Positions 1-64,000 of a stretch of DNA of 64,000 bases are shown here, piece after piece. The translations under genes and the position numbers were made by a program. Positions within the stretch are counted from its first letter, which is position 1. Each line of letters begins with the position of its first letter. The DNA comes from an uncultured bacterium (lineage in GTDB: Bacteria > GCA-001730085). The notes below the pieces were generated by a model, which did no database searches, was not told the DNA's origin, and was given only the letters and a program-made list of their open reading frames with translations. Location: contig CAZMGY010000026.1 in the NCBI GenBank assembly GCA_964565945.1, positions 472 through 64,471 of the forward strand, in the 5' to 3' direction.

Positions 1-635
1 TTAAAATATTGCATCAGGAAATGCGCGCCGGAATTGGTTGGGGTGAGACTTTGCGTCAAAATTTGGAGGATACTTTAAAAAAGACACTCAAGTTTGAGAC
101 AGCTTATAAAGGATTCTTGAGAATGCCGAAAGACGAAAGGCCCGAATGGGTTTCTGTTCTGGAAAACGCTGTAAATGTGATCGAGGAGTTGGAAAGCCTC
201 AAGCAGCTGCTTGATCGCTCGAGCAATGCAACAAAAAAATCTACGCTTGAGTTTAAGAGGATACATAGCGATTTGGAAGCAATTTATCAGAAGTGGTCTT
301 CTACGGGGATGCTCTCTTTAGCTCTAAAATCTGAGATGGATGCGAATTTAGCCCTTCTTTTAGGTCAAATAGTGAGCAACCTAAGGTTGGCGAGGGGTGA
401 AACCGAGGCTAAAGCTTTTTTGCAAGAGCAGTGGGCGGAACAAGATATTGCGAAGAAACCCTTTGATGCGGATGAGATGGTTAAGACTCTTTTGGAGTTG
501 TCTGATGATAAATACACACAGCAACGGATGAAGGCTTTTAAGGAAATGATGAATAGTGATGCAAATGTGGCTAAAACAGTTAGCAGGTATTTGAATGAGC
601 TTAACGAAATTTTACAAGTTCGCGCTTACGCTTAA
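1..635 (+). CDS. 3' end of a repeat-module protein (paralog of the next gene); the gene starts upstream of the window
   Basis: The reading frame is open from base 3. The translation (…KILHQEMRAGIGWGETLRQNLEDTLK…FETAYKGFL…DERPEWVS…) matches the ~135-aa repeat module and the C-terminal tail of the 706..3888 protein. The DNA block cgtcaaaatttgga is shared with every module of the neighbouring gene. Confidence 0.6.
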   Translation, partial: KILHQEMRAGIGWGETLRQNLEDTLKKTLKFETAYKGFLRMPKDERPEWVSVLENAVNVIEELESLKQLLDRSSNATKKSTLEFKRIHSDLEAIYQKWSSTGMLSLALKSEMDANLALLLGQIVSNLRLARGETEAKAFLQEQWAEQDIAKKPFDADEMVKTLLELSDDKYTQQRMKAFKEMMNSDANVAKTVSRYLNELNEILQVRAYA

Positions 636-705
636 GTTTTGACTGAATGGCGCAATTTATTATAAATAGTGTTATAATATTAAGCTTATAATCCAAAAAA
701 AAAGG

Positions 706-3700
706 ATGCTTTTAAAAATGTTTATGCGAATCCTTGTTATAAATCTTCTTATTTTTAAATTATTTAATATACATTATTTAATGGCTTTAGCTCCGAGAAG
801 TCACTTGTCTAAAATAGATGGACGCTCTTTGAATAGAAAGTCAACGAAAGTGAAACTTTTCAATGTGGAGCTTCTTTTTGGAGATTATAAATACACTGGA
901 AAAAAGATTCATCAGGATCCATCTTACACTGATCTTCAGAAAATCTATACCGAGCTTATGCCTTATTACACTTGGGGTGATAAGGCCCCTCAAGCCTTTC
1001 TTAACGATCAGACGCGAGATGAATACTCTTGGTTGCGTGTAGCAATGGCGGCAATGGCGAAGCAATCTTTTTTGGAATACCATGAGATTAAAGACTACCA
1101 GCGTAATGAAAGTGTCAATAAGGAGATTACCTTCACCCCAGATGATGTGAAGAGTATGGTTAATGTTGGGCAAGGGCTGTTGGCTTTGTGGAAAAAAGTT
1201 GAACCCGAGTTTGAAAATCAAAAAGACATCCAAGAGGTGTTTGCCAATTTTGTGCAGAAAAATTTGTATTTTGTTTTGTTGGAGGCGCCTTCTTTAAGAG
1301 GTGAAGTCTTGCGTGATGCCATTGTTTTTCAACTTTACGATCACTGGACGCGTTTTAAAGCCTTTGATTCCATTTTCGACGAAGATTATTGGAAACAATT
1401 TAAGGATCCTGCAAGAGCTATATTTGATTATAGCAGGGATTTGCGTTTACAAGAAACCGAGGATCAGAAGAAGGAACTGTCTGAGTACATCCAAAATATG
1501 GATACTGAAAGTAGCTCGGCTGACTGGGGTGCCCTCTTGTCTCGGTGGAGGAAACTTTTGCTAGAGAGGCTTGGTCAGGGGGAGCCTGCGCAAAGGTTAA
1601 TTCTGGATATGTTAAATAGATTTCGTTCTTATTACTTTTCGGAAGAGATGAATAGGATGCATCCTCCTGAAATTATTGCGTTTTTGACTTACTTGGACAC
1701 AACTCTTTTTCTGGAGAGCAAGATTGCCCCAAAGTTGCTGAATGTGCTTGAGTTTGTCTTTAAAAGTTTTCCTCGGGTGTTACTGGTCAAACCAGGAGAT
1801 CCTGAATATGTCCGTCGTATGCAAGGTCGCATGATGATTCTTTTCAAGAATAGGAGTGTGCTCGAGACCTTGTCAGAAAGTATAAGTGAACAAAAACTAG
1901 AGGTGGCTAGTAGTTTACTAGCTCACTTGATTGATTTTTATGCTGCGTCGGCTTCTGATTTTGATGAGATGGGAAAGATTAATTTGGAGAAGATTTTTGT
2001 GGATATTCTTAACAATGTGGACAGTCTCGAAAATCTTGTTGTTGTTTTTAAGGTATTGCATGAAGAAATGAACGCTGGAGATGGTTGGGAGAAGAATTTG
2101 CATCAAAATTTGAATGATGTTTTAAAGCCCCTACGCCACTTTGAGACAACTTATAAGAAGCTTTTGGAAGTGTCAGAAGATAAGAGGCCTGAATGGGTTT
2201 CTGCTATGGAGCGTGATAAAAATATAAATGTGATCAATGAGTTGGGGATCCTCAAAGATCTGCTTAATAAGTGGAGCCATGTAAACCGGTTTACGGTTGA
2301 CTTTAAGGCGGCATATAGGGAGTTGCAAGTAATTTATAAGAAGTGGGCTCAATCGATTACTATTTTAGCTGTAGAGTCTGAGATGAGTCAGGATGTACTC
2401 GTTTTCTTAAGTCAAATAGCTATCAATCTAAGCTTTGCACGTAGTGAAGCCGAGGCTAAAGCTTCTTTGCAAGAGCAATTGGAGAAAAAAGAGTTGAAGC
2501 AACCCTTTAATTATATTGAGGTTACTACTGGTTGGCAGAAGAATTTGCGTCAAAATTTATATGTTGCTTTAAGGGATACACGCCATTTGGAGAGAAATTA
2601 TAAAGAGTTGTTGGCAATGCCGGAAGACAAAAGGCCTAAATATGTTGCTGTTATTGAGGAAGATAAAAATGTAAATATGCACAAGGAGTTGGAGGCTCTC
2701 ACACAGCTTCTTAATCCCTTGATCTATGTAAACTGGTTGACGCTTGACTTTAAGACGATACATCATAGCAAGTTGCAATTCGCTTATAACAGGTGGGTTA
2801 AGAACATACTCCCTTTAGCTGTAAGGTCTAGGATGGATGAGGACTTACTCGTTCGCTTAGGTCATATAGCTGGAAATCTAAAGTTGGCACTTGGTGAAAT
2901 GAAGAAGCATCCTTCTTTGAAGGATTTGCATCAAAATTTGGATGATGTTTTAAGGGATACAGGCCTGTTGGAAAAAGTTTATAAAGAGTTGTTGGCACCG
3001 CAAGAAATAATACCTAAAGTGCTTTCTGTTAAGGAGAAAAATAACTATGCAACTATACTCAAGGAGTTGGAAATCCTCACACAGTGGGTGAGTGGTATAG
3101 ACCTGTCTAAGGTTGACGTTAAAATGATATTGAACAAGTTGCAAGTGCTTTATAAGAAGTGGGATACTGACTTGCTCCCTTTAGTTAAAAAGTTTGAGAC
3201 GAATGGGCCGCTATCCCTTTTGGTAAATCAAATGGTTAACAATCTAAAGTTGACACATAATGAAGTTAAAGTTGCTTTGCAAAAGCAATCGGAGAAAGAT
3301 GTTCCTATCAGCTGGGATAAGGATTTTCGTCAAAATTTGGATGGTGTTTTAAGGGGTACACGCCAGTTGGAGACAATTTATAAAGGGTTGCTGGCAGGGC
3401 CGAAAGAAGTAACCCCTAAAGAATTTTTTTATAGGAATAAAAAGACATTTTTAACTATTCTCAAGGAGTTGGAGAGCCTCAAACAGTGGATAGATAATGT
3501 AAAGCTGCTTAAGGTTGACGTTGAAATGATATATAGCGAGTTGCAACCGATTTATAAGAAGTGGGTTACTGAGTTGCTCCCTTTAATTATAGCTTCTGGG
3601 CCGCATCCGGTCGTATGCTGTTTGGTAAATCAAATGGTTAGAAATCTAAAGTTGGGGAGGGATGAAGCCGAAGCTAAAACTTCTTTGCAAAAACAATTGA

Positions 3701-3888
3701 AAAAACAAGAGTTTAAGCGACTCTTTGATTATACTGATGTTCAGATTTTTTTGGAGTTGTCTAAGGAGGCATCCACAGCACAAAGAATACAGGCTTTTAA
3801 ACAAATGATGGATAGTAACGAGGATCTGGCTAAAAAAATGGGCCAGTATTTGAATGGTTTTAACCGGGGTGTACAAGTCAACACTTAG
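706..3888 (+). CDS. Large hypothetical protein (1060 aa): unique ~450-aa N-terminal region followed by four ~135-aa tandem repeat modules
   Basis: Long ORF. Internal repeat modules begin near 2084, 2529, 2929 and 3310 and share the consensus GW.KNL.QNL.DVL…E..YK.LL……RP.(W/Y)V…EAEAK. A TATAAT lies at 673-678. The start codon is ambiguous (706, 718 or 724). No homology was recognised. Confidence 0.7.
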   Translation: MLLKMFMRILVINLLIFKLFNIHYLMALAPRSHLSKIDGRSLNRKSTKVKLFNVELLFGDYKYTGKKIHQDPSYTDLQKIYTELMPYYTWGDKAPQAFLNDQTRDEYSWLRVAMAAMAKQSFLEYHEIKDYQRNESVNKEITFTPDDVKSMVNVGQGLLALWKKVEPEFENQKDIQEVFANFVQKNLYFVLLEAPSLRGEVLRDAIVFQLYDHWTRFKAFDSIFDEDYWKQFKDPARAIFDYSRDLRLQETEDQKKELSEYIQNMDTESSSADWGALLSRWRKLLLERLGQGEPAQRLILDMLNRFRSYYFSEEMNRMHPPEIIAFLTYLDTTLFLESKIAPKLLNVLEFVFKSFPRVLLVKPGDPEYVRRMQGRMMILFKNRSVLETLSESISEQKLEVASSLLAHLIDFYAASASDFDEMGKINLEKIFVDILNNVDSLENLVVVFKVLHEEMNAGDGWEKNLHQNLNDVLKPLRHFETTYKKLLEVSEDKRPEWVSAMERDKNINVINELGILKDLLNKWSHVNRFTVDFKAAYRELQVIYKKWAQSITILAVESEMSQDVLVFLSQIAINLSFARSEAEAKASLQEQLEKKELKQPFNYIEVTTGWQKNLRQNLYVALRDTRHLERNYKELLAMPEDKRPKYVAVIEEDKNVNMHKELEALTQLLNPLIYVNWLTLDFKTIHHSKLQFAYNRWVKNILPLAVRSRMDEDLLVRLGHIAGNLKLALGEMKKHPSLKDLHQNLDDVLRDTGLLEKVYKELLAPQEIIPKVLSVKEKNNYATILKELEILTQWVSGIDLSKVDVKMILNKLQVLYKKWDTDLLPLVKKFETNGPLSLLVNQMVNNLKLTHNEVKVALQKQSEKDVPISWDKDFRQNLDGVLRGTRQLETIYKGLLAGPKEVTPKEFFYRNKKTFLTILKELESLKQWIDNVKLLKVDVEMIYSELQPIYKKWVTELLPLIIASGPHPVVCCLVNQMVRNLKLGRDEAEAKTSLQKQLKKQEFKRLFDYTDVQIFLELSKEASTAQRIQAFKQMMDSNEDLAKKMGQYLNGFNRGVQVNT

Positions 3889-4259
3889 GTCTTGACTGAG
3901 GCAGGGGATTCATCCTGAATACGTGAATGGCACAATTACCTGTGTTTTTTGTTGAGATCAACAAAGGGTATGCTCAGGTCAAACAAAAAATCGAGCTGTC
4001 AGACAAGATTGGACATCTTCGAGATAATGTGGGCGAAGCTCAGGAGATGCTCAAAGTTTGTTTTGTGAAGAGATTTTTTGCATGTATTAGCACTTTGCCA
4101 AAACAAACAAGTTGTCTTTTGGAATCATGGATCCCAATCTTCAGTAGCTAGCTAAAGTTAGAAATCAACCCCGAGTGTTCAGCTTTATAAAACTCTCTTT
4201 TAGGACTATGACTTAAAGTGATAAAATGCGGTCAGTATGTTTCGAAAAGGAGAAATGCA

Positions 4260-6035
4260 TTGAGTCAAAAAAGTGTTCTGTCATTAGCTTTACAGCAGTG
4301 GGTTCAAGAGATGATGGCCTTGTGTCAGCCCGATCAGGTTTATTGGTGTGATGGATCTGAAAACGAAAAAAAGGTGTTAACAGAAAAAGCTTTGCAAACA
4401 GGGGAATTAATTTCTTTAAATCAGCAATTGATGCCGAATTGTTTTTTGCATCGTTCTGATCCGAATGATGTGGCTCGAGTCGAAGCGCGAACCTTTATTT
4501 GTTGTTGTCAAAAAAAAGATGCGGGGATTACTAACAACTGGATGGATCCCGAACAAGCTTATGCGATGGCGCATGATATTTTTCAGGGTTCGATGCATGG
4601 ACGCACGATGTATATAGTGCCTTTTTGCATGGGTCCCTTGGGTTCAGAGTTTAGCAAAATCGGGGTCGAAATCACAGACAGTATTTATGTGGTTTTGAAC
4701 ATGTGGATGATGACCCGGATGGGGTCTGCCGTTTTAGAAACGCTTGGGGATTCGGACCAATTCACCAAAGGTTTGCATTGCACGGCTCAATTGGATCCTG
4801 AAAAGCGCTATATTTTACATTTTCCTGAAGACAATGCGATTTGGAGTGTTAATTCAGGCTATGGTGGCAATGCTTTATTGGGCAAAAAATGTTTGGCCTT
4901 GCGCATTGCAAGCTATTTAGGACGCAAAGAGCAGTGGATGGCTGAGCATATGCTTATTTTGGGCGTGCAGTATCCCGATCAGCATGTGGAATACATTGTT
5001 GCGGCTTTTCCTAGTTCCTGTGGCAAAACCAATTTGGCTATGTTGACACCGCCAAAGGCTTTGCAAGACCAGGGTTATAAAATTTGGACAGTGGGGGATG
5101 ATATTGCTTGGTTGCGAGTGGGTTCCTCGGGCGAGCTGAGAGCCGTTAATCCAGAGTATGGCTTTTTTGGAGTTTTGCCAGGAACGAATAGCCAAAGCAA
5201 TCCTGTCGCTTTGGCTTCGATGACCCACGATGCCATGTACACCAATGTGTTGCTCAAGCCAGATCAAACCGTTTGGTGGGAAGGTGCTGATGGTGATGTG
5301 CCGAGAGAAGGTGTTGATTGGAAAGGGGACGCTTGGTTGCCATCCTTGAGAAGCAAAGGAGCGCACCCTAATTCGCGATTCACCGCAAAGATTGATCAAT
5401 GTTCTATTATTTCAGAAAAAACAGATGACCCCATGGGGGTACCAGTTTCGGCAATACTCTTTGGTGGGCGTCGGGCTGAATTGAATCCTTTGGTTTATGA
5501 AACTTTTTCTTGGTCTCATGGTGTTTACGTGGGGGCAACTATGTGTTCCGAAAAAACGGCTGCTCAAGAAGGAGATTCAACGTTCGAAATTAGGCACGAC
5601 CCCATGGCGATGCGTCCGTTTTGTGGCTATAACATGGGTGATTATTTTCAACATTGGCTCGATATGGGCCAACTGATCACCCAAAAGCCGAAAGTGTTTT
5701 GTGTGAATTGGTTCCGTCAAGATGAAAATGGACGATTTTTATGGCCAGGTTTTGGCGATAATATGTGGGTGCTCAAGTGGATTTTGGCGCGTTGTCGCAA
5801 TGAGGTTGAAGCCAAGGAAACACCTTTGGGCTATCTCCCTTATGTTGATGACCTCAATTTGGATGATTTGGACATCGACGAAGAGGATATGTGTAAGCTT
5901 TTGGAGGTCAATGCAGACAAGTGGTCTGAGGAGTTGGAACAGCAAGATGGCTTTTTGAAGAGTTTTGGTGAGGATCTGCCTGTTGCTCTATGGAAGGAAC
6001 ATCAGGCGCTTAAGCAAAGGTTAAAGGTATCATGA
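4260..6035 (+). CDS. pckG: Phosphoenolpyruvate carboxykinase (GTP)
   Basis: Carries the GTP-PEPCK kinase-1a motif FPSSCGKTNLAMLT and is conserved along its length. The ORF opens at GTG 4218, but GGAGA at 4249-4253 sits 6 nt before TTG 4260, giving the typical N-terminus MSQKSVLSLALQQW. Confidence 0.9.
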   Translation: MSQKSVLSLALQQWVQEMMALCQPDQVYWCDGSENEKKVLTEKALQTGELISLNQQLMPNCFLHRSDPNDVARVEARTFICCCQKKDAGITNNWMDPEQAYAMAHDIFQGSMHGRTMYIVPFCMGPLGSEFSKIGVEITDSIYVVLNMWMMTRMGSAVLETLGDSDQFTKGLHCTAQLDPEKRYILHFPEDNAIWSVNSGYGGNALLGKKCLALRIASYLGRKEQWMAEHMLILGVQYPDQHVEYIVAAFPSSCGKTNLAMLTPPKALQDQGYKIWTVGDDIAWLRVGSSGELRAVNPEYGFFGVLPGTNSQSNPVALASMTHDAMYTNVLLKPDQTVWWEGADGDVPREGVDWKGDAWLPSLRSKGAHPNSRFTAKIDQCSIISEKTDDPMGVPVSAILFGGRRAELNPLVYETFSWSHGVYVGATMCSEKTAAQEGDSTFEIRHDPMAMRPFCGYNMGDYFQHWLDMGQLITQKPKVFCVNWFRQDENGRFLWPGFGDNMWVLKWILARCRNEVEAKETPLGYLPYVDDLNLDDLDIDEEDMCKLLEVNADKWSEELEQQDGFLKSFGEDLPVALWKEHQALKQRLKVS

Positions 6036-7489
6036 TAGATAAACGATGGAAGCTAGGTATTTTGATAGGGATGCTGGGATTGAGCTCGTATGTGCAGGCT
6101 GAATCTCCAGTCGCCAATTTAACGCCCCGCAAAGCTGTGATGTATGCTTTGGAAGATAATTTTGATATTTGTATTCTTAGACTTGATAAAGAGCGTTTTG
6201 TTTTTGAAATGCCTAAAGAACTTTCGAAGTATGATGCTACGTTAAGTTGGGGTTTCGATGTGATTGGAGATCGTCAAGAGAAATCTTTGTTTGGGAATAA
6301 TTTGGTTTCGAGTGCTGTTTTTGCCGAAGATATTTATTCTCAAGATGCTTCGATCACTCAAACAACTCCTTGGGGGAGTACCTGGAGTTTATCTTATTTG
6401 TTGGAGCATAACAATTATGGCAATGACGCTTTTAGTCATTACAACACCAGTTTGGCTTTCAGTATTGAGCAGTCCCTTTGGAATAATGCCTTTGGTTTTC
6501 AGAGTCGACGCTACGACGATGTGAGGGAGAAATCGGTTCAAAGCTTTGACTTGCGGACACAGTATCAAATGACCTTAGTGGCTCAAAATGTTTTGAATGC
6601 TTTTTGGGGAGTGTATTGTGATCAGAAAATTGTTCAAAATCGCCAACAAATTTTAACCATTGCCGAAGAGTTTTTGCAGTTAAATCAGCGCAAGGGCAAA
6701 TATGGAGCGGTCGAGAGTAGCGACATTTTAGCAGCGCAGGCCAATGTAAAATTCAAAAAAATTGAACTTTTAGCCAGTCAAAATAACTTTGAAAGGTCTT
6801 TGTTAAATCTCCAGGACATGCTGAATCAAGGTGATTTACATGGTCGTTCCTTTCAAGAGTCTGCTCTTGTGCTGGGGGAGTTTCAGTTAGAGAAGAGCCT
6901 GGAGGAAGCTCTGCAAAAACGCTTAGATCTTAGAGCTATGCAAGAAGATTTGGCAGCTGCTGGTATACAGGTTGAGATTAGGCGCAACGATAAACGTGCT
7001 TCGATCAATTTAACAGTGTCTTACAATCCTGTTAACCGTGATGCCAGTTTCGATAATGCCTTCAAAGACAGTCTTAATGGTGATCATAGTGAGGCTTTTG
7101 TTGGAATTCGGATCACTTACCCCTGGGGGAATTGTTCGGCTAAGGCCAATTATGAGCAGCAAAAAGTTAATGAACAACGTGTGCGTACAGCTGTTGCTCA
7201 GTTAAGACAAACGATTCGTAGAGATGTGATGCATACTTATCGTGATTTGCAAACAACGCATCAGCGATATTTAGCGTTTCGAGAACTTGTTGATGTTCAG
7301 TGTCAAAAGTTGGAGGAGGAGACTCAAAAATATCAAACGGGGCGGTCGACAGCTCAAGTGACCATTGATTATCAGGATGACTTGTTGCAAGCACAGAATC
7401 TTTTGGTGCAAGAGCAGGCTCACTTGCATCGTTCTTGGGTAGCTTTGCATGTGGCCAAAAATACTTTATTTGAATATTGGGATTTATAA
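6032..7489 (+). CDS. TolC-like outer-membrane efflux protein
   Basis: N-terminal signal peptide (…SSYVQA/ESP). Two-repeat coiled-coil architecture typical of the OEP/TolC family. Its start overlaps the pckG stop as ATGA. Confidence 0.7.
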   Translation: MIDKRWKLGILIGMLGLSSYVQAESPVANLTPRKAVMYALEDNFDICILRLDKERFVFEMPKELSKYDATLSWGFDVIGDRQEKSLFGNNLVSSAVFAEDIYSQDASITQTTPWGSTWSLSYLLEHNNYGNDAFSHYNTSLAFSIEQSLWNNAFGFQSRRYDDVREKSVQSFDLRTQYQMTLVAQNVLNAFWGVYCDQKIVQNRQQILTIAEEFLQLNQRKGKYGAVESSDILAAQANVKFKKIELLASQNNFERSLLNLQDMLNQGDLHGRSFQESALVLGEFQLEKSLEEALQKRLDLRAMQEDLAAAGIQVEIRRNDKRASINLTVSYNPVNRDASFDNAFKDSLNGDHSEAFVGIRITYPWGNCSAKANYEQQKVNEQRVRTAVAQLRQTIRRDVMHTYRDLQTTHQRYLAFRELVDVQCQKLEEETQKYQTGRSTAQVTIDYQDDLLQAQNLLVQEQAHLHRSWVALHVAKNTLFEYWDL

Positions 7490-7585
7490 TTTTATTATCC
7501 CCTGGTTCCTGTTTGCGTCATCTCGTGACTTGAAGGGGTTATTAGATTGAAAAAAAATAGTGCAGTAATAGGAATAAAAAAATAA

Positions 7586-10500
7586 ATGAAAGTAACCGAA
7601 TTTTTTATTGATCGCCCCAAGTTCACCAATGTTCTTTTGGGATTTATGATTCTTTTAGGGGTTCTGACTTTAAAAAGTTTGCCACGGCAAAATATGCCTG
7701 ATGTTGATTTTGATGTGTTGACCATTCGCACCAATTACCCTGGAGCTTCACCCGAAGATGTTGAGGTTAAGGTGACCGACCCAATTGAAGACGCGTTGGA
7801 GTCTGTAGATGGTTTGGATAGGGTCGAATCGTTTTCAATCGAAAATATGTCGTATATTGTTGTCAAAATTGATCCAGACTTGGATTTTAATGAGAAAGAG
7901 GACATCAAAAGAGATGTCAGGAAGGCTGTGGATCGCGTGACCGATTTTCCTCAAGAGGTTGAAGCCAGACCTTTTGTGGACGAAAAAAAGTCGACCAGTT
8001 CTCCTATTATTGAAATAGCTGTTAGTGGCGAAGGTATCGATGAATGGACGATGCGTAAAGTAGCTAAGGATCTCGAAGATGATTTGCGAGGGATTGAGGG
8101 TGTGGGTGAGGTTGACAAAATTGGCTATCGCAAGAAAGAAATGCAGGTACTGGCCGATATCGAGAAAATGGATGAACATTATGTGGCGTTTGGAGATTTG
8201 TTACAAGCGATAGAGCTTCGTAATGTGAAACTATCTGGAGGAACCATTGAGTCATCCGTTAACGAAAAAAAAGTGGTTACTTTTGCTGAGTTTGAAGAGC
8301 CTATCGATGTCGGGGATTGTATTGTTCGGAGCAACTTTTCGGGCAAACAACTTAAGGTGAGTGATGTTGCTTTGTTGAAGGATGATTTTGAACAACGACG
8401 TATTTGGACACGAGTGAACGGTGTCGATGCGATTAATGTGAGGGTTAAACGTAAGCCTAAATCCGATGTGATCCGTTTGAGTCGTGAGCTTAATGTTGTG
8501 ATCGACTATTACCAAGAAACTTTTTCCAAACAAGGTATTCAGGTGAAGGTCTTGATTGACTACACCCACTACACCAAAAACTTACTTGATATTGTGATCA
8601 ATAGTGCTACCTTGGGTTTGATTTTGGTACTTTTATCGCTATTTTTCTTTCTTAATTTTCAAACGGCTTTATGGGTGGCAATAGGTTTACCAACGGCCAT
8701 ATTGGGTGCTTTTTTTATTTTTCCTTATTTTGATATGACAGTAAATCAGATTGTTTTGATTGCAATGATTATTGTGTTGGGTATGTTGGTGGACGATGCG
8801 ATTGTTGTGGCCGAAAATATTAATCGCTACCAGCAAGAAGGCCTATCCTTCCGTGAAGCAGCGATTTTGGGTACTCAAGAGGTGTTTAAACCGATTTGTG
8901 TGACCATTTTAACCACAATCAGCTGTTTTGCACCTATGTATTTTATGACGGGGATTCTGGGTAAATTTGTTTTTACTATCCCTACAGTGATTATCTCGAT
9001 GCTATTACTAAGTTTGTTTGAGTCTGTAACGATTCTTCCGTGTCACCTTGCGCATAGCAAAGCTTCGCGTATTCGACCTGTCGGATTTTGGATGACCAAG
9101 TTGAGAAATTTTTATGGTCGTTTTTTACGGCGGTTGTTGCATCACCGTGGTTTATTTATTGTGATTGCCATTAGTATGCTGATTGGATCAGTTTTTTTTA
9201 GTGTGGCTACGAATCGTTTTGTGTTGTTTCCGACCAATGATGCTAATGTTTTTTATATTGTTATTGAAACGAAGGTAGGTGACTCGATGGAGCAAACCTT
9301 GGAAAAAATTAAGCAAATAGAGGATAGAGTGAGTGAAATTTCTCCTGAAATTCTAAATAACTTTAAAGTTGAACTGGGACATCATCGTACAGAAGAGGCT
9401 ATTAATACGCCTGCTGAGCATGAAGAATGGGCTTTATTTACTGTTTTCCTAAAACCTGCTAGTGAGCGAGATGTTCGCAGTGAAGTCGTTATTGAAGAGT
9501 TGCGAAAAGATTTTAAAAATTTAACTGGGTTTAATTTGTTGCAAGTGCGTAAGTTGCAGGGGGGACCTCCCGTTGGAGCTCCCATTACGATCACTCTTGT
9601 TTCGGATGACTTTGAAGGATGTGAAGTATACGAAAAAAAAATATGGGATGACTTATCAAATTTGGACGGTGTTTATGCCTTGGAAACCACTAATAGGATT
9701 GGTAAAGACGAAGTTCGATTACATTTAAATTATTCCCTTATGGCTCAAGTGGGTCTAACGGCTCGTGATGTGGCTGATACGATGCGAATGGCTTATGATG
9801 GAGTGGTGGCCACGAGTATGCGACGTGATGGGGAAGAGATTGATTTTCGTCTTCGTCTTCGAGATGACCAGCGAGGAAAGGAAGATTGGCTTAAGCAATT
9901 ACTTTTACGCAATGCCGATGGCAAGTTGATTAGCCTCGAAGATGTGGCTTCTTTTAGTTATGGTCAAAGCAAAGAATCTATTAATCATTACAGTGGTCGC
10001 AAATCAATCACCATCACTGGTAAGGTTGATACCGAAAAAGTAACATCCACTTTTGTCAATAAAATGATTCGAGATAGTTATGAAAAAAAAATTAAGGCAA
10101 CGTCTGGGCTAAAAATGATCTTTGGTGGTGAGGAAGAAGAAACCAAAGAAAGTATGCAAAATTTTAAGGTTGCTTTCTTGTGTGGATTGATTGGAATTTA
10201 TTTTATTTTGCTCTTGCTATTGAATTCCTATATACAACCCTTTTTGATTATGGCCACCATTCCATTCGGAATTATCGGGGTTTTGATTGCTTTTTATTTG
10301 CATGGATTGCCCATGAGCTTTTTGGGTTTAATTGGTACCTTAGGTATGATTGGGGTTGTGGTGAATGATTCCTTAGTGATGGTGACCTATTTGAATAAAT
10401 TGAAAGAAAAATATGGTCGTGTTGATGAAGATATGGTGATTGAAGGGGCTAAAATGCGCTTTCGGCAGGTTTTTTTGACCACAATCACCACAGTTTTGGG

Positions 10501-10639
10501 TTTACTGCCTACCGTTTATGGAATCGGTGGTTATGAGCCTTTTCTTGTCCCAGTGGTACTAGCGATGTCTTGGGGCTTAGCTTTTTCTACTGTGATCACA
10601 CTTGGTTTGGTTCCTGTCTTGTATTCTTTTCAGAAATAG
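7586..10639 (+). CDS. RND-family efflux transporter, inner-membrane subunit (AcrB/CzcA-like)
   Basis: 1017 aa with a 12-TM pattern. The N-terminus MKVTEFFIDRPKFTNVLLGFMILLG is typical of ACR_tran proteins. Follows the TolC-like gene after a 96-bp gap. Confidence 0.85.
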   Translation: MKVTEFFIDRPKFTNVLLGFMILLGVLTLKSLPRQNMPDVDFDVLTIRTNYPGASPEDVEVKVTDPIEDALESVDGLDRVESFSIENMSYIVVKIDPDLDFNEKEDIKRDVRKAVDRVTDFPQEVEARPFVDEKKSTSSPIIEIAVSGEGIDEWTMRKVAKDLEDDLRGIEGVGEVDKIGYRKKEMQVLADIEKMDEHYVAFGDLLQAIELRNVKLSGGTIESSVNEKKVVTFAEFEEPIDVGDCIVRSNFSGKQLKVSDVALLKDDFEQRRIWTRVNGVDAINVRVKRKPKSDVIRLSRELNVVIDYYQETFSKQGIQVKVLIDYTHYTKNLLDIVINSATLGLILVLLSLFFFLNFQTALWVAIGLPTAILGAFFIFPYFDMTVNQIVLIAMIIVLGMLVDDAIVVAENINRYQQEGLSFREAAILGTQEVFKPICVTILTTISCFAPMYFMTGILGKFVFTIPTVIISMLLLSLFESVTILPCHLAHSKASRIRPVGFWMTKLRNFYGRFLRRLLHHRGLFIVIAISMLIGSVFFSVATNRFVLFPTNDANVFYIVIETKVGDSMEQTLEKIKQIEDRVSEISPEILNNFKVELGHHRTEEAINTPAEHEEWALFTVFLKPASERDVRSEVVIEELRKDFKNLTGFNLLQVRKLQGGPPVGAPITITLVSDDFEGCEVYEKKIWDDLSNLDGVYALETTNRIGKDEVRLHLNYSLMAQVGLTARDVADTMRMAYDGVVATSMRRDGEEIDFRLRLRDDQRGKEDWLKQLLLRNADGKLISLEDVASFSYGQSKESINHYSGRKSITITGKVDTEKVTSTFVNKMIRDSYEKKIKATSGLKMIFGGEEEETKESMQNFKVAFLCGLIGIYFILLLLLNSYIQPFLIMATIPFGIIGVLIAFYLHGLPMSFLGLIGTLGMIGVVVNDSLVMVTYLNKLKEKYGRVDEDMVIEGAKMRFRQVFLTTITTVLGLLPTVYGIGGYEPFLVPVVLAMSWGLAFSTVITLGLVPVLYSFQK

Positions 10640-10791
10640 TTAAAAGACAGCAATAAAAGTCGTCTTCGTGGTTAGGGAGCTGTAGTACTCGGCTGTGTCA
10701 TCCCGAGGCTTGACCGCCCGAGCCATTTATATAAAAGTTTGACGATAAGACCGTATATCCATAGTATAATGACCCCAGTGTATATGTAAGC

Positions 10792-11562
10792 GTGAGACAG
10801 AGGAGTTTTCTTAATATGAAAGACGATTTGTTAAAGTTAGTTGAGCTAGAGAAAATAGATTTCAAAATTTATCAATTAAAACGTAGAAAAGAAGAATATC
10901 CTGTTTTGATTGAAGCTTGCCAACGTGATATGAACGAGCTTGAGGCTCATTTGAATGCGCTTAAAGAGTCTTCTAAACAGATCGAGCTTGCACGCAAAGA
11001 AAAAGAAATCGAAATTGAGTCCAATGAAGAGCAAATGAAAAAAAAAGACAATCAACTGACTCAAATTAAAAAAAATGACGAATATAAAGCCATGTTGCAT
11101 CAGATTGAAAAGTTCAAGAAAAAAAATGATCTCCTTGAGGAAGAAATTATTGTTAAAATGGATGAGCTTGATGCTGTTCAAGTTCAAATTAAGGACGAAG
11201 ATATTAGAGTTAAAGAGGGCAAAGAGCAAGTGGCTGCTCGAGAAAAGGAAATCAAAGTTAATTTGAGTAGATTGGAAGATGATAGGAAAAAACTCAAAAA
11301 CAATAGTGAACAGTGTTTGAATGGCTTAAGTCCCAAAATCAAAGACATCTATTTGCAAGTTTTGAACAAACGCAAAGACCGAGCCTTGGCTAGCATTAAA
11401 GAAGATACTTGCGGGGCTTGTCATATGGTTCTTCTGGCCGAGGTGATTGAGCAGACCCGAATGGGAGTTGATGTAATTTACTGTGACACCTGCTCGCGCA
11501 TTTTGTATCATCCCGATTTATTGGCTAAGGTATCGACCTCTCACTTGGATGATGTCCTCTAA
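10792..11562 (+). CDS. Zinc-ribbon coiled-coil protein (COG1579/DUF164-like)
   Basis: Long K/E-rich coiled coil followed by C-terminal CGAC…CDTC pairs. A TATAAT lies at 10764-10769. A likely alternative start is ATG 10816, downstream of AGGAG at 10801-10805. Confidence 0.65.
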   Translation: MRQRSFLNMKDDLLKLVELEKIDFKIYQLKRRKEEYPVLIEACQRDMNELEAHLNALKESSKQIELARKEKEIEIESNEEQMKKKDNQLTQIKKNDEYKAMLHQIEKFKKKNDLLEEEIIVKMDELDAVQVQIKDEDIRVKEGKEQVAAREKEIKVNLSRLEDDRKKLKNNSEQCLNGLSPKIKDIYLQVLNKRKDRALASIKEDTCGACHMVLLAEVIEQTRMGVDVIYCDTCSRILYHPDLLAKVSTSHLDDVL

Positions 11563-11972
11563 TGAGCACAACCTCTATGGTGACGATGTGTGCCGATGGA
11601 GCTTCGCGCGGTAATCCTGGTCCAGCGTCTTACGGGGTAATTTTCCGTGATGAAACGGGTAAAGTGATTCATAGTTTGGCCGAGTGCATTGGCAAAGCGA
11701 CCAATAATGTGGCCGAATATTCAGGTTTGATCGCAGGTTTGGAATATGCGGTGCAAGAAGGCATTTCTCACTTGCGGGTTTATCTCGATAGTGAATTGGT
11801 GGTCAAGCAAATAAAGGGTGTCTATCGGGTGCGTAATCACAATATCAAAACCTACTATAAAAAAGCCGTGGCATTGAGTGAACAAATTGAGTCATTTGTC
11901 ATTAACCATGTCCGTCGTGCCGACAATGCCGATGCAGATGCTCTGGCCAATCAAGCTTTGGATGCTTTATGA
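11562..11972 (+). CDS. RNase H-like protein (small type-1 RNase H)
   Basis: DEDD catalytic pattern: ADGASRGNPG…NNVAEY…YLDSELVV…ADNADADALAN. The start overlaps the upstream stop as TAATG, indicating translational coupling. Confidence 0.75.
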   Translation: MSTTSMVTMCADGASRGNPGPASYGVIFRDETGKVIHSLAECIGKATNNVAEYSGLIAGLEYAVQEGISHLRVYLDSELVVKQIKGVYRVRNHNIKTYYKKAVALSEQIESFVINHVRRADNADADALANQALDAL

Positions 11973-12742
11973 AAGACCGTTTGATCAATCGTTTTTTTAT
12001 TGAGCCTTCATCGATTGAACAGGAATCAATTGTATTGCGAGATACAGAGCTTTATCATGCTACGCGTGTGTTGCGTCTTAAAAAAAAAGATTTGTTCGAT
12101 GCGGTGGATGGTCAAGGTCGATGTTTTCGTGTCGAAATTCTTCATATCGATAAACAGCAAGCCGAATGCCGGATTCTCAAACGAGATAAAGTGGAACGCA
12201 AGCAAACCATTCGGCTTAGTTTAGCCTTGGCTTTGCCTAAAGAAAAAGTGATGACTTTGATGTTGCAAAAGTCCGTTGAGCTTGGGGTTTACCAAATCAT
12301 TCCTTTTATGGCCGAACGCTCTCAGGATTCATTAACACCCGAGTTATGCGACAAAAAAAAGACGCGTTGGACGCAAATTGTGCAAGAAGCGGTTAAGCAG
12401 TCGGGCAATGATTTTTTGCCACTATTGCAGTCTTTACAATCTTTGGAAGGTGTATGTGCACAGCTAAGTAAAGAGAGTTATGATGAAATTATTCTTTTGT
12501 CACCCTGGTGTAAAGATTCGTTCATTGATTTTGATCACCGCATGCGGCAGACGACAAATCCCAAACATGTGCTGGTTTGTATTGGACCCGAAGGCGGTCT
12601 AACCGAAGAGGAAGAGGAGCAATGGAAGTCCCATAGGGCACAGTCCTATAAATGTGGGGAATTATTGATGAGAGTCGAAACGGCGATGATGTTTGTCGCC
12701 ACAGCGAATTATTTATGGAATTTGGGGCATGACAAAATTTAG
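11969..12742 (+). CDS. rsmE: 16S rRNA (uracil1498-N3)-methyltransferase RsmE
   Basis: RsmE/DUF558 fold signature (N-terminal PUA-like region plus SPOUT C-terminus). ATGA overlap with the upstream gene. Confidence 0.8.
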   Translation: MKDRLINRFFIEPSSIEQESIVLRDTELYHATRVLRLKKKDLFDAVDGQGRCFRVEILHIDKQQAECRILKRDKVERKQTIRLSLALALPKEKVMTLMLQKSVELGVYQIIPFMAERSQDSLTPELCDKKKTRWTQIVQEAVKQSGNDFLPLLQSLQSLEGVCAQLSKESYDEIILLSPWCKDSFIDFDHRMRQTTNPKHVLVCIGPEGGLTEEEEEQWKSHRAQSYKCGELLMRVETAMMFVATANYLWNLGHDKI

Positions 12743-14198
12743 ATGGAGGACCCGTAAAGGCATAGGTCTTTTGCAGGTTGTTTTTAGTGTTTTTATTGCC
12801 ACGGCCTTAACGAGCTTGGTGTCCCCAACACTTCAAAAGCTGAGTGACCAAAGCAAACGTGTTTTGGTGGATGTCGACAAGGAGCAATTGGCCGTCGCTT
12901 TGGAACATTACTATCGCGACCAGGGTTTTTATCCCGAGGGGGATAATGTCAATATGGTGCAGGCCCTAAAAGATAAATACATTTCCTTTGCGTCAGAAAC
13001 GCTTAAAAACAATATTTTTGACAAAGCCGAGTTTGTCGACCCTTGGGGACGACCGTATCTTTATCATTACAAAAAAGGTGACAAGTCGTATCATTTGCGC
13101 TTTCAAGGTATGCCTGAGCGTCCTTTGTTTGGTTTGCCGAAGCCCTTGTTTAAACAAGAGACTCCTAATCGTCTCGGTGCTGGTGCGTCGTCAGAAAGCG
13201 AGGTTCAGCCTTCAGTGAATATTCAACCTGTCGAAATTGATAATAACGAGAGTGACCTTGGGCAAAACGACGTCTCTGTACCTGATGAGCCCGAAGCTTT
13301 GGATCTCTTGCCTTTGCATGCGATTCCTAACGATCGTTTGGTTTTTGTGACGGTCGAAAATGTTGCTTTGGCTTTGGATCGAGTTTTAATGAATCGTAAA
13401 GTGGGAACAGGGGAGTTCAGTGATTTGCCTTTGAGGGATTTCGATGCTAATGGAAACATTATTTGGTTTGAAGGAAGCACAGTGGTGAATGTGCTTGATT
13501 TTAACGTGCAAAATAGTGTGTCCTATGCTTACAAAGGCGAGTTTTGGATTGATTCCTTGCGCGATCAAACGGTGGCCACGCGAGAGGGTAGCGCGGTTCC
13601 TTCTGAAGAATTTGTGCAGGATTTAGCCCAAGCCAAAGCTTTGTTAGACGATGCTACTTTAGAGGTTGAGGGACAGTATGGTGTGAGCACGAAGGATATT
13701 TTTGCTACTCTGGTCACGCATAATGTTCCCATTATATGGGGTTACAAATCACGCCTTGAGTCTTCTGGGGGATTCGAGGAATCCACATTGGGATACACTT
13801 TGTCGTTTTCCGATCGCGTGACGGGAGAATTTCGTGAGTTTATTGTGGTCAATACACTTGAACTTAAGGATGAGCCTTTGAGCATGATTGCTTCCTTATT
13901 GGCTCACGAAGGTATTCATCACTATTGGAATCATCAAGCCCCAGAATTACCCAAAGAGGTAGCAGAATCGCTTGCGCCTGATGATTCTACCCCGCGTGGA
14001 GATGCTGGTCGGAGCTTTAATTCGGTCGATGAAGAGTATGAAGCCTTTTTGATGTCTTTACGTTTTTGGAAACAAGCACAAGGAGACGATAAAAATGAAA
14101 CGTTCGATCAGCTGTTGGCCTTGCTGAATGGACCGAATGGCGAGAAAGAATTGCGGGATTATATGAGGACGGTTTACCATGACTTGGATGAGTATTAG
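12729..14198 (+). CDS. Hypothetical secreted/membrane-anchored protein with an HExxH motif
   Basis: The ORF opens at 12693 inside rsmE. The likely start is ATG 12729 (MTKFRWRTRKG-IGLLQVVFSVFIATAL), a basic leader plus hydrophobic segment that loosely resembles a prepilin leader. The C-terminus carries LLAHEGIHH (HExxH) and a downstream EEYE. Confidence 0.5.
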   Translation: MTKFRWRTRKGIGLLQVVFSVFIATALTSLVSPTLQKLSDQSKRVLVDVDKEQLAVALEHYYRDQGFYPEGDNVNMVQALKDKYISFASETLKNNIFDKAEFVDPWGRPYLYHYKKGDKSYHLRFQGMPERPLFGLPKPLFKQETPNRLGAGASSESEVQPSVNIQPVEIDNNESDLGQNDVSVPDEPEALDLLPLHAIPNDRLVFVTVENVALALDRVLMNRKVGTGEFSDLPLRDFDANGNIIWFEGSTVVNVLDFNVQNSVSYAYKGEFWIDSLRDQTVATREGSAVPSEEFVQDLAQAKALLDDATLEVEGQYGVSTKDIFATLVTHNVPIIWGYKSRLESSGGFEESTLGYTLSFSDRVTGEFREFIVVNTLELKDEPLSMIASLLAHEGIHHYWNHQAPELPKEVAESLAPDDSTPRGDAGRSFNSVDEEYEAFLMSLRFWKQAQGDDKNETFDQLLALLNGPNGEKELRDYMRTVYHDLDEY

Positions 14199-14841
14199 AA
14201 GCTTTGGCCTTATTATTGCACTGGCCTTAATCGGATGGGGATGTGATCAAGGAGGAGAAGACTATCAAAGAACATGTTTGCCAGGTCAAGTTTGGCCCTA
14301 TGCGCGTCAAGAAGCTAAGTCGCAAGAGGACTTTGAAACCGAAGAATGGCCTCTTCGTGTTGAGAGCCCTTGGGCCGATTTTCCCATTTCACTTGAAGTT
14401 CCCCAGGGGTTTAAAGTGAATTTTTTTAAGGATCCAGAGGGACAGTACAGTATGGTGCATTTGATCGATCGCCAAGGAGAATCCTCTTATCCGACCAACA
14501 TCATGTTTTCAGTCGACTATACAGGGAATGGCGCTGATATCGATCGGGTTCATGAAGTGGCCAAAGAGAAACTGGCGCACCTAAAACAGGTGGCTGAGCC
14601 GACGACGTACCGTCAAAAGGTTGGCGAGGATATTCTTGTCTGGAGAACTGCGCAGCATACGATGATTTACCCTCCTTACATTAAGAATGCCCCTAAAGTT
14701 ACGATTCGCGAGCAGTGGACTTTTATCCAACATTCTGGGAAGATTTATGAGTGGAGGATGAAAACGATGGTTCCTGTGTCTCAAGAAAGCCTGAATGTAT
14801 TGAATATTTGCCTCCATAGTCTCGTATTTGATATTGATTAA
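14179..14841 (+). CDS. Hypothetical lipoprotein / secreted protein
   Basis: Signal peptide MTWMSIRSFGLIIALALIGWGC. Overlaps the end of the upstream gene by 20 nt. Confidence 0.45.
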   Translation: MTWMSIRSFGLIIALALIGWGCDQGGEDYQRTCLPGQVWPYARQEAKSQEDFETEEWPLRVESPWADFPISLEVPQGFKVNFFKDPEGQYSMVHLIDRQGESSYPTNIMFSVDYTGNGADIDRVHEVAKEKLAHLKQVAEPTTYRQKVGEDILVWRTAQHTMIYPPYIKNAPKVTIREQWTFIQHSGKIYEWRMKTMVPVSQESLNVLNICLHSLVFDID

Positions 14842-14940
14842 TGCCTTTATAGGGTGTTTTGTTCTCAAAATGTAACGATAGTTTGCTTTTCGGAAAGCCA
14901 CTGTGCTATATTGACTTTTGTGTGATCTAGGGGGTTAAAA

Positions 14941-15750
14941 ATGTCAAATTTGCGTGCTTTAGTGCTTATTCCAATGTGTCTGCTAAGCTTATCGTGCCGT
15001 TCCGAAGAAAAGGTTGAGCCTGTGGTGGCGCAGATTGGGAATTACAAACTGATGGTTAGTGATTATTTGCGGGAAGTGAAACGCCTGAGCGAAGCCGAGC
15101 GCGAGGCTCTCAAGTCGTCGGATGCGCGCGAAGCTTTTATGGAACAGCTGATTGATCAACAGGTTTTGATTGAAGAAGCGCATCGTTTGAATATCGATAA
15201 AGACAAAGAGTTTTGTTTGTTTGTGGAGGCTTTTTGGAAACAAGCGATGATTGAACGCTTGATTATACATAAAACACGAGAAGTGATTAAACAATTGACC
15301 ATCAGTGAGGAAGAGGTTGAGTTTTATTTTAAAGAAATGCAACGCAAAATACATGCGTGTATTAGGGTTGTGGGGAGCAAAGCCATTGCACGCAAACTCT
15401 TGGCCGATGAAATGCTTAGCTACGAAGAAGAATTACAGATTCAAAAGGATTCGGGCTGGCATTGGTTTGCTTACGAAGAAGTTCAACCAGTTTATCGAAA
15501 CTTCTTGTTTGGCATGGAAGAGGGCGATAAAAAAATCATTTATAACTACGATCTCGGTTGGGTGGTTTTAGAAGTGAAAGGGTTTAAAGAGCGTCAAATG
15601 GGGTCTGAAGAAGACATGCATAAGCGTTTGATGGATGTTTTACAGGAAGAACGTGATTTGGAGATTTTGGATAAGTGGATTCGTCAGCTCCGAGCTAAAA
15701 GCAAAATTCATGTGAATAGTGATGTTTTAAAGCAATTAGAGGTGGAGTAG
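14941..15750 (+). CDS. Putative periplasmic chaperone lipoprotein (SurA N-terminal-domain-like)
   Basis: Signal peptide plus lipobox-like LSLSC. The N-terminal region resembles the SurA_N/PrsA chaperone domain. No PPIase motif was seen. Confidence 0.4.
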   Translation: MSNLRALVLIPMCLLSLSCRSEEKVEPVVAQIGNYKLMVSDYLREVKRLSEAEREALKSSDAREAFMEQLIDQQVLIEEAHRLNIDKDKEFCLFVEAFWKQAMIERLIIHKTREVIKQLTISEEEVEFYFKEMQRKIHACIRVVGSKAIARKLLADEMLSYEEELQIQKDSGWHWFAYEEVQPVYRNFLFGMEEGDKKIIYNYDLGWVVLEVKGFKERQMGSEEDMHKRLMDVLQEERDLEILDKWIRQLRAKSKIHVNSDVLKQLEVE

Positions 15751-15751
15751 T

Positions 15752-16348
15752 TTGGTGGAAAAATTTAAACGTAAACAGTATTTGGTGAAAGATTTTCAGC
15801 TTAAGTTTGTGCAGCGTTTTGTGGGGCTTCTGCTTCTTTCGGTGGGTTTGGTTGGACTGGGGTTGTATTTTTGGAGTGCTGGTACTATGACCACCGTGTT
15901 CGAAAATTCACGTTTGGTGGTTAAAACCACGCAAGATTTTATTTTACCGATGATGATCGCTTTGACTTTGATTACTATTGCGATACTGGGCATTATGGGG
16001 TGGTTTTTGGTTTATTTGTTCTCGCATCGGATTGCTGGGCCGATTTATCGGATCGAAAAGCATGTTAAAGGTATTGGAGAGGGAGAGTTGGCTCATAAAG
16101 TGCTTTTGCGTTCGTCCGATGAAATCCAGGATTTGGCTAAAGCGGTCAACGGCATGATGGCAGCCTTGGCCGACCATGTGGATGATCTTAAAAAAGAATT
16201 CAAACGTTTGAACAAAATAGATCGTGATTTGGTTGAATTATGGCGTCCTAAGGGTAAGATTGATTACAAAGACCTGGAAACCGTGATCAAAAAGTTCAAA
16301 GACGTCGAGAAGGCGATTGAAGAGAAGCTTTCTCAGCTTCGCACCTGA
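15752..16348 (+). CDS. Two-TM membrane protein with a HAMP domain and coiled-coil tail, no output domain
   Basis: Two hydrophobic helices are followed by a HAMP-like segment (RIAGPIYRIEKHVKGIGEGELAHKV…DEIQDLAKAVNGMMAAL). Uses a TTG/GTG start. Confidence 0.5.
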   Translation: MVEKFKRKQYLVKDFQLKFVQRFVGLLLLSVGLVGLGLYFWSAGTMTTVFENSRLVVKTTQDFILPMMIALTLITIAILGIMGWFLVYLFSHRIAGPIYRIEKHVKGIGEGELAHKVLLRSSDEIQDLAKAVNGMMAALADHVDDLKKEFKRLNKIDRDLVELWRPKGKIDYKDLETVIKKFKDVEKAIEEKLSQLRT

Positions 16349-16358
16349 TTTTATTATT

Positions 16359-17577
16359 TTACTGTCTCCAATCATATCCAGTGGGATTCTGAAAAACACG
16401 CAATCCAAAAGCTGGTATCACCGCCAAGATGTGATCAAAGATATCCGCTTGAATGTCTTCGTATTGGGTCCATCGTGTATCTTTGGTGAACAGATAAATT
16501 TGGATCGGAAGACCTTTTTCGGTGGGAGCCAATTGACGCACCAAGAAGGTGAGTTTATCATTAATTTCGGGCTTTGTTTGCAAGTAATACTTAATGTAGG
16601 CACGGAAAGTTCCTAGATTGGTTAAGCGACGCCCGTTGATGGTGAGGGAGGTACCGCTACTTAGGGTTTGGTTGTATTCTTTGATTTCCTTGGTTTTGTT
16701 TTCAATGTATTCTTTGATGGTGTCATAGGCTTTGAATTGTTTGAGCATTTCGGGAGTGACAAACTGAACTGATGTCATATCAATTGCGATTGATCGCTTG
16801 ATGCGTCGTCCTCCAGCTTGATACATGCCGCGCCAATTCTTAAAGGAATGTTCGAGAAACTTGTGGGTTGGAATATTCACAATGGTTTTGTCCCAGTTTT
16901 GAACTTGAAGGGTGTGCAGATTGATATTAACCACATCACCATCGGCCGAATATTCCTTCATTTCAATCCAGTCTCCAACACGGAGTGTATTGTAAGTGCT
17001 GATTTGAATGCTGGCCAGCAAAGCGAGGATAGTGTCGCGAAAAATCAAAAGAAGGACGGCGGTCATGGCGCCTATACCACTCATGAGAACAAATGGTGAC
17101 TTCCCAATAAGGATAGAGACCAGAATGATAGCTCCTATAATAAAGAGGAAAATTTTGGCCAATTGGGTGAATCCTTTGGAGCCAGACTTGTTCTTGGCAA
17201 TGGGGAGTGTGCAATAAATTAGATAACCCGCATCAACTAAATGTTGTAGCATTGCGACGATGGTAACAATAATCCAAGCCGAAGCCAGCCGTTTGATCAT
17301 TGTTTCTCCATAAAGAAGGTGGGTGGATACTTCGTAAATGAAATAAGCTGGTGCAATGTATGCCAATTTATTGAAGACCTTGTGATTAATAAGGATGTCG
17401 TCCCACTGATTTTTGGTTTTATGGACGATGATGTGCAAACCCCTTAGGAGGAGCTTATGGGTGATCCAATAGGTCATACCGCCTCCAAGAATCATGAGAA
17501 CGAGCAGTGAAAGCTGTTGGATGTAGGTGTGTTCATTGATAAAGGTTAAGACTTTTTCTAAAGTTTGGTAATTCATT
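16359..17577 (-). CDS. Mechanosensitive ion channel, MscS family
   Basis: MscS core block …ISTYNTLRVGDWIEMKEYSADGDVVNINLHTLQVQNWDKTIVNIPTHKF. The ORF extends to 17663, but on the minus strand AGGAGA precedes the ATG of MNYQTL at 17575-17577. Confidence 0.8.
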
Positions 17578-17651
17578 TTGGAAACAATCTCCTTCTCCCA
17601 ATCCCTCTGGGCGACATTATAACATGTTCCCATGACAAAAAAAAATATTAA

Positions 17652-17681
17652 TTGACAAACCAAGCATGCTTAAATTAAAAT
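17652..17681 (+). promoter_or_regulatory. Sigma70-like promoter (TTGACA-18-TAAAAT) in the divergent mscS/amtB intergenic region
   Basis: TTGACA at 17652-17657 and TAAAAT at 17676-17681, ~145 bp upstream of amtB. Confidence 0.35.
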
Positions 17682-17825
17682 GTGGGCGGGGTGTTTTGAG
17701 TATGGTTTTCCCGAAGCGGTGAGATTTTGCTTTGGTGCACTTCTTGTTTTAGGGCATTGTCGTCCGATCTTTTCATGAGCACTGTCGTTCTGAATAATAA
17801 ATGAAAATGAAAGGTTTGGTTTCTT

Positions 17826-19160
17826 ATGAATGTTTTCAATTTGTTTAGTCGAGGCGGCGTCTTTATGTTGACGGCTCTTATGGTCATGTTGAGTTCTAAC
17901 CTGTACGCGGCAGAGCTAACAGATGTGATTCAAGGGCTTGATACAGTATGGGTTTTGGTATGCGCCTTTTTGGTCTTTTTGATGCAAGCAGGATTCAGCT
18001 TGCTTGAGTCTGGGTTCGTGCGCGCCAAAAATACCTGTAACATCCTTATGAAGAATTATATGGACTTTTGTATGGCGTCAATTGGTTTCTTTATCTTTGG
18101 ATATGCCATTATGTTTGGTGAAGGAAACGGATTTATTGGCCTTAAAGGCTGGTTTTTAGTAGGAGCAGAAACTGCTGCCGACATTCCTTTACATGCTTTT
18201 TGGTTATTTCAAGCTGTTTTTGCTGGTACAGCCACGACGATCGTTTCTGGTGGTGTGGCTGAGCGTATGAAGTTTACCTCTTACCTTATTTGTTCTTTTA
18301 TCATTTGTGCCTTCATTTATCCTATTATCGGACACTGGACTTGGGGTGGTGGATGGTTAACTGTCATGGGTTTTACTGACTTTGCTGGTTCGACAATTGT
18401 TCATGCTGTGGGTGGTGTGGCTGCTTTGGCAGGAACTCTTATCCTTAAGCCTCGTATTGGACGTTTTAACAAGGATGGTTCAGCTAATGCGATTGCTGGA
18501 CATAATATCCCGATAGCGGCATTAGGCATATTTATCCTATGGTTTGGTTGGTTTGGTTTTAACTCAGGTTCTCAACTTGGTGTTGGTGCGGGATCCGAAA
18601 TCTCAATGATTGCTCTTAACACAAACTTATCAGCGGCAGCTGGTTGTATTATGGCGATGATTTCGGTGTGGGTTCTTTTTGGAAAACCAGATTTGTCGAT
18701 GACAATGAATGGTGCTTTGGCTGGACTTGTGGGTATCACCGCGGGTTGCGCGTTTGTTGAACCATGGGCTGCTATCCTTATTGGAGCCATTTCTGGTATT
18801 TTGGTTGTTGTTAGTGTTGTTATTTTAGACAAACTTCAAATTGATGATCCTGTTGGAGCTTTTCCTGTGCACGGTGTTTGTGGTATCTGGGGAACTCTTG
18901 CTGTAGGGATCTTTGGTGTTGCCAAATATGGTAGCGAAAATGGATTGCTTTATGGTGGAGGTTTTAGGCTGTTGATTACTCAATTGGTGGGTGTGGCTGC
19001 TATTTGTGGTTTTATTTTCGTGAGCATGACAGTGATCTTCAAAATTTTAGATGCGACTCTTGGATTACGTGTATCGAAAGAAGAAGAGCTTAAAGGCTTA
19101 GATATCGGAGAGCACGGGATGGAAGCCTATGCTGGTTTTCAAATTTTTACAACTAACTAA
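17826..19160 (+). CDS. amtB: Ammonium transporter (Amt family)
   Basis: Signal peptide plus 11 TM segments. Conserved Amt blocks including the DFAG.TIVH motif. Immediately followed by a P-II gene. Confidence 0.9.
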   Translation: MNVFNLFSRGGVFMLTALMVMLSSNLYAAELTDVIQGLDTVWVLVCAFLVFLMQAGFSLLESGFVRAKNTCNILMKNYMDFCMASIGFFIFGYAIMFGEGNGFIGLKGWFLVGAETAADIPLHAFWLFQAVFAGTATTIVSGGVAERMKFTSYLICSFIICAFIYPIIGHWTWGGGWLTVMGFTDFAGSTIVHAVGGVAALAGTLILKPRIGRFNKDGSANAIAGHNIPIAALGIFILWFGWFGFNSGSQLGVGAGSEISMIALNTNLSAAAGCIMAMISVWVLFGKPDLSMTMNGALAGLVGITAGCAFVEPWAAILIGAISGILVVVSVVILDKLQIDDPVGAFPVHGVCGIWGTLAVGIFGVAKYGSENGLLYGGGFRLLITQLVGVAAICGFIFVSMTVIFKILDATLGLRVSKEEELKGLDIGEHGMEAYAGFQIFTTN

Positions 19161-19211
19161 AAATTAAGTATTTATTTGAATATAAATTAAACTGGTTTAA
19201 GGGGAATACAA

Positions 19212-19553
19212 ATGAAACTAATTACGGCGATGATTCAGCCACATAAACTAACTGATGTTAAGAAAGCACTTTCCACGTGTGAAGTTGATAAAATGACAGT
19301 TACCAACGTTGTTGGGTGTGGACGCCAAAAGGGTTTTAGCGAAACATACCGTGGTGTTGTGCACGAAGTGAACCTGATCAAAAAGGTTCGTTTGGAGATA
19401 GCTGTGAACGATAACTTTGTCGAAAAGACCATTAATGCTATTATAGAAGGTGCGCGCACAGGCAATATTGGTGATGGGAAAATTTTTGTTGCCAGTTTGG
19501 AAGATTGTATCCGTATCCGTACAGGTGAGCGTGGAGAAGAGGCAGTTGGATAA
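19212..19553 (+). CDS. glnK: Nitrogen regulatory protein P-II (GlnK/GlnB)
   Basis: 113 aa starting [20 protein letters not shown], with the T-loop region YRG. Located next to amtB. Confidence 0.9.
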
Positions 19554-19577
19554 TGCCTATGATTTTAGACATAGGCA
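19554..19577. repeat. Perfect 8-bp inverted repeat (TGCCTATG-N8-CATAGGCA) directly after the glnK stop
   Basis: Read directly from the sequence. There is no T-tract after it. Possible attenuator or protein-binding site between glnK and glnA. Confidence 0.5.
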
Positions 19578-19641
19578 GAGGTGTGTTTGGATCCCTTGCC
19601 TCGGTCTTTTGTCTTAAATACAATGAAGAAAGGAAAAAAGG

Positions 19642-21060
19642 ATGAAGACATCTGAAGAGGTACTTAAGTTTATCAAGAAAGAAAGCATTGAGTTTATTGA
19701 CTTTCGTTTTATGGATTTTCCTGGAAAATGGCAACATTTTTCAGTTCCAACCAATCAAGTTGATGAGGGAACGTTTAACGAAGGATTGGGTTTTGATGGT
19801 TCTTCAATGCGTGGATGGCAAGCGATTAACGAAAGTGATATGATCGTTATTCCTGATCCAGCCACGGCCAAGATTGATCCTTTCACAGCTCATAAAACAA
19901 TCTTCATCATTTGTAATATTAAAGATCCTATTACAAGAGAAAACTATAGCCGTGATCCTCGTTACATTGCGATCAAAGCTGAAGAGTATTTGAAGTCAAC
20001 GGGCCTCGCTGACACAGCTTTTTTTGGTCCAGAAGCTGAATTTTTTATCTTCGATTCGATTCGTTATGGCACTGAACCTTCGGCGTCTTTTTTCGAAATC
20101 GATTCGATTGAAGCTGATTGGAATACTGGACGTGATGAAGATATGGGGAATTTAGGACATAAAATTCGTCATAAAGAAGGTTATTTTCCTTGTGCACCAA
20201 CCGATAAATTTCAGGATCTTCGTTCTGAGATGGTTGTTGAAATGATGAAAATGGGCATAGAAGTAGAATGCCAACATCACGAGGTGGCCACAGCTGGACA
20301 AGCAGAAATCGACATTAAATTTAACACGATGGTTGCCGTGGCAGATCAGTTGCAAGAGTATAAATACATTGTTAAAAATGTAGCTCACCGCGCAGGTTAC
20401 TCGGCGACATTTATGCCAAAACCATTGTTCTCGGATAATGGTTCAGGCATGCACACGCATATTTCTCTATGGAAAGATGGACAACCTTTGTTTGCTGGTG
20501 ATGGCTATGCGGGTCTTTCTGAGATGGCGTTGCACTTTATCGGTGGTATTTTGAAACATGCTAAAGGTTTGGTGGCTTTGTCTAATCCAACGAGTAGTTC
20601 TTATAAACGTTTGGTGCCTGGTTACGAAGCTCCAGTGAACTTGGCTTATTCAAGCCGTAATCGTTCCGCAGCGATTCGTATTCCTATGTACTCCGATAAT
20701 CCAAAGGCCAAACGTATTGAGTTCCGTTGCCCAGATCCTAGCTGTAACCCTTACATTGCTTTTTCTGCAATGCTTATGGCAGGTCTTGATGGGATTCAAA
20801 ATAAGATTGACCCAGGGGCACCACTGGATAAAAACATTTACGATCTTCCTGCAGAAGAGTTGGCTAAAGTGGATAACACTCCATTCTCGTTGCGCGATGC
20901 TCTCGAAGCTCTAAGAAAAGATCATGAGTATTTGTTGAAAGGTGATGTTTTCACCAATGATGTAATTGAAACATGGATTGATTACAAGTTGGAAAACGAA
21001 GTGGAAGCTTTGGAACTTCGTCCACATCCTTATGAGTTCCAATTGTACTACGACATCTAA
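19642..21060 (+). CDS. glnA: Glutamine synthetase, type I
   Basis: 472 aa with GS beta-grasp and catalytic-domain motifs. RBS GGAAAAAAGGATG. A candidate promoter TTGCCT-17-TACAAT lies upstream. Confidence 0.9.
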
Positions 21061-21091
21061 AACTTAGATCTGTTGGACTAAAATCTCTAAA

Positions 21092-21126
21092 AGAACCCTC
21101 TCCTTAAGGTGGGGGTTCTTTTTTAT
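21092..21126 (+). terminator. Rho-independent terminator after glnA
   Basis: Stem AGAACCC/GGGTTCT at 21092-21098 and 21113-21119, followed by TTTTTT. Confidence 0.6.
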
Positions 21127-29976: not shown

Positions 29977-32900
29977 ATGTTTTTAAAGCGGTTAGAGATT
30001 TTTGGCTTTAAATCATTTCCAGAAAAAACTGTATTTACATTTAATAACGATGGTGTAACTGTGATTGTTGGCCCTAATGGCTGTGGCAAGAGCAATGTGT
30101 CCGATGCGATCAAATGGGTGATTGGGGAACAAAAGGCTAAAGCCTTACGTGGCACCCACATGTTAGATGTGATTTTCAATGGTTCGGAATCGATCAAAGC
30201 CCTTGGTATGGCAGAAGTATCCTTAGTTCTCGATAACTCTGCAGGCATTTTCCCAATGGAATTTTCTGAAATCAAGATCACACGTAAGCTTTATCGCTCA
30301 GGTGAAAGTGATTATTTACTCAATAAAAAACCTCGTCGCCTGAAAGACATCACGGAGTTACTGATGGATACGGGTTTGGGGTCAGATTCGTATTCGGTGA
30401 TTGAACAGGGACGGATGGATCGAGTTCTAACCTCTAAACCCGAAGAGCGGAGGTTTGTTTTTGAGGAAGCTGCTGGGATTACCAAGTACAAAGCTCAGCG
30501 AAAAGAAGCTTTGCGTAAGCTGGAGCGAACATCGGACAACTTGGTGCGTGTGAATGATATTTTGACCGAAGTAACGCGACAAATGAATTTGATTGAGCGC
30601 CAGGCACGTAAGGCTCAGTGTTACAAGGAATTTTTTGATGAACTTAAACGTTTAGATGTCAAGGTTCAACGTGAACGGGCTAAAGAATTGGGGCAAGGTC
30701 TATTCCAAAACACCAATGCGCTAGCTCGTTTCGGAGAACAAGATAGGCATCTGCATCAGTCAATTGTCAAGATTGAAAAGAATGTTGTTGACTTGCGACA
30801 TTCTTTGGAGCAATTGGAGCAAGAAATCGAGGATAAACAAGCTGAGCTTAACAAGGCAACTTCAGCGTTCAATGTTTTAGAGAATCAAATTGCCTTCAAT
30901 CAGAACAAAATTCGTGAGCTCGAACAAAGCAAAGAAGAAAAGATTAAAGAGATTAAAGAAAACGATCTTCAAATGACTTTTTTGCAATCGCAAAAAGATG
31001 AAGAGGAACAATCTTTAGAGCAATGCCGATTGGATATAAAGGCTCTTGTTGCACTGATGGAGAACGATCAAAAGCATGTTCAACAAGCCGAGATTAAATT
31101 GCATGAGCATACGCATGAATTAGATGAGCACAAAAAAGATATCTTAGAGTTAGTGACCGAACAATCGCGCAACAAAGACTATATGGCTCATCGTGAGTAT
31201 GTTTTGAAAACACAGGTGGCTAAAAAAGATGATCTTTTGGAACAGAAAGAAGGTAAGGAACAGCGTAAAAAAAAGCTGGCATGTTCATCTGAAGAAGTTC
31301 AGAAGCGTTTAGATACATCGCATGTTTATTTAAAGGATCTCGAAGGGCAGCGAGATCGGTTGCAGCAACAGGAAACCGATTTGGAGCATAGTATTGAGCA
31401 AAAGACAGAACTTATATCCGAGAAACGCGCGGTTATTTCGGCTCAAAAATCTCAACTGATTATCCTTGAAGACATGCATCGCAACTATGAAGGCTACTCT
31501 CAAGGAACCAAAGAAATTCTCAAAAAGCGTGATGTGGGCGAAGGTGTTTACAAAAATATTCAGAGTGACTTTGCTTCAATGTTGAGTGTGAAGGACGATC
31601 GCTACGAAGTTGCCATCGAAGCTGTTTTGGGGCAGTATGCTCAGTCGATTGTGGTGACATCGACTAATGATTTGCCTCCTATGATGAACCATTTGAAAGA
31701 TCAGCGTATTGGTCGAGCTGCTTTTGTGGCTCTAGATATAGCTAAAGGGCTTGGCTTTCATGCAACTGTGATTGAACAGTGTTCGGGTTTTGTGGCACGA
31801 GCTATCCAGACGGTGTCTTACGATCAAAAATACGATCAGTTGTTGCAAGCTATGCTTGGAAATATTTTTGTTTTCCAAACATTCCAGGATATGGTTCAGG
31901 CCTTTCATAAGACCTCTCATAAGACCTCTTTGCCCCAGTGTAAATTTGTTTCTTTGAATGGTGAAGTTTTGGAGGGCACAGGGACGATTATCGGAGGAGC
32001 AAGTGCTTCAATCAATGTTCATGTGATTGGTCGCGAACAAAAAATTCAGGGTTTGTGCAAACAGCTAAAAGTTTTGGAGTGTGAGTTACTTATCCATGAG
32101 GCCGCTTTGCAAAGCTCCAAAGGGCAGTTGCAAGATTTGAAGCAGCAGTTGCATAATAAGCGCCAACAGATCGAGGAGAAAAATAAGCGTGTTCATCAAG
32201 ATGAGCAAGAGTTGTCCCGTTATCAATTAGAAAATCAACATCTATCGGATCAAGTTGGACAAATGCATGGCGAGTTAGGTAAACTTTCTGTTGAAGAAGA
32301 GACCTTACTCAAGGATATTGAGCAGTTTAAACAGGTTAATCGAGATTTGGATGAACAGGTTAGACAGTTGCAACAAGAGCAACAGTATTTTGAAGAGTGC
32401 GTTCAATTGAATCAGGCAGCTAAAGAAAAAACTGAAGTAACTATGACGGAGCATAAGGTATCGTTAGCAACGCTGGAGGAGAAAGTAGTTGCGCTGCAGC
32501 GCCATTCGAAACAGTTGGCAGACCGTAGCGAAGATGAATTTCGACGTAAGCAAAATAACACAAAAGCTCTGGATAATTTTGAAGCCAAAAGAGAGCAACT
32601 TGCCCAAGATATTTTAAGCCATCAAGATCAAGTCGTTCAGGCACGTTTTGATCTTGATCAATGGCAAGGAGCTATCCGAGCTTTTCAAGAAAAAAGGCGT
32701 CATATTTACCAGGACTTACAGGATCAAGAAAAGCATATGCAAGAGTATCGCAATCAATTGATGGATTTGCAAAAATTTATTAAGGAACAAGAGGTTCAAA
32801 AATACGAAATCAAACTTAAATTGGATGCGATCAAAGAACGTGTTTTTGAGAATTATCAGCTCGAATGGAGTCAGGTGCTTCATTTTGATGTGGGTGAATT

Positions 32901-33594
32901 TGAGACTGAACTGGATAAAGACGAACGTTTGCAGTTTTTGAAAAACAAAATTAGCAGAATTGGCTCTGTCAATACTGAGGCGATTGCTGAATTTGATATA
33001 CTTAAAGAACGTCATGGATTTTTATCACAACAAATAACCGACTTATTGGAAGCTAAAGAAGCTTTGCTTAAGGTGATTGCCCAAGTGAACAAGGAATCTC
33101 GTAAGCGTTTTAGGGAAGCTTTTGACCAGATTAATCAGCACTTCAAAGAATTGTTCAAAATTTTGTTTGGTGGAGGCCATGCGGAGTTGCATTTGCTAAA
33201 TGAAAATGATGTGTTGGAATCAGGGATTGAGGTGGTTGTTTCGCCACCAGGTAAAAAAATGCAATCAATTACGCTTATGTCTGGAGGGGAGCGAGCAATG
33301 ACCGGAATCGCCTTGTTGTTTGCCATGTTTCGGGTGAATCCAAGTCCTTTTTGTGTTCTGGATGAAATTGATGCACCCTTAGATGAAAGCAATGTGGATC
33401 GCTTTATTGACATTATGAATTCCTTTAAAGAGAAAACACAGTTTATTGTGATTACTCACAATAAAAAAACTATGGCTAAGGCCGATGTTATTTACGGGGT
33501 TACCATGCAGAAACCTGGGGTTTCAAAGTCGATTGCAATCAAGATGGTAGATTTTGCTAAACATGAACATGAACATGAATTGGTGACTGCCTAG
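29977..33594 (+). CDS. smc: Chromosome segregation protein SMC
   Basis: MFLKRLEIFGFKSF…GPNGCGKSN Walker A, a long coiled coil with a hinge, and a C-terminal LSGGE…DEIDAPLD. The ORF opens at GTG 29950; the ATG 29977 start is preferred. Confidence 0.9.
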   Translation: MFLKRLEIFGFKSFPEKTVFTFNNDGVTVIVGPNGCGKSNVSDAIKWVIGEQKAKALRGTHMLDVIFNGSESIKALGMAEVSLVLDNSAGIFPMEFSEIKITRKLYRSGESDYLLNKKPRRLKDITELLMDTGLGSDSYSVIEQGRMDRVLTSKPEERRFVFEEAAGITKYKAQRKEALRKLERTSDNLVRVNDILTEVTRQMNLIERQARKAQCYKEFFDELKRLDVKVQRERAKELGQGLFQNTNALARFGEQDRHLHQSIVKIEKNVVDLRHSLEQLEQEIEDKQAELNKATSAFNVLENQIAFNQNKIRELEQSKEEKIKEIKENDLQMTFLQSQKDEEEQSLEQCRLDIKALVALMENDQKHVQQAEIKLHEHTHELDEHKKDILELVTEQSRNKDYMAHREYVLKTQVAKKDDLLEQKEGKEQRKKKLACSSEEVQKRLDTSHVYLKDLEGQRDRLQQQETDLEHSIEQKTELISEKRAVISAQKSQLIILEDMHRNYEGYSQGTKEILKKRDVGEGVYKNIQSDFASMLSVKDDRYEVAIEAVLGQYAQSIVVTSTNDLPPMMNHLKDQRIGRAAFVALDIAKGLGFHATVIEQCSGFVARAIQTVSYDQKYDQLLQAMLGNIFVFQTFQDMVQAFHKTSHKTSLPQCKFVSLNGEVLEGTGTIIGGASASINVHVIGREQKIQGLCKQLKVLECELLIHEAALQSSKGQLQDLKQQLHNKRQQIEEKNKRVHQDEQELSRYQLENQHLSDQVGQMHGELGKLSVEEETLLKDIEQFKQVNRDLDEQVRQLQQEQQYFEECVQLNQAAKEKTEVTMTEHKVSLATLEEKVVALQRHSKQLADRSEDEFRRKQNNTKALDNFEAKREQLAQDILSHQDQVVQARFDLDQWQGAIRAFQEKRRHIYQDLQDQEKHMQEYRNQLMDLQKFIKEQEVQKYEIKLKLDAIKERVFENYQLEWSQVLHFDVGEFETELDKDERLQFLKNKISRIGSVNTEAIAEFDILKERHGFLSQQITDLLEAKEALLKVIAQVNKESRKRFREAFDQINQHFKELFKILFGGGHAELHLLNENDVLESGIEVVVSPPGKKMQSITLMSGGERAMTGIALLFAMFRVNPSPFCVLDEIDAPLDESNVDRFIDIMNSFKEKTQFIVITHNKKTMAKADVIYGVTMQKPGVSKSIAIKMVDFAKHEHEHELVTA

Positions 33595-33597
33595 CTT

Positions 33598-36500
33598 ATG
33601 AAAATTATACATGCCTTATGGATACCTGACGACACTTCTGGAAAGCTACATTTTTGGGCTGAAAACACCGACCTTATTTCTTATGATCAACCCGCATCTG
33701 GATCGTTGCATCCCTATTGTTTGCCTCAGCTTGAGATTTTGGATGTTTTTCAGCGTTTGACTGGAGCGAAAGAGCATTGGGGATTCAAAACAGTGTCTTT
33801 GAATTTGCCGACCAATCAATGGGGGCCCTTGCCTTCGGAGGAGTGCTTCGAAAATGAGAATGCAACTAAGGATGATCGTCTTTATATTAAAGAGTGGACC
33901 GTACGGACGGTGGCTATGGGGTCAAACCTTTTGTGGCGTTATTTGTTCAAAATCACCGAAATGGCTCAAGTTAACATCAAATGGTCCGACTCGGTGGTTT
34001 ATTGGAAGCATGTGCTTGAGTTTGCCCTCGAGCTTTTGTCGAGAGAATGTTTTTTGCCAGGAGCAGAACAAAAATCTTACAAAAGCAACGAAGTGCTTGC
34101 AACCTGGTCTCCGTATTTGAGCTATGAAGATCATCGTCGTATGTTATTTTTGGTTGAAGCGATGCCGATAGCGTTGCTGGCTAGTTGTGATTTATTATCT
34201 CTGAATCATACGCCACAAAGTTTGCTGTGGCATGCTCTTAAGGAAGTGTTGGACGCATTTATTCGCAATCAGTTGAATGACGACAGCCCTTACATTTATC
34301 GGATTAATGCTTCTAAAAAAGTGTCACACTTGCATGAACAATGGTTGAAAGCTTTATTTGCCCAGAAAAAAGAAGTTCGTGGTGAGTGCAAAAAAATTGA
34401 TACATTTGTGAGCGAAATAAACACTTGGACCGATTTGCTTCAAATCGACTACTCGGCGTTTTTTCGCGTTTGTTTTCGCTTGGTTCCACCAGAGTCAGAC
34501 GATCCCAATGAAGTTTGGGTTTTGACTTATTACTTGCAATCAAATCATGACTTGAGTGTGATGATTTCATCGAAAAAACTGCATCAGTGTGGCAAGGATA
34601 TTGAAGAGGATTACGGCATTGATCAACATAGTATTTTTGAACTGGTTGAAAAAAACTTAAATAAAGCCTCGCGATATTATGAGCCTTTACAAAATTTGTT
34701 GGAAGGCTCATCGGATCCTTTGATTGAATTAAGTAGTGCTGAAGCATTTAAGTTTTTAAGAGAGACGGTACCTTTATTAGAAGCTAGTGGCTTTGGCCTC
34801 ATGTTGCCTTCTTGGTGGAAAAAGCCACTCAAAAAACTTGGAGTTTCCTTGCGAGTCTCTCAGGTTGGTTTGGAAGGCAAAGTTCAAAAGTACATGGGGA
34901 TAGATACAATCGTTGAATACGATTGGAAGATAGCTGTTGGTGATGAAATTTTGACCGAAGAAGAATTTAAGCGTTTGGTTGAGATGAAGCAATCTCTCGT
35001 TCAGGTTAGAGGGGAGTGGATTGTTTTAAAAGTTGAAGAGATTGAAAAAGCGATCGCTTTTTTCAAAAAACGTGCCAATTCTTTGCATATGACTTTAAGG
35101 GAAATGATGTGTTTGAGCATGGATGAGCAATCGATGGATATTGGTTTGCCTGTGATTGGGATTGACTATGAAAAAGCTAATGATACCTTGTTTTCAGCTG
35201 TGATGGAGCCCGAGTCTATTCAGAAACTAGAAACCCCTGAGGGATTTTGTGGCGTTTTGAGACCTTACCAAAAAACGGGTTTGTCTTGGTTAATCTTTTT
35301 GCAAAAAATTGGGCTTGGTGGTTGTTTGGCCGATGATATGGGTTTGGGAAAAACAATTCAGTTGATTGCTCTGTTTCTTAAAGAGCAAGAGATGGGGTTC
35401 GATATTTGTGGTCCAACTTTGATTCTTTGTCCGATGTCGATCATGAGTAATTGGAAAAATGAACTTAAGAAATTTGCACCGCATTTGAAAGTGATGATTC
35501 ATCATGGTGTCAATCGACTTGATAAGGAAGAATTTATTGATGCAGTGAATACTTGCCATGTGGTTATCACGACTTATGCGTTAGCCTCACCTGAGTTGGA
35601 TAAGTTGAGCCGAGTGAAGTGGCATAGAATCGTTTTGGACGAAGCTCAGAACATCAAAAATAATCATACCAAGCAGACCCAGGCGATCAAAAAATTGAAT
35701 ACTCCTCACAAAATAGCGGTGACAGGTACTCCTTTAGAAAATCGTCTTTTGGAACTGTGGTCGATTATGGACTTTTTGAACCCCAACTATTTGGGGAGTT
35801 CTAAGGCCTTTCGCCAAAATTATGCGATTCCTATTGAACGATTCAATGACACAAACACTTCGCAGCGCTTGAAAAAGATGATTCGTCCGCTTGTGTTGCG
35901 TCGCGTCAAAACTGATAAAAATGTGATTAAAGACTTGCCAGAAAAAATTGAAACAAAGGAATTTTGTTATTTAACCAAGGAGCAGGTAGCCTTGTATGAA
36001 TCAGTGGTGCAACGCATGTTGCACACCATTGATAGTTATGCTGGTATTCAACGACGAGGAGTGATTTTATCCGTCTTGATTCAATTGAAGCAAATTTGCA
36101 ATCATCCAGTGCAGTATCTTAAGGATAAATCGTCGTTAACTGGACGCTCTGGTAAATTGACGCGTCTTTACGAACTGTTAGAAGAAGTGATTGCTGAAGG
36201 GGATAAAGCGCTTATTTTTACACAATTTAGTCAAATGGGGCATTTGCTTAAGCATGACTTGCAAGAGGTTCTTAAGCAAGAAGTTCTTTTTTTGCATGGT
36301 ATAACCACTAAAACGCAACGCGATGAAATGATTGAAGAGTTTCAGTCTGATGATTCTAAGGCTAAGGTGTTTGTTCTTTCGCTTAAAGCGGGTGGTCTTG
36401 GGCTTAATTTAACGTCGGCGAATCACGTGTTCCACTTTGACCGTTGGTGGAATCCTGCAATTGAAAATCAAGCCACTGATCGTGCTTTTCGGATTGGTCA

Positions 36501-36690
36501 AAAGAAAACTGTTCATGTGCATAAGTTTTTGTGCCAGGGAACCGTTGAGGAACGTATCGATGATATGATTGATCGTAAGCGTGAACTTACCGATCTTGTG
36601 GTCGAACAGGGCGAGAATTGGATCACCGAGTTATCGACGGATGATCTTAAGGAATTATTCCAACTCAAATTAGAGGACGTTGAAGTATGA
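33598..36690 (+). CDS. SNF2-family helicase (DEAD-like ATPase plus helicase-C) with a ~520-aa N-terminal region of unknown function
   Basis: Motif I LADDMGLGKTIQ, DEAQNIKN, and the C-terminal helicase block …LKAGGLGLNLT…QATDRAFRIGQKK. The start lies 3 nt after the smc stop. Confidence 0.85.
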   Translation: MKIIHALWIPDDTSGKLHFWAENTDLISYDQPASGSLHPYCLPQLEILDVFQRLTGAKEHWGFKTVSLNLPTNQWGPLPSEECFENENATKDDRLYIKEWTVRTVAMGSNLLWRYLFKITEMAQVNIKWSDSVVYWKHVLEFALELLSRECFLPGAEQKSYKSNEVLATWSPYLSYEDHRRMLFLVEAMPIALLASCDLLSLNHTPQSLLWHALKEVLDAFIRNQLNDDSPYIYRINASKKVSHLHEQWLKALFAQKKEVRGECKKIDTFVSEINTWTDLLQIDYSAFFRVCFRLVPPESDDPNEVWVLTYYLQSNHDLSVMISSKKLHQCGKDIEEDYGIDQHSIFELVEKNLNKASRYYEPLQNLLEGSSDPLIELSSAEAFKFLRETVPLLEASGFGLMLPSWWKKPLKKLGVSLRVSQVGLEGKVQKYMGIDTIVEYDWKIAVGDEILTEEEFKRLVEMKQSLVQVRGEWIVLKVEEIEKAIAFFKKRANSLHMTLREMMCLSMDEQSMDIGLPVIGIDYEKANDTLFSAVMEPESIQKLETPEGFCGVLRPYQKTGLSWLIFLQKIGLGGCLADDMGLGKTIQLIALFLKEQEMGFDICGPTLILCPMSIMSNWKNELKKFAPHLKVMIHHGVNRLDKEEFIDAVNTCHVVITTYALASPELDKLSRVKWHRIVLDEAQNIKNNHTKQTQAIKKLNTPHKIAVTGTPLENRLLELWSIMDFLNPNYLGSSKAFRQNYAIPIERFNDTNTSQRLKKMIRPLVLRRVKTDKNVIKDLPEKIETKEFCYLTKEQVALYESVVQRMLHTIDSYAGIQRRGVILSVLIQLKQICNHPVQYLKDKSSLTGRSGKLTRLYELLEEVIAEGDKALIFTQFSQMGHLLKHDLQEVLKQEVLFLHGITTKTQRDEMIEEFQSDDSKAKVFVLSLKAGGLGLNLTSANHVFHFDRWWNPAIENQATDRAFRIGQKKTVHVHKFLCQGTVEERIDDMIDRKRELTDLVVEQGENWITELSTDDLKELFQLKLEDVEV

Positions 36691-36905
36691 TTGACTTAGA
36701 AGAACACATTCATCAATTTTGGAAATTACGCTCCTCTTTGCAAGCGATCCAAATTAAACCTCGTAAGCCAGAAGCCCCCTCAGCATTAATTCAGGTTCTT
36801 AAAGATGCGCCCTACCGCATTGGTAAACGCAATATTTCACAGCACCTTGAGGAAGCTTATTTTAAGGTGAGTGAAGCTGCGATTAAAAAATCATTATCCG
36901 ATTAA
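36687..36905 (+). CDS. Small hypothetical protein (72 aa), translationally coupled to the SNF2 gene
   Basis: ATGA overlap with the SNF2 stop. No homology was recognised. Confidence 0.35.
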
Positions 36906-36925
36906 ACGTATTAAAGGAAAGATCT

Positions 36926-37405
36926 ATGAGCATGTGTCATTGTGGTTCGGATGTAAGTTTCAACCAATGTTGTCGTCCTATTTTAAACGGTGAAAGTAAG
37001 GTTGCAACAGCAGAAGCTCTTATGCGTGCTCGTTACAGTGCTTTTGTTGAGCAAAACTTTGATTTTTTAAAAGAAACCTTAGACCCAACAACCCGTGAGG
37101 GCTACGATGAAGAGAATGTGCGTCAATGGGCAACATCTTCAGAGTGGCACGGTTTGACTATTGTTCGTACCGAAGCTGGGTTGGAGGACGATTGCGAAGG
37201 TCTTGTTGAGTTTGTGGCGCATTATGCGATCAATGGTGAGCTTAAAGAGCATCGTGAAGCAGCTAAGTTTGTTAAGAGAGAAGGCTTGTGGTACTTTTGG
37301 GAGGGCGAATGGGTTAAGCAAGAGCCTGTCCGAGTGGTTAAAATTGGTCGCAATGATCCTTGTTCTTGTGGCAGTGGAAAAAAATACAAAAAGTGTTGCG
37401 CTTAG
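36926..37405 (+). CDS. YchJ-like protein (UPF0225) with SEC-C metal-binding motifs at both ends
   Basis: CHCGS…FNQCC at the N-terminus and [15 protein letters not shown] at the C-terminus. Confidence 0.75.
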
Positions 37406-37431
37406 TTTGTTGATGAAAATGGAGAGGTGCT

Positions 37432-39981
37432 TTGAAAAATATAGAGGTTTTTGGAGCCAAAGAACATAATCTTAAAAATGTCGATGTGGTGTTTGAGCGT
37501 CATAAGTTGGTTGTGGTCACTGGGTTGAGCGGTTCAGGTAAATCTTCTTTAGTGATGGATACGGTCTATGCCGAGGGGCAAAGACGCTATGTCGAATCGT
37601 TGTCGGCTTATGCACGTCAGTTTTTGGGTTTGATGGAAAAACCCGACGTTGAGCGTATTGAAGGTTTGTCACCAGCCATTGCGATTTCTCAAAAGTCGAC
37701 CAGTAAAAATCCGCGTTCAACGGTGGGAACGATCACCGAAATTTATGATTATATGCGCTTGCTTTATGCCAGGGTTGGTCAGCCGTATTGTCCAACCTGT
37801 GCCTTGCCGATCAGTAAGCAATCCGTTAGTAATATCATTCAGAAGATTTATGCATGCTGTGAAGGGCAGAAAGCCCTTATCTTGGCTTCGATCATTCGTG
37901 GAGTGAAAGGCGAGCATAAAGAAGTCTTTAAAAAGTTGCGTAAGGACGGTTATTTGCGCGTTCGTGTCGATGGTGAGGTGTGTTTACTGAAAGACGAAAT
38001 TGTTTGTGAACGCTACAAAATTCATCATATTGAGGCAGTAGTGGATCGCCTTAAGGTGTCGTCCAAAGACCATGAACGCTTGGCGGATTCGGTTGAAACG
38101 GCGACTCGTTTAGGCAAAGGTTTAGTGATTGTTCAGGATGAACATAAGGATCATTTGTATTCGGAGAATTTTGCTTGCTTGAACTGTGGATTTAGCTTTA
38201 AAGAAATTTCACCACGCTTGTTTTCATTCAATAGTCCTTACGGCGCTTGCCCCGATTGTGACGGTTTAGGAAGGCGATCCAGCTCCAAAAGTCAGTATTA
38301 CTTGATGAGACGTTATCAAAAAACTCAATCCGAGTCCGTCAAAGAAAAAATTGAGCAAGAGATGTCGGTCCTGATCTGTAAAACCTGTGATGGGCAGCGA
38401 CTTAATCCTGGAGCTTTGAGTGTTAAACTGAAGGATCACGACATTGTTCGATTGAGTTCTTTGTCGATTGATAAAATTAATCAGTTTTTTCAAAAGCTCA
38501 AGTTAAAAAAACAAGATCAAAAAATTGCAGGTAAGATCCTTAAGGAAATTCAAGCGCGTCTGTCGTTTTTAATCAATGTTGGTTTGACGTATTTGAGTTT
38601 AAATCGTTCGTCGGCAACTTTGTCGGGGGGTGAATCTCAAAGGATTCGATTGGCGACTCAAATTGGCTCTGGTTTAGTGGACGTGTTGTATGTTTTGGAT
38701 GAACCTAGCATCGGTTTGCATCAGTGTGACAATGACCGTCTGCTCAAAACACTAGAGAATTTGAGAGATAGTGGCAATACTTTGATTGTGATTGAGCACG
38801 ATGAAGACACCATGTCACGTGCCGATCAAATTGTTGATGTGGGCCCGGGTGCTGGTGTGCATGGAGGTGAAGTTGTTTTTTCGGGAAGCTACGATCAGAT
38901 TTTGAAAGATAAGCAGTCGGTGACAGGTCAGTATCTGAGCGGACGCAAGAAGATTGCTATTCCTGAGCAACGTCGACAAGGGCATGGAACGTTTTTAACG
39001 ATTCAAGGGGCGGCACATAATAACCTTAAAAATATCGATGTTGAGATACCTCTGGGTTGTTTTGTTTGTGTGACTGGTGTGTCGGGATCGGGTAAAAGCA
39101 CCTTAGTGAACGAAATTATTCATAAGGGTTTGGCTCAAAAGCTTTATAAATCTAAGGATAAGCCAGGGCTCTTTTCTGCGTTTAAAGGGATCGAGAACAT
39201 TGATAAAGTGATTGTGATTGATCAATCTCCGATTGGCCGCACGCCACGTTCGAATCCTTCGACGTACATTGGACTGTTCTCTCATATTCGTGATTTGTTT
39301 GCTCAGATACCCGAATCGGCAGCGCGTGGCTATGGGCCAGGACGTTTCTCTTTTAATGTTAAGGGAGGACGTTGCGAAACATGTGAAGGAGCTGGTCAGA
39401 TTAAAATCGAAATGCACTTTATGCCCGATGTTTATGTGATGTGTGATGAGTGCAAAGGTAAACGTTTTAACAAAGAAACTCTCGAAGTGATGTTTAAAGG
39501 GAAATCGATTTCGGATGTGTTGGATATGACTGCCGAAGAAGGGATGTCTTTTTTTCAAAATATACCGGTGATTCATAAGAAGCTGGAGACTCTGGATAGT
39601 GTGGGGTTAGGCTATATTGGGCTAGGGCAATCTGCTACCACTTTTTCGGGTGGGGAGGCACAACGCATCAAGTTGTCACGTGAATTAAGCAAGCGTGGCA
39701 CGGGCAAAACCCTTTACATTTTGGACGAGCCAACAACTGGTTTGCACTTTGCCGATATCGAACGTTTGTTGCATGTATTGGAAAGGATAGCTGACAAGGG
39801 CAACACTGTTTTGGTAATTGAACACAATTTGGATGTGATTAAGGTGGCCGATCATATCATCGATCTTGGTCCTGAGGGTGGTGATGGTGGAGGACAATTG
39901 GTCGCTCAGGGTACACCAGAGCAAGTAGCCCAAACTAAAGGTTCTTACACGGGTTCTTTTTTGAAAAAGCATTTGGCGTAA
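37432..39981 (+). CDS. uvrA: Excinuclease ABC subunit A (UvrA), short 849-aa form
   Basis: Two ABC ATPase modules ([20 protein letters not shown]), two LSGGE signatures and zinc-finger CxxC pairs. TTG start after GGAGAGG. The insertion-domain region appears to be shortened (see findings). Confidence 0.9.
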
Positions 39982-40062
39982 GTTTATCTCGTCTGTAATT
40001 AAGCTATGCTTTAATATAATTAATTTGATACAACTTTATGTAAGTCATGTTAAAATGACTTC

Positions 40063-42432
40063 GTGAGATCTTTTTTTTTAAGTATTTATGTATTTTCGGT
40101 GCTCATTAGTTCCGTTCTTTGGGGGCTAGCTGTGCCGAGCTTTGTCGGTGATATTAACTATATTCAACTAGGGAGCGACTATTTTCTCTCGTTTCGTTTG
40201 CCCGAAGAGACGAAGGAATACAGCCTTACACATCATAGTGTGAAATTTTCTATGCAAGGCAGCACCTTTAACGCCTATCAAGGGAAGAGTGTCTACCTTC
40301 TTCCAGAATTAAAGATTGATTGTTTGAAAGATCTAGCCATCGATAAGGATTATGCTAGGGCTTTGCTTCGTTTGATTATTGATTTGAATGAGGAGGAGAT
40401 CTTACGTCGCACTAAGGTCATGTTGCTCAATTCTCTAGTCAAGTTTATGGCATATATGTTGGACGATAGCGATGTGGAATCGATTATGAGGCCTTGGTTG
40501 CAAAACTTAACGTTTAGTTCGTTGGAGGAGGCCATTATTGTGTCGGATGTGGAATGGAAAGAGCGAGAGGGTTTTAATTTGATTCTTTTAGATCCATTCT
40601 ATATGGGTGATAACGTTTATTATGGTCCCGTTGTGTTCGAAAACAAGAATGTTCATTTGATTAAGCATACAAGTAAAGCTGCGAAGGATTCTGTGCTTCG
40701 TAAGTCTGGGCAGACGTATTTGTTTACTAATCATGCGTATTTGTTTACTAATCATGTTAATAATATTGAGATAAATGAATTGTTGAATGATTCTGAGCGG
40801 CAGGTTGTGGAAGATTTTTTAGCCATTAATATCCGAGAAACGATCTACTTAAAAAAGATCGAGCATCAAAAGTTACCAGATTTTTCTTCAATACTGGGAA
40901 CATATTGGCTTTCCCCGAAACATGTCGAAGAGTTTAGGCAATATGGGAATCAAGACAGGATTTGCGCCTTATATCATGAGTTGATTGCCGATGGTGTCGA
41001 AGAGGCCCGAGTTAAGGAATGGATGCTTCGTTTGATGGCTGCTTATTATCAAGATCCAGTGACCATGGAGCCTGTTATAGGAGAAGATAATGTTGTGCGC
41101 AAGATTGAGCCAAGTAAGGGGCATCGGATGGATATTAACGAAATACTCTATCTTGAACTGGCGATGAATGTGCTGATAGATGCTAGAAAACATTTGATTA
41201 AAGAAGAAAAGGATGTTCGTCGGCAGAGGGCTTTTTGGGGCATGGTCAATGTCAATCTAGAAAAGATTGTCCAAGGGATACATTTGATTCCACTAAGGTT
41301 CCATTCGAAGTTGATTTTTCATCGGGCTCAGCACTTGTGGTCGCAATTGACTTTTTTGTTCAATTGTCCCGAAATAGACTATTGGCAAAAGGTCCCAAAT
41401 AATCCAGCTTGGATGCCTCTAGAACAAGAGCAAGCTGCTTTTGATTTTTATGCCCAGCCCAGAAGGCGTAAGGATTTGAATATTTTGTATAAATGGATGT
41501 TTGATATATACGAACATCAGCATCCACCAAAGCATGTGATGGAGTTTTTGAATGCTCACCGCCAAACACATTTCTATCATCCTAAGTTCTGTAAGCTCGA
41601 CGGGAACATGACCTCTTGGTTAGGCTTAAAGCTTAAGAAAAAAAATATTCGAGAGCAGAGAGACTTCTTAGGATTGATGGAGGGTGCCGATCGGCGTTAT
41701 CGAAGCTATGGTATTCAAAGCGAATTGTGGTTTGAGCACTTAGCTAACAATATGGATAATTTTGAAGAGCTACTGCGTAATCACATGTTATTCTCCCCTT
41801 CGTCCCCAATGTTCGCTACAGTTTTAGCCGATTTGATTTATGTTACGTTTCTCTTGGAGAAACGGCCTAAGATTGCAAATGACAACATCGGACAAACGCT
41901 TCTTAAGATTTTGAAAGATCCTGAACAGTTTTCTCAATGGAACATAGAAACAATCCATGGACTTTTGGATGAAATTGTGCAAAAAACAAAGGGTGCTGGC
42001 TTTGACCAAGAGAATCCTCGTACGCTTGATGATCTCATAGGAGAAATGGGTTGGGGCAAAGGGTCTATGGAAAAGCCGACTTGGCAAAGTTTGTTTTTGT
42101 ATTTTGTTTTTCAAGATGAGAGACAAGATAATCTTCTAAATGTGCGTGTGCGTCAGAGTTTTGCACTTAGTGATAGGGAAGAGCCGATCTATATTGAACT
42201 TTCGCATGACTCTTACGATGCTTTAAAAGCAATGATCGAGGAATGGGGTTATGGTGATTATGAGCTTATTCTTAGTGATACGAAGCACGGGTTTCCAACT
42301 TCTCTCGTGATAACCGAAAATAACTATTTACGTGTTTTTCATTCGAGGTTTATCGACAAGGGACAACTTTATCTAAGGCCTAAAAGGGGATCCTCAACGC
42401 AGATCTATAAATTTATTTTTAAACAAGCTTAA
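40063..42432 (+). CDS. Hypothetical secreted protein (789 aa), ORFan
   Basis: GTG start with a hydrophobic signal-like N-terminus. No domain was recognised. Candidate promoter TTGATA-17-TGTTAAAAT at 40024-40056. A T9 tract lies at 40071-40079, within codons 3-6. Confidence 0.55.
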   Translation: MRSFFLSIYVFSVLISSVLWGLAVPSFVGDINYIQLGSDYFLSFRLPEETKEYSLTHHSVKFSMQGSTFNAYQGKSVYLLPELKIDCLKDLAIDKDYARALLRLIIDLNEEEILRRTKVMLLNSLVKFMAYMLDDSDVESIMRPWLQNLTFSSLEEAIIVSDVEWKEREGFNLILLDPFYMGDNVYYGPVVFENKNVHLIKHTSKAAKDSVLRKSGQTYLFTNHAYLFTNHVNNIEINELLNDSERQVVEDFLAINIRETIYLKKIEHQKLPDFSSILGTYWLSPKHVEEFRQYGNQDRICALYHELIADGVEEARVKEWMLRLMAAYYQDPVTMEPVIGEDNVVRKIEPSKGHRMDINEILYLELAMNVLIDARKHLIKEEKDVRRQRAFWGMVNVNLEKIVQGIHLIPLRFHSKLIFHRAQHLWSQLTFLFNCPEIDYWQKVPNNPAWMPLEQEQAAFDFYAQPRRRKDLNILYKWMFDIYEHQHPPKHVMEFLNAHRQTHFYHPKFCKLDGNMTSWLGLKLKKKNIREQRDFLGLMEGADRRYRSYGIQSELWFEHLANNMDNFEELLRNHMLFSPSSPMFATVLADLIYVTFLLEKRPKIANDNIGQTLLKILKDPEQFSQWNIETIHGLLDEIVQKTKGAGFDQENPRTLDDLIGEMGWGKGSMEKPTWQSLFLYFVFQDERQDNLLNVRVRQSFALSDREEPIYIELSHDSYDALKAMIEEWGYGDYELILSDTKHGFPTSLVITENNYLRVFHSRFIDKGQLYLRPKRGSSTQIYKFIFKQA
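40726..40767 (+). repeat. Perfect in-frame 21-bp tandem duplication (cgtatttgtttactaatcatg x2; YLFTNHA/YLFTNHV)
   Basis: Read directly from the sequence: 40726-40746 equals 40747-40767. Confidence 0.9.
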
Positions 42433-42554
42433 AAGGATCACTGATGAGGATCAATTCCTGGCTTGATTTTATCCTAATGTTATAGTATGATATCTTGGAT
42501 ACCTTTAGGGTTTCCCTATTAAAGTTTAAAGGAAAATCTAACAAAGAGGTTGTT

Positions 42555-45500
42555 ATGCCACGTTTTTTACCAAAAAAAGAAGGTTTATATCGCCCCGATT
42601 ATGAACATGATGCGTGTGGGGTGGGGTTTATTGCTCATCTCAAAGGACAAAAGTCACATGATATTGTGAGCAAAGGTATCGAATTATTGCTTAACTTGGA
42701 GCATCGTGGTGCGGTGGGTGCCGAACATAACTCTGGTGATGGAGCTGGTATTTTAATTCAATTGCCACACGCTTTTTTTCAATCCCTATCGGGTGAATTG
42801 GGGTTTGAGGTTCCTGAATTTGGTCATTATGGTGTCGGACAGGTTTTCTTGCCTCCTCAGGAAGATTTGCAAGCCCAATGTCGTGAAATTTTTGAATGTT
42901 GTGTGCGTGAATGTGGTCAAGAGGTCTTGGGATGGCGTTCAGTTCCTCAGGACAATTCGGTCTTAGGTAGCATGGTCAGAGAGCTTGAACCAGAAATGGC
43001 TCAGGTGTTCATTAAACGTGACGGAGGCTGTCCCGACGACTTGGCTTTTGAACGTAAGTTGTTTGTGATTCGCAAATACGCCCAAAATCAAATTTTAAAG
43101 CAGGTTAAAGGTGCCGATCAGTATTATTACGTTGGTTCACTGTCTTACAAGACGGTGGTTTACAAAGGTCAGTTGATCACCACTCAGTTAGCGGGCTTTT
43201 TTGATGATTTGCGCAATCCCGAAACAATCTCGGCGATTGCTTTGGTTCACAGTCGTTTTTCGACCAACACCTTTCCAAGTTGGCCTTTAGCGCAACCGTT
43301 TCGTTATTTGGCTCACAACGGTGAGATTAACACCCTGCGCGGGAACATCAATTGGATGCGAGCTCGTCAAAGTTTGTTTAAATCAAATGTGTTCACCGAG
43401 GACGAAATGAGCAAAATTTTACCCATTTTGGATGAGGATGGATCAGATTCGGCCGTTTTGGATAATGCAATTGAATTTTTGACCCTGGCAGGTCGTTCAT
43501 TGCCGCATGTGATGATGATGATGATTCCCGAAGCTTGGGAAAAACACACTGAAATGAACCCTGAACAAAGAGCTTTTTATGAATTTCATGCAACACTCAT
43601 GGAGCCTTGGGATGGACCCGCTTCGGTGATTTTCACCGATGGTCAATTTATTGGTGCAACCTTGGATCGTAACGGTTTGCGTCCTTCGCGCTATTGCTTA
43701 ACCAAAGATGATGTTTTGGTGATGGCTTCCGAGCAAGGTGCTTTGGAATTTGTGCCCGAAGATATTGTTCTTAAAGGGTGCTTGCAGCCAGGCAAAATGT
43801 TTTTAGCCGATCTTGAGCAAGGCTGGATTGTTCCCGATGTTGAAGTGAAAGCTCAGTTGGCGAATGCTCAGCCTTATGGAGAATGGATTGATCAACAAAA
43901 AATCGAGCTAAGTGATTTGCCTTTTGATTACCCCGTTAAACAGCCCGATCATGAGACGACTCTTAAACGCCAGAAGTGTTTTGGCTATAGCTTGGAAGAG
44001 CTAAGATTGCTTGTAGAACCAATGTTTAGCACTGGGTACGAAGCGATTGGGTCGATGGGTAATGATGCGCCAGTGGCGGTTTTGTCGGATAAGTCGATCA
44101 ATTTGTTCAACTATTTTCATCAACTTTTTGCTCAGGTGACCAATCCTCCGATTGATCCAATCCGTGAAGAAGCCATTATGAGCTTAACCACGTTTTTAGG
44201 ACCCCAAGGTAACATTTTGGATGAGAAGGATGAGCGTTACTTTGTCGAAATGCCTCAGCCATTGATCACTGATGAGCAAATGGCTCGTTTGAACGGAGCC
44301 AATACCGAATATTTGAAAGCGAAAACATTGCCGATGTTGTTTGATCCGAAAAAGGGAGGTCTTAAAATAGCTGTTGAAGCTTTGTGCGATGTTGCTGTCC
44401 AAGCGGTTCAGGAAGGCCATTCAGTGATTGTTCTTTCGGATCATTCTGTGAGTGCCAGCCAAGCGCCGATTCCTTCGCTATTAGCGACATCCGCGGTACA
44501 TCATCGTTTGATTAAAGCTGGATTAAGAACACAGTGTGGTTTGGTAATTGAGACGGGTGAGGCTCGTGAGGTTCATCATTTTGCTGTCTTGATTGGTTAT
44601 GGAGCCAATGCGATCAATCCATACTTGGTCTTTGAAAGTGTTAAAGATATGCAACAGCGTCACTATTTGGATGCGGAGATTAGCCAAGAACAAGCTGAAG
44701 CCAATTTTATTTATGCCGTGGGTAAAGGTTTATTAAAGATCATGTCTAAAATGGGTATCTCGACCGTTCAGTCCTACATGGGGGCGCAGATTTTTGAAGC
44801 GGTTGGATTAGGTGAAGAACTGATTGATAATTATTTCTGTGGAACAGCTTCGCGCATAGGTGGTATCGGTTTTGCCGAGCTTGAAGAAGAAACCTTGATT
44901 CGCCATCGTTTTGCCTATCCTTCGAAAGATACCGAGGGGGATCATACCGATATTGATGGCGGAGGTCAGTATCAGTGGAGACAACGAGGCGAGCGTCACT
45001 TATTCAGCCCAGATGTGGTGCATTTGTTACAACGTTCGGTGCGTCAAAACAATTATGACATGTATAAGCAGTTTACCGTTTTGGTTAACGATCAAAATAA
45101 ACAATTGTTAACCTTGCGTGGTTTGCTCGACTTCGATAATCGCGAATCAATTTCGCTGGATGAAGTTGAGCCGAGCGAAGCTATTTGCAAGCGTTTTGCG
45201 ACTGGTGCTATGTCTTACGGCTCAATTTCAATAGAAGCCCACACAACTTTGGCAATCGCTATGAACCGGATTGGTGGCAAAAGTAATACAGGTGAAGGGG
45301 GTGAAGATCCTAAGCGATTCGAGCCCATGGAGAACGGCGACAATGCCTGTTCTGCCATTAAACAAGTGGCTTCGGGACGTTTTGGCGTAACGTCCAATTA
45401 TCTTGTGCATTCCGAAGAAATTCAAATCAAGATTGCTCAGGGAGCTAAGCCTGGTGAGGGTGGTCAGCTACCTGGTTACAAAGTGGATGATATTATCGGT

Positions 45501-47075
45501 AAAGTTAGACATTCAACGCCTGGTGTTGGTCTGATATCACCTCCTCCTCATCATGACATTTACTCGATTGAGGATTTGGCTCAGTTGATTTTTGACCTTA
45601 AAAACTCAAACACTTCGGCGCGGATTAATGTAAAATTGGTGTCCGAGGTTGGTGTGGGAACTGTGGCTACTGGTGTGGCCAAGGCACACGCCGATGTGGT
45701 GTTGATTGCGGGCTACGACGGGGGAACAGGTGCTTCTCCGCAAACATCGATCAAGCATGCAGGTTTGCCTTGGGAGCTTGGTTTGGCCGAAACACATCAA
45801 ACACTTGTTAAAAATAAATTGCGCAACCGTATTGTGGTTCAGACCGATGGTCAAATTCGTACTGGACGTGATTTGGCAATTGCGACTCTTTTGGGTGCCG
45901 AGGAATGGGGTGTGGCCACTGCAGGATTGGTGGCTATCGGTTGTATTATGATGCGTAAGTGTCATTTGAATACCTGTCCAGTCGGGATTGCGACGCAAGA
46001 TAAAGATTTACGGGTTCTGTATCATGGTGAAGCTGATCATGTGGTGAACTACTTCCGTTTTATGGCCGAAGAGCTTCGGGAAATTATGGCCGAACTTGGT
46101 TTTCGCACGGTTAATGAAATGGTGGGACGCGTTGACAAGTTGAAAGCCCGTAAGGATGTTTCGCATTGGAAAGCCAAAACCTTGCGTTTGGAAGATTTGT
46201 TGCACAAAATGGCTGAAAGCCAAGATGGTCAAGATTTCTGTTATGAAACTCAAGATCATGGTTTGGAAACAGCTTTGGATTATGAACTTCTAGCCAAAGC
46301 GAAAGATGCGATTGAATCCAAAAAACCTGTTCAAGAGAACATTCATTTGCGCAATATCAATCGGACAGTCGGAACGATTTTATCGGCCGAGGTGACTCGG
46401 GCTCATGGCGAAGAAGGTTTAGCCGCCGATATGATTCATTTCAAAGCGACAGGAAGTGGTGGACAAAGTCTAGGAGCTTTCAGTGTTTCTGGAGTTACCT
46501 TTGAACTCGAGGGGGACGCTAACGATTATTTTGGCAAAGGGATGTGTGGAGGTCGTTTGATTCTTTATCCTCCCAAACAATCAACCTTTGTTCCCGATGA
46601 GAATGTAATTGTTGGCAACGTAGCCTTTTATGGAGCGACCAGTGGAGAATCTTATATTCGCGGATTGGCGGGCGAACGTTTTTGCGTAAGAAACTCTGGG
46701 GTTGAGGTGGTTGTTGAAGCTGTCGGGAATCATGGTTGTGAATATATGACGGATGGTCGTGTGATTATTTTGGGCGAGATCGGTCGTAACTTTGCTGCAG
46801 GGATGAGTGGTGGAATTGCTTATATCTTTGATGAGAACGATACCTTAACGCATCGCATCAATTCTGGCTTAGTTGATTTAGAACAGATTGAGGATGGTGA
46901 GGAATCTAGCTTTGTGAAAGGCAAGATTCAAAATCACTTCGATTACACAGGAAGTCGCAATGCAGAGCGTATTTTGCAAGATTGGGACATGAACAAAACT
47001 AAGTTTATCAAGGTTATGCCTCGCGATTACAAGAGAGTCTTGATGGAACGTCAACAGGTAGCGGCTTTTGCCTAA
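42555..47075 (+). CDS. gltB: Glutamate synthase large subunit
   Basis: N-terminal amidotransferase Cys (…[10 protein letters not shown]), then FMN and GXGXG domains. The ORF opens at 42495, but AAGAGG sits 6 nt before ATG 42555 (MPRFLPKK). Confidence 0.9.
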
Positions 47076-47099
47076 GACAAGGAACAGGATAACAGAATT

Positions 47100-48587
47100 A
47101 TGGGTAACCCGACGGGATTTAAAGAATTTGATCGACAAACACCAGATTACGTGCCAGTTGAAGAACGTGTTGAACATTTTAATGATTTTATTCAACCGCT
47201 ATCTTCCGAAGAGCTTAAAAATCAGGCAGCGCGTTGTATGGATTGTGGCGTCCCTTTTTGTCACAGTGATTATGGTTGTCCTTTGGGCAATATTATTCCT
47301 GAGTTCAATGATTATGTGTATCGTGACTGCTGGGAAGAAGCTTTTCAAAGTTTGCTGTCGACCAACAATTTTCCTGAGTTTACAGGACGTATTTGTCCCG
47401 CGCCTTGCGAGTCGGCCTGTGTTCTGGGTATTATCAAACCACCTGTGACGATCAAAAATATCGAAGTGTCAATTAGTGATAAAGCCTACGAAATGGGCTA
47501 TATGAAACCTACTCCTCTGGCACATCGCACAGAAAAAAAAGTGGCTGTGATTGGATCGGGTCCCGCAGGATTGGCGGTCGCAGATCAGTTGAACAAAGCT
47601 AGGCACTTGGTCACCGTTTTTGAACGTGAAAATCGCATTGGTGGTTTGTTGATGTATGGCATTCCTAATTTTAAGCTGGAAAAATCAGTAGTTGATCGGC
47701 GTGTTAAGTTGATGGAAGAAGGAGGCATTAGGTTTCAAACCAATGCCAATGTAGGCGTTAATGTTGATGTGGCAGACCTCAAAAAGGATTTCGATGCGAT
47801 TGTTTTGGCTGGTGGATCGACCGAAGCACGTGACTTACCGATTGAAGGGCGTGATGCCGATGGTATTTATGTGGCAATGACTTTTTTAACCCAAAACACC
47901 AAACGTGTTTTGGGCGAAAAGATTCCTAAGGATCAAGAGATTTTGGCCACAGATAAGCACGTGATTGTGATCGGCGGTGGGGATACGGGCTCGGACTGTG
48001 TGGGGACGTCGATTCGTCAAAAAGCCGCTTCGGTGACTCAAATTGAATTGATGTCGCAACCTCCTGAAGAGAGAGATGCAACGATGCCTTGGCCTTTGTA
48101 TCCACGTATTTTTCGCATTTCGAGCTCTCAAGCCGAAGGATGTGACCGTGACTTTGCGGTGTTAACCAAAAAATTTATTAAAAATGACCAGGGTCAAGTG
48201 ACAGATTTGAGCTGTGTGCGGATTGAGTTGGAAACACCCGAGCCTGGACAAAGACCTGGTTTTAAAGAAGTGGAAGGTTCCGAGTTTGTGCTTAAAGCCG
48301 ACCTTGTTCTTTTGGCGATGGGTTTTGTTCATCCTGAGCACAAAGGTCTTTTGGAGCATTTGGGCGTGGAGAAAGATGAGCGTGGTAATGTGAAAGCTGA
48401 CGGTCAATACGCCACAAGTGAAGGTGGTGTTTTTGTAGCGGGAGATATGCATCGAGGTCAGTCCTTAGTGGTTTGGGCGATTTCAGAAGGACGTGAATGT
48501 GCTTACCATGTTGATGAGTTCCTGATGGGGCATAAGTCGCGCCTTTACCAAAAAAACCATTCATTTTCGGAGCAAAAAGCAGTATAG
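47100..48587 (+). CDS. gltD: Glutamate synthase small subunit (NADPH)
   Basis: N-terminal Fe-S cysteine clusters plus two Rossmann motifs (VAVIGSGPAGL, VIVIGGGDTGSD). Confidence 0.9.
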   Translation: MGNPTGFKEFDRQTPDYVPVEERVEHFNDFIQPLSSEELKNQAARCMDCGVPFCHSDYGCPLGNIIPEFNDYVYRDCWEEAFQSLLSTNNFPEFTGRICPAPCESACVLGIIKPPVTIKNIEVSISDKAYEMGYMKPTPLAHRTEKKVAVIGSGPAGLAVADQLNKARHLVTVFERENRIGGLLMYGIPNFKLEKSVVDRRVKLMEEGGIRFQTNANVGVNVDVADLKKDFDAIVLAGGSTEARDLPIEGRDADGIYVAMTFLTQNTKRVLGEKIPKDQEILATDKHVIVIGGGDTGSDCVGTSIRQKAASVTQIELMSQPPEERDATMPWPLYPRIFRISSSQAEGCDRDFAVLTKKFIKNDQGQVTDLSCVRIELETPEPGQRPGFKEVEGSEFVLKADLVLLAMGFVHPEHKGLLEHLGVEKDERGNVKADGQYATSEGGVFVAGDMHRGQSLVVWAISEGRECAYHVDEFLMGHKSRLYQKNHSFSEQKAV

Positions 48588-48605
48588 CTGGGGGATGGAA
48601 AACAT

Positions 48606-49703
48606 ATGGAAACCACCAAAGCGTTAGTGGTTTTAGAGGATGGATTTGTCTTTGAAGGCGAGTCTATTAGTGTATCTGGAGAGATCTGTGGCGAAATGGT
48701 TTTCAATACCTCAATGACGGGGTATCAGGAAATTCTGACCGATCCGTCTTATGCGGGGCAAATTGTTACGATGACCTATCCTTTGATCGGTAATTATGGT
48801 GTCAATGCAGAGGATGTGGAATCCGATCGGGTTCAAGTGCGTGGTTTTCTTATGAAGGAATACAGCGAAATTTATTCCAATCATCGAGCCACGCAAAGCT
48901 TAGCTGATTATTTGAAAGAAAATAATATTTTAGCGGTGCAAGGCATTGACACGCGTAAGCTCACCAAGCATTTGCGTGAAAAGGGTGCTATGCGAGGGAT
49001 TATCTCGACCGAGGATTCGGACATAAATTTCTTGCTTGCCAAGGTGCAATCATCTCCGTTGATGGAAGGCCAAGACTTTGTTCAACACGTGACGACTGAT
49101 AAGTCTTATGTGGTTGAAGCGCAAGGGGACAAAAACTACACGGTCGCGGCTCTCGATTGTGGAATTAAGCGCAATATTCTTCGTATTTTTAGCGAAATGG
49201 GCTGTGAGGTTCATGTGTTTCCCGCCCGTGCAACGGTTGATGATTTGTTAGGTGTTAGTCCTGATGGCTTTTTTATTTCCAATGGGCCTGGTGATCCTGC
49301 GGCTGTGACATATGCTGTCGAAACAATTAGAAAGTTGTTGGGGGAAAAGCCTATGTTTGGTATTTGTTTGGGGCATCAAATTTTGTCGCTGGCTTTAGGG
49401 AAAACAACCTATAAGCTTAAGTTTGGCCATCGCGGAGCCAATCATCCTGTGCAAGATGTAAGCAATGGTCAAGTGGCCATTTCGTCGCAAAACCACGGGT
49501 TTTGTGTTCACTCAGAGACACTCAAAAGCGATGAAGTTCAGGTCAGTCATTGGAATCTTAATGACAAAACGGTGGCGGGGATTCGTCATATGAAATGGCC
49601 GGTTCTGGCGGTGCAGTATCATCCCGAAGCTTCTCCGGGACCTCAAGAAGCTCGGGTGCTGTTTGAAGAATTTATGGAAATGATGGACAACGAACGCATC
49701 TAA
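48606..49703 (+). CDS. carA: Carbamoyl-phosphate synthase small subunit
   Basis: CPSase small-subunit N-domain followed by a GATase-1 domain (GICLGHQ…H…E). Confidence 0.9.
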   Translation: METTKALVVLEDGFVFEGESISVSGEICGEMVFNTSMTGYQEILTDPSYAGQIVTMTYPLIGNYGVNAEDVESDRVQVRGFLMKEYSEIYSNHRATQSLADYLKENNILAVQGIDTRKLTKHLREKGAMRGIISTEDSDINFLLAKVQSSPLMEGQDFVQHVTTDKSYVVEAQGDKNYTVAALDCGIKRNILRIFSEMGCEVHVFPARATVDDLLGVSPDGFFISNGPGDPAAVTYAVETIRKLLGEKPMFGICLGHQILSLALGKTTYKLKFGHRGANHPVQDVSNGQVAISSQNHGFCVHSETLKSDEVQVSHWNLNDKTVAGIRHMKWPVLAVQYHPEASPGPQEARVLFEEFMEMMDNERI

Positions 49704-49760
49704 TTTGAGAGATGTTCGCAGGCCGATAACGTCTTAATTATTAATGAGGAAGCATGCCAA

Positions 49761-52700
49761 ATGCCAAAGAGAACAGACATTCAGAAAATTTTAATCATTG
49801 GATCAGGTCCTATTGTGATTGGTCAAGCCTGTGAATTTGATTATTCGGGAACTCAGGCATGTAAGGCTCTTCGCGAAGAAGGGTACGAAGTTGTTTTGGT
49901 GAACTCCAATCCAGCCACGATTATGACTGATCCTGAATTGGCTGACCACACCTATATTGAACCGATCGAAGCTTCGGTTATGTCCAAGATTATCGAAAAA
50001 GAACGTCCCGATGCTTTGCTTCCGACACTTGGTGGGCAAACAGGTCTCAATGTGGCAATGCGATTGGTGGAGTCGGGGGTTTTAGACAAATTTGATGTCA
50101 AAATGATTGGAGCGAATGCCGCTGCGATTAAAAAAGCTGAAGATCGCGAACGTTTCAAAGAAGCCATGGAAAGTATTGGTTTAGAATTAGCCAAAAGTTT
50201 TTTTGCCTACAATATGGATGATGCACGCAAAATTGCTGAGAAAATGGGCTTTCCTTGCATTATTCGCCCCAGCTATACACTTGGAGGCCGTGGCGGAGGG
50301 ATTGCAACCTCAATGGAAGAATTTGAAAAAATAGCCGCCTTAGGTTTAGAAAGTAGCCGTATTCAGAAAATATCGATCGAAGAATCCATTTTAGGTTGGA
50401 AAGAATACGAGCTTGAGGTCATGCGTGACACTAAGGACAATGTTGTGATCGTTTGTTCAATCGAAAACTTGGATCCGATGGGGGTTCACACGGGCGATAG
50501 CATTACCGTAGCACCAGTGCAAACTTTAACTGATGTTGAGTATCAAGAGATGCGCAATGCAGCCATTGCTATCATTCGTGAAATTGGGGTTGAAACAGGG
50601 GGTTCCAATGTTCAGTTTGCCCTTAATCCTAAAGATGGTCGTTTGATTGTGATAGAGATGAACCCGCGTGTGTCACGTTCTTCGGCATTAGCCAGTAAAG
50701 CGACAGGTTTTCCGATTGCTAAAATTGCGGCCAAATTGGCCGTTGGTTATACCTTGGATGAACTTCAAAACGATATCACTCGCAAAACTCCTGCGTGTTT
50801 TGAACCGACCATTGATTATTGCGTGATCAAAATTCCTCGGTTCACTTTTGAAAAATTTCCCGAAGCAGGTGATGCCTTGGGGATTTCGATGAAGTCGGTA
50901 GGAGAAACTATGGCAATTGGGCGAACTTTTAAGGAGTCTTTGCAAAAAGGTTTGCGTGGTTTAGAGATTGGGCACTATGGTTTGGATAATAAGTTGGACT
51001 TTCGTGAGATTGATCTGGAGAAGTTGATGGATCGTTTAACCGTGCCGAATGCTTCCCGTATTTTCTATTTAAAGTATGCTTTCCAAGGAGGGATGACGGT
51101 TGAGGACTTGGCTGAGCATACCAAAATTGATCCTTGGTTTTTGCATAACATCAAGCAAATTGTTGACTTGGAAAATCTTATCGTGCAAGAGTATCAAGGT
51201 TCAGAGACATTAAGTCGAGCGACTTTGCAAAAAGCTAAAGAGTATGGATTTGGCAATTATCAGCTGTCATTGTTGTTGGACGTTTCGGAAAATGAAGTGA
51301 GGCGTCTTTTTAAGGATGAGGGTGTTCAGGTCGTTTATAAGTTGGTGGATACCTGTGCTGCCGAATTTGAAGCTTACACCCCTTATTATTATTCTACGTA
51401 TGAAGACGAAGATGAGGCTAAAAAGTCCGATAACAAGAAAGTGGTTATTTTAGGTGGGGGGCCTAATCGGATTGGTCAGGGAATTGAATTTGATTATTGT
51501 TGCTGTCATGCCGCGTTTGCATTGAAAGATTTGGGTTACGAGTCAATTATGGTGAATTCGAATCCCGAGACAGTGTCGACGGATTATGATACATCTGACC
51601 GATTGTACTTTGAGCCACTCACCTTTGAAGATGTCATGAACATTATGAACGTAGAAAAGCCAGATGGTGTGATTATTCAGTTTGGTGGGCAAACACCACT
51701 CAACTTGGCACGTCAGCTGGAAGATGCTGGTGTTCCTATTATTGGAACTAAAGTTGCCTCGATTGAAGTAGCTGAATGTCGCGAACAGTTTGCCGCTATG
51801 ATGGATAAGTTGGGGATTCGCCAGCCGAAAAATGGGATTGCGTATTCCCTAAATGAAGCGTTCAAACAAGCGCAAGAGATTGGATTTCCATTGTTGGTTC
51901 GTCCGTCTTATGTGTTAGGTGGGCGCGCAATGAGAATTCTTTATTCCAAAGATGAGTTAAAAGATTTTTTTGACGAAGCCAAACAAGCCTCCAAAGAGGG
52001 GTCTGTGCTGATTGATCAGTTCTTAGAGTCGGCCATCGAGGTGGATGTGGACGCTTTGAGCGATGGGGAGGATTGTTTTGTGGTTGGCATTATGGAGCAT
52101 ATTGAGGGGGCTGGGATTCATTCTGGTGATTCGGCCTGTGTATTACCTAGCCAAACTTTGAGCACAGAAATTTTAGAAGAGATTGAGGTGTCCACCAAGA
52201 ATATAGCTAAAAAGCTTAATGTGATTGGTTTGCTTAATATTCAATTTGCGGTACGCAACAAGCAGCTCTATATTATCGAAGTAAATCCCCGCGCTTCGCG
52301 AACTGTGCCTTTTGTGAGCAAAATGACAGGCAATCCTTTGGCTAAAAAAGCCATTAAGCTTATGCTTGGAGCTAAACTGAAGGACTTAACTTTGCACCCC
52401 GCGATCCCTAACGGATATGTGGGCATTAAAGAATCTGTGTTGCCATTTTCCCGTTTCTCTGGGGTTGATATTGTGTTGGGACCAGAGATGAAATCGACTG
52501 GAGAAGTGATGGGAATTGCGGCTACTTATGGAGAAGCCTTTGCCAAAGCTCAAATGGCGGCTGGACAATACTTGCCCAAAAAAGGTTTTGTCTTTGTGAG
52601 TGTGAATGATCACGACAAAGAGGGGATTATTCCGGTGGCGCAGAAGCTAGAGGATTTAGGTTTTCAAATATTATCAACGCCAGGGACAGCTCGTGTGATT

Positions 52701-52982
52701 AAGCAAGCGGGTGTTAAGGTTCGTGAGATTTCTTCGATCACGCCTGACAAAGAGGATTTGTTGGATATGATTGAAAAAGGTAAAATTCGCTTAGTTATCA
52801 ATACCCCCTCGGGGCAGAAAAGCCAGACGGATATGAAAAAAATTCGAGCCAGTGCGGTGATGCATGATATTCCTTCGATCACAACCATTCAAGGCGCGTG
52901 CGCCGCGATTAAGGCAATCGAACATATCAAGCAAAATGATATCTGCGTTAAGACTATCCAGGAGTACCATTCCGTTTTGTAG
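49761..52982 (+). CDS. carB: Carbamoyl-phosphate synthase large subunit
   Basis: 1073 aa with duplicated ATP-grasp halves, an oligomerisation domain and a C-terminal MGS-like domain. Confidence 0.95.
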
Positions 52983-53063
52983 CATTCTTCATTAGAAGAT
53001 CTTTACTCTTTTAACAAAATCAGGTACTATGTGGTTCGCTTTAAAACAGTGGGGTGTGTGTGA

Positions 53064-54074
53064 ATGATTGAAGTTTCTCATGTCAGCAAAGAGTTTAACG
53101 GTGTAACGGTCATTGACAACATTGATTTTGTGGTTGATTCCAGGCAAATGGTTGGTTTTTTGGGTACTAATGGCGCTGGCAAAACAACCACTATGCGCAT
53201 GATTGTGGGGTACCTTAAGCCGAGTCAGGGGACAATGCGGGTTGCTGGGCATGATGTTGTCGAAGAACCTTTGGAGGTCAAGAAGAATATTGGCTATTTG
53301 GCCGAACACAATCCTTTGTACACCGAATTGCGCGTACATGAATATCTTAAGTTTCGTGCCGAATTAAAAGGCGTTTCCAAGTCCAACATTCGCGCGCGTG
53401 TGGCAGATGTGCTAGATAAGTGCTGGATTAACGATGTGGAGCATCGTATTATTGGACAGTTGTCCAAGGGGTATCGTCAGCGTGTTGGTTTAGCCGACGC
53501 TCTGATTCATAATCCTGATGTCCTTATCTTGGATGAGCCCACCAGTGGTCTGGATCCTTACCAGATTATTAAAACGCGTGAATTGATTAAATCGCTTGCT
53601 GATGAGCACACCATTTTGTTTTCGTCTCATATTTTGCCAGAGGTCGAAATGTTGTGCGACACTATTATGATTATCAAGAACGGTCAAATTGTGGCCCAAG
53701 GAACTGCTGAGGAACTCAAACAGTCGGCTCGGACGCATCCTCAAGTTAATTTGGTTATTGAGGGGTCTGTCGCAGACGATATGAAGAATTTGCTAAGTCA
53801 GATAAAAGATGTGATTCAAGTGATCCATCGCGGAGCTCACGCGCAGGGGGAGCGATTTGAGTTGGTTCTTGAGGATGGCAGTGATGTGCAAAAAGATATT
53901 TTTCAGTTGGTCAGTGAACAATCCTGGACGATTGTTCAGATGAGTTCTGGCGAAACGCGTTTGGAAGATCTGTTTGTACAAATCACGATGAACGAAACTA
54001 CGATGGATGTTCTCAATAATTCACCAGAAAATCTCCCAAAAAATTTCGAAGATAGTGAGGACGATGCATCATGA
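53064..54074 (+). CDS. ABC transporter ATP-binding protein (ABC-2 / GldA-like)
   Basis: Walker A GTNGAGKTT, signature LSKGYRQR, Walker B ILILDEPTSGLD. Confidence 0.85.
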   Translation: MIEVSHVSKEFNGVTVIDNIDFVVDSRQMVGFLGTNGAGKTTTMRMIVGYLKPSQGTMRVAGHDVVEEPLEVKKNIGYLAEHNPLYTELRVHEYLKFRAELKGVSKSNIRARVADVLDKCWINDVEHRIIGQLSKGYRQRVGLADALIHNPDVLILDEPTSGLDPYQIIKTRELIKSLADEHTILFSSHILPEVEMLCDTIMIIKNGQIVAQGTAEELKQSARTHPQVNLVIEGSVADDMKNLLSQIKDVIQVIHRGAHAQGERFELVLEDGSDVQKDIFQLVSEQSWTIVQMSSGETRLEDLFVQITMNETTMDVLNNSPENLPKNFEDSEDDAS

Positions 54075-56182
54075 TGGCTTTGTTCAAAAAAGAATTGCGG
54101 ACACTGTTTTGTTCCCCTCTTGCCTATGCGGTTGCCGCGGCTTTTGCCACTATGAACGGTTATGTTTTTTGGATGCTTTTGAACTTATTGGCTCAACCGA
54201 TGGGGCAGGTGCAAGCAGAGTTACTTAACCTCTATTTTGGAGGAACTTTCTTTTTTTGGTTATCTCTAACAGCTATGGTGCCTTTAATCACCATGCGCCT
54301 TATCAGTGAGGAGAAACATAGCGGTTCTATTGAGTTGCTCATTACGGTGCCTATCACCGATACACAGATTGTGATGGCTAAGTTTTGGAGTGTCTTGATA
54401 TTTTATCTTTTCTTGTGGGCTCCAAGCTTTATTTACACATTGGTTACCATGTCCTTAGGTTCTTTTGATTGGGGTATTTGGTTGTTGTGTTTAGTGGGTG
54501 TTGTGTTGGCTGGGGCGATGCTTTTGAGTTTGGGTTTAATGTGTTCGGCTTTTTTTAGCCATCAATTGTTGGCAGGAGTGATGGCGTTTGGTTTTTTGAT
54601 GGTCTATTTTTTATTTGGATTTGCTGAGATATTCGGAGCTGTTACGCCCTTAAGGACGTTTATGGAGCTCACGTGGCTTCTTTCGATTTTTGAACAGCTG
54701 GGGTCGGGTCAATTGAAATCGAAACATGTGATTTATCTCGTTTCCATGACCTGGTTACATTTGTATGTGGCGGTGCAAGCTTTGAGGAATCTTCCGATGG
54801 AGAAGCTAAAGATTAAGCGTATTTTATTAGCACTTGTGGTGATTGTTCTAATCAATTACCTGGGGTTGTTTTACAATCAATCTTATGACCTAACCCGTGA
54901 TCACTTGTTTAGTTTGAGTGACAAAACACATAATGTCTTAGAAAGCTTGGATGAAGATGTGGATATAGTGGTCTTTCTGCAGCGTACCAATGTATTGTAT
55001 GGCAAGGTGAAAGAATTGTTGGAGCGTTATCAGGACGAGTCTTCGCTTATTCGGGTAACCTATGTGGATCCCGTGAAAGATCTGGCACAAACCAAAATTT
55101 TATCTTCCAAATATGGCGTGGAGTTTCAGGAAGAAATGATACTTGTGCATCATAAGTATCGGACTAAGTTGGTTCCGCAACGAGATGTCGCCATTTATGA
55201 TTATTCGACGGTTTACTCAGGCATGCCACCTCAGTTAAAGAGCTTTGCCGGTGAGGCGACGATTACGGGAGCGATCCTTAACTTGCAACAAACCAATAAA
55301 AATAGAGTTTACTTTTTAACAGGTCATGGCGAGAAAAGTCTTAATGATTCAGGACCAGAAGGCTTGAGTGAATTGCATACCGTGCTTAAAAAAGATAATC
55401 TGGAAATGGCTCCTTTGCACTTGGTGGGCTTGAAAGACTTGCCCGAAGATCTCAAATGTTTGGTAATTGCGGGACCAAGCCACCGTTTATCGGATGAAGA
55501 GTTAGCTTTTCTTAAACAATTTATCGAGGATGGAGGGCGTTTGCTCTGCATGATTGATGCCAGTATCGAGAGCAACTTGGTCGAATTTCTTAAGTCCTAT
55601 GGTATCGATGTTGCCGATAATATTATTCTTGACCCTCAAAGGAAGCAGGCCAACACCACGATTTTTAATTTGTTCACATGGGAATACGAACCTCATCTCA
55701 TCACCGAAAAAATGGTGAATATTTACACAGATTTTCTTTTGGCCCGCTCAGTTTCGGTAGGGAATGCCAATCACTTTCAATTGCAGGTTTTGACGCGTTC
55801 GTCGAGTGAATCCTGGGGAGAAGTCGACTATCAGGTGATACCGTATGCCTATGAGAAGGGCAAAGATCTTGCGGGACCTCTTTCGGTAGGTGTTGTGGGG
55901 GAAGATCCCCACACTAAGGCGAAACTTGTGGTTTTGGGCGATAGTGATTTTGTGTGCAATCAGTTTATCCCCGTCGGTGGTAACAAATACTTTTTTATGA
56001 ACACCTTGCATTGGTTGTTGGATCAAGATGAGTTGATTAGCATTCCTCCAAAAGATATCGTTTCGATGAGCTTGCCGTTGACACAGCGCCATTTGTATTG
56101 GTTCTTTATCTTGTTTGTTGTGTTTATGCCTTTGACATGGGGTGTGTTAGGGGGTATTGTGTATTTTGTGAGACGAAAGTAA
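54071..56182 (+). CDS. Fusion of an ABC-2 permease (GldF-like) and a GldG-like auxiliary domain
   Basis: A ~250-aa N-terminal six-TM ABC-2 permease, then an ABC_transp_aux/GldG-like periplasmic domain with a C-terminal TM anchor. ATGA overlap with the ATPase gene. Confidence 0.7.
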   Translation: MMALFKKELRTLFCSPLAYAVAAAFATMNGYVFWMLLNLLAQPMGQVQAELLNLYFGGTFFFWLSLTAMVPLITMRLISEEKHSGSIELLITVPITDTQIVMAKFWSVLIFYLFLWAPSFIYTLVTMSLGSFDWGIWLLCLVGVVLAGAMLLSLGLMCSAFFSHQLLAGVMAFGFLMVYFLFGFAEIFGAVTPLRTFMELTWLLSIFEQLGSGQLKSKHVIYLVSMTWLHLYVAVQALRNLPMEKLKIKRILLALVVIVLINYLGLFYNQSYDLTRDHLFSLSDKTHNVLESLDEDVDIVVFLQRTNVLYGKVKELLERYQDESSLIRVTYVDPVKDLAQTKILSSKYGVEFQEEMILVHHKYRTKLVPQRDVAIYDYSTVYSGMPPQLKSFAGEATITGAILNLQQTNKNRVYFLTGHGEKSLNDSGPEGLSELHTVLKKDNLEMAPLHLVGLKDLPEDLKCLVIAGPSHRLSDEELAFLKQFIEDGGRLLCMIDASIESNLVEFLKSYGIDVADNIILDPQRKQANTTIFNLFTWEYEPHLITEKMVNIYTDFLLARSVSVGNANHFQLQVLTRSSSESWGEVDYQVIPYAYEKGKDLAGPLSVGVVGEDPHTKAKLVVLGDSDFVCNQFIPVGGNKYFFMNTLHWLLDQDELISIPPKDIVSMSLPLTQRHLYWFFILFVVFMPLTWGVLGGIVYFVRRK

Positions 56183-57520
56183 GTGATTAAACAAATATCC
56201 TCCCAGAAGCTTTTGCTCGTTTGTATTGGAGTGCTTGCAGTATGGGTTGGATTGGTTCATCAAACATCGTCCCGCCGTGTGACCGATCTTCCTAATCAAA
56301 TTCTTAAGATTAATTCCGATAATATCCTGCGCTTCGAAATCGATGCTTTTGCAGGAAAGTATGTTGTGGCCAGGGAACCTGGGCAAGACTGGGCTTTGGT
56401 TGCCCCCTATAAGGCTGTGATTGAACAAAAGTTTTTCAACGTTTTGGCGCTTGTATTTAACCCTCTAGTGGTTGAGCGGATCGTGGAAGATGAGCCCAGT
56501 GCTAAGGATTTAAAAACCTATGGCTTAGACCAAGCTCTATTGTCGATGGACATTGTGACTCAGAGTGATCGCTGGACCATGTTGGTCGGGAGATTGGCGC
56601 TCACAGGCGATGTCTATTATGTCAAATTTAAGCATTTGCCTCAGATTTTTCTGGTATCCCTAAACGTGGTCTTAGATATCTTTCGTGAGGCGCCTCGCTT
56701 GCAGATAACTAAGCTTTTCCCTAAGGAGATGGAGGGCGTGGAGTTGCTGCGTTGGGTGAATGAGGATCACGAAATTTTTGAAATCGAGAAGGCCGAAGAA
56801 GGGTGGTGCCTTAAGCAACCCTTTGATTATGCTCTTGATGTCGACAAAATTCAGCAGTTGCTCACCGATTTGGGGCACCTTGAATTTAGACCCGAATTGT
56901 TTGAAACGGATGTGGATTTTTCATCACCGCATCTGAGAATCGAATTTAAAATAGAAGGGGAGACGACTCTTAAGACCATTGTGTTGGCTAAACTTGAGCC
57001 GCAACATGAAGCTTATCCGATTCGGGTGCCTACTTCCGATAAAGTTCACTTGTTTAGCCAGTCTTTTGTAGAGGAATTTCTTTTTGATCCCTATCCGTTG
57101 ATGAGTACACAGGTCTATCCTTTTATTAATGGTGATATCGAGCACTTAGAGGTGCGATCCTTAGGAGAACTTCGTTGGAAGGCCCAGCAAAATAAAGAAT
57201 TTTTTTGGGAGCTATGGCAGGACGAGGAAGTACGATTTTTTCCGAACCATAGGTTTTATTTGTTTCTAACCATACTGGAAAATGATATGGCTGTGCGCCA
57301 TGTTAGGCGGGAGGAGGAACTTTTCGAAGGGGAACCAACCTTACAAATCAAAGTGACTCTACGCAATCAGCACGAATATGTTTATACCTATTATCACCGC
57401 CATCAGCAATGGTTTTTGCGTTTGAACGGCGACATTTTGGAAATGAACAATAATGGCTTTGAACATTCGTTAGCAACTTTAGATGATCTAAAAGGGAGCG
57501 ATCCTAATGCTCCATCCTGA
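56183..57520 (+). CDS. DUF4340-like protein (usual partner of GldG-type ABC systems)
   Basis: N-terminal anchor plus soluble domain. Conserved gene order after the GldG-like gene; adjacent to its stop. Confidence 0.5.
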   Translation: MIKQISSQKLLLVCIGVLAVWVGLVHQTSSRRVTDLPNQILKINSDNILRFEIDAFAGKYVVAREPGQDWALVAPYKAVIEQKFFNVLALVFNPLVVERIVEDEPSAKDLKTYGLDQALLSMDIVTQSDRWTMLVGRLALTGDVYYVKFKHLPQIFLVSLNVVLDIFREAPRLQITKLFPKEMEGVELLRWVNEDHEIFEIEKAEEGWCLKQPFDYALDVDKIQQLLTDLGHLEFRPELFETDVDFSSPHLRIEFKIEGETTLKTIVLAKLEPQHEAYPIRVPTSDKVHLFSQSFVEEFLFDPYPLMSTQVYPFINGDIEHLEVRSLGELRWKAQQNKEFFWELWQDEEVRFFPNHRFYLFLTILENDMAVRHVRREEELFEGEPTLQIKVTLRNQHEYVYTYYHRHQQWFLRLNGDILEMNNNGFEHSLATLDDLKGSDPNAPS

Positions 57521-58286
57521 TGCCGTATCGATTCAAATTTTTGGCGATACCGATCATGGCTGTGTGCGCGAGCAGAACGAAGATGCCTTTTTTATTCATG
57601 GAAGCTTGCCTCTGGCCTGCGTGTGTGATGGAATGGGAGGGCACAATGGCGGAGCCGAAGCCAGTGCCATTGTGGTTGACGTATTTAAAACATATGATAT
57701 ACTTGAATCGTCTTGGAAAGACGATTTTGGTTCTTATCAAACCAATGTTGCCATGTGTCAAGACGAGAATAATCTTGTTAATTTGGCTCACTGGGCAAAC
57801 GAACAGGTGCATGAACGGAGTTTTCAGGATGCTGCGCTTACTGGTATGGGCTCAACTTTGGTCGCTCTTTATGTGCGACGGAATAAGGATGTGTGTGTGA
57901 TAAATGTTGGAGATAGTCGAGCTTATTACATTCAAGATAAAATCATTCGCCAGATGACCAATGATCATTCTCTGATTGAAGAACGAAGACAAAGTGGTCA
58001 TATGAGTGAAGAATTGTTAGCCCAACAAGACATTGATCATGTGATCACAAGGGCTATTGGTTCGCAGCCGACAGTGGAGGTTGATTTTTTTAAGGAGCCT
58101 ATTCACAAAGATTATTACCTTTTATGTTCCGATGGATTGACATGTATGCTATCTAACAACGAAATTCATGAATGTGTGATGGACTCACGGGATGACGGTC
58201 ATCAGGCTGTTAGGGAGTTAATACAGAGAGCTAAAGATCGCGGTGGCACAGATAATGTGACAGCAGTTCTCTTGAAAGTGCAATAA
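57507..58286 (+). CDS. PP2C-family Ser/Thr protein phosphatase
   Basis: Motifs FGDTDHGCVREQNEDAF, VCDGMGGHNGGAEAS, LLCSDGL, RAKDRGGTDNVT. Overlaps the DUF4340 gene by 14 nt. Confidence 0.8.
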   Translation: MLHPDAVSIQIFGDTDHGCVREQNEDAFFIHGSLPLACVCDGMGGHNGGAEASAIVVDVFKTYDILESSWKDDFGSYQTNVAMCQDENNLVNLAHWANEQVHERSFQDAALTGMGSTLVALYVRRNKDVCVINVGDSRAYYIQDKIIRQMTNDHSLIEERRQSGHMSEELLAQQDIDHVITRAIGSQPTVEVDFFKEPIHKDYYLLCSDGLTCMLSNNEIHECVMDSRDDGHQAVRELIQRAKDRGGTDNVTAVLLKVQ

Positions 58287-58306
58287 AGTAAGGAGTCAAA
58301 AAAAAC

Positions 58307-59629
58307 ATGAATATGTCTTTGCGACGAAAATGGGTACTAATTATAGGTGTGATTCTTCTGATGGCTTGGAAAATTACCCCTATTGAAAAAGCTGTAAATC
58401 TTGGTCTGGACTTGCAAGGAGGTAGTTATCTCACTCTTGAGGTTGATGATTCCAAATTAAGCGAAGAAGAAAAGCGGGACATTGTTGATGTTGCCCTCGA
58501 GATTATTCGCAATCGTATTGACGAATTTGGTGTTTCGGAGCCCGTAATTCAAAAAGGAAGTGGCAAACGAATTATTGTTCAGGTTCCTGGAGTTGGAACC
58601 GAAGCAGCCAAACGTATCAAAGATATTATTATGCGTCAGGCTCATTTAGAGTTTCGTATGGTGGTTGATAAGGAGAAGAAACGTAAGCGCGCCCTTGAAG
58701 GCACGCTGTCACCAGCTGATCAACGCGATTTTGAGCTTTTACCGATGGCCGATGGTTCGGGAGAGGCTCTTTTATTGGAAAGAACAGCCTATGTGACTGG
58801 GGATATGTTGACCGATGCTACTGTCGCCTTTGATCAAAGTGGTTTTGGTGGTGTGTCTGTGTCGTTGAACTTTAACAAAAAAGGCGCCCGTCGTTTTGAA
58901 AAATTAACTAGTGAGAATGTCAATCGTCGTTTGGCGATTGTGCTGGATAATAAAATTCAATCAGCGCCAGTGATTCAGCAAAAAATTGGTGGAGGACGTG
59001 CCCAAATCACAGGAAGCTTTAATGTGGATGAAGCCAAGGATTTGGCGATCGCCTTGCGTGCGGGTGCTTTGCCTGCGCCGATCAACGTATTGCAAGAAAG
59101 CACTGTTGGGCCATCGTTAGGAGCGGATTCGATTCGCAAAGGTGTCAAATCAGCTTTGTGGGGCTTTTTATTGGTGATTGTGTTTATGCTCATCTACTAT
59201 CAAGTGGCTGGCCTGATTGCCAATGTGGCTTTATGTTTGAACCTTTTGTTGGTGGTCGGTGCGTTGTCTTTTTTTGATGCGACTCTAACGCTACCGGGTA
59301 TTGCGGGTATTATTTTGACGATTGGTATGGCGGTGGATGCCAATGTTTTGATTTTCGAGCGCATTCGCGAGGAGCTACGTCAATCGAAAACAATCAAAGC
59401 TGCACTTAATTTTGGTTTCGATAAAGCCTTTGTAACAATCATGGATGCCAATCTAACGACCTTGATCACAGCTTTAATCCTATTTAAATTTGGAACAGGT
59501 CCCATTCGTGGTTTTGCGGTGACACTCTCGGTGGGAATCTTGTCGAGTATGTTTACATCCCTGTTTGTGTCGCGGGCTATTTTCGAATTGGTGTATCGTA
59601 AAAAAAGTATTAAAACTTTAAGCATTTAA
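58307..59629 (+). CDS. secD: Protein translocase subunit SecD
   Basis: N-terminal TM, periplasmic domain, and six C-terminal TMs with SecD/SecF family blocks. Confidence 0.9.
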   Translation: MNMSLRRKWVLIIGVILLMAWKITPIEKAVNLGLDLQGGSYLTLEVDDSKLSEEEKRDIVDVALEIIRNRIDEFGVSEPVIQKGSGKRIIVQVPGVGTEAAKRIKDIIMRQAHLEFRMVVDKEKKRKRALEGTLSPADQRDFELLPMADGSGEALLLERTAYVTGDMLTDATVAFDQSGFGGVSVSLNFNKKGARRFEKLTSENVNRRLAIVLDNKIQSAPVIQQKIGGGRAQITGSFNVDEAKDLAIALRAGALPAPINVLQESTVGPSLGADSIRKGVKSALWGFLLVIVFMLIYYQVAGLIANVALCLNLLLVVGALSFFDATLTLPGIAGIILTIGMAVDANVLIFERIREELRQSKTIKAALNFGFDKAFVTIMDANLTTLITALILFKFGTGPIRGFAVTLSVGILSSMFTSLFVSRAIFELVYRKKSIKTLSI

Positions 59630-59651
59630 TGATTGATCAGGGATTGGAGAT

Positions 59652-60542
59652 TTGGGTATGAAGCTGGTGAGTGAAAACGTTAACATAAATTTTGTAAGCA
59701 AAATGAAAGTGGGAATTGTGCTGTCGGGCATTATTTTAGCGATTGGGATGCTGGTCTTTATTTCTCGAGGTGAGCGCAATTTTGGTATCGACTTCACTGG
59801 GGGTATGATGCAACAGGTTCATTTTAATAAACCCACCTCGGCAGATCAGTTGAGAACAGCCTTTAATCGTTTGAATTACGACGATGTGTCGTTGCAAGAA
59901 GTGCATGAGGGAGATAAATCTATTTTTATTGTTCGCTCTTCGGTGGAACACGGCAAAGATGTGAGAACATCGATGGAAAGGTTGCATGGAGTTGATCAGA
60001 TGGAGGTGATGCGCGAAGAAATGGTGGGACCCGCCGTTGGAAAAGATTTGCGTCGGCAAGGCTTTTTGGCCATTCTTTTTGCTTTGCTGGGTATTTTGAT
60101 TTATGTGTCGTTTCGTTTTGAGTTCAAGTATGCGGTGGGTGCAATTGGGGCACTTTTTCACGATATTGTGATCACGGTGGGCGTTTTGTCTTTGTGCCAA
60201 GTTGAAGTATCCTTGCAGATTTTGGCCGCCTTGCTAACCATTGTGGGTTATTCTCTTAACGATACAATTGTGGTGTTTGATCGTATTCGGGAGACACTCA
60301 AACTGAATCGAAAAAAAGAAAGTTTTGAAAATGTGATTAATCAAAGTATCAATCAGACGCTTAGCCGTACTTTGCTCACATCGATCACAACCTTCATTGT
60401 GGTTTTTATGCTGTTTCTTTTTGGAGGCGAAGTGATTCGTGACTTTGCTTTGGCCTTGATGATTGGCGTGATTGTGGGAACTTATTCTTCGGTGTTTGTG
60501 GCCACTTCTAGTTTGCGTTACTGGGAACCTGCAACTAATTGA
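59652..60542 (+). CDS. secF: Protein translocase subunit SecF
   Basis: SecF signature region and six TMs. Directly follows secD. Confidence 0.9.
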   Translation: MGMKLVSENVNINFVSKMKVGIVLSGIILAIGMLVFISRGERNFGIDFTGGMMQQVHFNKPTSADQLRTAFNRLNYDDVSLQEVHEGDKSIFIVRSSVEHGKDVRTSMERLHGVDQMEVMREEMVGPAVGKDLRRQGFLAILFALLGILIYVSFRFEFKYAVGAIGALFHDIVITVGVLSLCQVEVSLQILAALLTIVGYSLNDTIVVFDRIRETLKLNRKKESFENVINQSINQTLSRTLLTSITTFIVVFMLFLFGGEVIRDFALALMIGVIVGTYSSVFVATSSLRYWEPATN

Positions 60543-62266
60543 GCTTAGTCACAGCGCGGATTCACGATGTTCGGTGGCTTTGGCCCCTGCTTAGCGAGCA
60601 TGATCGATGTTTGATCGAAAAGCTGAGTCAGTCCTTGAATTGTTCTCAAACTGTTGCCTCGTTACTTTGGCAACGGGGGCATCGTAGCGAGGCTCAAGCG
60701 CTAAGTTTTTTAAATCCTCAAAGCTCAGCCTTGCATGATCCGTATCTTTTGGCTGATATGCAGCAGGCGGTGGCGCGTATCCGTGTAGCCTTGGTTAAGC
60801 AAGAAGGTATTTTGATTCATGGAGATTACGATGTCGATGGTGTGACCTCGGCGTCTTTGTTATACCTGGGTCTTAAAGCCTTAGGTTTTCAAAATCTTGA
60901 CTTTTTTTTGCCAAACCGCTTAGTTGATGGTTATGGAGTGAGTGAGGTTGCTTTAAACAAAGCGAAAAATGAAGGTTACAGTTTAGTTATCACCTCCGAT
61001 TGTGGAATTACGGCGATTGAAACCGTCGAGAAAGCCAATCAATTGGGGCTAGACGTGATTGTGACCGATCACCATGAGCCCAAAGAAAGCTTGCCTCCTG
61101 CGCTGGCTGTGATTAATCCAAAACGTAAGGACTGTCTGTATCCATTCAAAGAATTAGCAGGGGTCGGTGTAGCCTTTAAATTGCTGCAAGCTTTAGGCGT
61201 GAGCGATGATTTTTGGGATTTGGTGGCTTTAGGAACGGTGGCCGATGTGGTGCCTTTGCTTGATGAAAACCGTATTTTTGTGCATCAAGGGCTTTCTAAG
61301 TTAGCCCAAACGTCTAAGGTTGGTTTGCAGGCCTTGCTTGATGTCTGTGGTCTTAAAGATAAAGAAATTAGCAGTGGGCACATTGCTTTTCAAATGGCGC
61401 CGCGCATCAATGCGATTGGTCGCTTAGGTGATCCCTCGGATGGTTTGCGTATGCTAATTAGGCAGGATGAATCGTTTGCCTACAGTGTTGCTCAAAAGCT
61501 GGATGATGATAATCAGGAACGTAAAGTAATCGAAAAAAGGATTCTCGACGAAGCTCATGAGATAATTCGCTCTCATGAGCGTATCAACAAAGACAAAGTC
61601 TTGGTTGTGTATGGCCCTGATTGGCATCAAGGTGTGATTGGCATTGTGGCTTCTCGCTTGGTCGAAGCATATTATAAGCCTGTTTTGATGATTGCGGCAC
61701 CGGAGGAGGGGATTTGTAAAGCTTCGTGTCGAAGCATTCCTAATTTTCACCTTTTGTTAGGTTTGGACGCTTGTGCCTCGCTTTTGGAAGCCTATGGTGG
61801 GCATGCCTATGCAGCAGGTTTTTCGATTCGAGAAAATCAGATCGATGCTTTGCAGGAGATGATTAACCGTTATGCCAATCAAGTCTTAAGTGAGGAACAG
61901 ATGTGTCGAGAAATTTCGATTGATGCCGAGGTGTCGTTTGAAGATCTATCGCTTGAGTTATACCACGACCTTCAGCATTTGGCTCCATTTGGTGCTGGTC
62001 ACGTGACTCCTATTTTTGGAACGCGTGGGGTACATCTTGTGAGCCGTCCATACCTTGTCGGGGGATCTCATTTGCGGTTACAGGTTGGTGTTGGAAGGGG
62101 GCGTTCACTTACTGTTATGGCGTTTCAAATGGGGGATCAATTCGACGATCTGTATGCTACTTTTAGTGCCAAAACGGCTCTCGATATTGTCTGTCAGATA
62201 CATCTCAATACTTGGCAAGGGCAGACATCTTTGCAGCTGCATCTTAAAGCTTGGGCAAAGCACTAA
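60539..62266 (+). CDS. recJ: Single-stranded-DNA-specific exonuclease RecJ
   Basis: DHH motifs (IHGDYDVDGVTS, DHH), DHHA1 and the C-terminal OB region. The TTG start overlaps the secF stop and is uncertain. Confidence 0.85.
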   Translation: MSLVTARIHDVRWLWPLLSEHDRCLIEKLSQSLNCSQTVASLLWQRGHRSEAQALSFLNPQSSALHDPYLLADMQQAVARIRVALVKQEGILIHGDYDVDGVTSASLLYLGLKALGFQNLDFFLPNRLVDGYGVSEVALNKAKNEGYSLVITSDCGITAIETVEKANQLGLDVIVTDHHEPKESLPPALAVINPKRKDCLYPFKELAGVGVAFKLLQALGVSDDFWDLVALGTVADVVPLLDENRIFVHQGLSKLAQTSKVGLQALLDVCGLKDKEISSGHIAFQMAPRINAIGRLGDPSDGLRMLIRQDESFAYSVAQKLDDDNQERKVIEKRILDEAHEIIRSHERINKDKVLVVYGPDWHQGVIGIVASRLVEAYYKPVLMIAAPEEGICKASCRSIPNFHLLLGLDACASLLEAYGGHAYAAGFSIRENQIDALQEMINRYANQVLSEEQMCREISIDAEVSFEDLSLELYHDLQHLAPFGAGHVTPIFGTRGVHLVSRPYLVGGSHLRLQVGVGRGRSLTVMAFQMGDQFDDLYATFSAKTALDIVCQIHLNTWQGQTSLQLHLKAWAKH

Positions 62267-62365
62267 ATTACCACGTCGTTTTTTGCAAAGACTCCTTTCA
62301 ATGATAAGTTTAAGCAAGACGTCATTAACAAGTATAAAAATGGAGATGATGTATTGTTAGTTGAT

Positions 62366-63291
62366 TTATGCGTTGTAAGCAACTTGAATCATTGATAAAA
62401 GATTCTTGTTGAGATCATCGACCTTTAACAGGTTGTCGCTAGCTTTATCTGCAGCTGCTAAAGCATCATAGAGAGTTTCTCGAAGAGGATCAAATTTAAA
62501 ATTTTGGATGAGAGCGGTATTTTTGTGGACCCATTGCAAGACTTGTAAGTAGCTCTTAGAGATTGCATGATACTCCTCTTTGATTAATCCCTCCTCTATT
62601 AATCTTTGTAGAGCATCTAGGATTTCCTCCAAAGCTTTAGGATTATGACGCGCTGCCATAAGTAAGGCGTTGGCTTGCACCTCTGCATAATATCCCGAAA
62701 CCATGTCGATTCCTGCGCTTGGGTCTGGCGCGTATTGGCCAAGCTTCGCCATATAAAGAGCGACAAGGCCTTCGTATCGTACACCTCGAAGATTTTTAGA
62801 TAAGCGATACGTGGCTCCAGAGTCATAGTAGCCCGATCAATTTGAGGTGTAATCCTGATAGCGTTACCAATCTTTTCAGTTTTGTGAGTTGCAATAAAGG
62901 GTATCTCTGGCGAGATGATGAACTGAGTAGGTACAATTTCGACTGTTACTTTATCAAGTTGAAGTTCTGTACGCACTAGATCAATACCAGTATCATTGTA
63001 CCTAGTATCAATAGTCCCAGCTTTCCGTATATTGCGCGCCTTCTCTTTTGTAGAGTCGCCTGAAAAACCCTCCCAATAAGCTTCTATAGCCTTTGCCGTG
63101 GCTTTAGGAAAACTGGTTTGTCTAGCAGATACTTCCTGCTGACTTACATTTTTGAAATTTTCCTCTGCTTGTCGAAAGGGCACATCAACACCTTGAGTTT
63201 TTGGAGCCAAACTAAAAAGCACTTGGTTTTGGGTGAAAACGAGCACGCCAGCTAGACCTAAAAATTTTAAGGTTTGAGTTACGTGTTTCAC
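62366..63291 (-). pseudogene. Frameshifted gene for a secreted hypothetical protein (two overlapping ORFs, 62366..62752 and 62617..63291)
   Basis: The upstream ORF has a signal peptide (MKHVTQTLKFLGLAGVLVFTQ). Protein-like translation continues in another frame. That second frame opens just after a TGA (complement of 62832-62834) and runs to 62366. The 224-aa frame turns low-complexity and W/R-rich after ~62800. Confidence 0.5.
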
Positions 63292-63366
63292 TGTAATTGT
63301 CTCCTTTGATTGATATTGATAATATTAATTTGGTTGTCGAAATTCTCATACCCCATACGATATAAA

Positions 63367-63377
63367 ATCAATCAACG
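63367..63377. repeat. Homopolymeric G11 tract, intergenic
   Basis: caacGGGGGGGGGGGcat, read directly from the sequence. Confidence 0.9.
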
Positions 63378-63454
63378 GGGGGGGGGGCATCCAAAAATAG
63401 AAAACAAAAAATCACAGAAATCCCAACTGCTATTATGGTTTCAACAAAAAAACC

Positions 63455-63475
63455 TTTTCACCCAATGGGTGAAAA
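63455..63475. repeat. Palindrome TTTTCACCCA-a-TGGGTGAAAA
   Basis: Read directly from the sequence. Lies in non-coding low-complexity DNA between the frameshifted gene and the GH15 remnant. Confidence 0.7.
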
Positions 63476-63603
63476 TACCAAAGGCAATTGATTGTTGGTG
63501 AAATCATAATGTTTAAGTGAAAAAATAGTGGTTAAGTGGTTTTTTAGGTTGAAAAAACTATTTTTGTGGTGTTAGTGGTTTTTGTTTTTGGATTTGGGTA
63601 CAG

Positions 63604-64000: not shown

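Follow-up and report, generated by a model that had tools for sequence, protein, structure and literature searches.

What kind of protein is encoded by the tandem, module-bearing genes at the start of this 64,000-nt stretch of DNA from an uncultured bacterium (the whole stretch is called the window below), and what has driven the modules apart? The reading that we favor, at a probability of roughly 45%, is that of a modular binding protein restricted to one lineage and diversified by selection against a co-evolving partner.

Architecture and fold of the module-bearing genes

As listed in Table 1, the 1060-aa ORF was confirmed on the forward strand, and upstream of it a frame-3 ORF runs without a stop from the window start until a TAA at 633-635. 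The initial annotation had described a unique N-terminal half followed by four modules. This layout stands, with a unique region of 452 aa, modules of 149, 127, 133 and ~149 aa and a tail of ~50 aa, but the "half" is 43% of the protein. The gene lies on the leading strand, has native composition and is surrounded by housekeeping genes; its immediate neighbours encode PEPCK and an efflux pump. An Rfam search of the window found no RNA family.

Table 1. Features of the module-bearing locus, numbered from the first nucleotide of the window.
Feature	Position	Strand	Basis or remark
Upstream paralog, 3' end (210 codons + TAA)	3..635	+	cut by window start; BLASTP E = 1e-38 to M1
Intergenic spacer, 70 nt	636..705	+	between two same-strand paralogs
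Promoter-like hexamers in spacer	TTGACT 639-644, TGTTATAAT 670-678, TATAAT 687-692	+	consensus matches only
Gene for 1060-aa all-alpha modular protein	706..3888	+	ORF; single-sequence AlphaFold secondary structure all helical
N-terminal hydrophobic segment, residues 1-29, MLLKMFMRILVINLLIFKLFNIHYLMALA	706..792	+	hydropathy
Non-repetitive helical N-terminal region, residues 1-452	706..2061	+	no significant similarity to modules
Shared contig start point in independent public run assemblies	1324	.	contigs fetched from seven different SRA runs all start there
Four strain polymorphisms, all non-synonymous (L348I, A416P, L441P, V446A)	1747..2042	+	strain alleles
Module M1, residues 453-601	2062..2508	+	module HMM, alignment
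Module M2, residues 602-728, without last helix extension	2509..2889	+	module HMM, alignment
Module M3, residues 729-861	2890..3288	+	module HMM, alignment
Module M4, residues 862-1010	3289..3735	+	module HMM, alignment
C-terminal tail, residues 1011-1060, + stop	3736..3888	+	homologous to 480-635 of upstream gene

The modules proved to be homologous, as had been claimed. In BLASTP the 210-aa upstream fragment matched residues 449-606, 609-740, 741-867 and 863-1058 of the 1060-aa protein (E = 1e-38, 5e-25, 3e-15 and 8e-36, respectively), and a module HMM found exactly four copies in that protein, at 453-601, 602-731, 731-864 and 863-1007 (i-E 4e-58 to 4e-75), with no copy within residues 1-452. 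Pairwise amino-acid identity among the five modules is 33-52%, and 18 columns of their alignment are invariant, including Q-N-L, Y-K, E-L, Y..W and N-L. That the N-terminal region might itself consist of degenerate modules was ruled out, with no significant similarity by HMM, BLASTP or hhalign. The DNA block CRTCAAAATTTR was indeed found once in every module, at 54, 2101, 2548, 2929 and 3328, which makes five occurrences in 64 kb against 0.23 expected; the start-to-start spacings of 447, 381 and 399 nt in the 1060-aa gene correspond to 149, 127 and 133 aa. The longer amino-acid motif string proposed for all modules held in part: it fits well in M1 and the upstream fragment, but M2 is without EAEAK, and M3 and M4 are without (D/E)KRP. 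No further module copies were found elsewhere in the 64-kb window.

The fragment at the window start carries both a module and the C-terminal tail, as first noticed. It begins with the junction peptide KILHQEM, which is similar to the peptide KVLHEEM at the junction of the N-terminal region and M1 in the 1060-aa protein, and continues with one module and the tail; from this resemblance the upstream gene probably has a single module. The tail DNA at 480-628 and 3739-3887 is 70% identical and encodes the peptides QQRMKAFKEMMNS and AQRIQAFKQMMDS. The expectation of at least two tandem paralogs was borne out by the two same-strand ORFs and their 70-nt spacer, and a third, broken member exists besides. 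A promoter scan did not list the spacer hexamers and gave no excess over shuffles. Translation of the 1060-aa ORF could start at 706, at ATG 718 (as in the database copy P0001, 1056 aa) or at ATG 781 (M26).

AlphaFold modelled M1, with the five modules as alignment, as a helical bundle (pLDDT 86.9, pTM 0.80) of four long helices and one short helix at 5-35, 44-51, 57-72, 81-105 and 110-146. Single-sequence AlphaFold gave no usable structure model for the N-terminal 452 aa. The module bundle is predicted with confidence, and none of its structural neighbours is significant; in PDB and BFVD the closest matches were generic four-helix bundles (E >= 0.13). The family proteins are all-alpha, with a helical N-terminal region of ~450 aa, one to four modules of 127-149 aa and a tail of ~50 aa.

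Family members and strain variation

An exhaustive phmmer search of 1.84 billion representative proteins returned three matches, all in NCBI records only: P0001, which is the protein itself, P0002 and P0003. The last two are pieces of a single, broken third copy, which lies on a 4.4-kb contig, falls into two ORFs and has deletions of 65 aa and 10 aa; the family is therefore capable of decay. P0003 is 51-55% identical to the N-terminal region of the 1060-aa protein over residues 294-316 and 382-452. A word-index search with the single protein found only itself, and with the module profile only P0002. No relatives were seen in two scans of JGI metagenomes, and no homologs in the relatives compared for synteny (L013-L015). 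The only GTDB-representative genome matched by a 29-nt module DNA pattern was a Flavobacteriales MAG, at a chance site that is no family copy, and this collection therefore does not include the source genome. This is an intact lineage-restricted gene family of at least three members, namely the partial upstream gene, the 1060-aa gene and the broken copy, as the initial annotation had anticipated in calling it lineage-specific.

The view that it belongs to no characterised family was also upheld. Pfam at E <= 1 gave no match for the protein or its modules, including spectrin, vinculin/talin, NTPase, nuclease and other enzymatic domains; the single protein and the module profile were likewise without match in NCBIfam, in PHROGs and among PDB sequences, as they were in PADLOC at E <= 0.1. 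A hit to TPR, HEAT or spectrin repeats, which would have spoken for a known repeat family, was found in neither Pfam nor NCBIfam.

Strain alleles of the 1060-aa gene differ by four substitutions, every one of them amino-acid-changing. All four mismatches of a 7.9-kb contig fall in this gene, as does the sole mismatch of an 8.3-kb contig. Three of the four gene SNPs cluster within 92 nt (1951-2042), and in two cases the alternative allele has the proline of the paralog P0003. On sequence grounds, a SNP cluster that matches a paralog suggests gene conversion. The break at 1324 could come from a repeat shared with a paralog or from local hypervariability.

These features can also be read as a small recombining cassette system, in which tandem and dispersed paralogs would swap segments by gene conversion while internal helical-bundle modules duplicate and diversify under positive selection, so that an exposed protein with a binding or antigenic role would vary across the population. 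Its footprints would be the 1324 break in every sample fetched, the 92-nt SNP cluster and the global dN/dS above 1 described below. We regard this as unlikely.

Selection on the modules

Between modules, silent sites are nowhere near saturation (dS ~0.2-0.45), though protein identity is only 33-52%, and M1-M4 appear for that reason to have arisen by recent internal tandem duplication. The rapid evolution that had been supposed for the family is evident: NG86 dN/dS was at or above 1 in 10 of 10 module pairs (0.99-2.1; pooled 1.45, bootstrap 95% CI 1.04-1.97) and ~2.7 by likelihood. Codon positions 1 and 2 differ between modules as much as or more than position 3, and where two modules share an amino acid the codon is identical in 76-93% of cases, against 38-44% expected from codon usage. 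A likelihood codon model, run in our own implementation rather than PAML and assuming no recombination among repeats and no multi-nucleotide mutations, gave, with four models of codon frequency, omega between 2.55 and 2.86 and an LRT of 25-30 against omega = 1 (p ~1e-7), whereas the maxima in 60 null simulations were an omega of 1.61 and an LRT of 7.7. As a control from the same genome, the internal halves of CarB, with 38% amino-acid identity, gave pS 0.72 and omega 0.28.

Under relaxed selection or incipient pseudogenisation the duplicates would simply drift, any amino acid being tolerated in a family that is dying out. The pairs with the upstream fragment, where dN/dS is near 1 (0.99-1.4), and the tail, where it is 0.86, are compatible with this; so are the split third copy with its deletions, the strain allele with prolines within predicted helices and the orphan status of the family. 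However, the 818 repeat codons hold no stop, where at least seven would be expected at only 5% neutral divergence, and all their indels are in-frame. Neutral decay was set aside on account of the missing stops. The rejection of omega = 1, with an LRT well beyond the null maximum, the 18 invariant columns and the confident fold obtained from five copies also stand against drift, and we consider it quite unlikely. Between the modules, amino-acid replacement has outpaced silent change, stops and frameshifts have been purged and the 18 scaffold positions have remained invariant; selection appears to favor or preserve amino-acid differences between modules.

Omega was 2.3 even in the hydrophobic-class columns, and for this reason the dN/dS signal may come partly from depressed silent divergence, for example through concerted evolution by gene conversion, rather than from surface-only diversification. 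An ordinary intracellular structural or scaffold protein, cytoskeletal, spectrin- or talin-like or membrane-organising, would then do without an antagonist, and the high dN/dS would be a silent-site artefact. Such a protein would suit a chain of helical bundles, with talin R4 among the top non-significant fold matches, and a gene of native composition on the leading strand among housekeeping genes; the similar omega in hydrophobic and polar columns fits a silent-site effect, and the clustered paralog-matching SNPs suggest gene conversion. But gene conversion evens out silent and replacement sites alike and cannot by itself lift dN/dS above 1, the DNA identity along the modules is even and not mosaic, no antisense ORF is kept in all modules, and homologs of a housekeeping scaffold should turn up in relatives, where none was found. 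A scaffold role is in our estimate unlikely, the least so among the alternatives.

Two other sources of unusual substitution were considered. Antisense dual coding as the cause of silent-site conservation was ruled out, as antisense ORFs with 60 aa or more share a corresponding position in the upstream fragment, M2 and M3 only, and not in M1 or M4. Mutagenesis of the DGR type, which would leave adenine-specific differences between a template and a variable repeat, was rejected on the substitution pattern between modules, in which all base pairs are involved, ~50% of changes are transitions and there is no adenine bias. No reverse transcriptase was found among the window ORFs scanned. The RNase H gene that was seen is of the ordinary rnhA type.

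Under the favored reading, a modular binding protein facing a co-evolving partner, the protein would be built as a rod or array in which every helical bundle folds independently and offers a protein-binding surface. Duplication and diversifying selection, probably together with gene conversion between paralogs, would widen or shift the binding repertoire against, for example, a host, a phage or a competitor. Export or membrane anchoring is plausible through the N-terminal hydrophobic segment.

Host, export and comparison with known systems

Residues 1-29 combine a basic n-region with a hydrophobic core and end in A-L-A (27-29), directly before Pro30; there is no Cys for a lipobox, and the start codon is ambiguous. 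Proline at +1 is unfavourable for signal peptidase I, and Pro30 would be +1 after cleavage at A29. The segment may act as a signal peptide or an anchor; with translation from 781 it may instead be AT-rich leader sequence that is not translated. A weaker hydrophobic stretch lies at residues 956-978, inside M4. No secretion-system genes were found within the 64-kb window.

The closest named relative of the host, "PVC group bacterium (ex Bugula neritina AB1)", is assigned to candidate division NPL-UPA2 and comes from a bryozoan metagenome. Judged by such similarity, the host is a divergent PVC-superphylum bacterium and not demonstrably a chlamydia or an intracellular pathogen, and type III secretion therefore cannot be assumed. 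A chlamydial identity based on a CT398-like neighbour was downgraded, the nearest named homolog being from an NPL-UPA2/PVC bacterium. The metabolism encoded in the window is ordinary (GS-GOGAT, CarAB, PEPCK, PFK).

Also weighed was an effector that a chlamydia-like bacterium living inside cells would secrete by the type III route, analogous to expanded chlamydial effector families. Effectors typically evolve fast and occur as tandem paralogs, and tandem arrays of expanded effector families are described in PMC4209131. The CT398/CdsZ-family protein 7 kb downstream would agree with it, as would an N-terminus that, read from M26 (MALAPRSHLSKIDGRSLNRK...), is polar, serine-rich and poor in acidic residues. 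Yet the CdsZ match scores 86 bits against an NCBIfam cut-off of 275 and the family also matches Helicobacter HP0958, the relative named above is not in Chlamydiae, and the window has no type III secretion gene while carrying the metabolic genes just listed. We think an effector of this kind improbable.

More improbable again is an intracellular anti-phage or conflict sensor, whose C-terminal repeats would recognise phage proteins while the N-terminal region acts as effector. A unique N-terminal region with positively selected C-terminal repeats, tandem paralogs, patchy distribution and intraspecific polymorphism are general features of defence genes. PADLOC and PHROGs nevertheless gave no match, Pfam detected no NTPase, nuclease or other enzymatic domain, and neighbours encoding PEPCK and an efflux pump do not make a defence island.

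Bacteria seldom show a global dN/dS above 1 over an entire domain, and the locus seems to have been caught shortly after duplication, within a post-duplication window for early divergence that has been called very small (PMC4209131). It would be a compact natural example of a new helical-bundle domain duplicated within a gene and driven apart by selection, and it draws attention to a candidate interaction protein from a barely characterised PVC lineage. The partner, if identified, would show what the organism interacts with, be it host, phage or competitor. If the signal is instead concerted evolution of silent sites, the locus becomes a cautionary case for dN/dS on intragenic repeats.

Like the rods of talin, vinculin and alpha-catenin, the modules would form a chain of independently folding 4-5-helix bundles of ~120-160 residues, a modular binding rod. 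Talin R4 (2lqg) was the second-ranked PDB fold match and non-significant (E 0.22, TM 0.44-0.46, 16% identity); unlike the talin and vinculin rods, the modules have no Pfam match, are bacterial and are recent duplicates with dN/dS above 1. Spectrin repeats are likewise tandem all-alpha units that build elongated proteins. The spectrin unit is a three-helix bundle of ~106 aa, whereas the module has 127-149 aa, four long helices and one short helix and no Pfam match to PF00435; the period, the helix count and the Pfam result exclude it from that family. Membership among TPR, HEAT, Armadillo or ankyrin solenoids was also rejected, the unit being 3-4 times longer than their ~33-47 aa, the model a closed bundle and Pfam and NCBIfam without match.

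Copper storage proteins Csp3/Ccsp (6ei0), four-helix bundles of similar size, were the top Foldseek match (TM 0.57-0.68). The core of the Csp bundle is lined with many cysteines. The 1060-aa protein, in contrast, has 2 Cys (0.2%), and with E = 0.18 and 7-9% identity the likeness is generic to the fold; it was not assigned to the Csp family. Chlamydial IncA (6e6a) shares a helical-bundle cytosolic domain and an origin in PVC bacteria, but the fold match is weak (E 0.31, TM 0.39, rmsd 10.6) and the 1060-aa protein has no bilobed hydrophobic domain. Inc proteins have two adjacent TM segments over ~40-60 aa; the single hydrophobic stretch at residues 1-29 does not correspond to these.

PEX and NEX of Parachlamydiaceae are expanded effector families in tandem arrays with F-box or BTB-box domains (PMC4209131). 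Their dN/dS is 0.29-0.63, with no positive selection detected (PMC4209131). Like them, the present family is lineage-specific in a PVC-group bacterium, has tandem copies and shows birth-and-death including broken copies; unlike them, it has no F-box or BTB-box domains, about three members and dN/dS above 1 between repeats. The F-box and BTB-box proteins are reported also to carry leucine-rich repeats, which the present family likewise lacks. A last comparison is with antigenic-variation and variable-receptor systems, of which the family, if its paralogs do swap segments as considered above, would be a helical-bundle analogue in a poorly known PVC lineage.

Modular architecture of the two tandem genes

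The window start falls within an open reading frame (ORF) of 210 codons, and 70 nt after its end a 1060-codon ORF begins on the same strand. The initial annotation had described these as tandem paralogs built from modules of about 135 residues, with a common tail and a recurrent DNA block, and this was borne out by the ORFs, BLASTP, a module profile and the block count. When the 210-aa fragment was compared with the long protein by BLASTP, four consecutive homologous segments were obtained (residues 449-606, 609-740, 741-867 and 863-1058; E-values 1e-38 to 3e-15). A profile made from the module copies found exactly four modules, M1 to M4, in the long protein and matched nothing in residues 1-452; neither BLASTP nor hhalign detected significant similarity between this N-terminal region and the modules.

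The modules are 33-52% identical, and 18 invariant columns are common to all of them. Across the 64 kb there are five occurrences of the DNA block CRTCAAAATTTR, one in each module, against 0.23 expected, and the repeat period in the long gene is 447, 381 and 399 nt. No further module copy was found within the window. As had been noticed at first reading, the fragment carries a module and the same C-terminal tail, which comprises about 50 aa in both genes (DNA 480-628 and 3739-3887 are 70% identical). The fragment starts with KILHQEMRAGIGW, which resembles the junction of the N-terminal region and module 1 in the long protein, KVLHEEMNAGDGW, and is unlike any inter-module junction. On this likeness, the upstream gene most likely had an N-terminal region, one module and the tail, and the long gene would have expanded its module to four copies.

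The full-length AlphaFold model from a single sequence was unusable (pLDDT 37.5), yet helical throughout. Modelling one module, as the initial annotation had proposed, gave a confident helical bundle: module 1, with the five modules as alignment, reached pLDDT 86.9 and pTM 0.80, with four long helices and one short (5-35, 44-51, 57-72, 81-105 and 110-146). Residues 1-29 resemble a signal peptide or anchor, or could be an AT-rich leader sequence if translation begins at ATG 781.

Three mutually similar minus-strand ORFs occupy equivalent places in three of the five modules. The ORF list has none of 60 aa or more at that place in M1 and M4, and the three are therefore most probably by-products of the repeat structure and not genes.

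Features of the window, with positions in nt unless residues are indicated
Feature	Position	Strand	Remarks
Upstream fragment	3-635	+	Frame 3
Long gene	706-3888	+	
Modules M1 to M4 (profile)	residues 453-601, 602-731, 731-864, 863-1007	+	
Antisense ORFs in modules	75-266, 2569-2778, 2950-3144	-	63-69 aa
74-aa ORF	3927-4151		Between the repeat gene and PEPCK; gene call on public contig L012
CdsZ cluster	10792-14198		CT398/CdsZ-family gene, RNase H, RsmE methyltransferase, a long protein
Nitrogen genes, first group	17826-21060		Ammonium transporter, P-II, glutamine synthetase
XerC/D-type recombinase	21345-22241		Adjoins the NADAR-domain gene
NADAR-domain gene	22342-26190		1282 aa; only the N-terminal NADAR domain (residues 69-223) recognisable, about 1000 aa unannotated
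789-aa ORF	40063-42432		No Pfam or NCBIfam match at E <= 1e-5; possibly another orphan protein
Nitrogen genes, second group	42495-52982 (joint range)		Both glutamate synthase subunits, carbamoyl-phosphate synthase

Substitution pattern between the modules

Proteins that are 33-52% identical are expected to have saturated silent sites. Silent sites between the modules were far from saturated, from which we infer that the modules duplicated recently. Where two modules have the same amino acid in the alignment, the codon was identical in 76-93% of cases, against 38-44% expected from the gene's own codon usage, and codon positions 1 and 2 differed at least as much as position 3. The Nei-Gojobori dN/dS was 0.99-2.1 across all 10 module pairs, and LWL85 and the maximum likelihood method of Biopython pointed in the same direction. 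Pooled over 119 ungapped columns, dN/dS was 1.45 (bootstrap 95% CI 1.04-1.97). The ancient internal duplication of CarB from the same genome (38% identity) was used as control and behaved normally; position 3 differed at 66%, with pS 0.72 and omega 0.28.

We also fitted our own implementation of a Goldman-Yang-type one-ratio codon model. The four codon-frequency schemes gave omega values of 2.55-2.86, and with F3x4 each of the three topologies gave about 2.7. The guess in the initial annotation that the family is rapidly evolving is thereby given numbers. Relaxed selection on the family is a rival explanation of such values. The likelihood ratio statistic of the modules against omega = 1 was 25-30 (p ~1e-7), and parametric simulations under omega = 1 (n=60) gave a maximum omega of 1.61 and a maximum statistic of 7.7. 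Neutral decay is excluded, since the 818 repeat codons contain no stop codon, about 7 being expected at even 5% neutral divergence, and all indels among the module codons are in frame. DGR-type mutagenesis is ruled out by the substitution spectrum, which is ordinary and lacks adenine bias.

Another rival is a housekeeping scaffold whose high dN/dS is an artefact of the silent sites. Omega exceeded 1 in hydrophobic-class columns too (2.3, against 2.85 elsewhere), so part of the signal, rather than reflecting surface-only diversification, may come from silent sites homogenised by concerted evolution while selection preserved the amino-acid differences. Identity along the modules is even and not mosaic. 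Under either reading, selection acts on differences at the protein level.

Genome neighbourhood and host

The CT398-like neighbour would suggest the Chlamydiae, but its closest named homolog (52% identity) belongs to 'PVC group bacterium (ex Bugula neritina AB1)', which makes that assignment doubtful. This is a deeply divergent 1.9-Mb genome assigned to candidate division NPL-UPA2, whose placement within the PVC superphylum is inconsistent (PMC5041132). Encoded in the window are ordinary pathways of central and nitrogen metabolism together with an RND efflux pump, SMC, SecDF and other functions of this kind. A further rival makes the repeat protein a type III effector; given this relationship and gene content, such a role cannot be assumed. 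The full nitrogen-assimilation set encoded in the window argues against the strongly reduced metabolism of an obligate parasite.

The CdsZ cluster, whose long protein is 464-501 aa and GspG pseudopilin-like in the window, is kept in the nearest relatives (L013-L015), among them the Bugula neritina-associated bacterium; conservation does not extend to the region upstream. No homolog of the repeat family was found at these loci. GC skew stays strongly and evenly positive from end to end of the window (1-64000), with values of 0.10-0.30 per 2-kb bin, and the plus strand carries 32 of the 36 listed ORFs of at least 150 aa; two of the four on the minus strand lie inside plus-strand ORFs. The G+C content of the window is about 39-46%. 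Since the repeat genes have the same composition, they look like native genes and not like a recent acquisition. The 74-aa ORF next to the repeat gene, with no PADLOC or PHROGs match and no Pfam family recorded, may be spurious.

Distribution and strain variation of the family

HMMER, run exhaustively against 1.84 billion representative proteins, gave just three matches, the long protein itself (P0001) and two short ORFs, P0002 (88 aa) and P0003 (102 aa), known from NCBI records only, each on a 4429-bp contig. These are two halves of a single broken third copy, because in the alignment P0003 ends at position 452 of the long protein and P0002 begins at 455; this copy also has 65-aa and 10-aa deletions. 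A word-indexed protein search with the single long protein added no member, a search with the module profile matched P0002 only, and two scans of JGI metagenomes found no relatives. A DNA-pattern scan of GTDB-representative genomes matched a single chance site, so the source genome is absent from that collection. Neither the long protein alone nor the module profile matched Pfam, NCBIfam, PADLOC, PHROGs or PDB sequences, in agreement with the first reading, which recognised no characterised family. The last rival makes the repeat protein a defence sensor.

The window's housekeeping proteins recur in identical form on 11-24 contigs in public-run assemblies, whereas a single contig is on record for the database version of the long protein (1056 aa). 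The SRA runs in which this strain occurs include SRR19987526, SRR19984991, SRR23257892, SRR30680226, SRR30680197, SRR12008129 and SRR12008131. We fetched contigs from 10 runs by look-ups of the neighbouring AcrB and PEPCK genes. Independently assembled contigs from seven runs (eight loci, two from one run: L002, L003, L006-L011) start exactly at window position 1324, inside the long gene, where there is neither low-complexity sequence nor an in-window repeat. This break is most economically read as a stretch of sequence, of 31 nt or more, that also occurs in a paralog not yet seen; hypervariability at the site is the alternative. A second systematic assembly break lies inside the NADAR-domain gene, where every 21.36-kb version of these contigs stops, at about 22679.

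Near-identical strains differ at four sites of the long gene, and each difference is non-synonymous (L348I, A416P, L441P and V446A). All four mismatches of the 7.9-kb contig L010 and the sole mismatch of the 8.3-kb contig L009 are within this gene; outside it, the 19-kb contig L002 has four synonymous, four non-synonymous and one intergenic change. Three of the four replacements cluster within 92 nt (1951-2042), and at two of these the alternative allele is the proline found in P0003, which suggests a gene-conversion tract between family members or clustered derived replacements. Each helical bundle would serve as an interaction surface, whose binding to a co-evolving partner would be tuned by duplication and diversifying selection, and possibly also by conversion between paralogs.

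The main interest of the family is its unusually clear signature of diversification after duplication. It is a previously undescribed repeat family of very narrow distribution and generic fold, and not a new kind of system.
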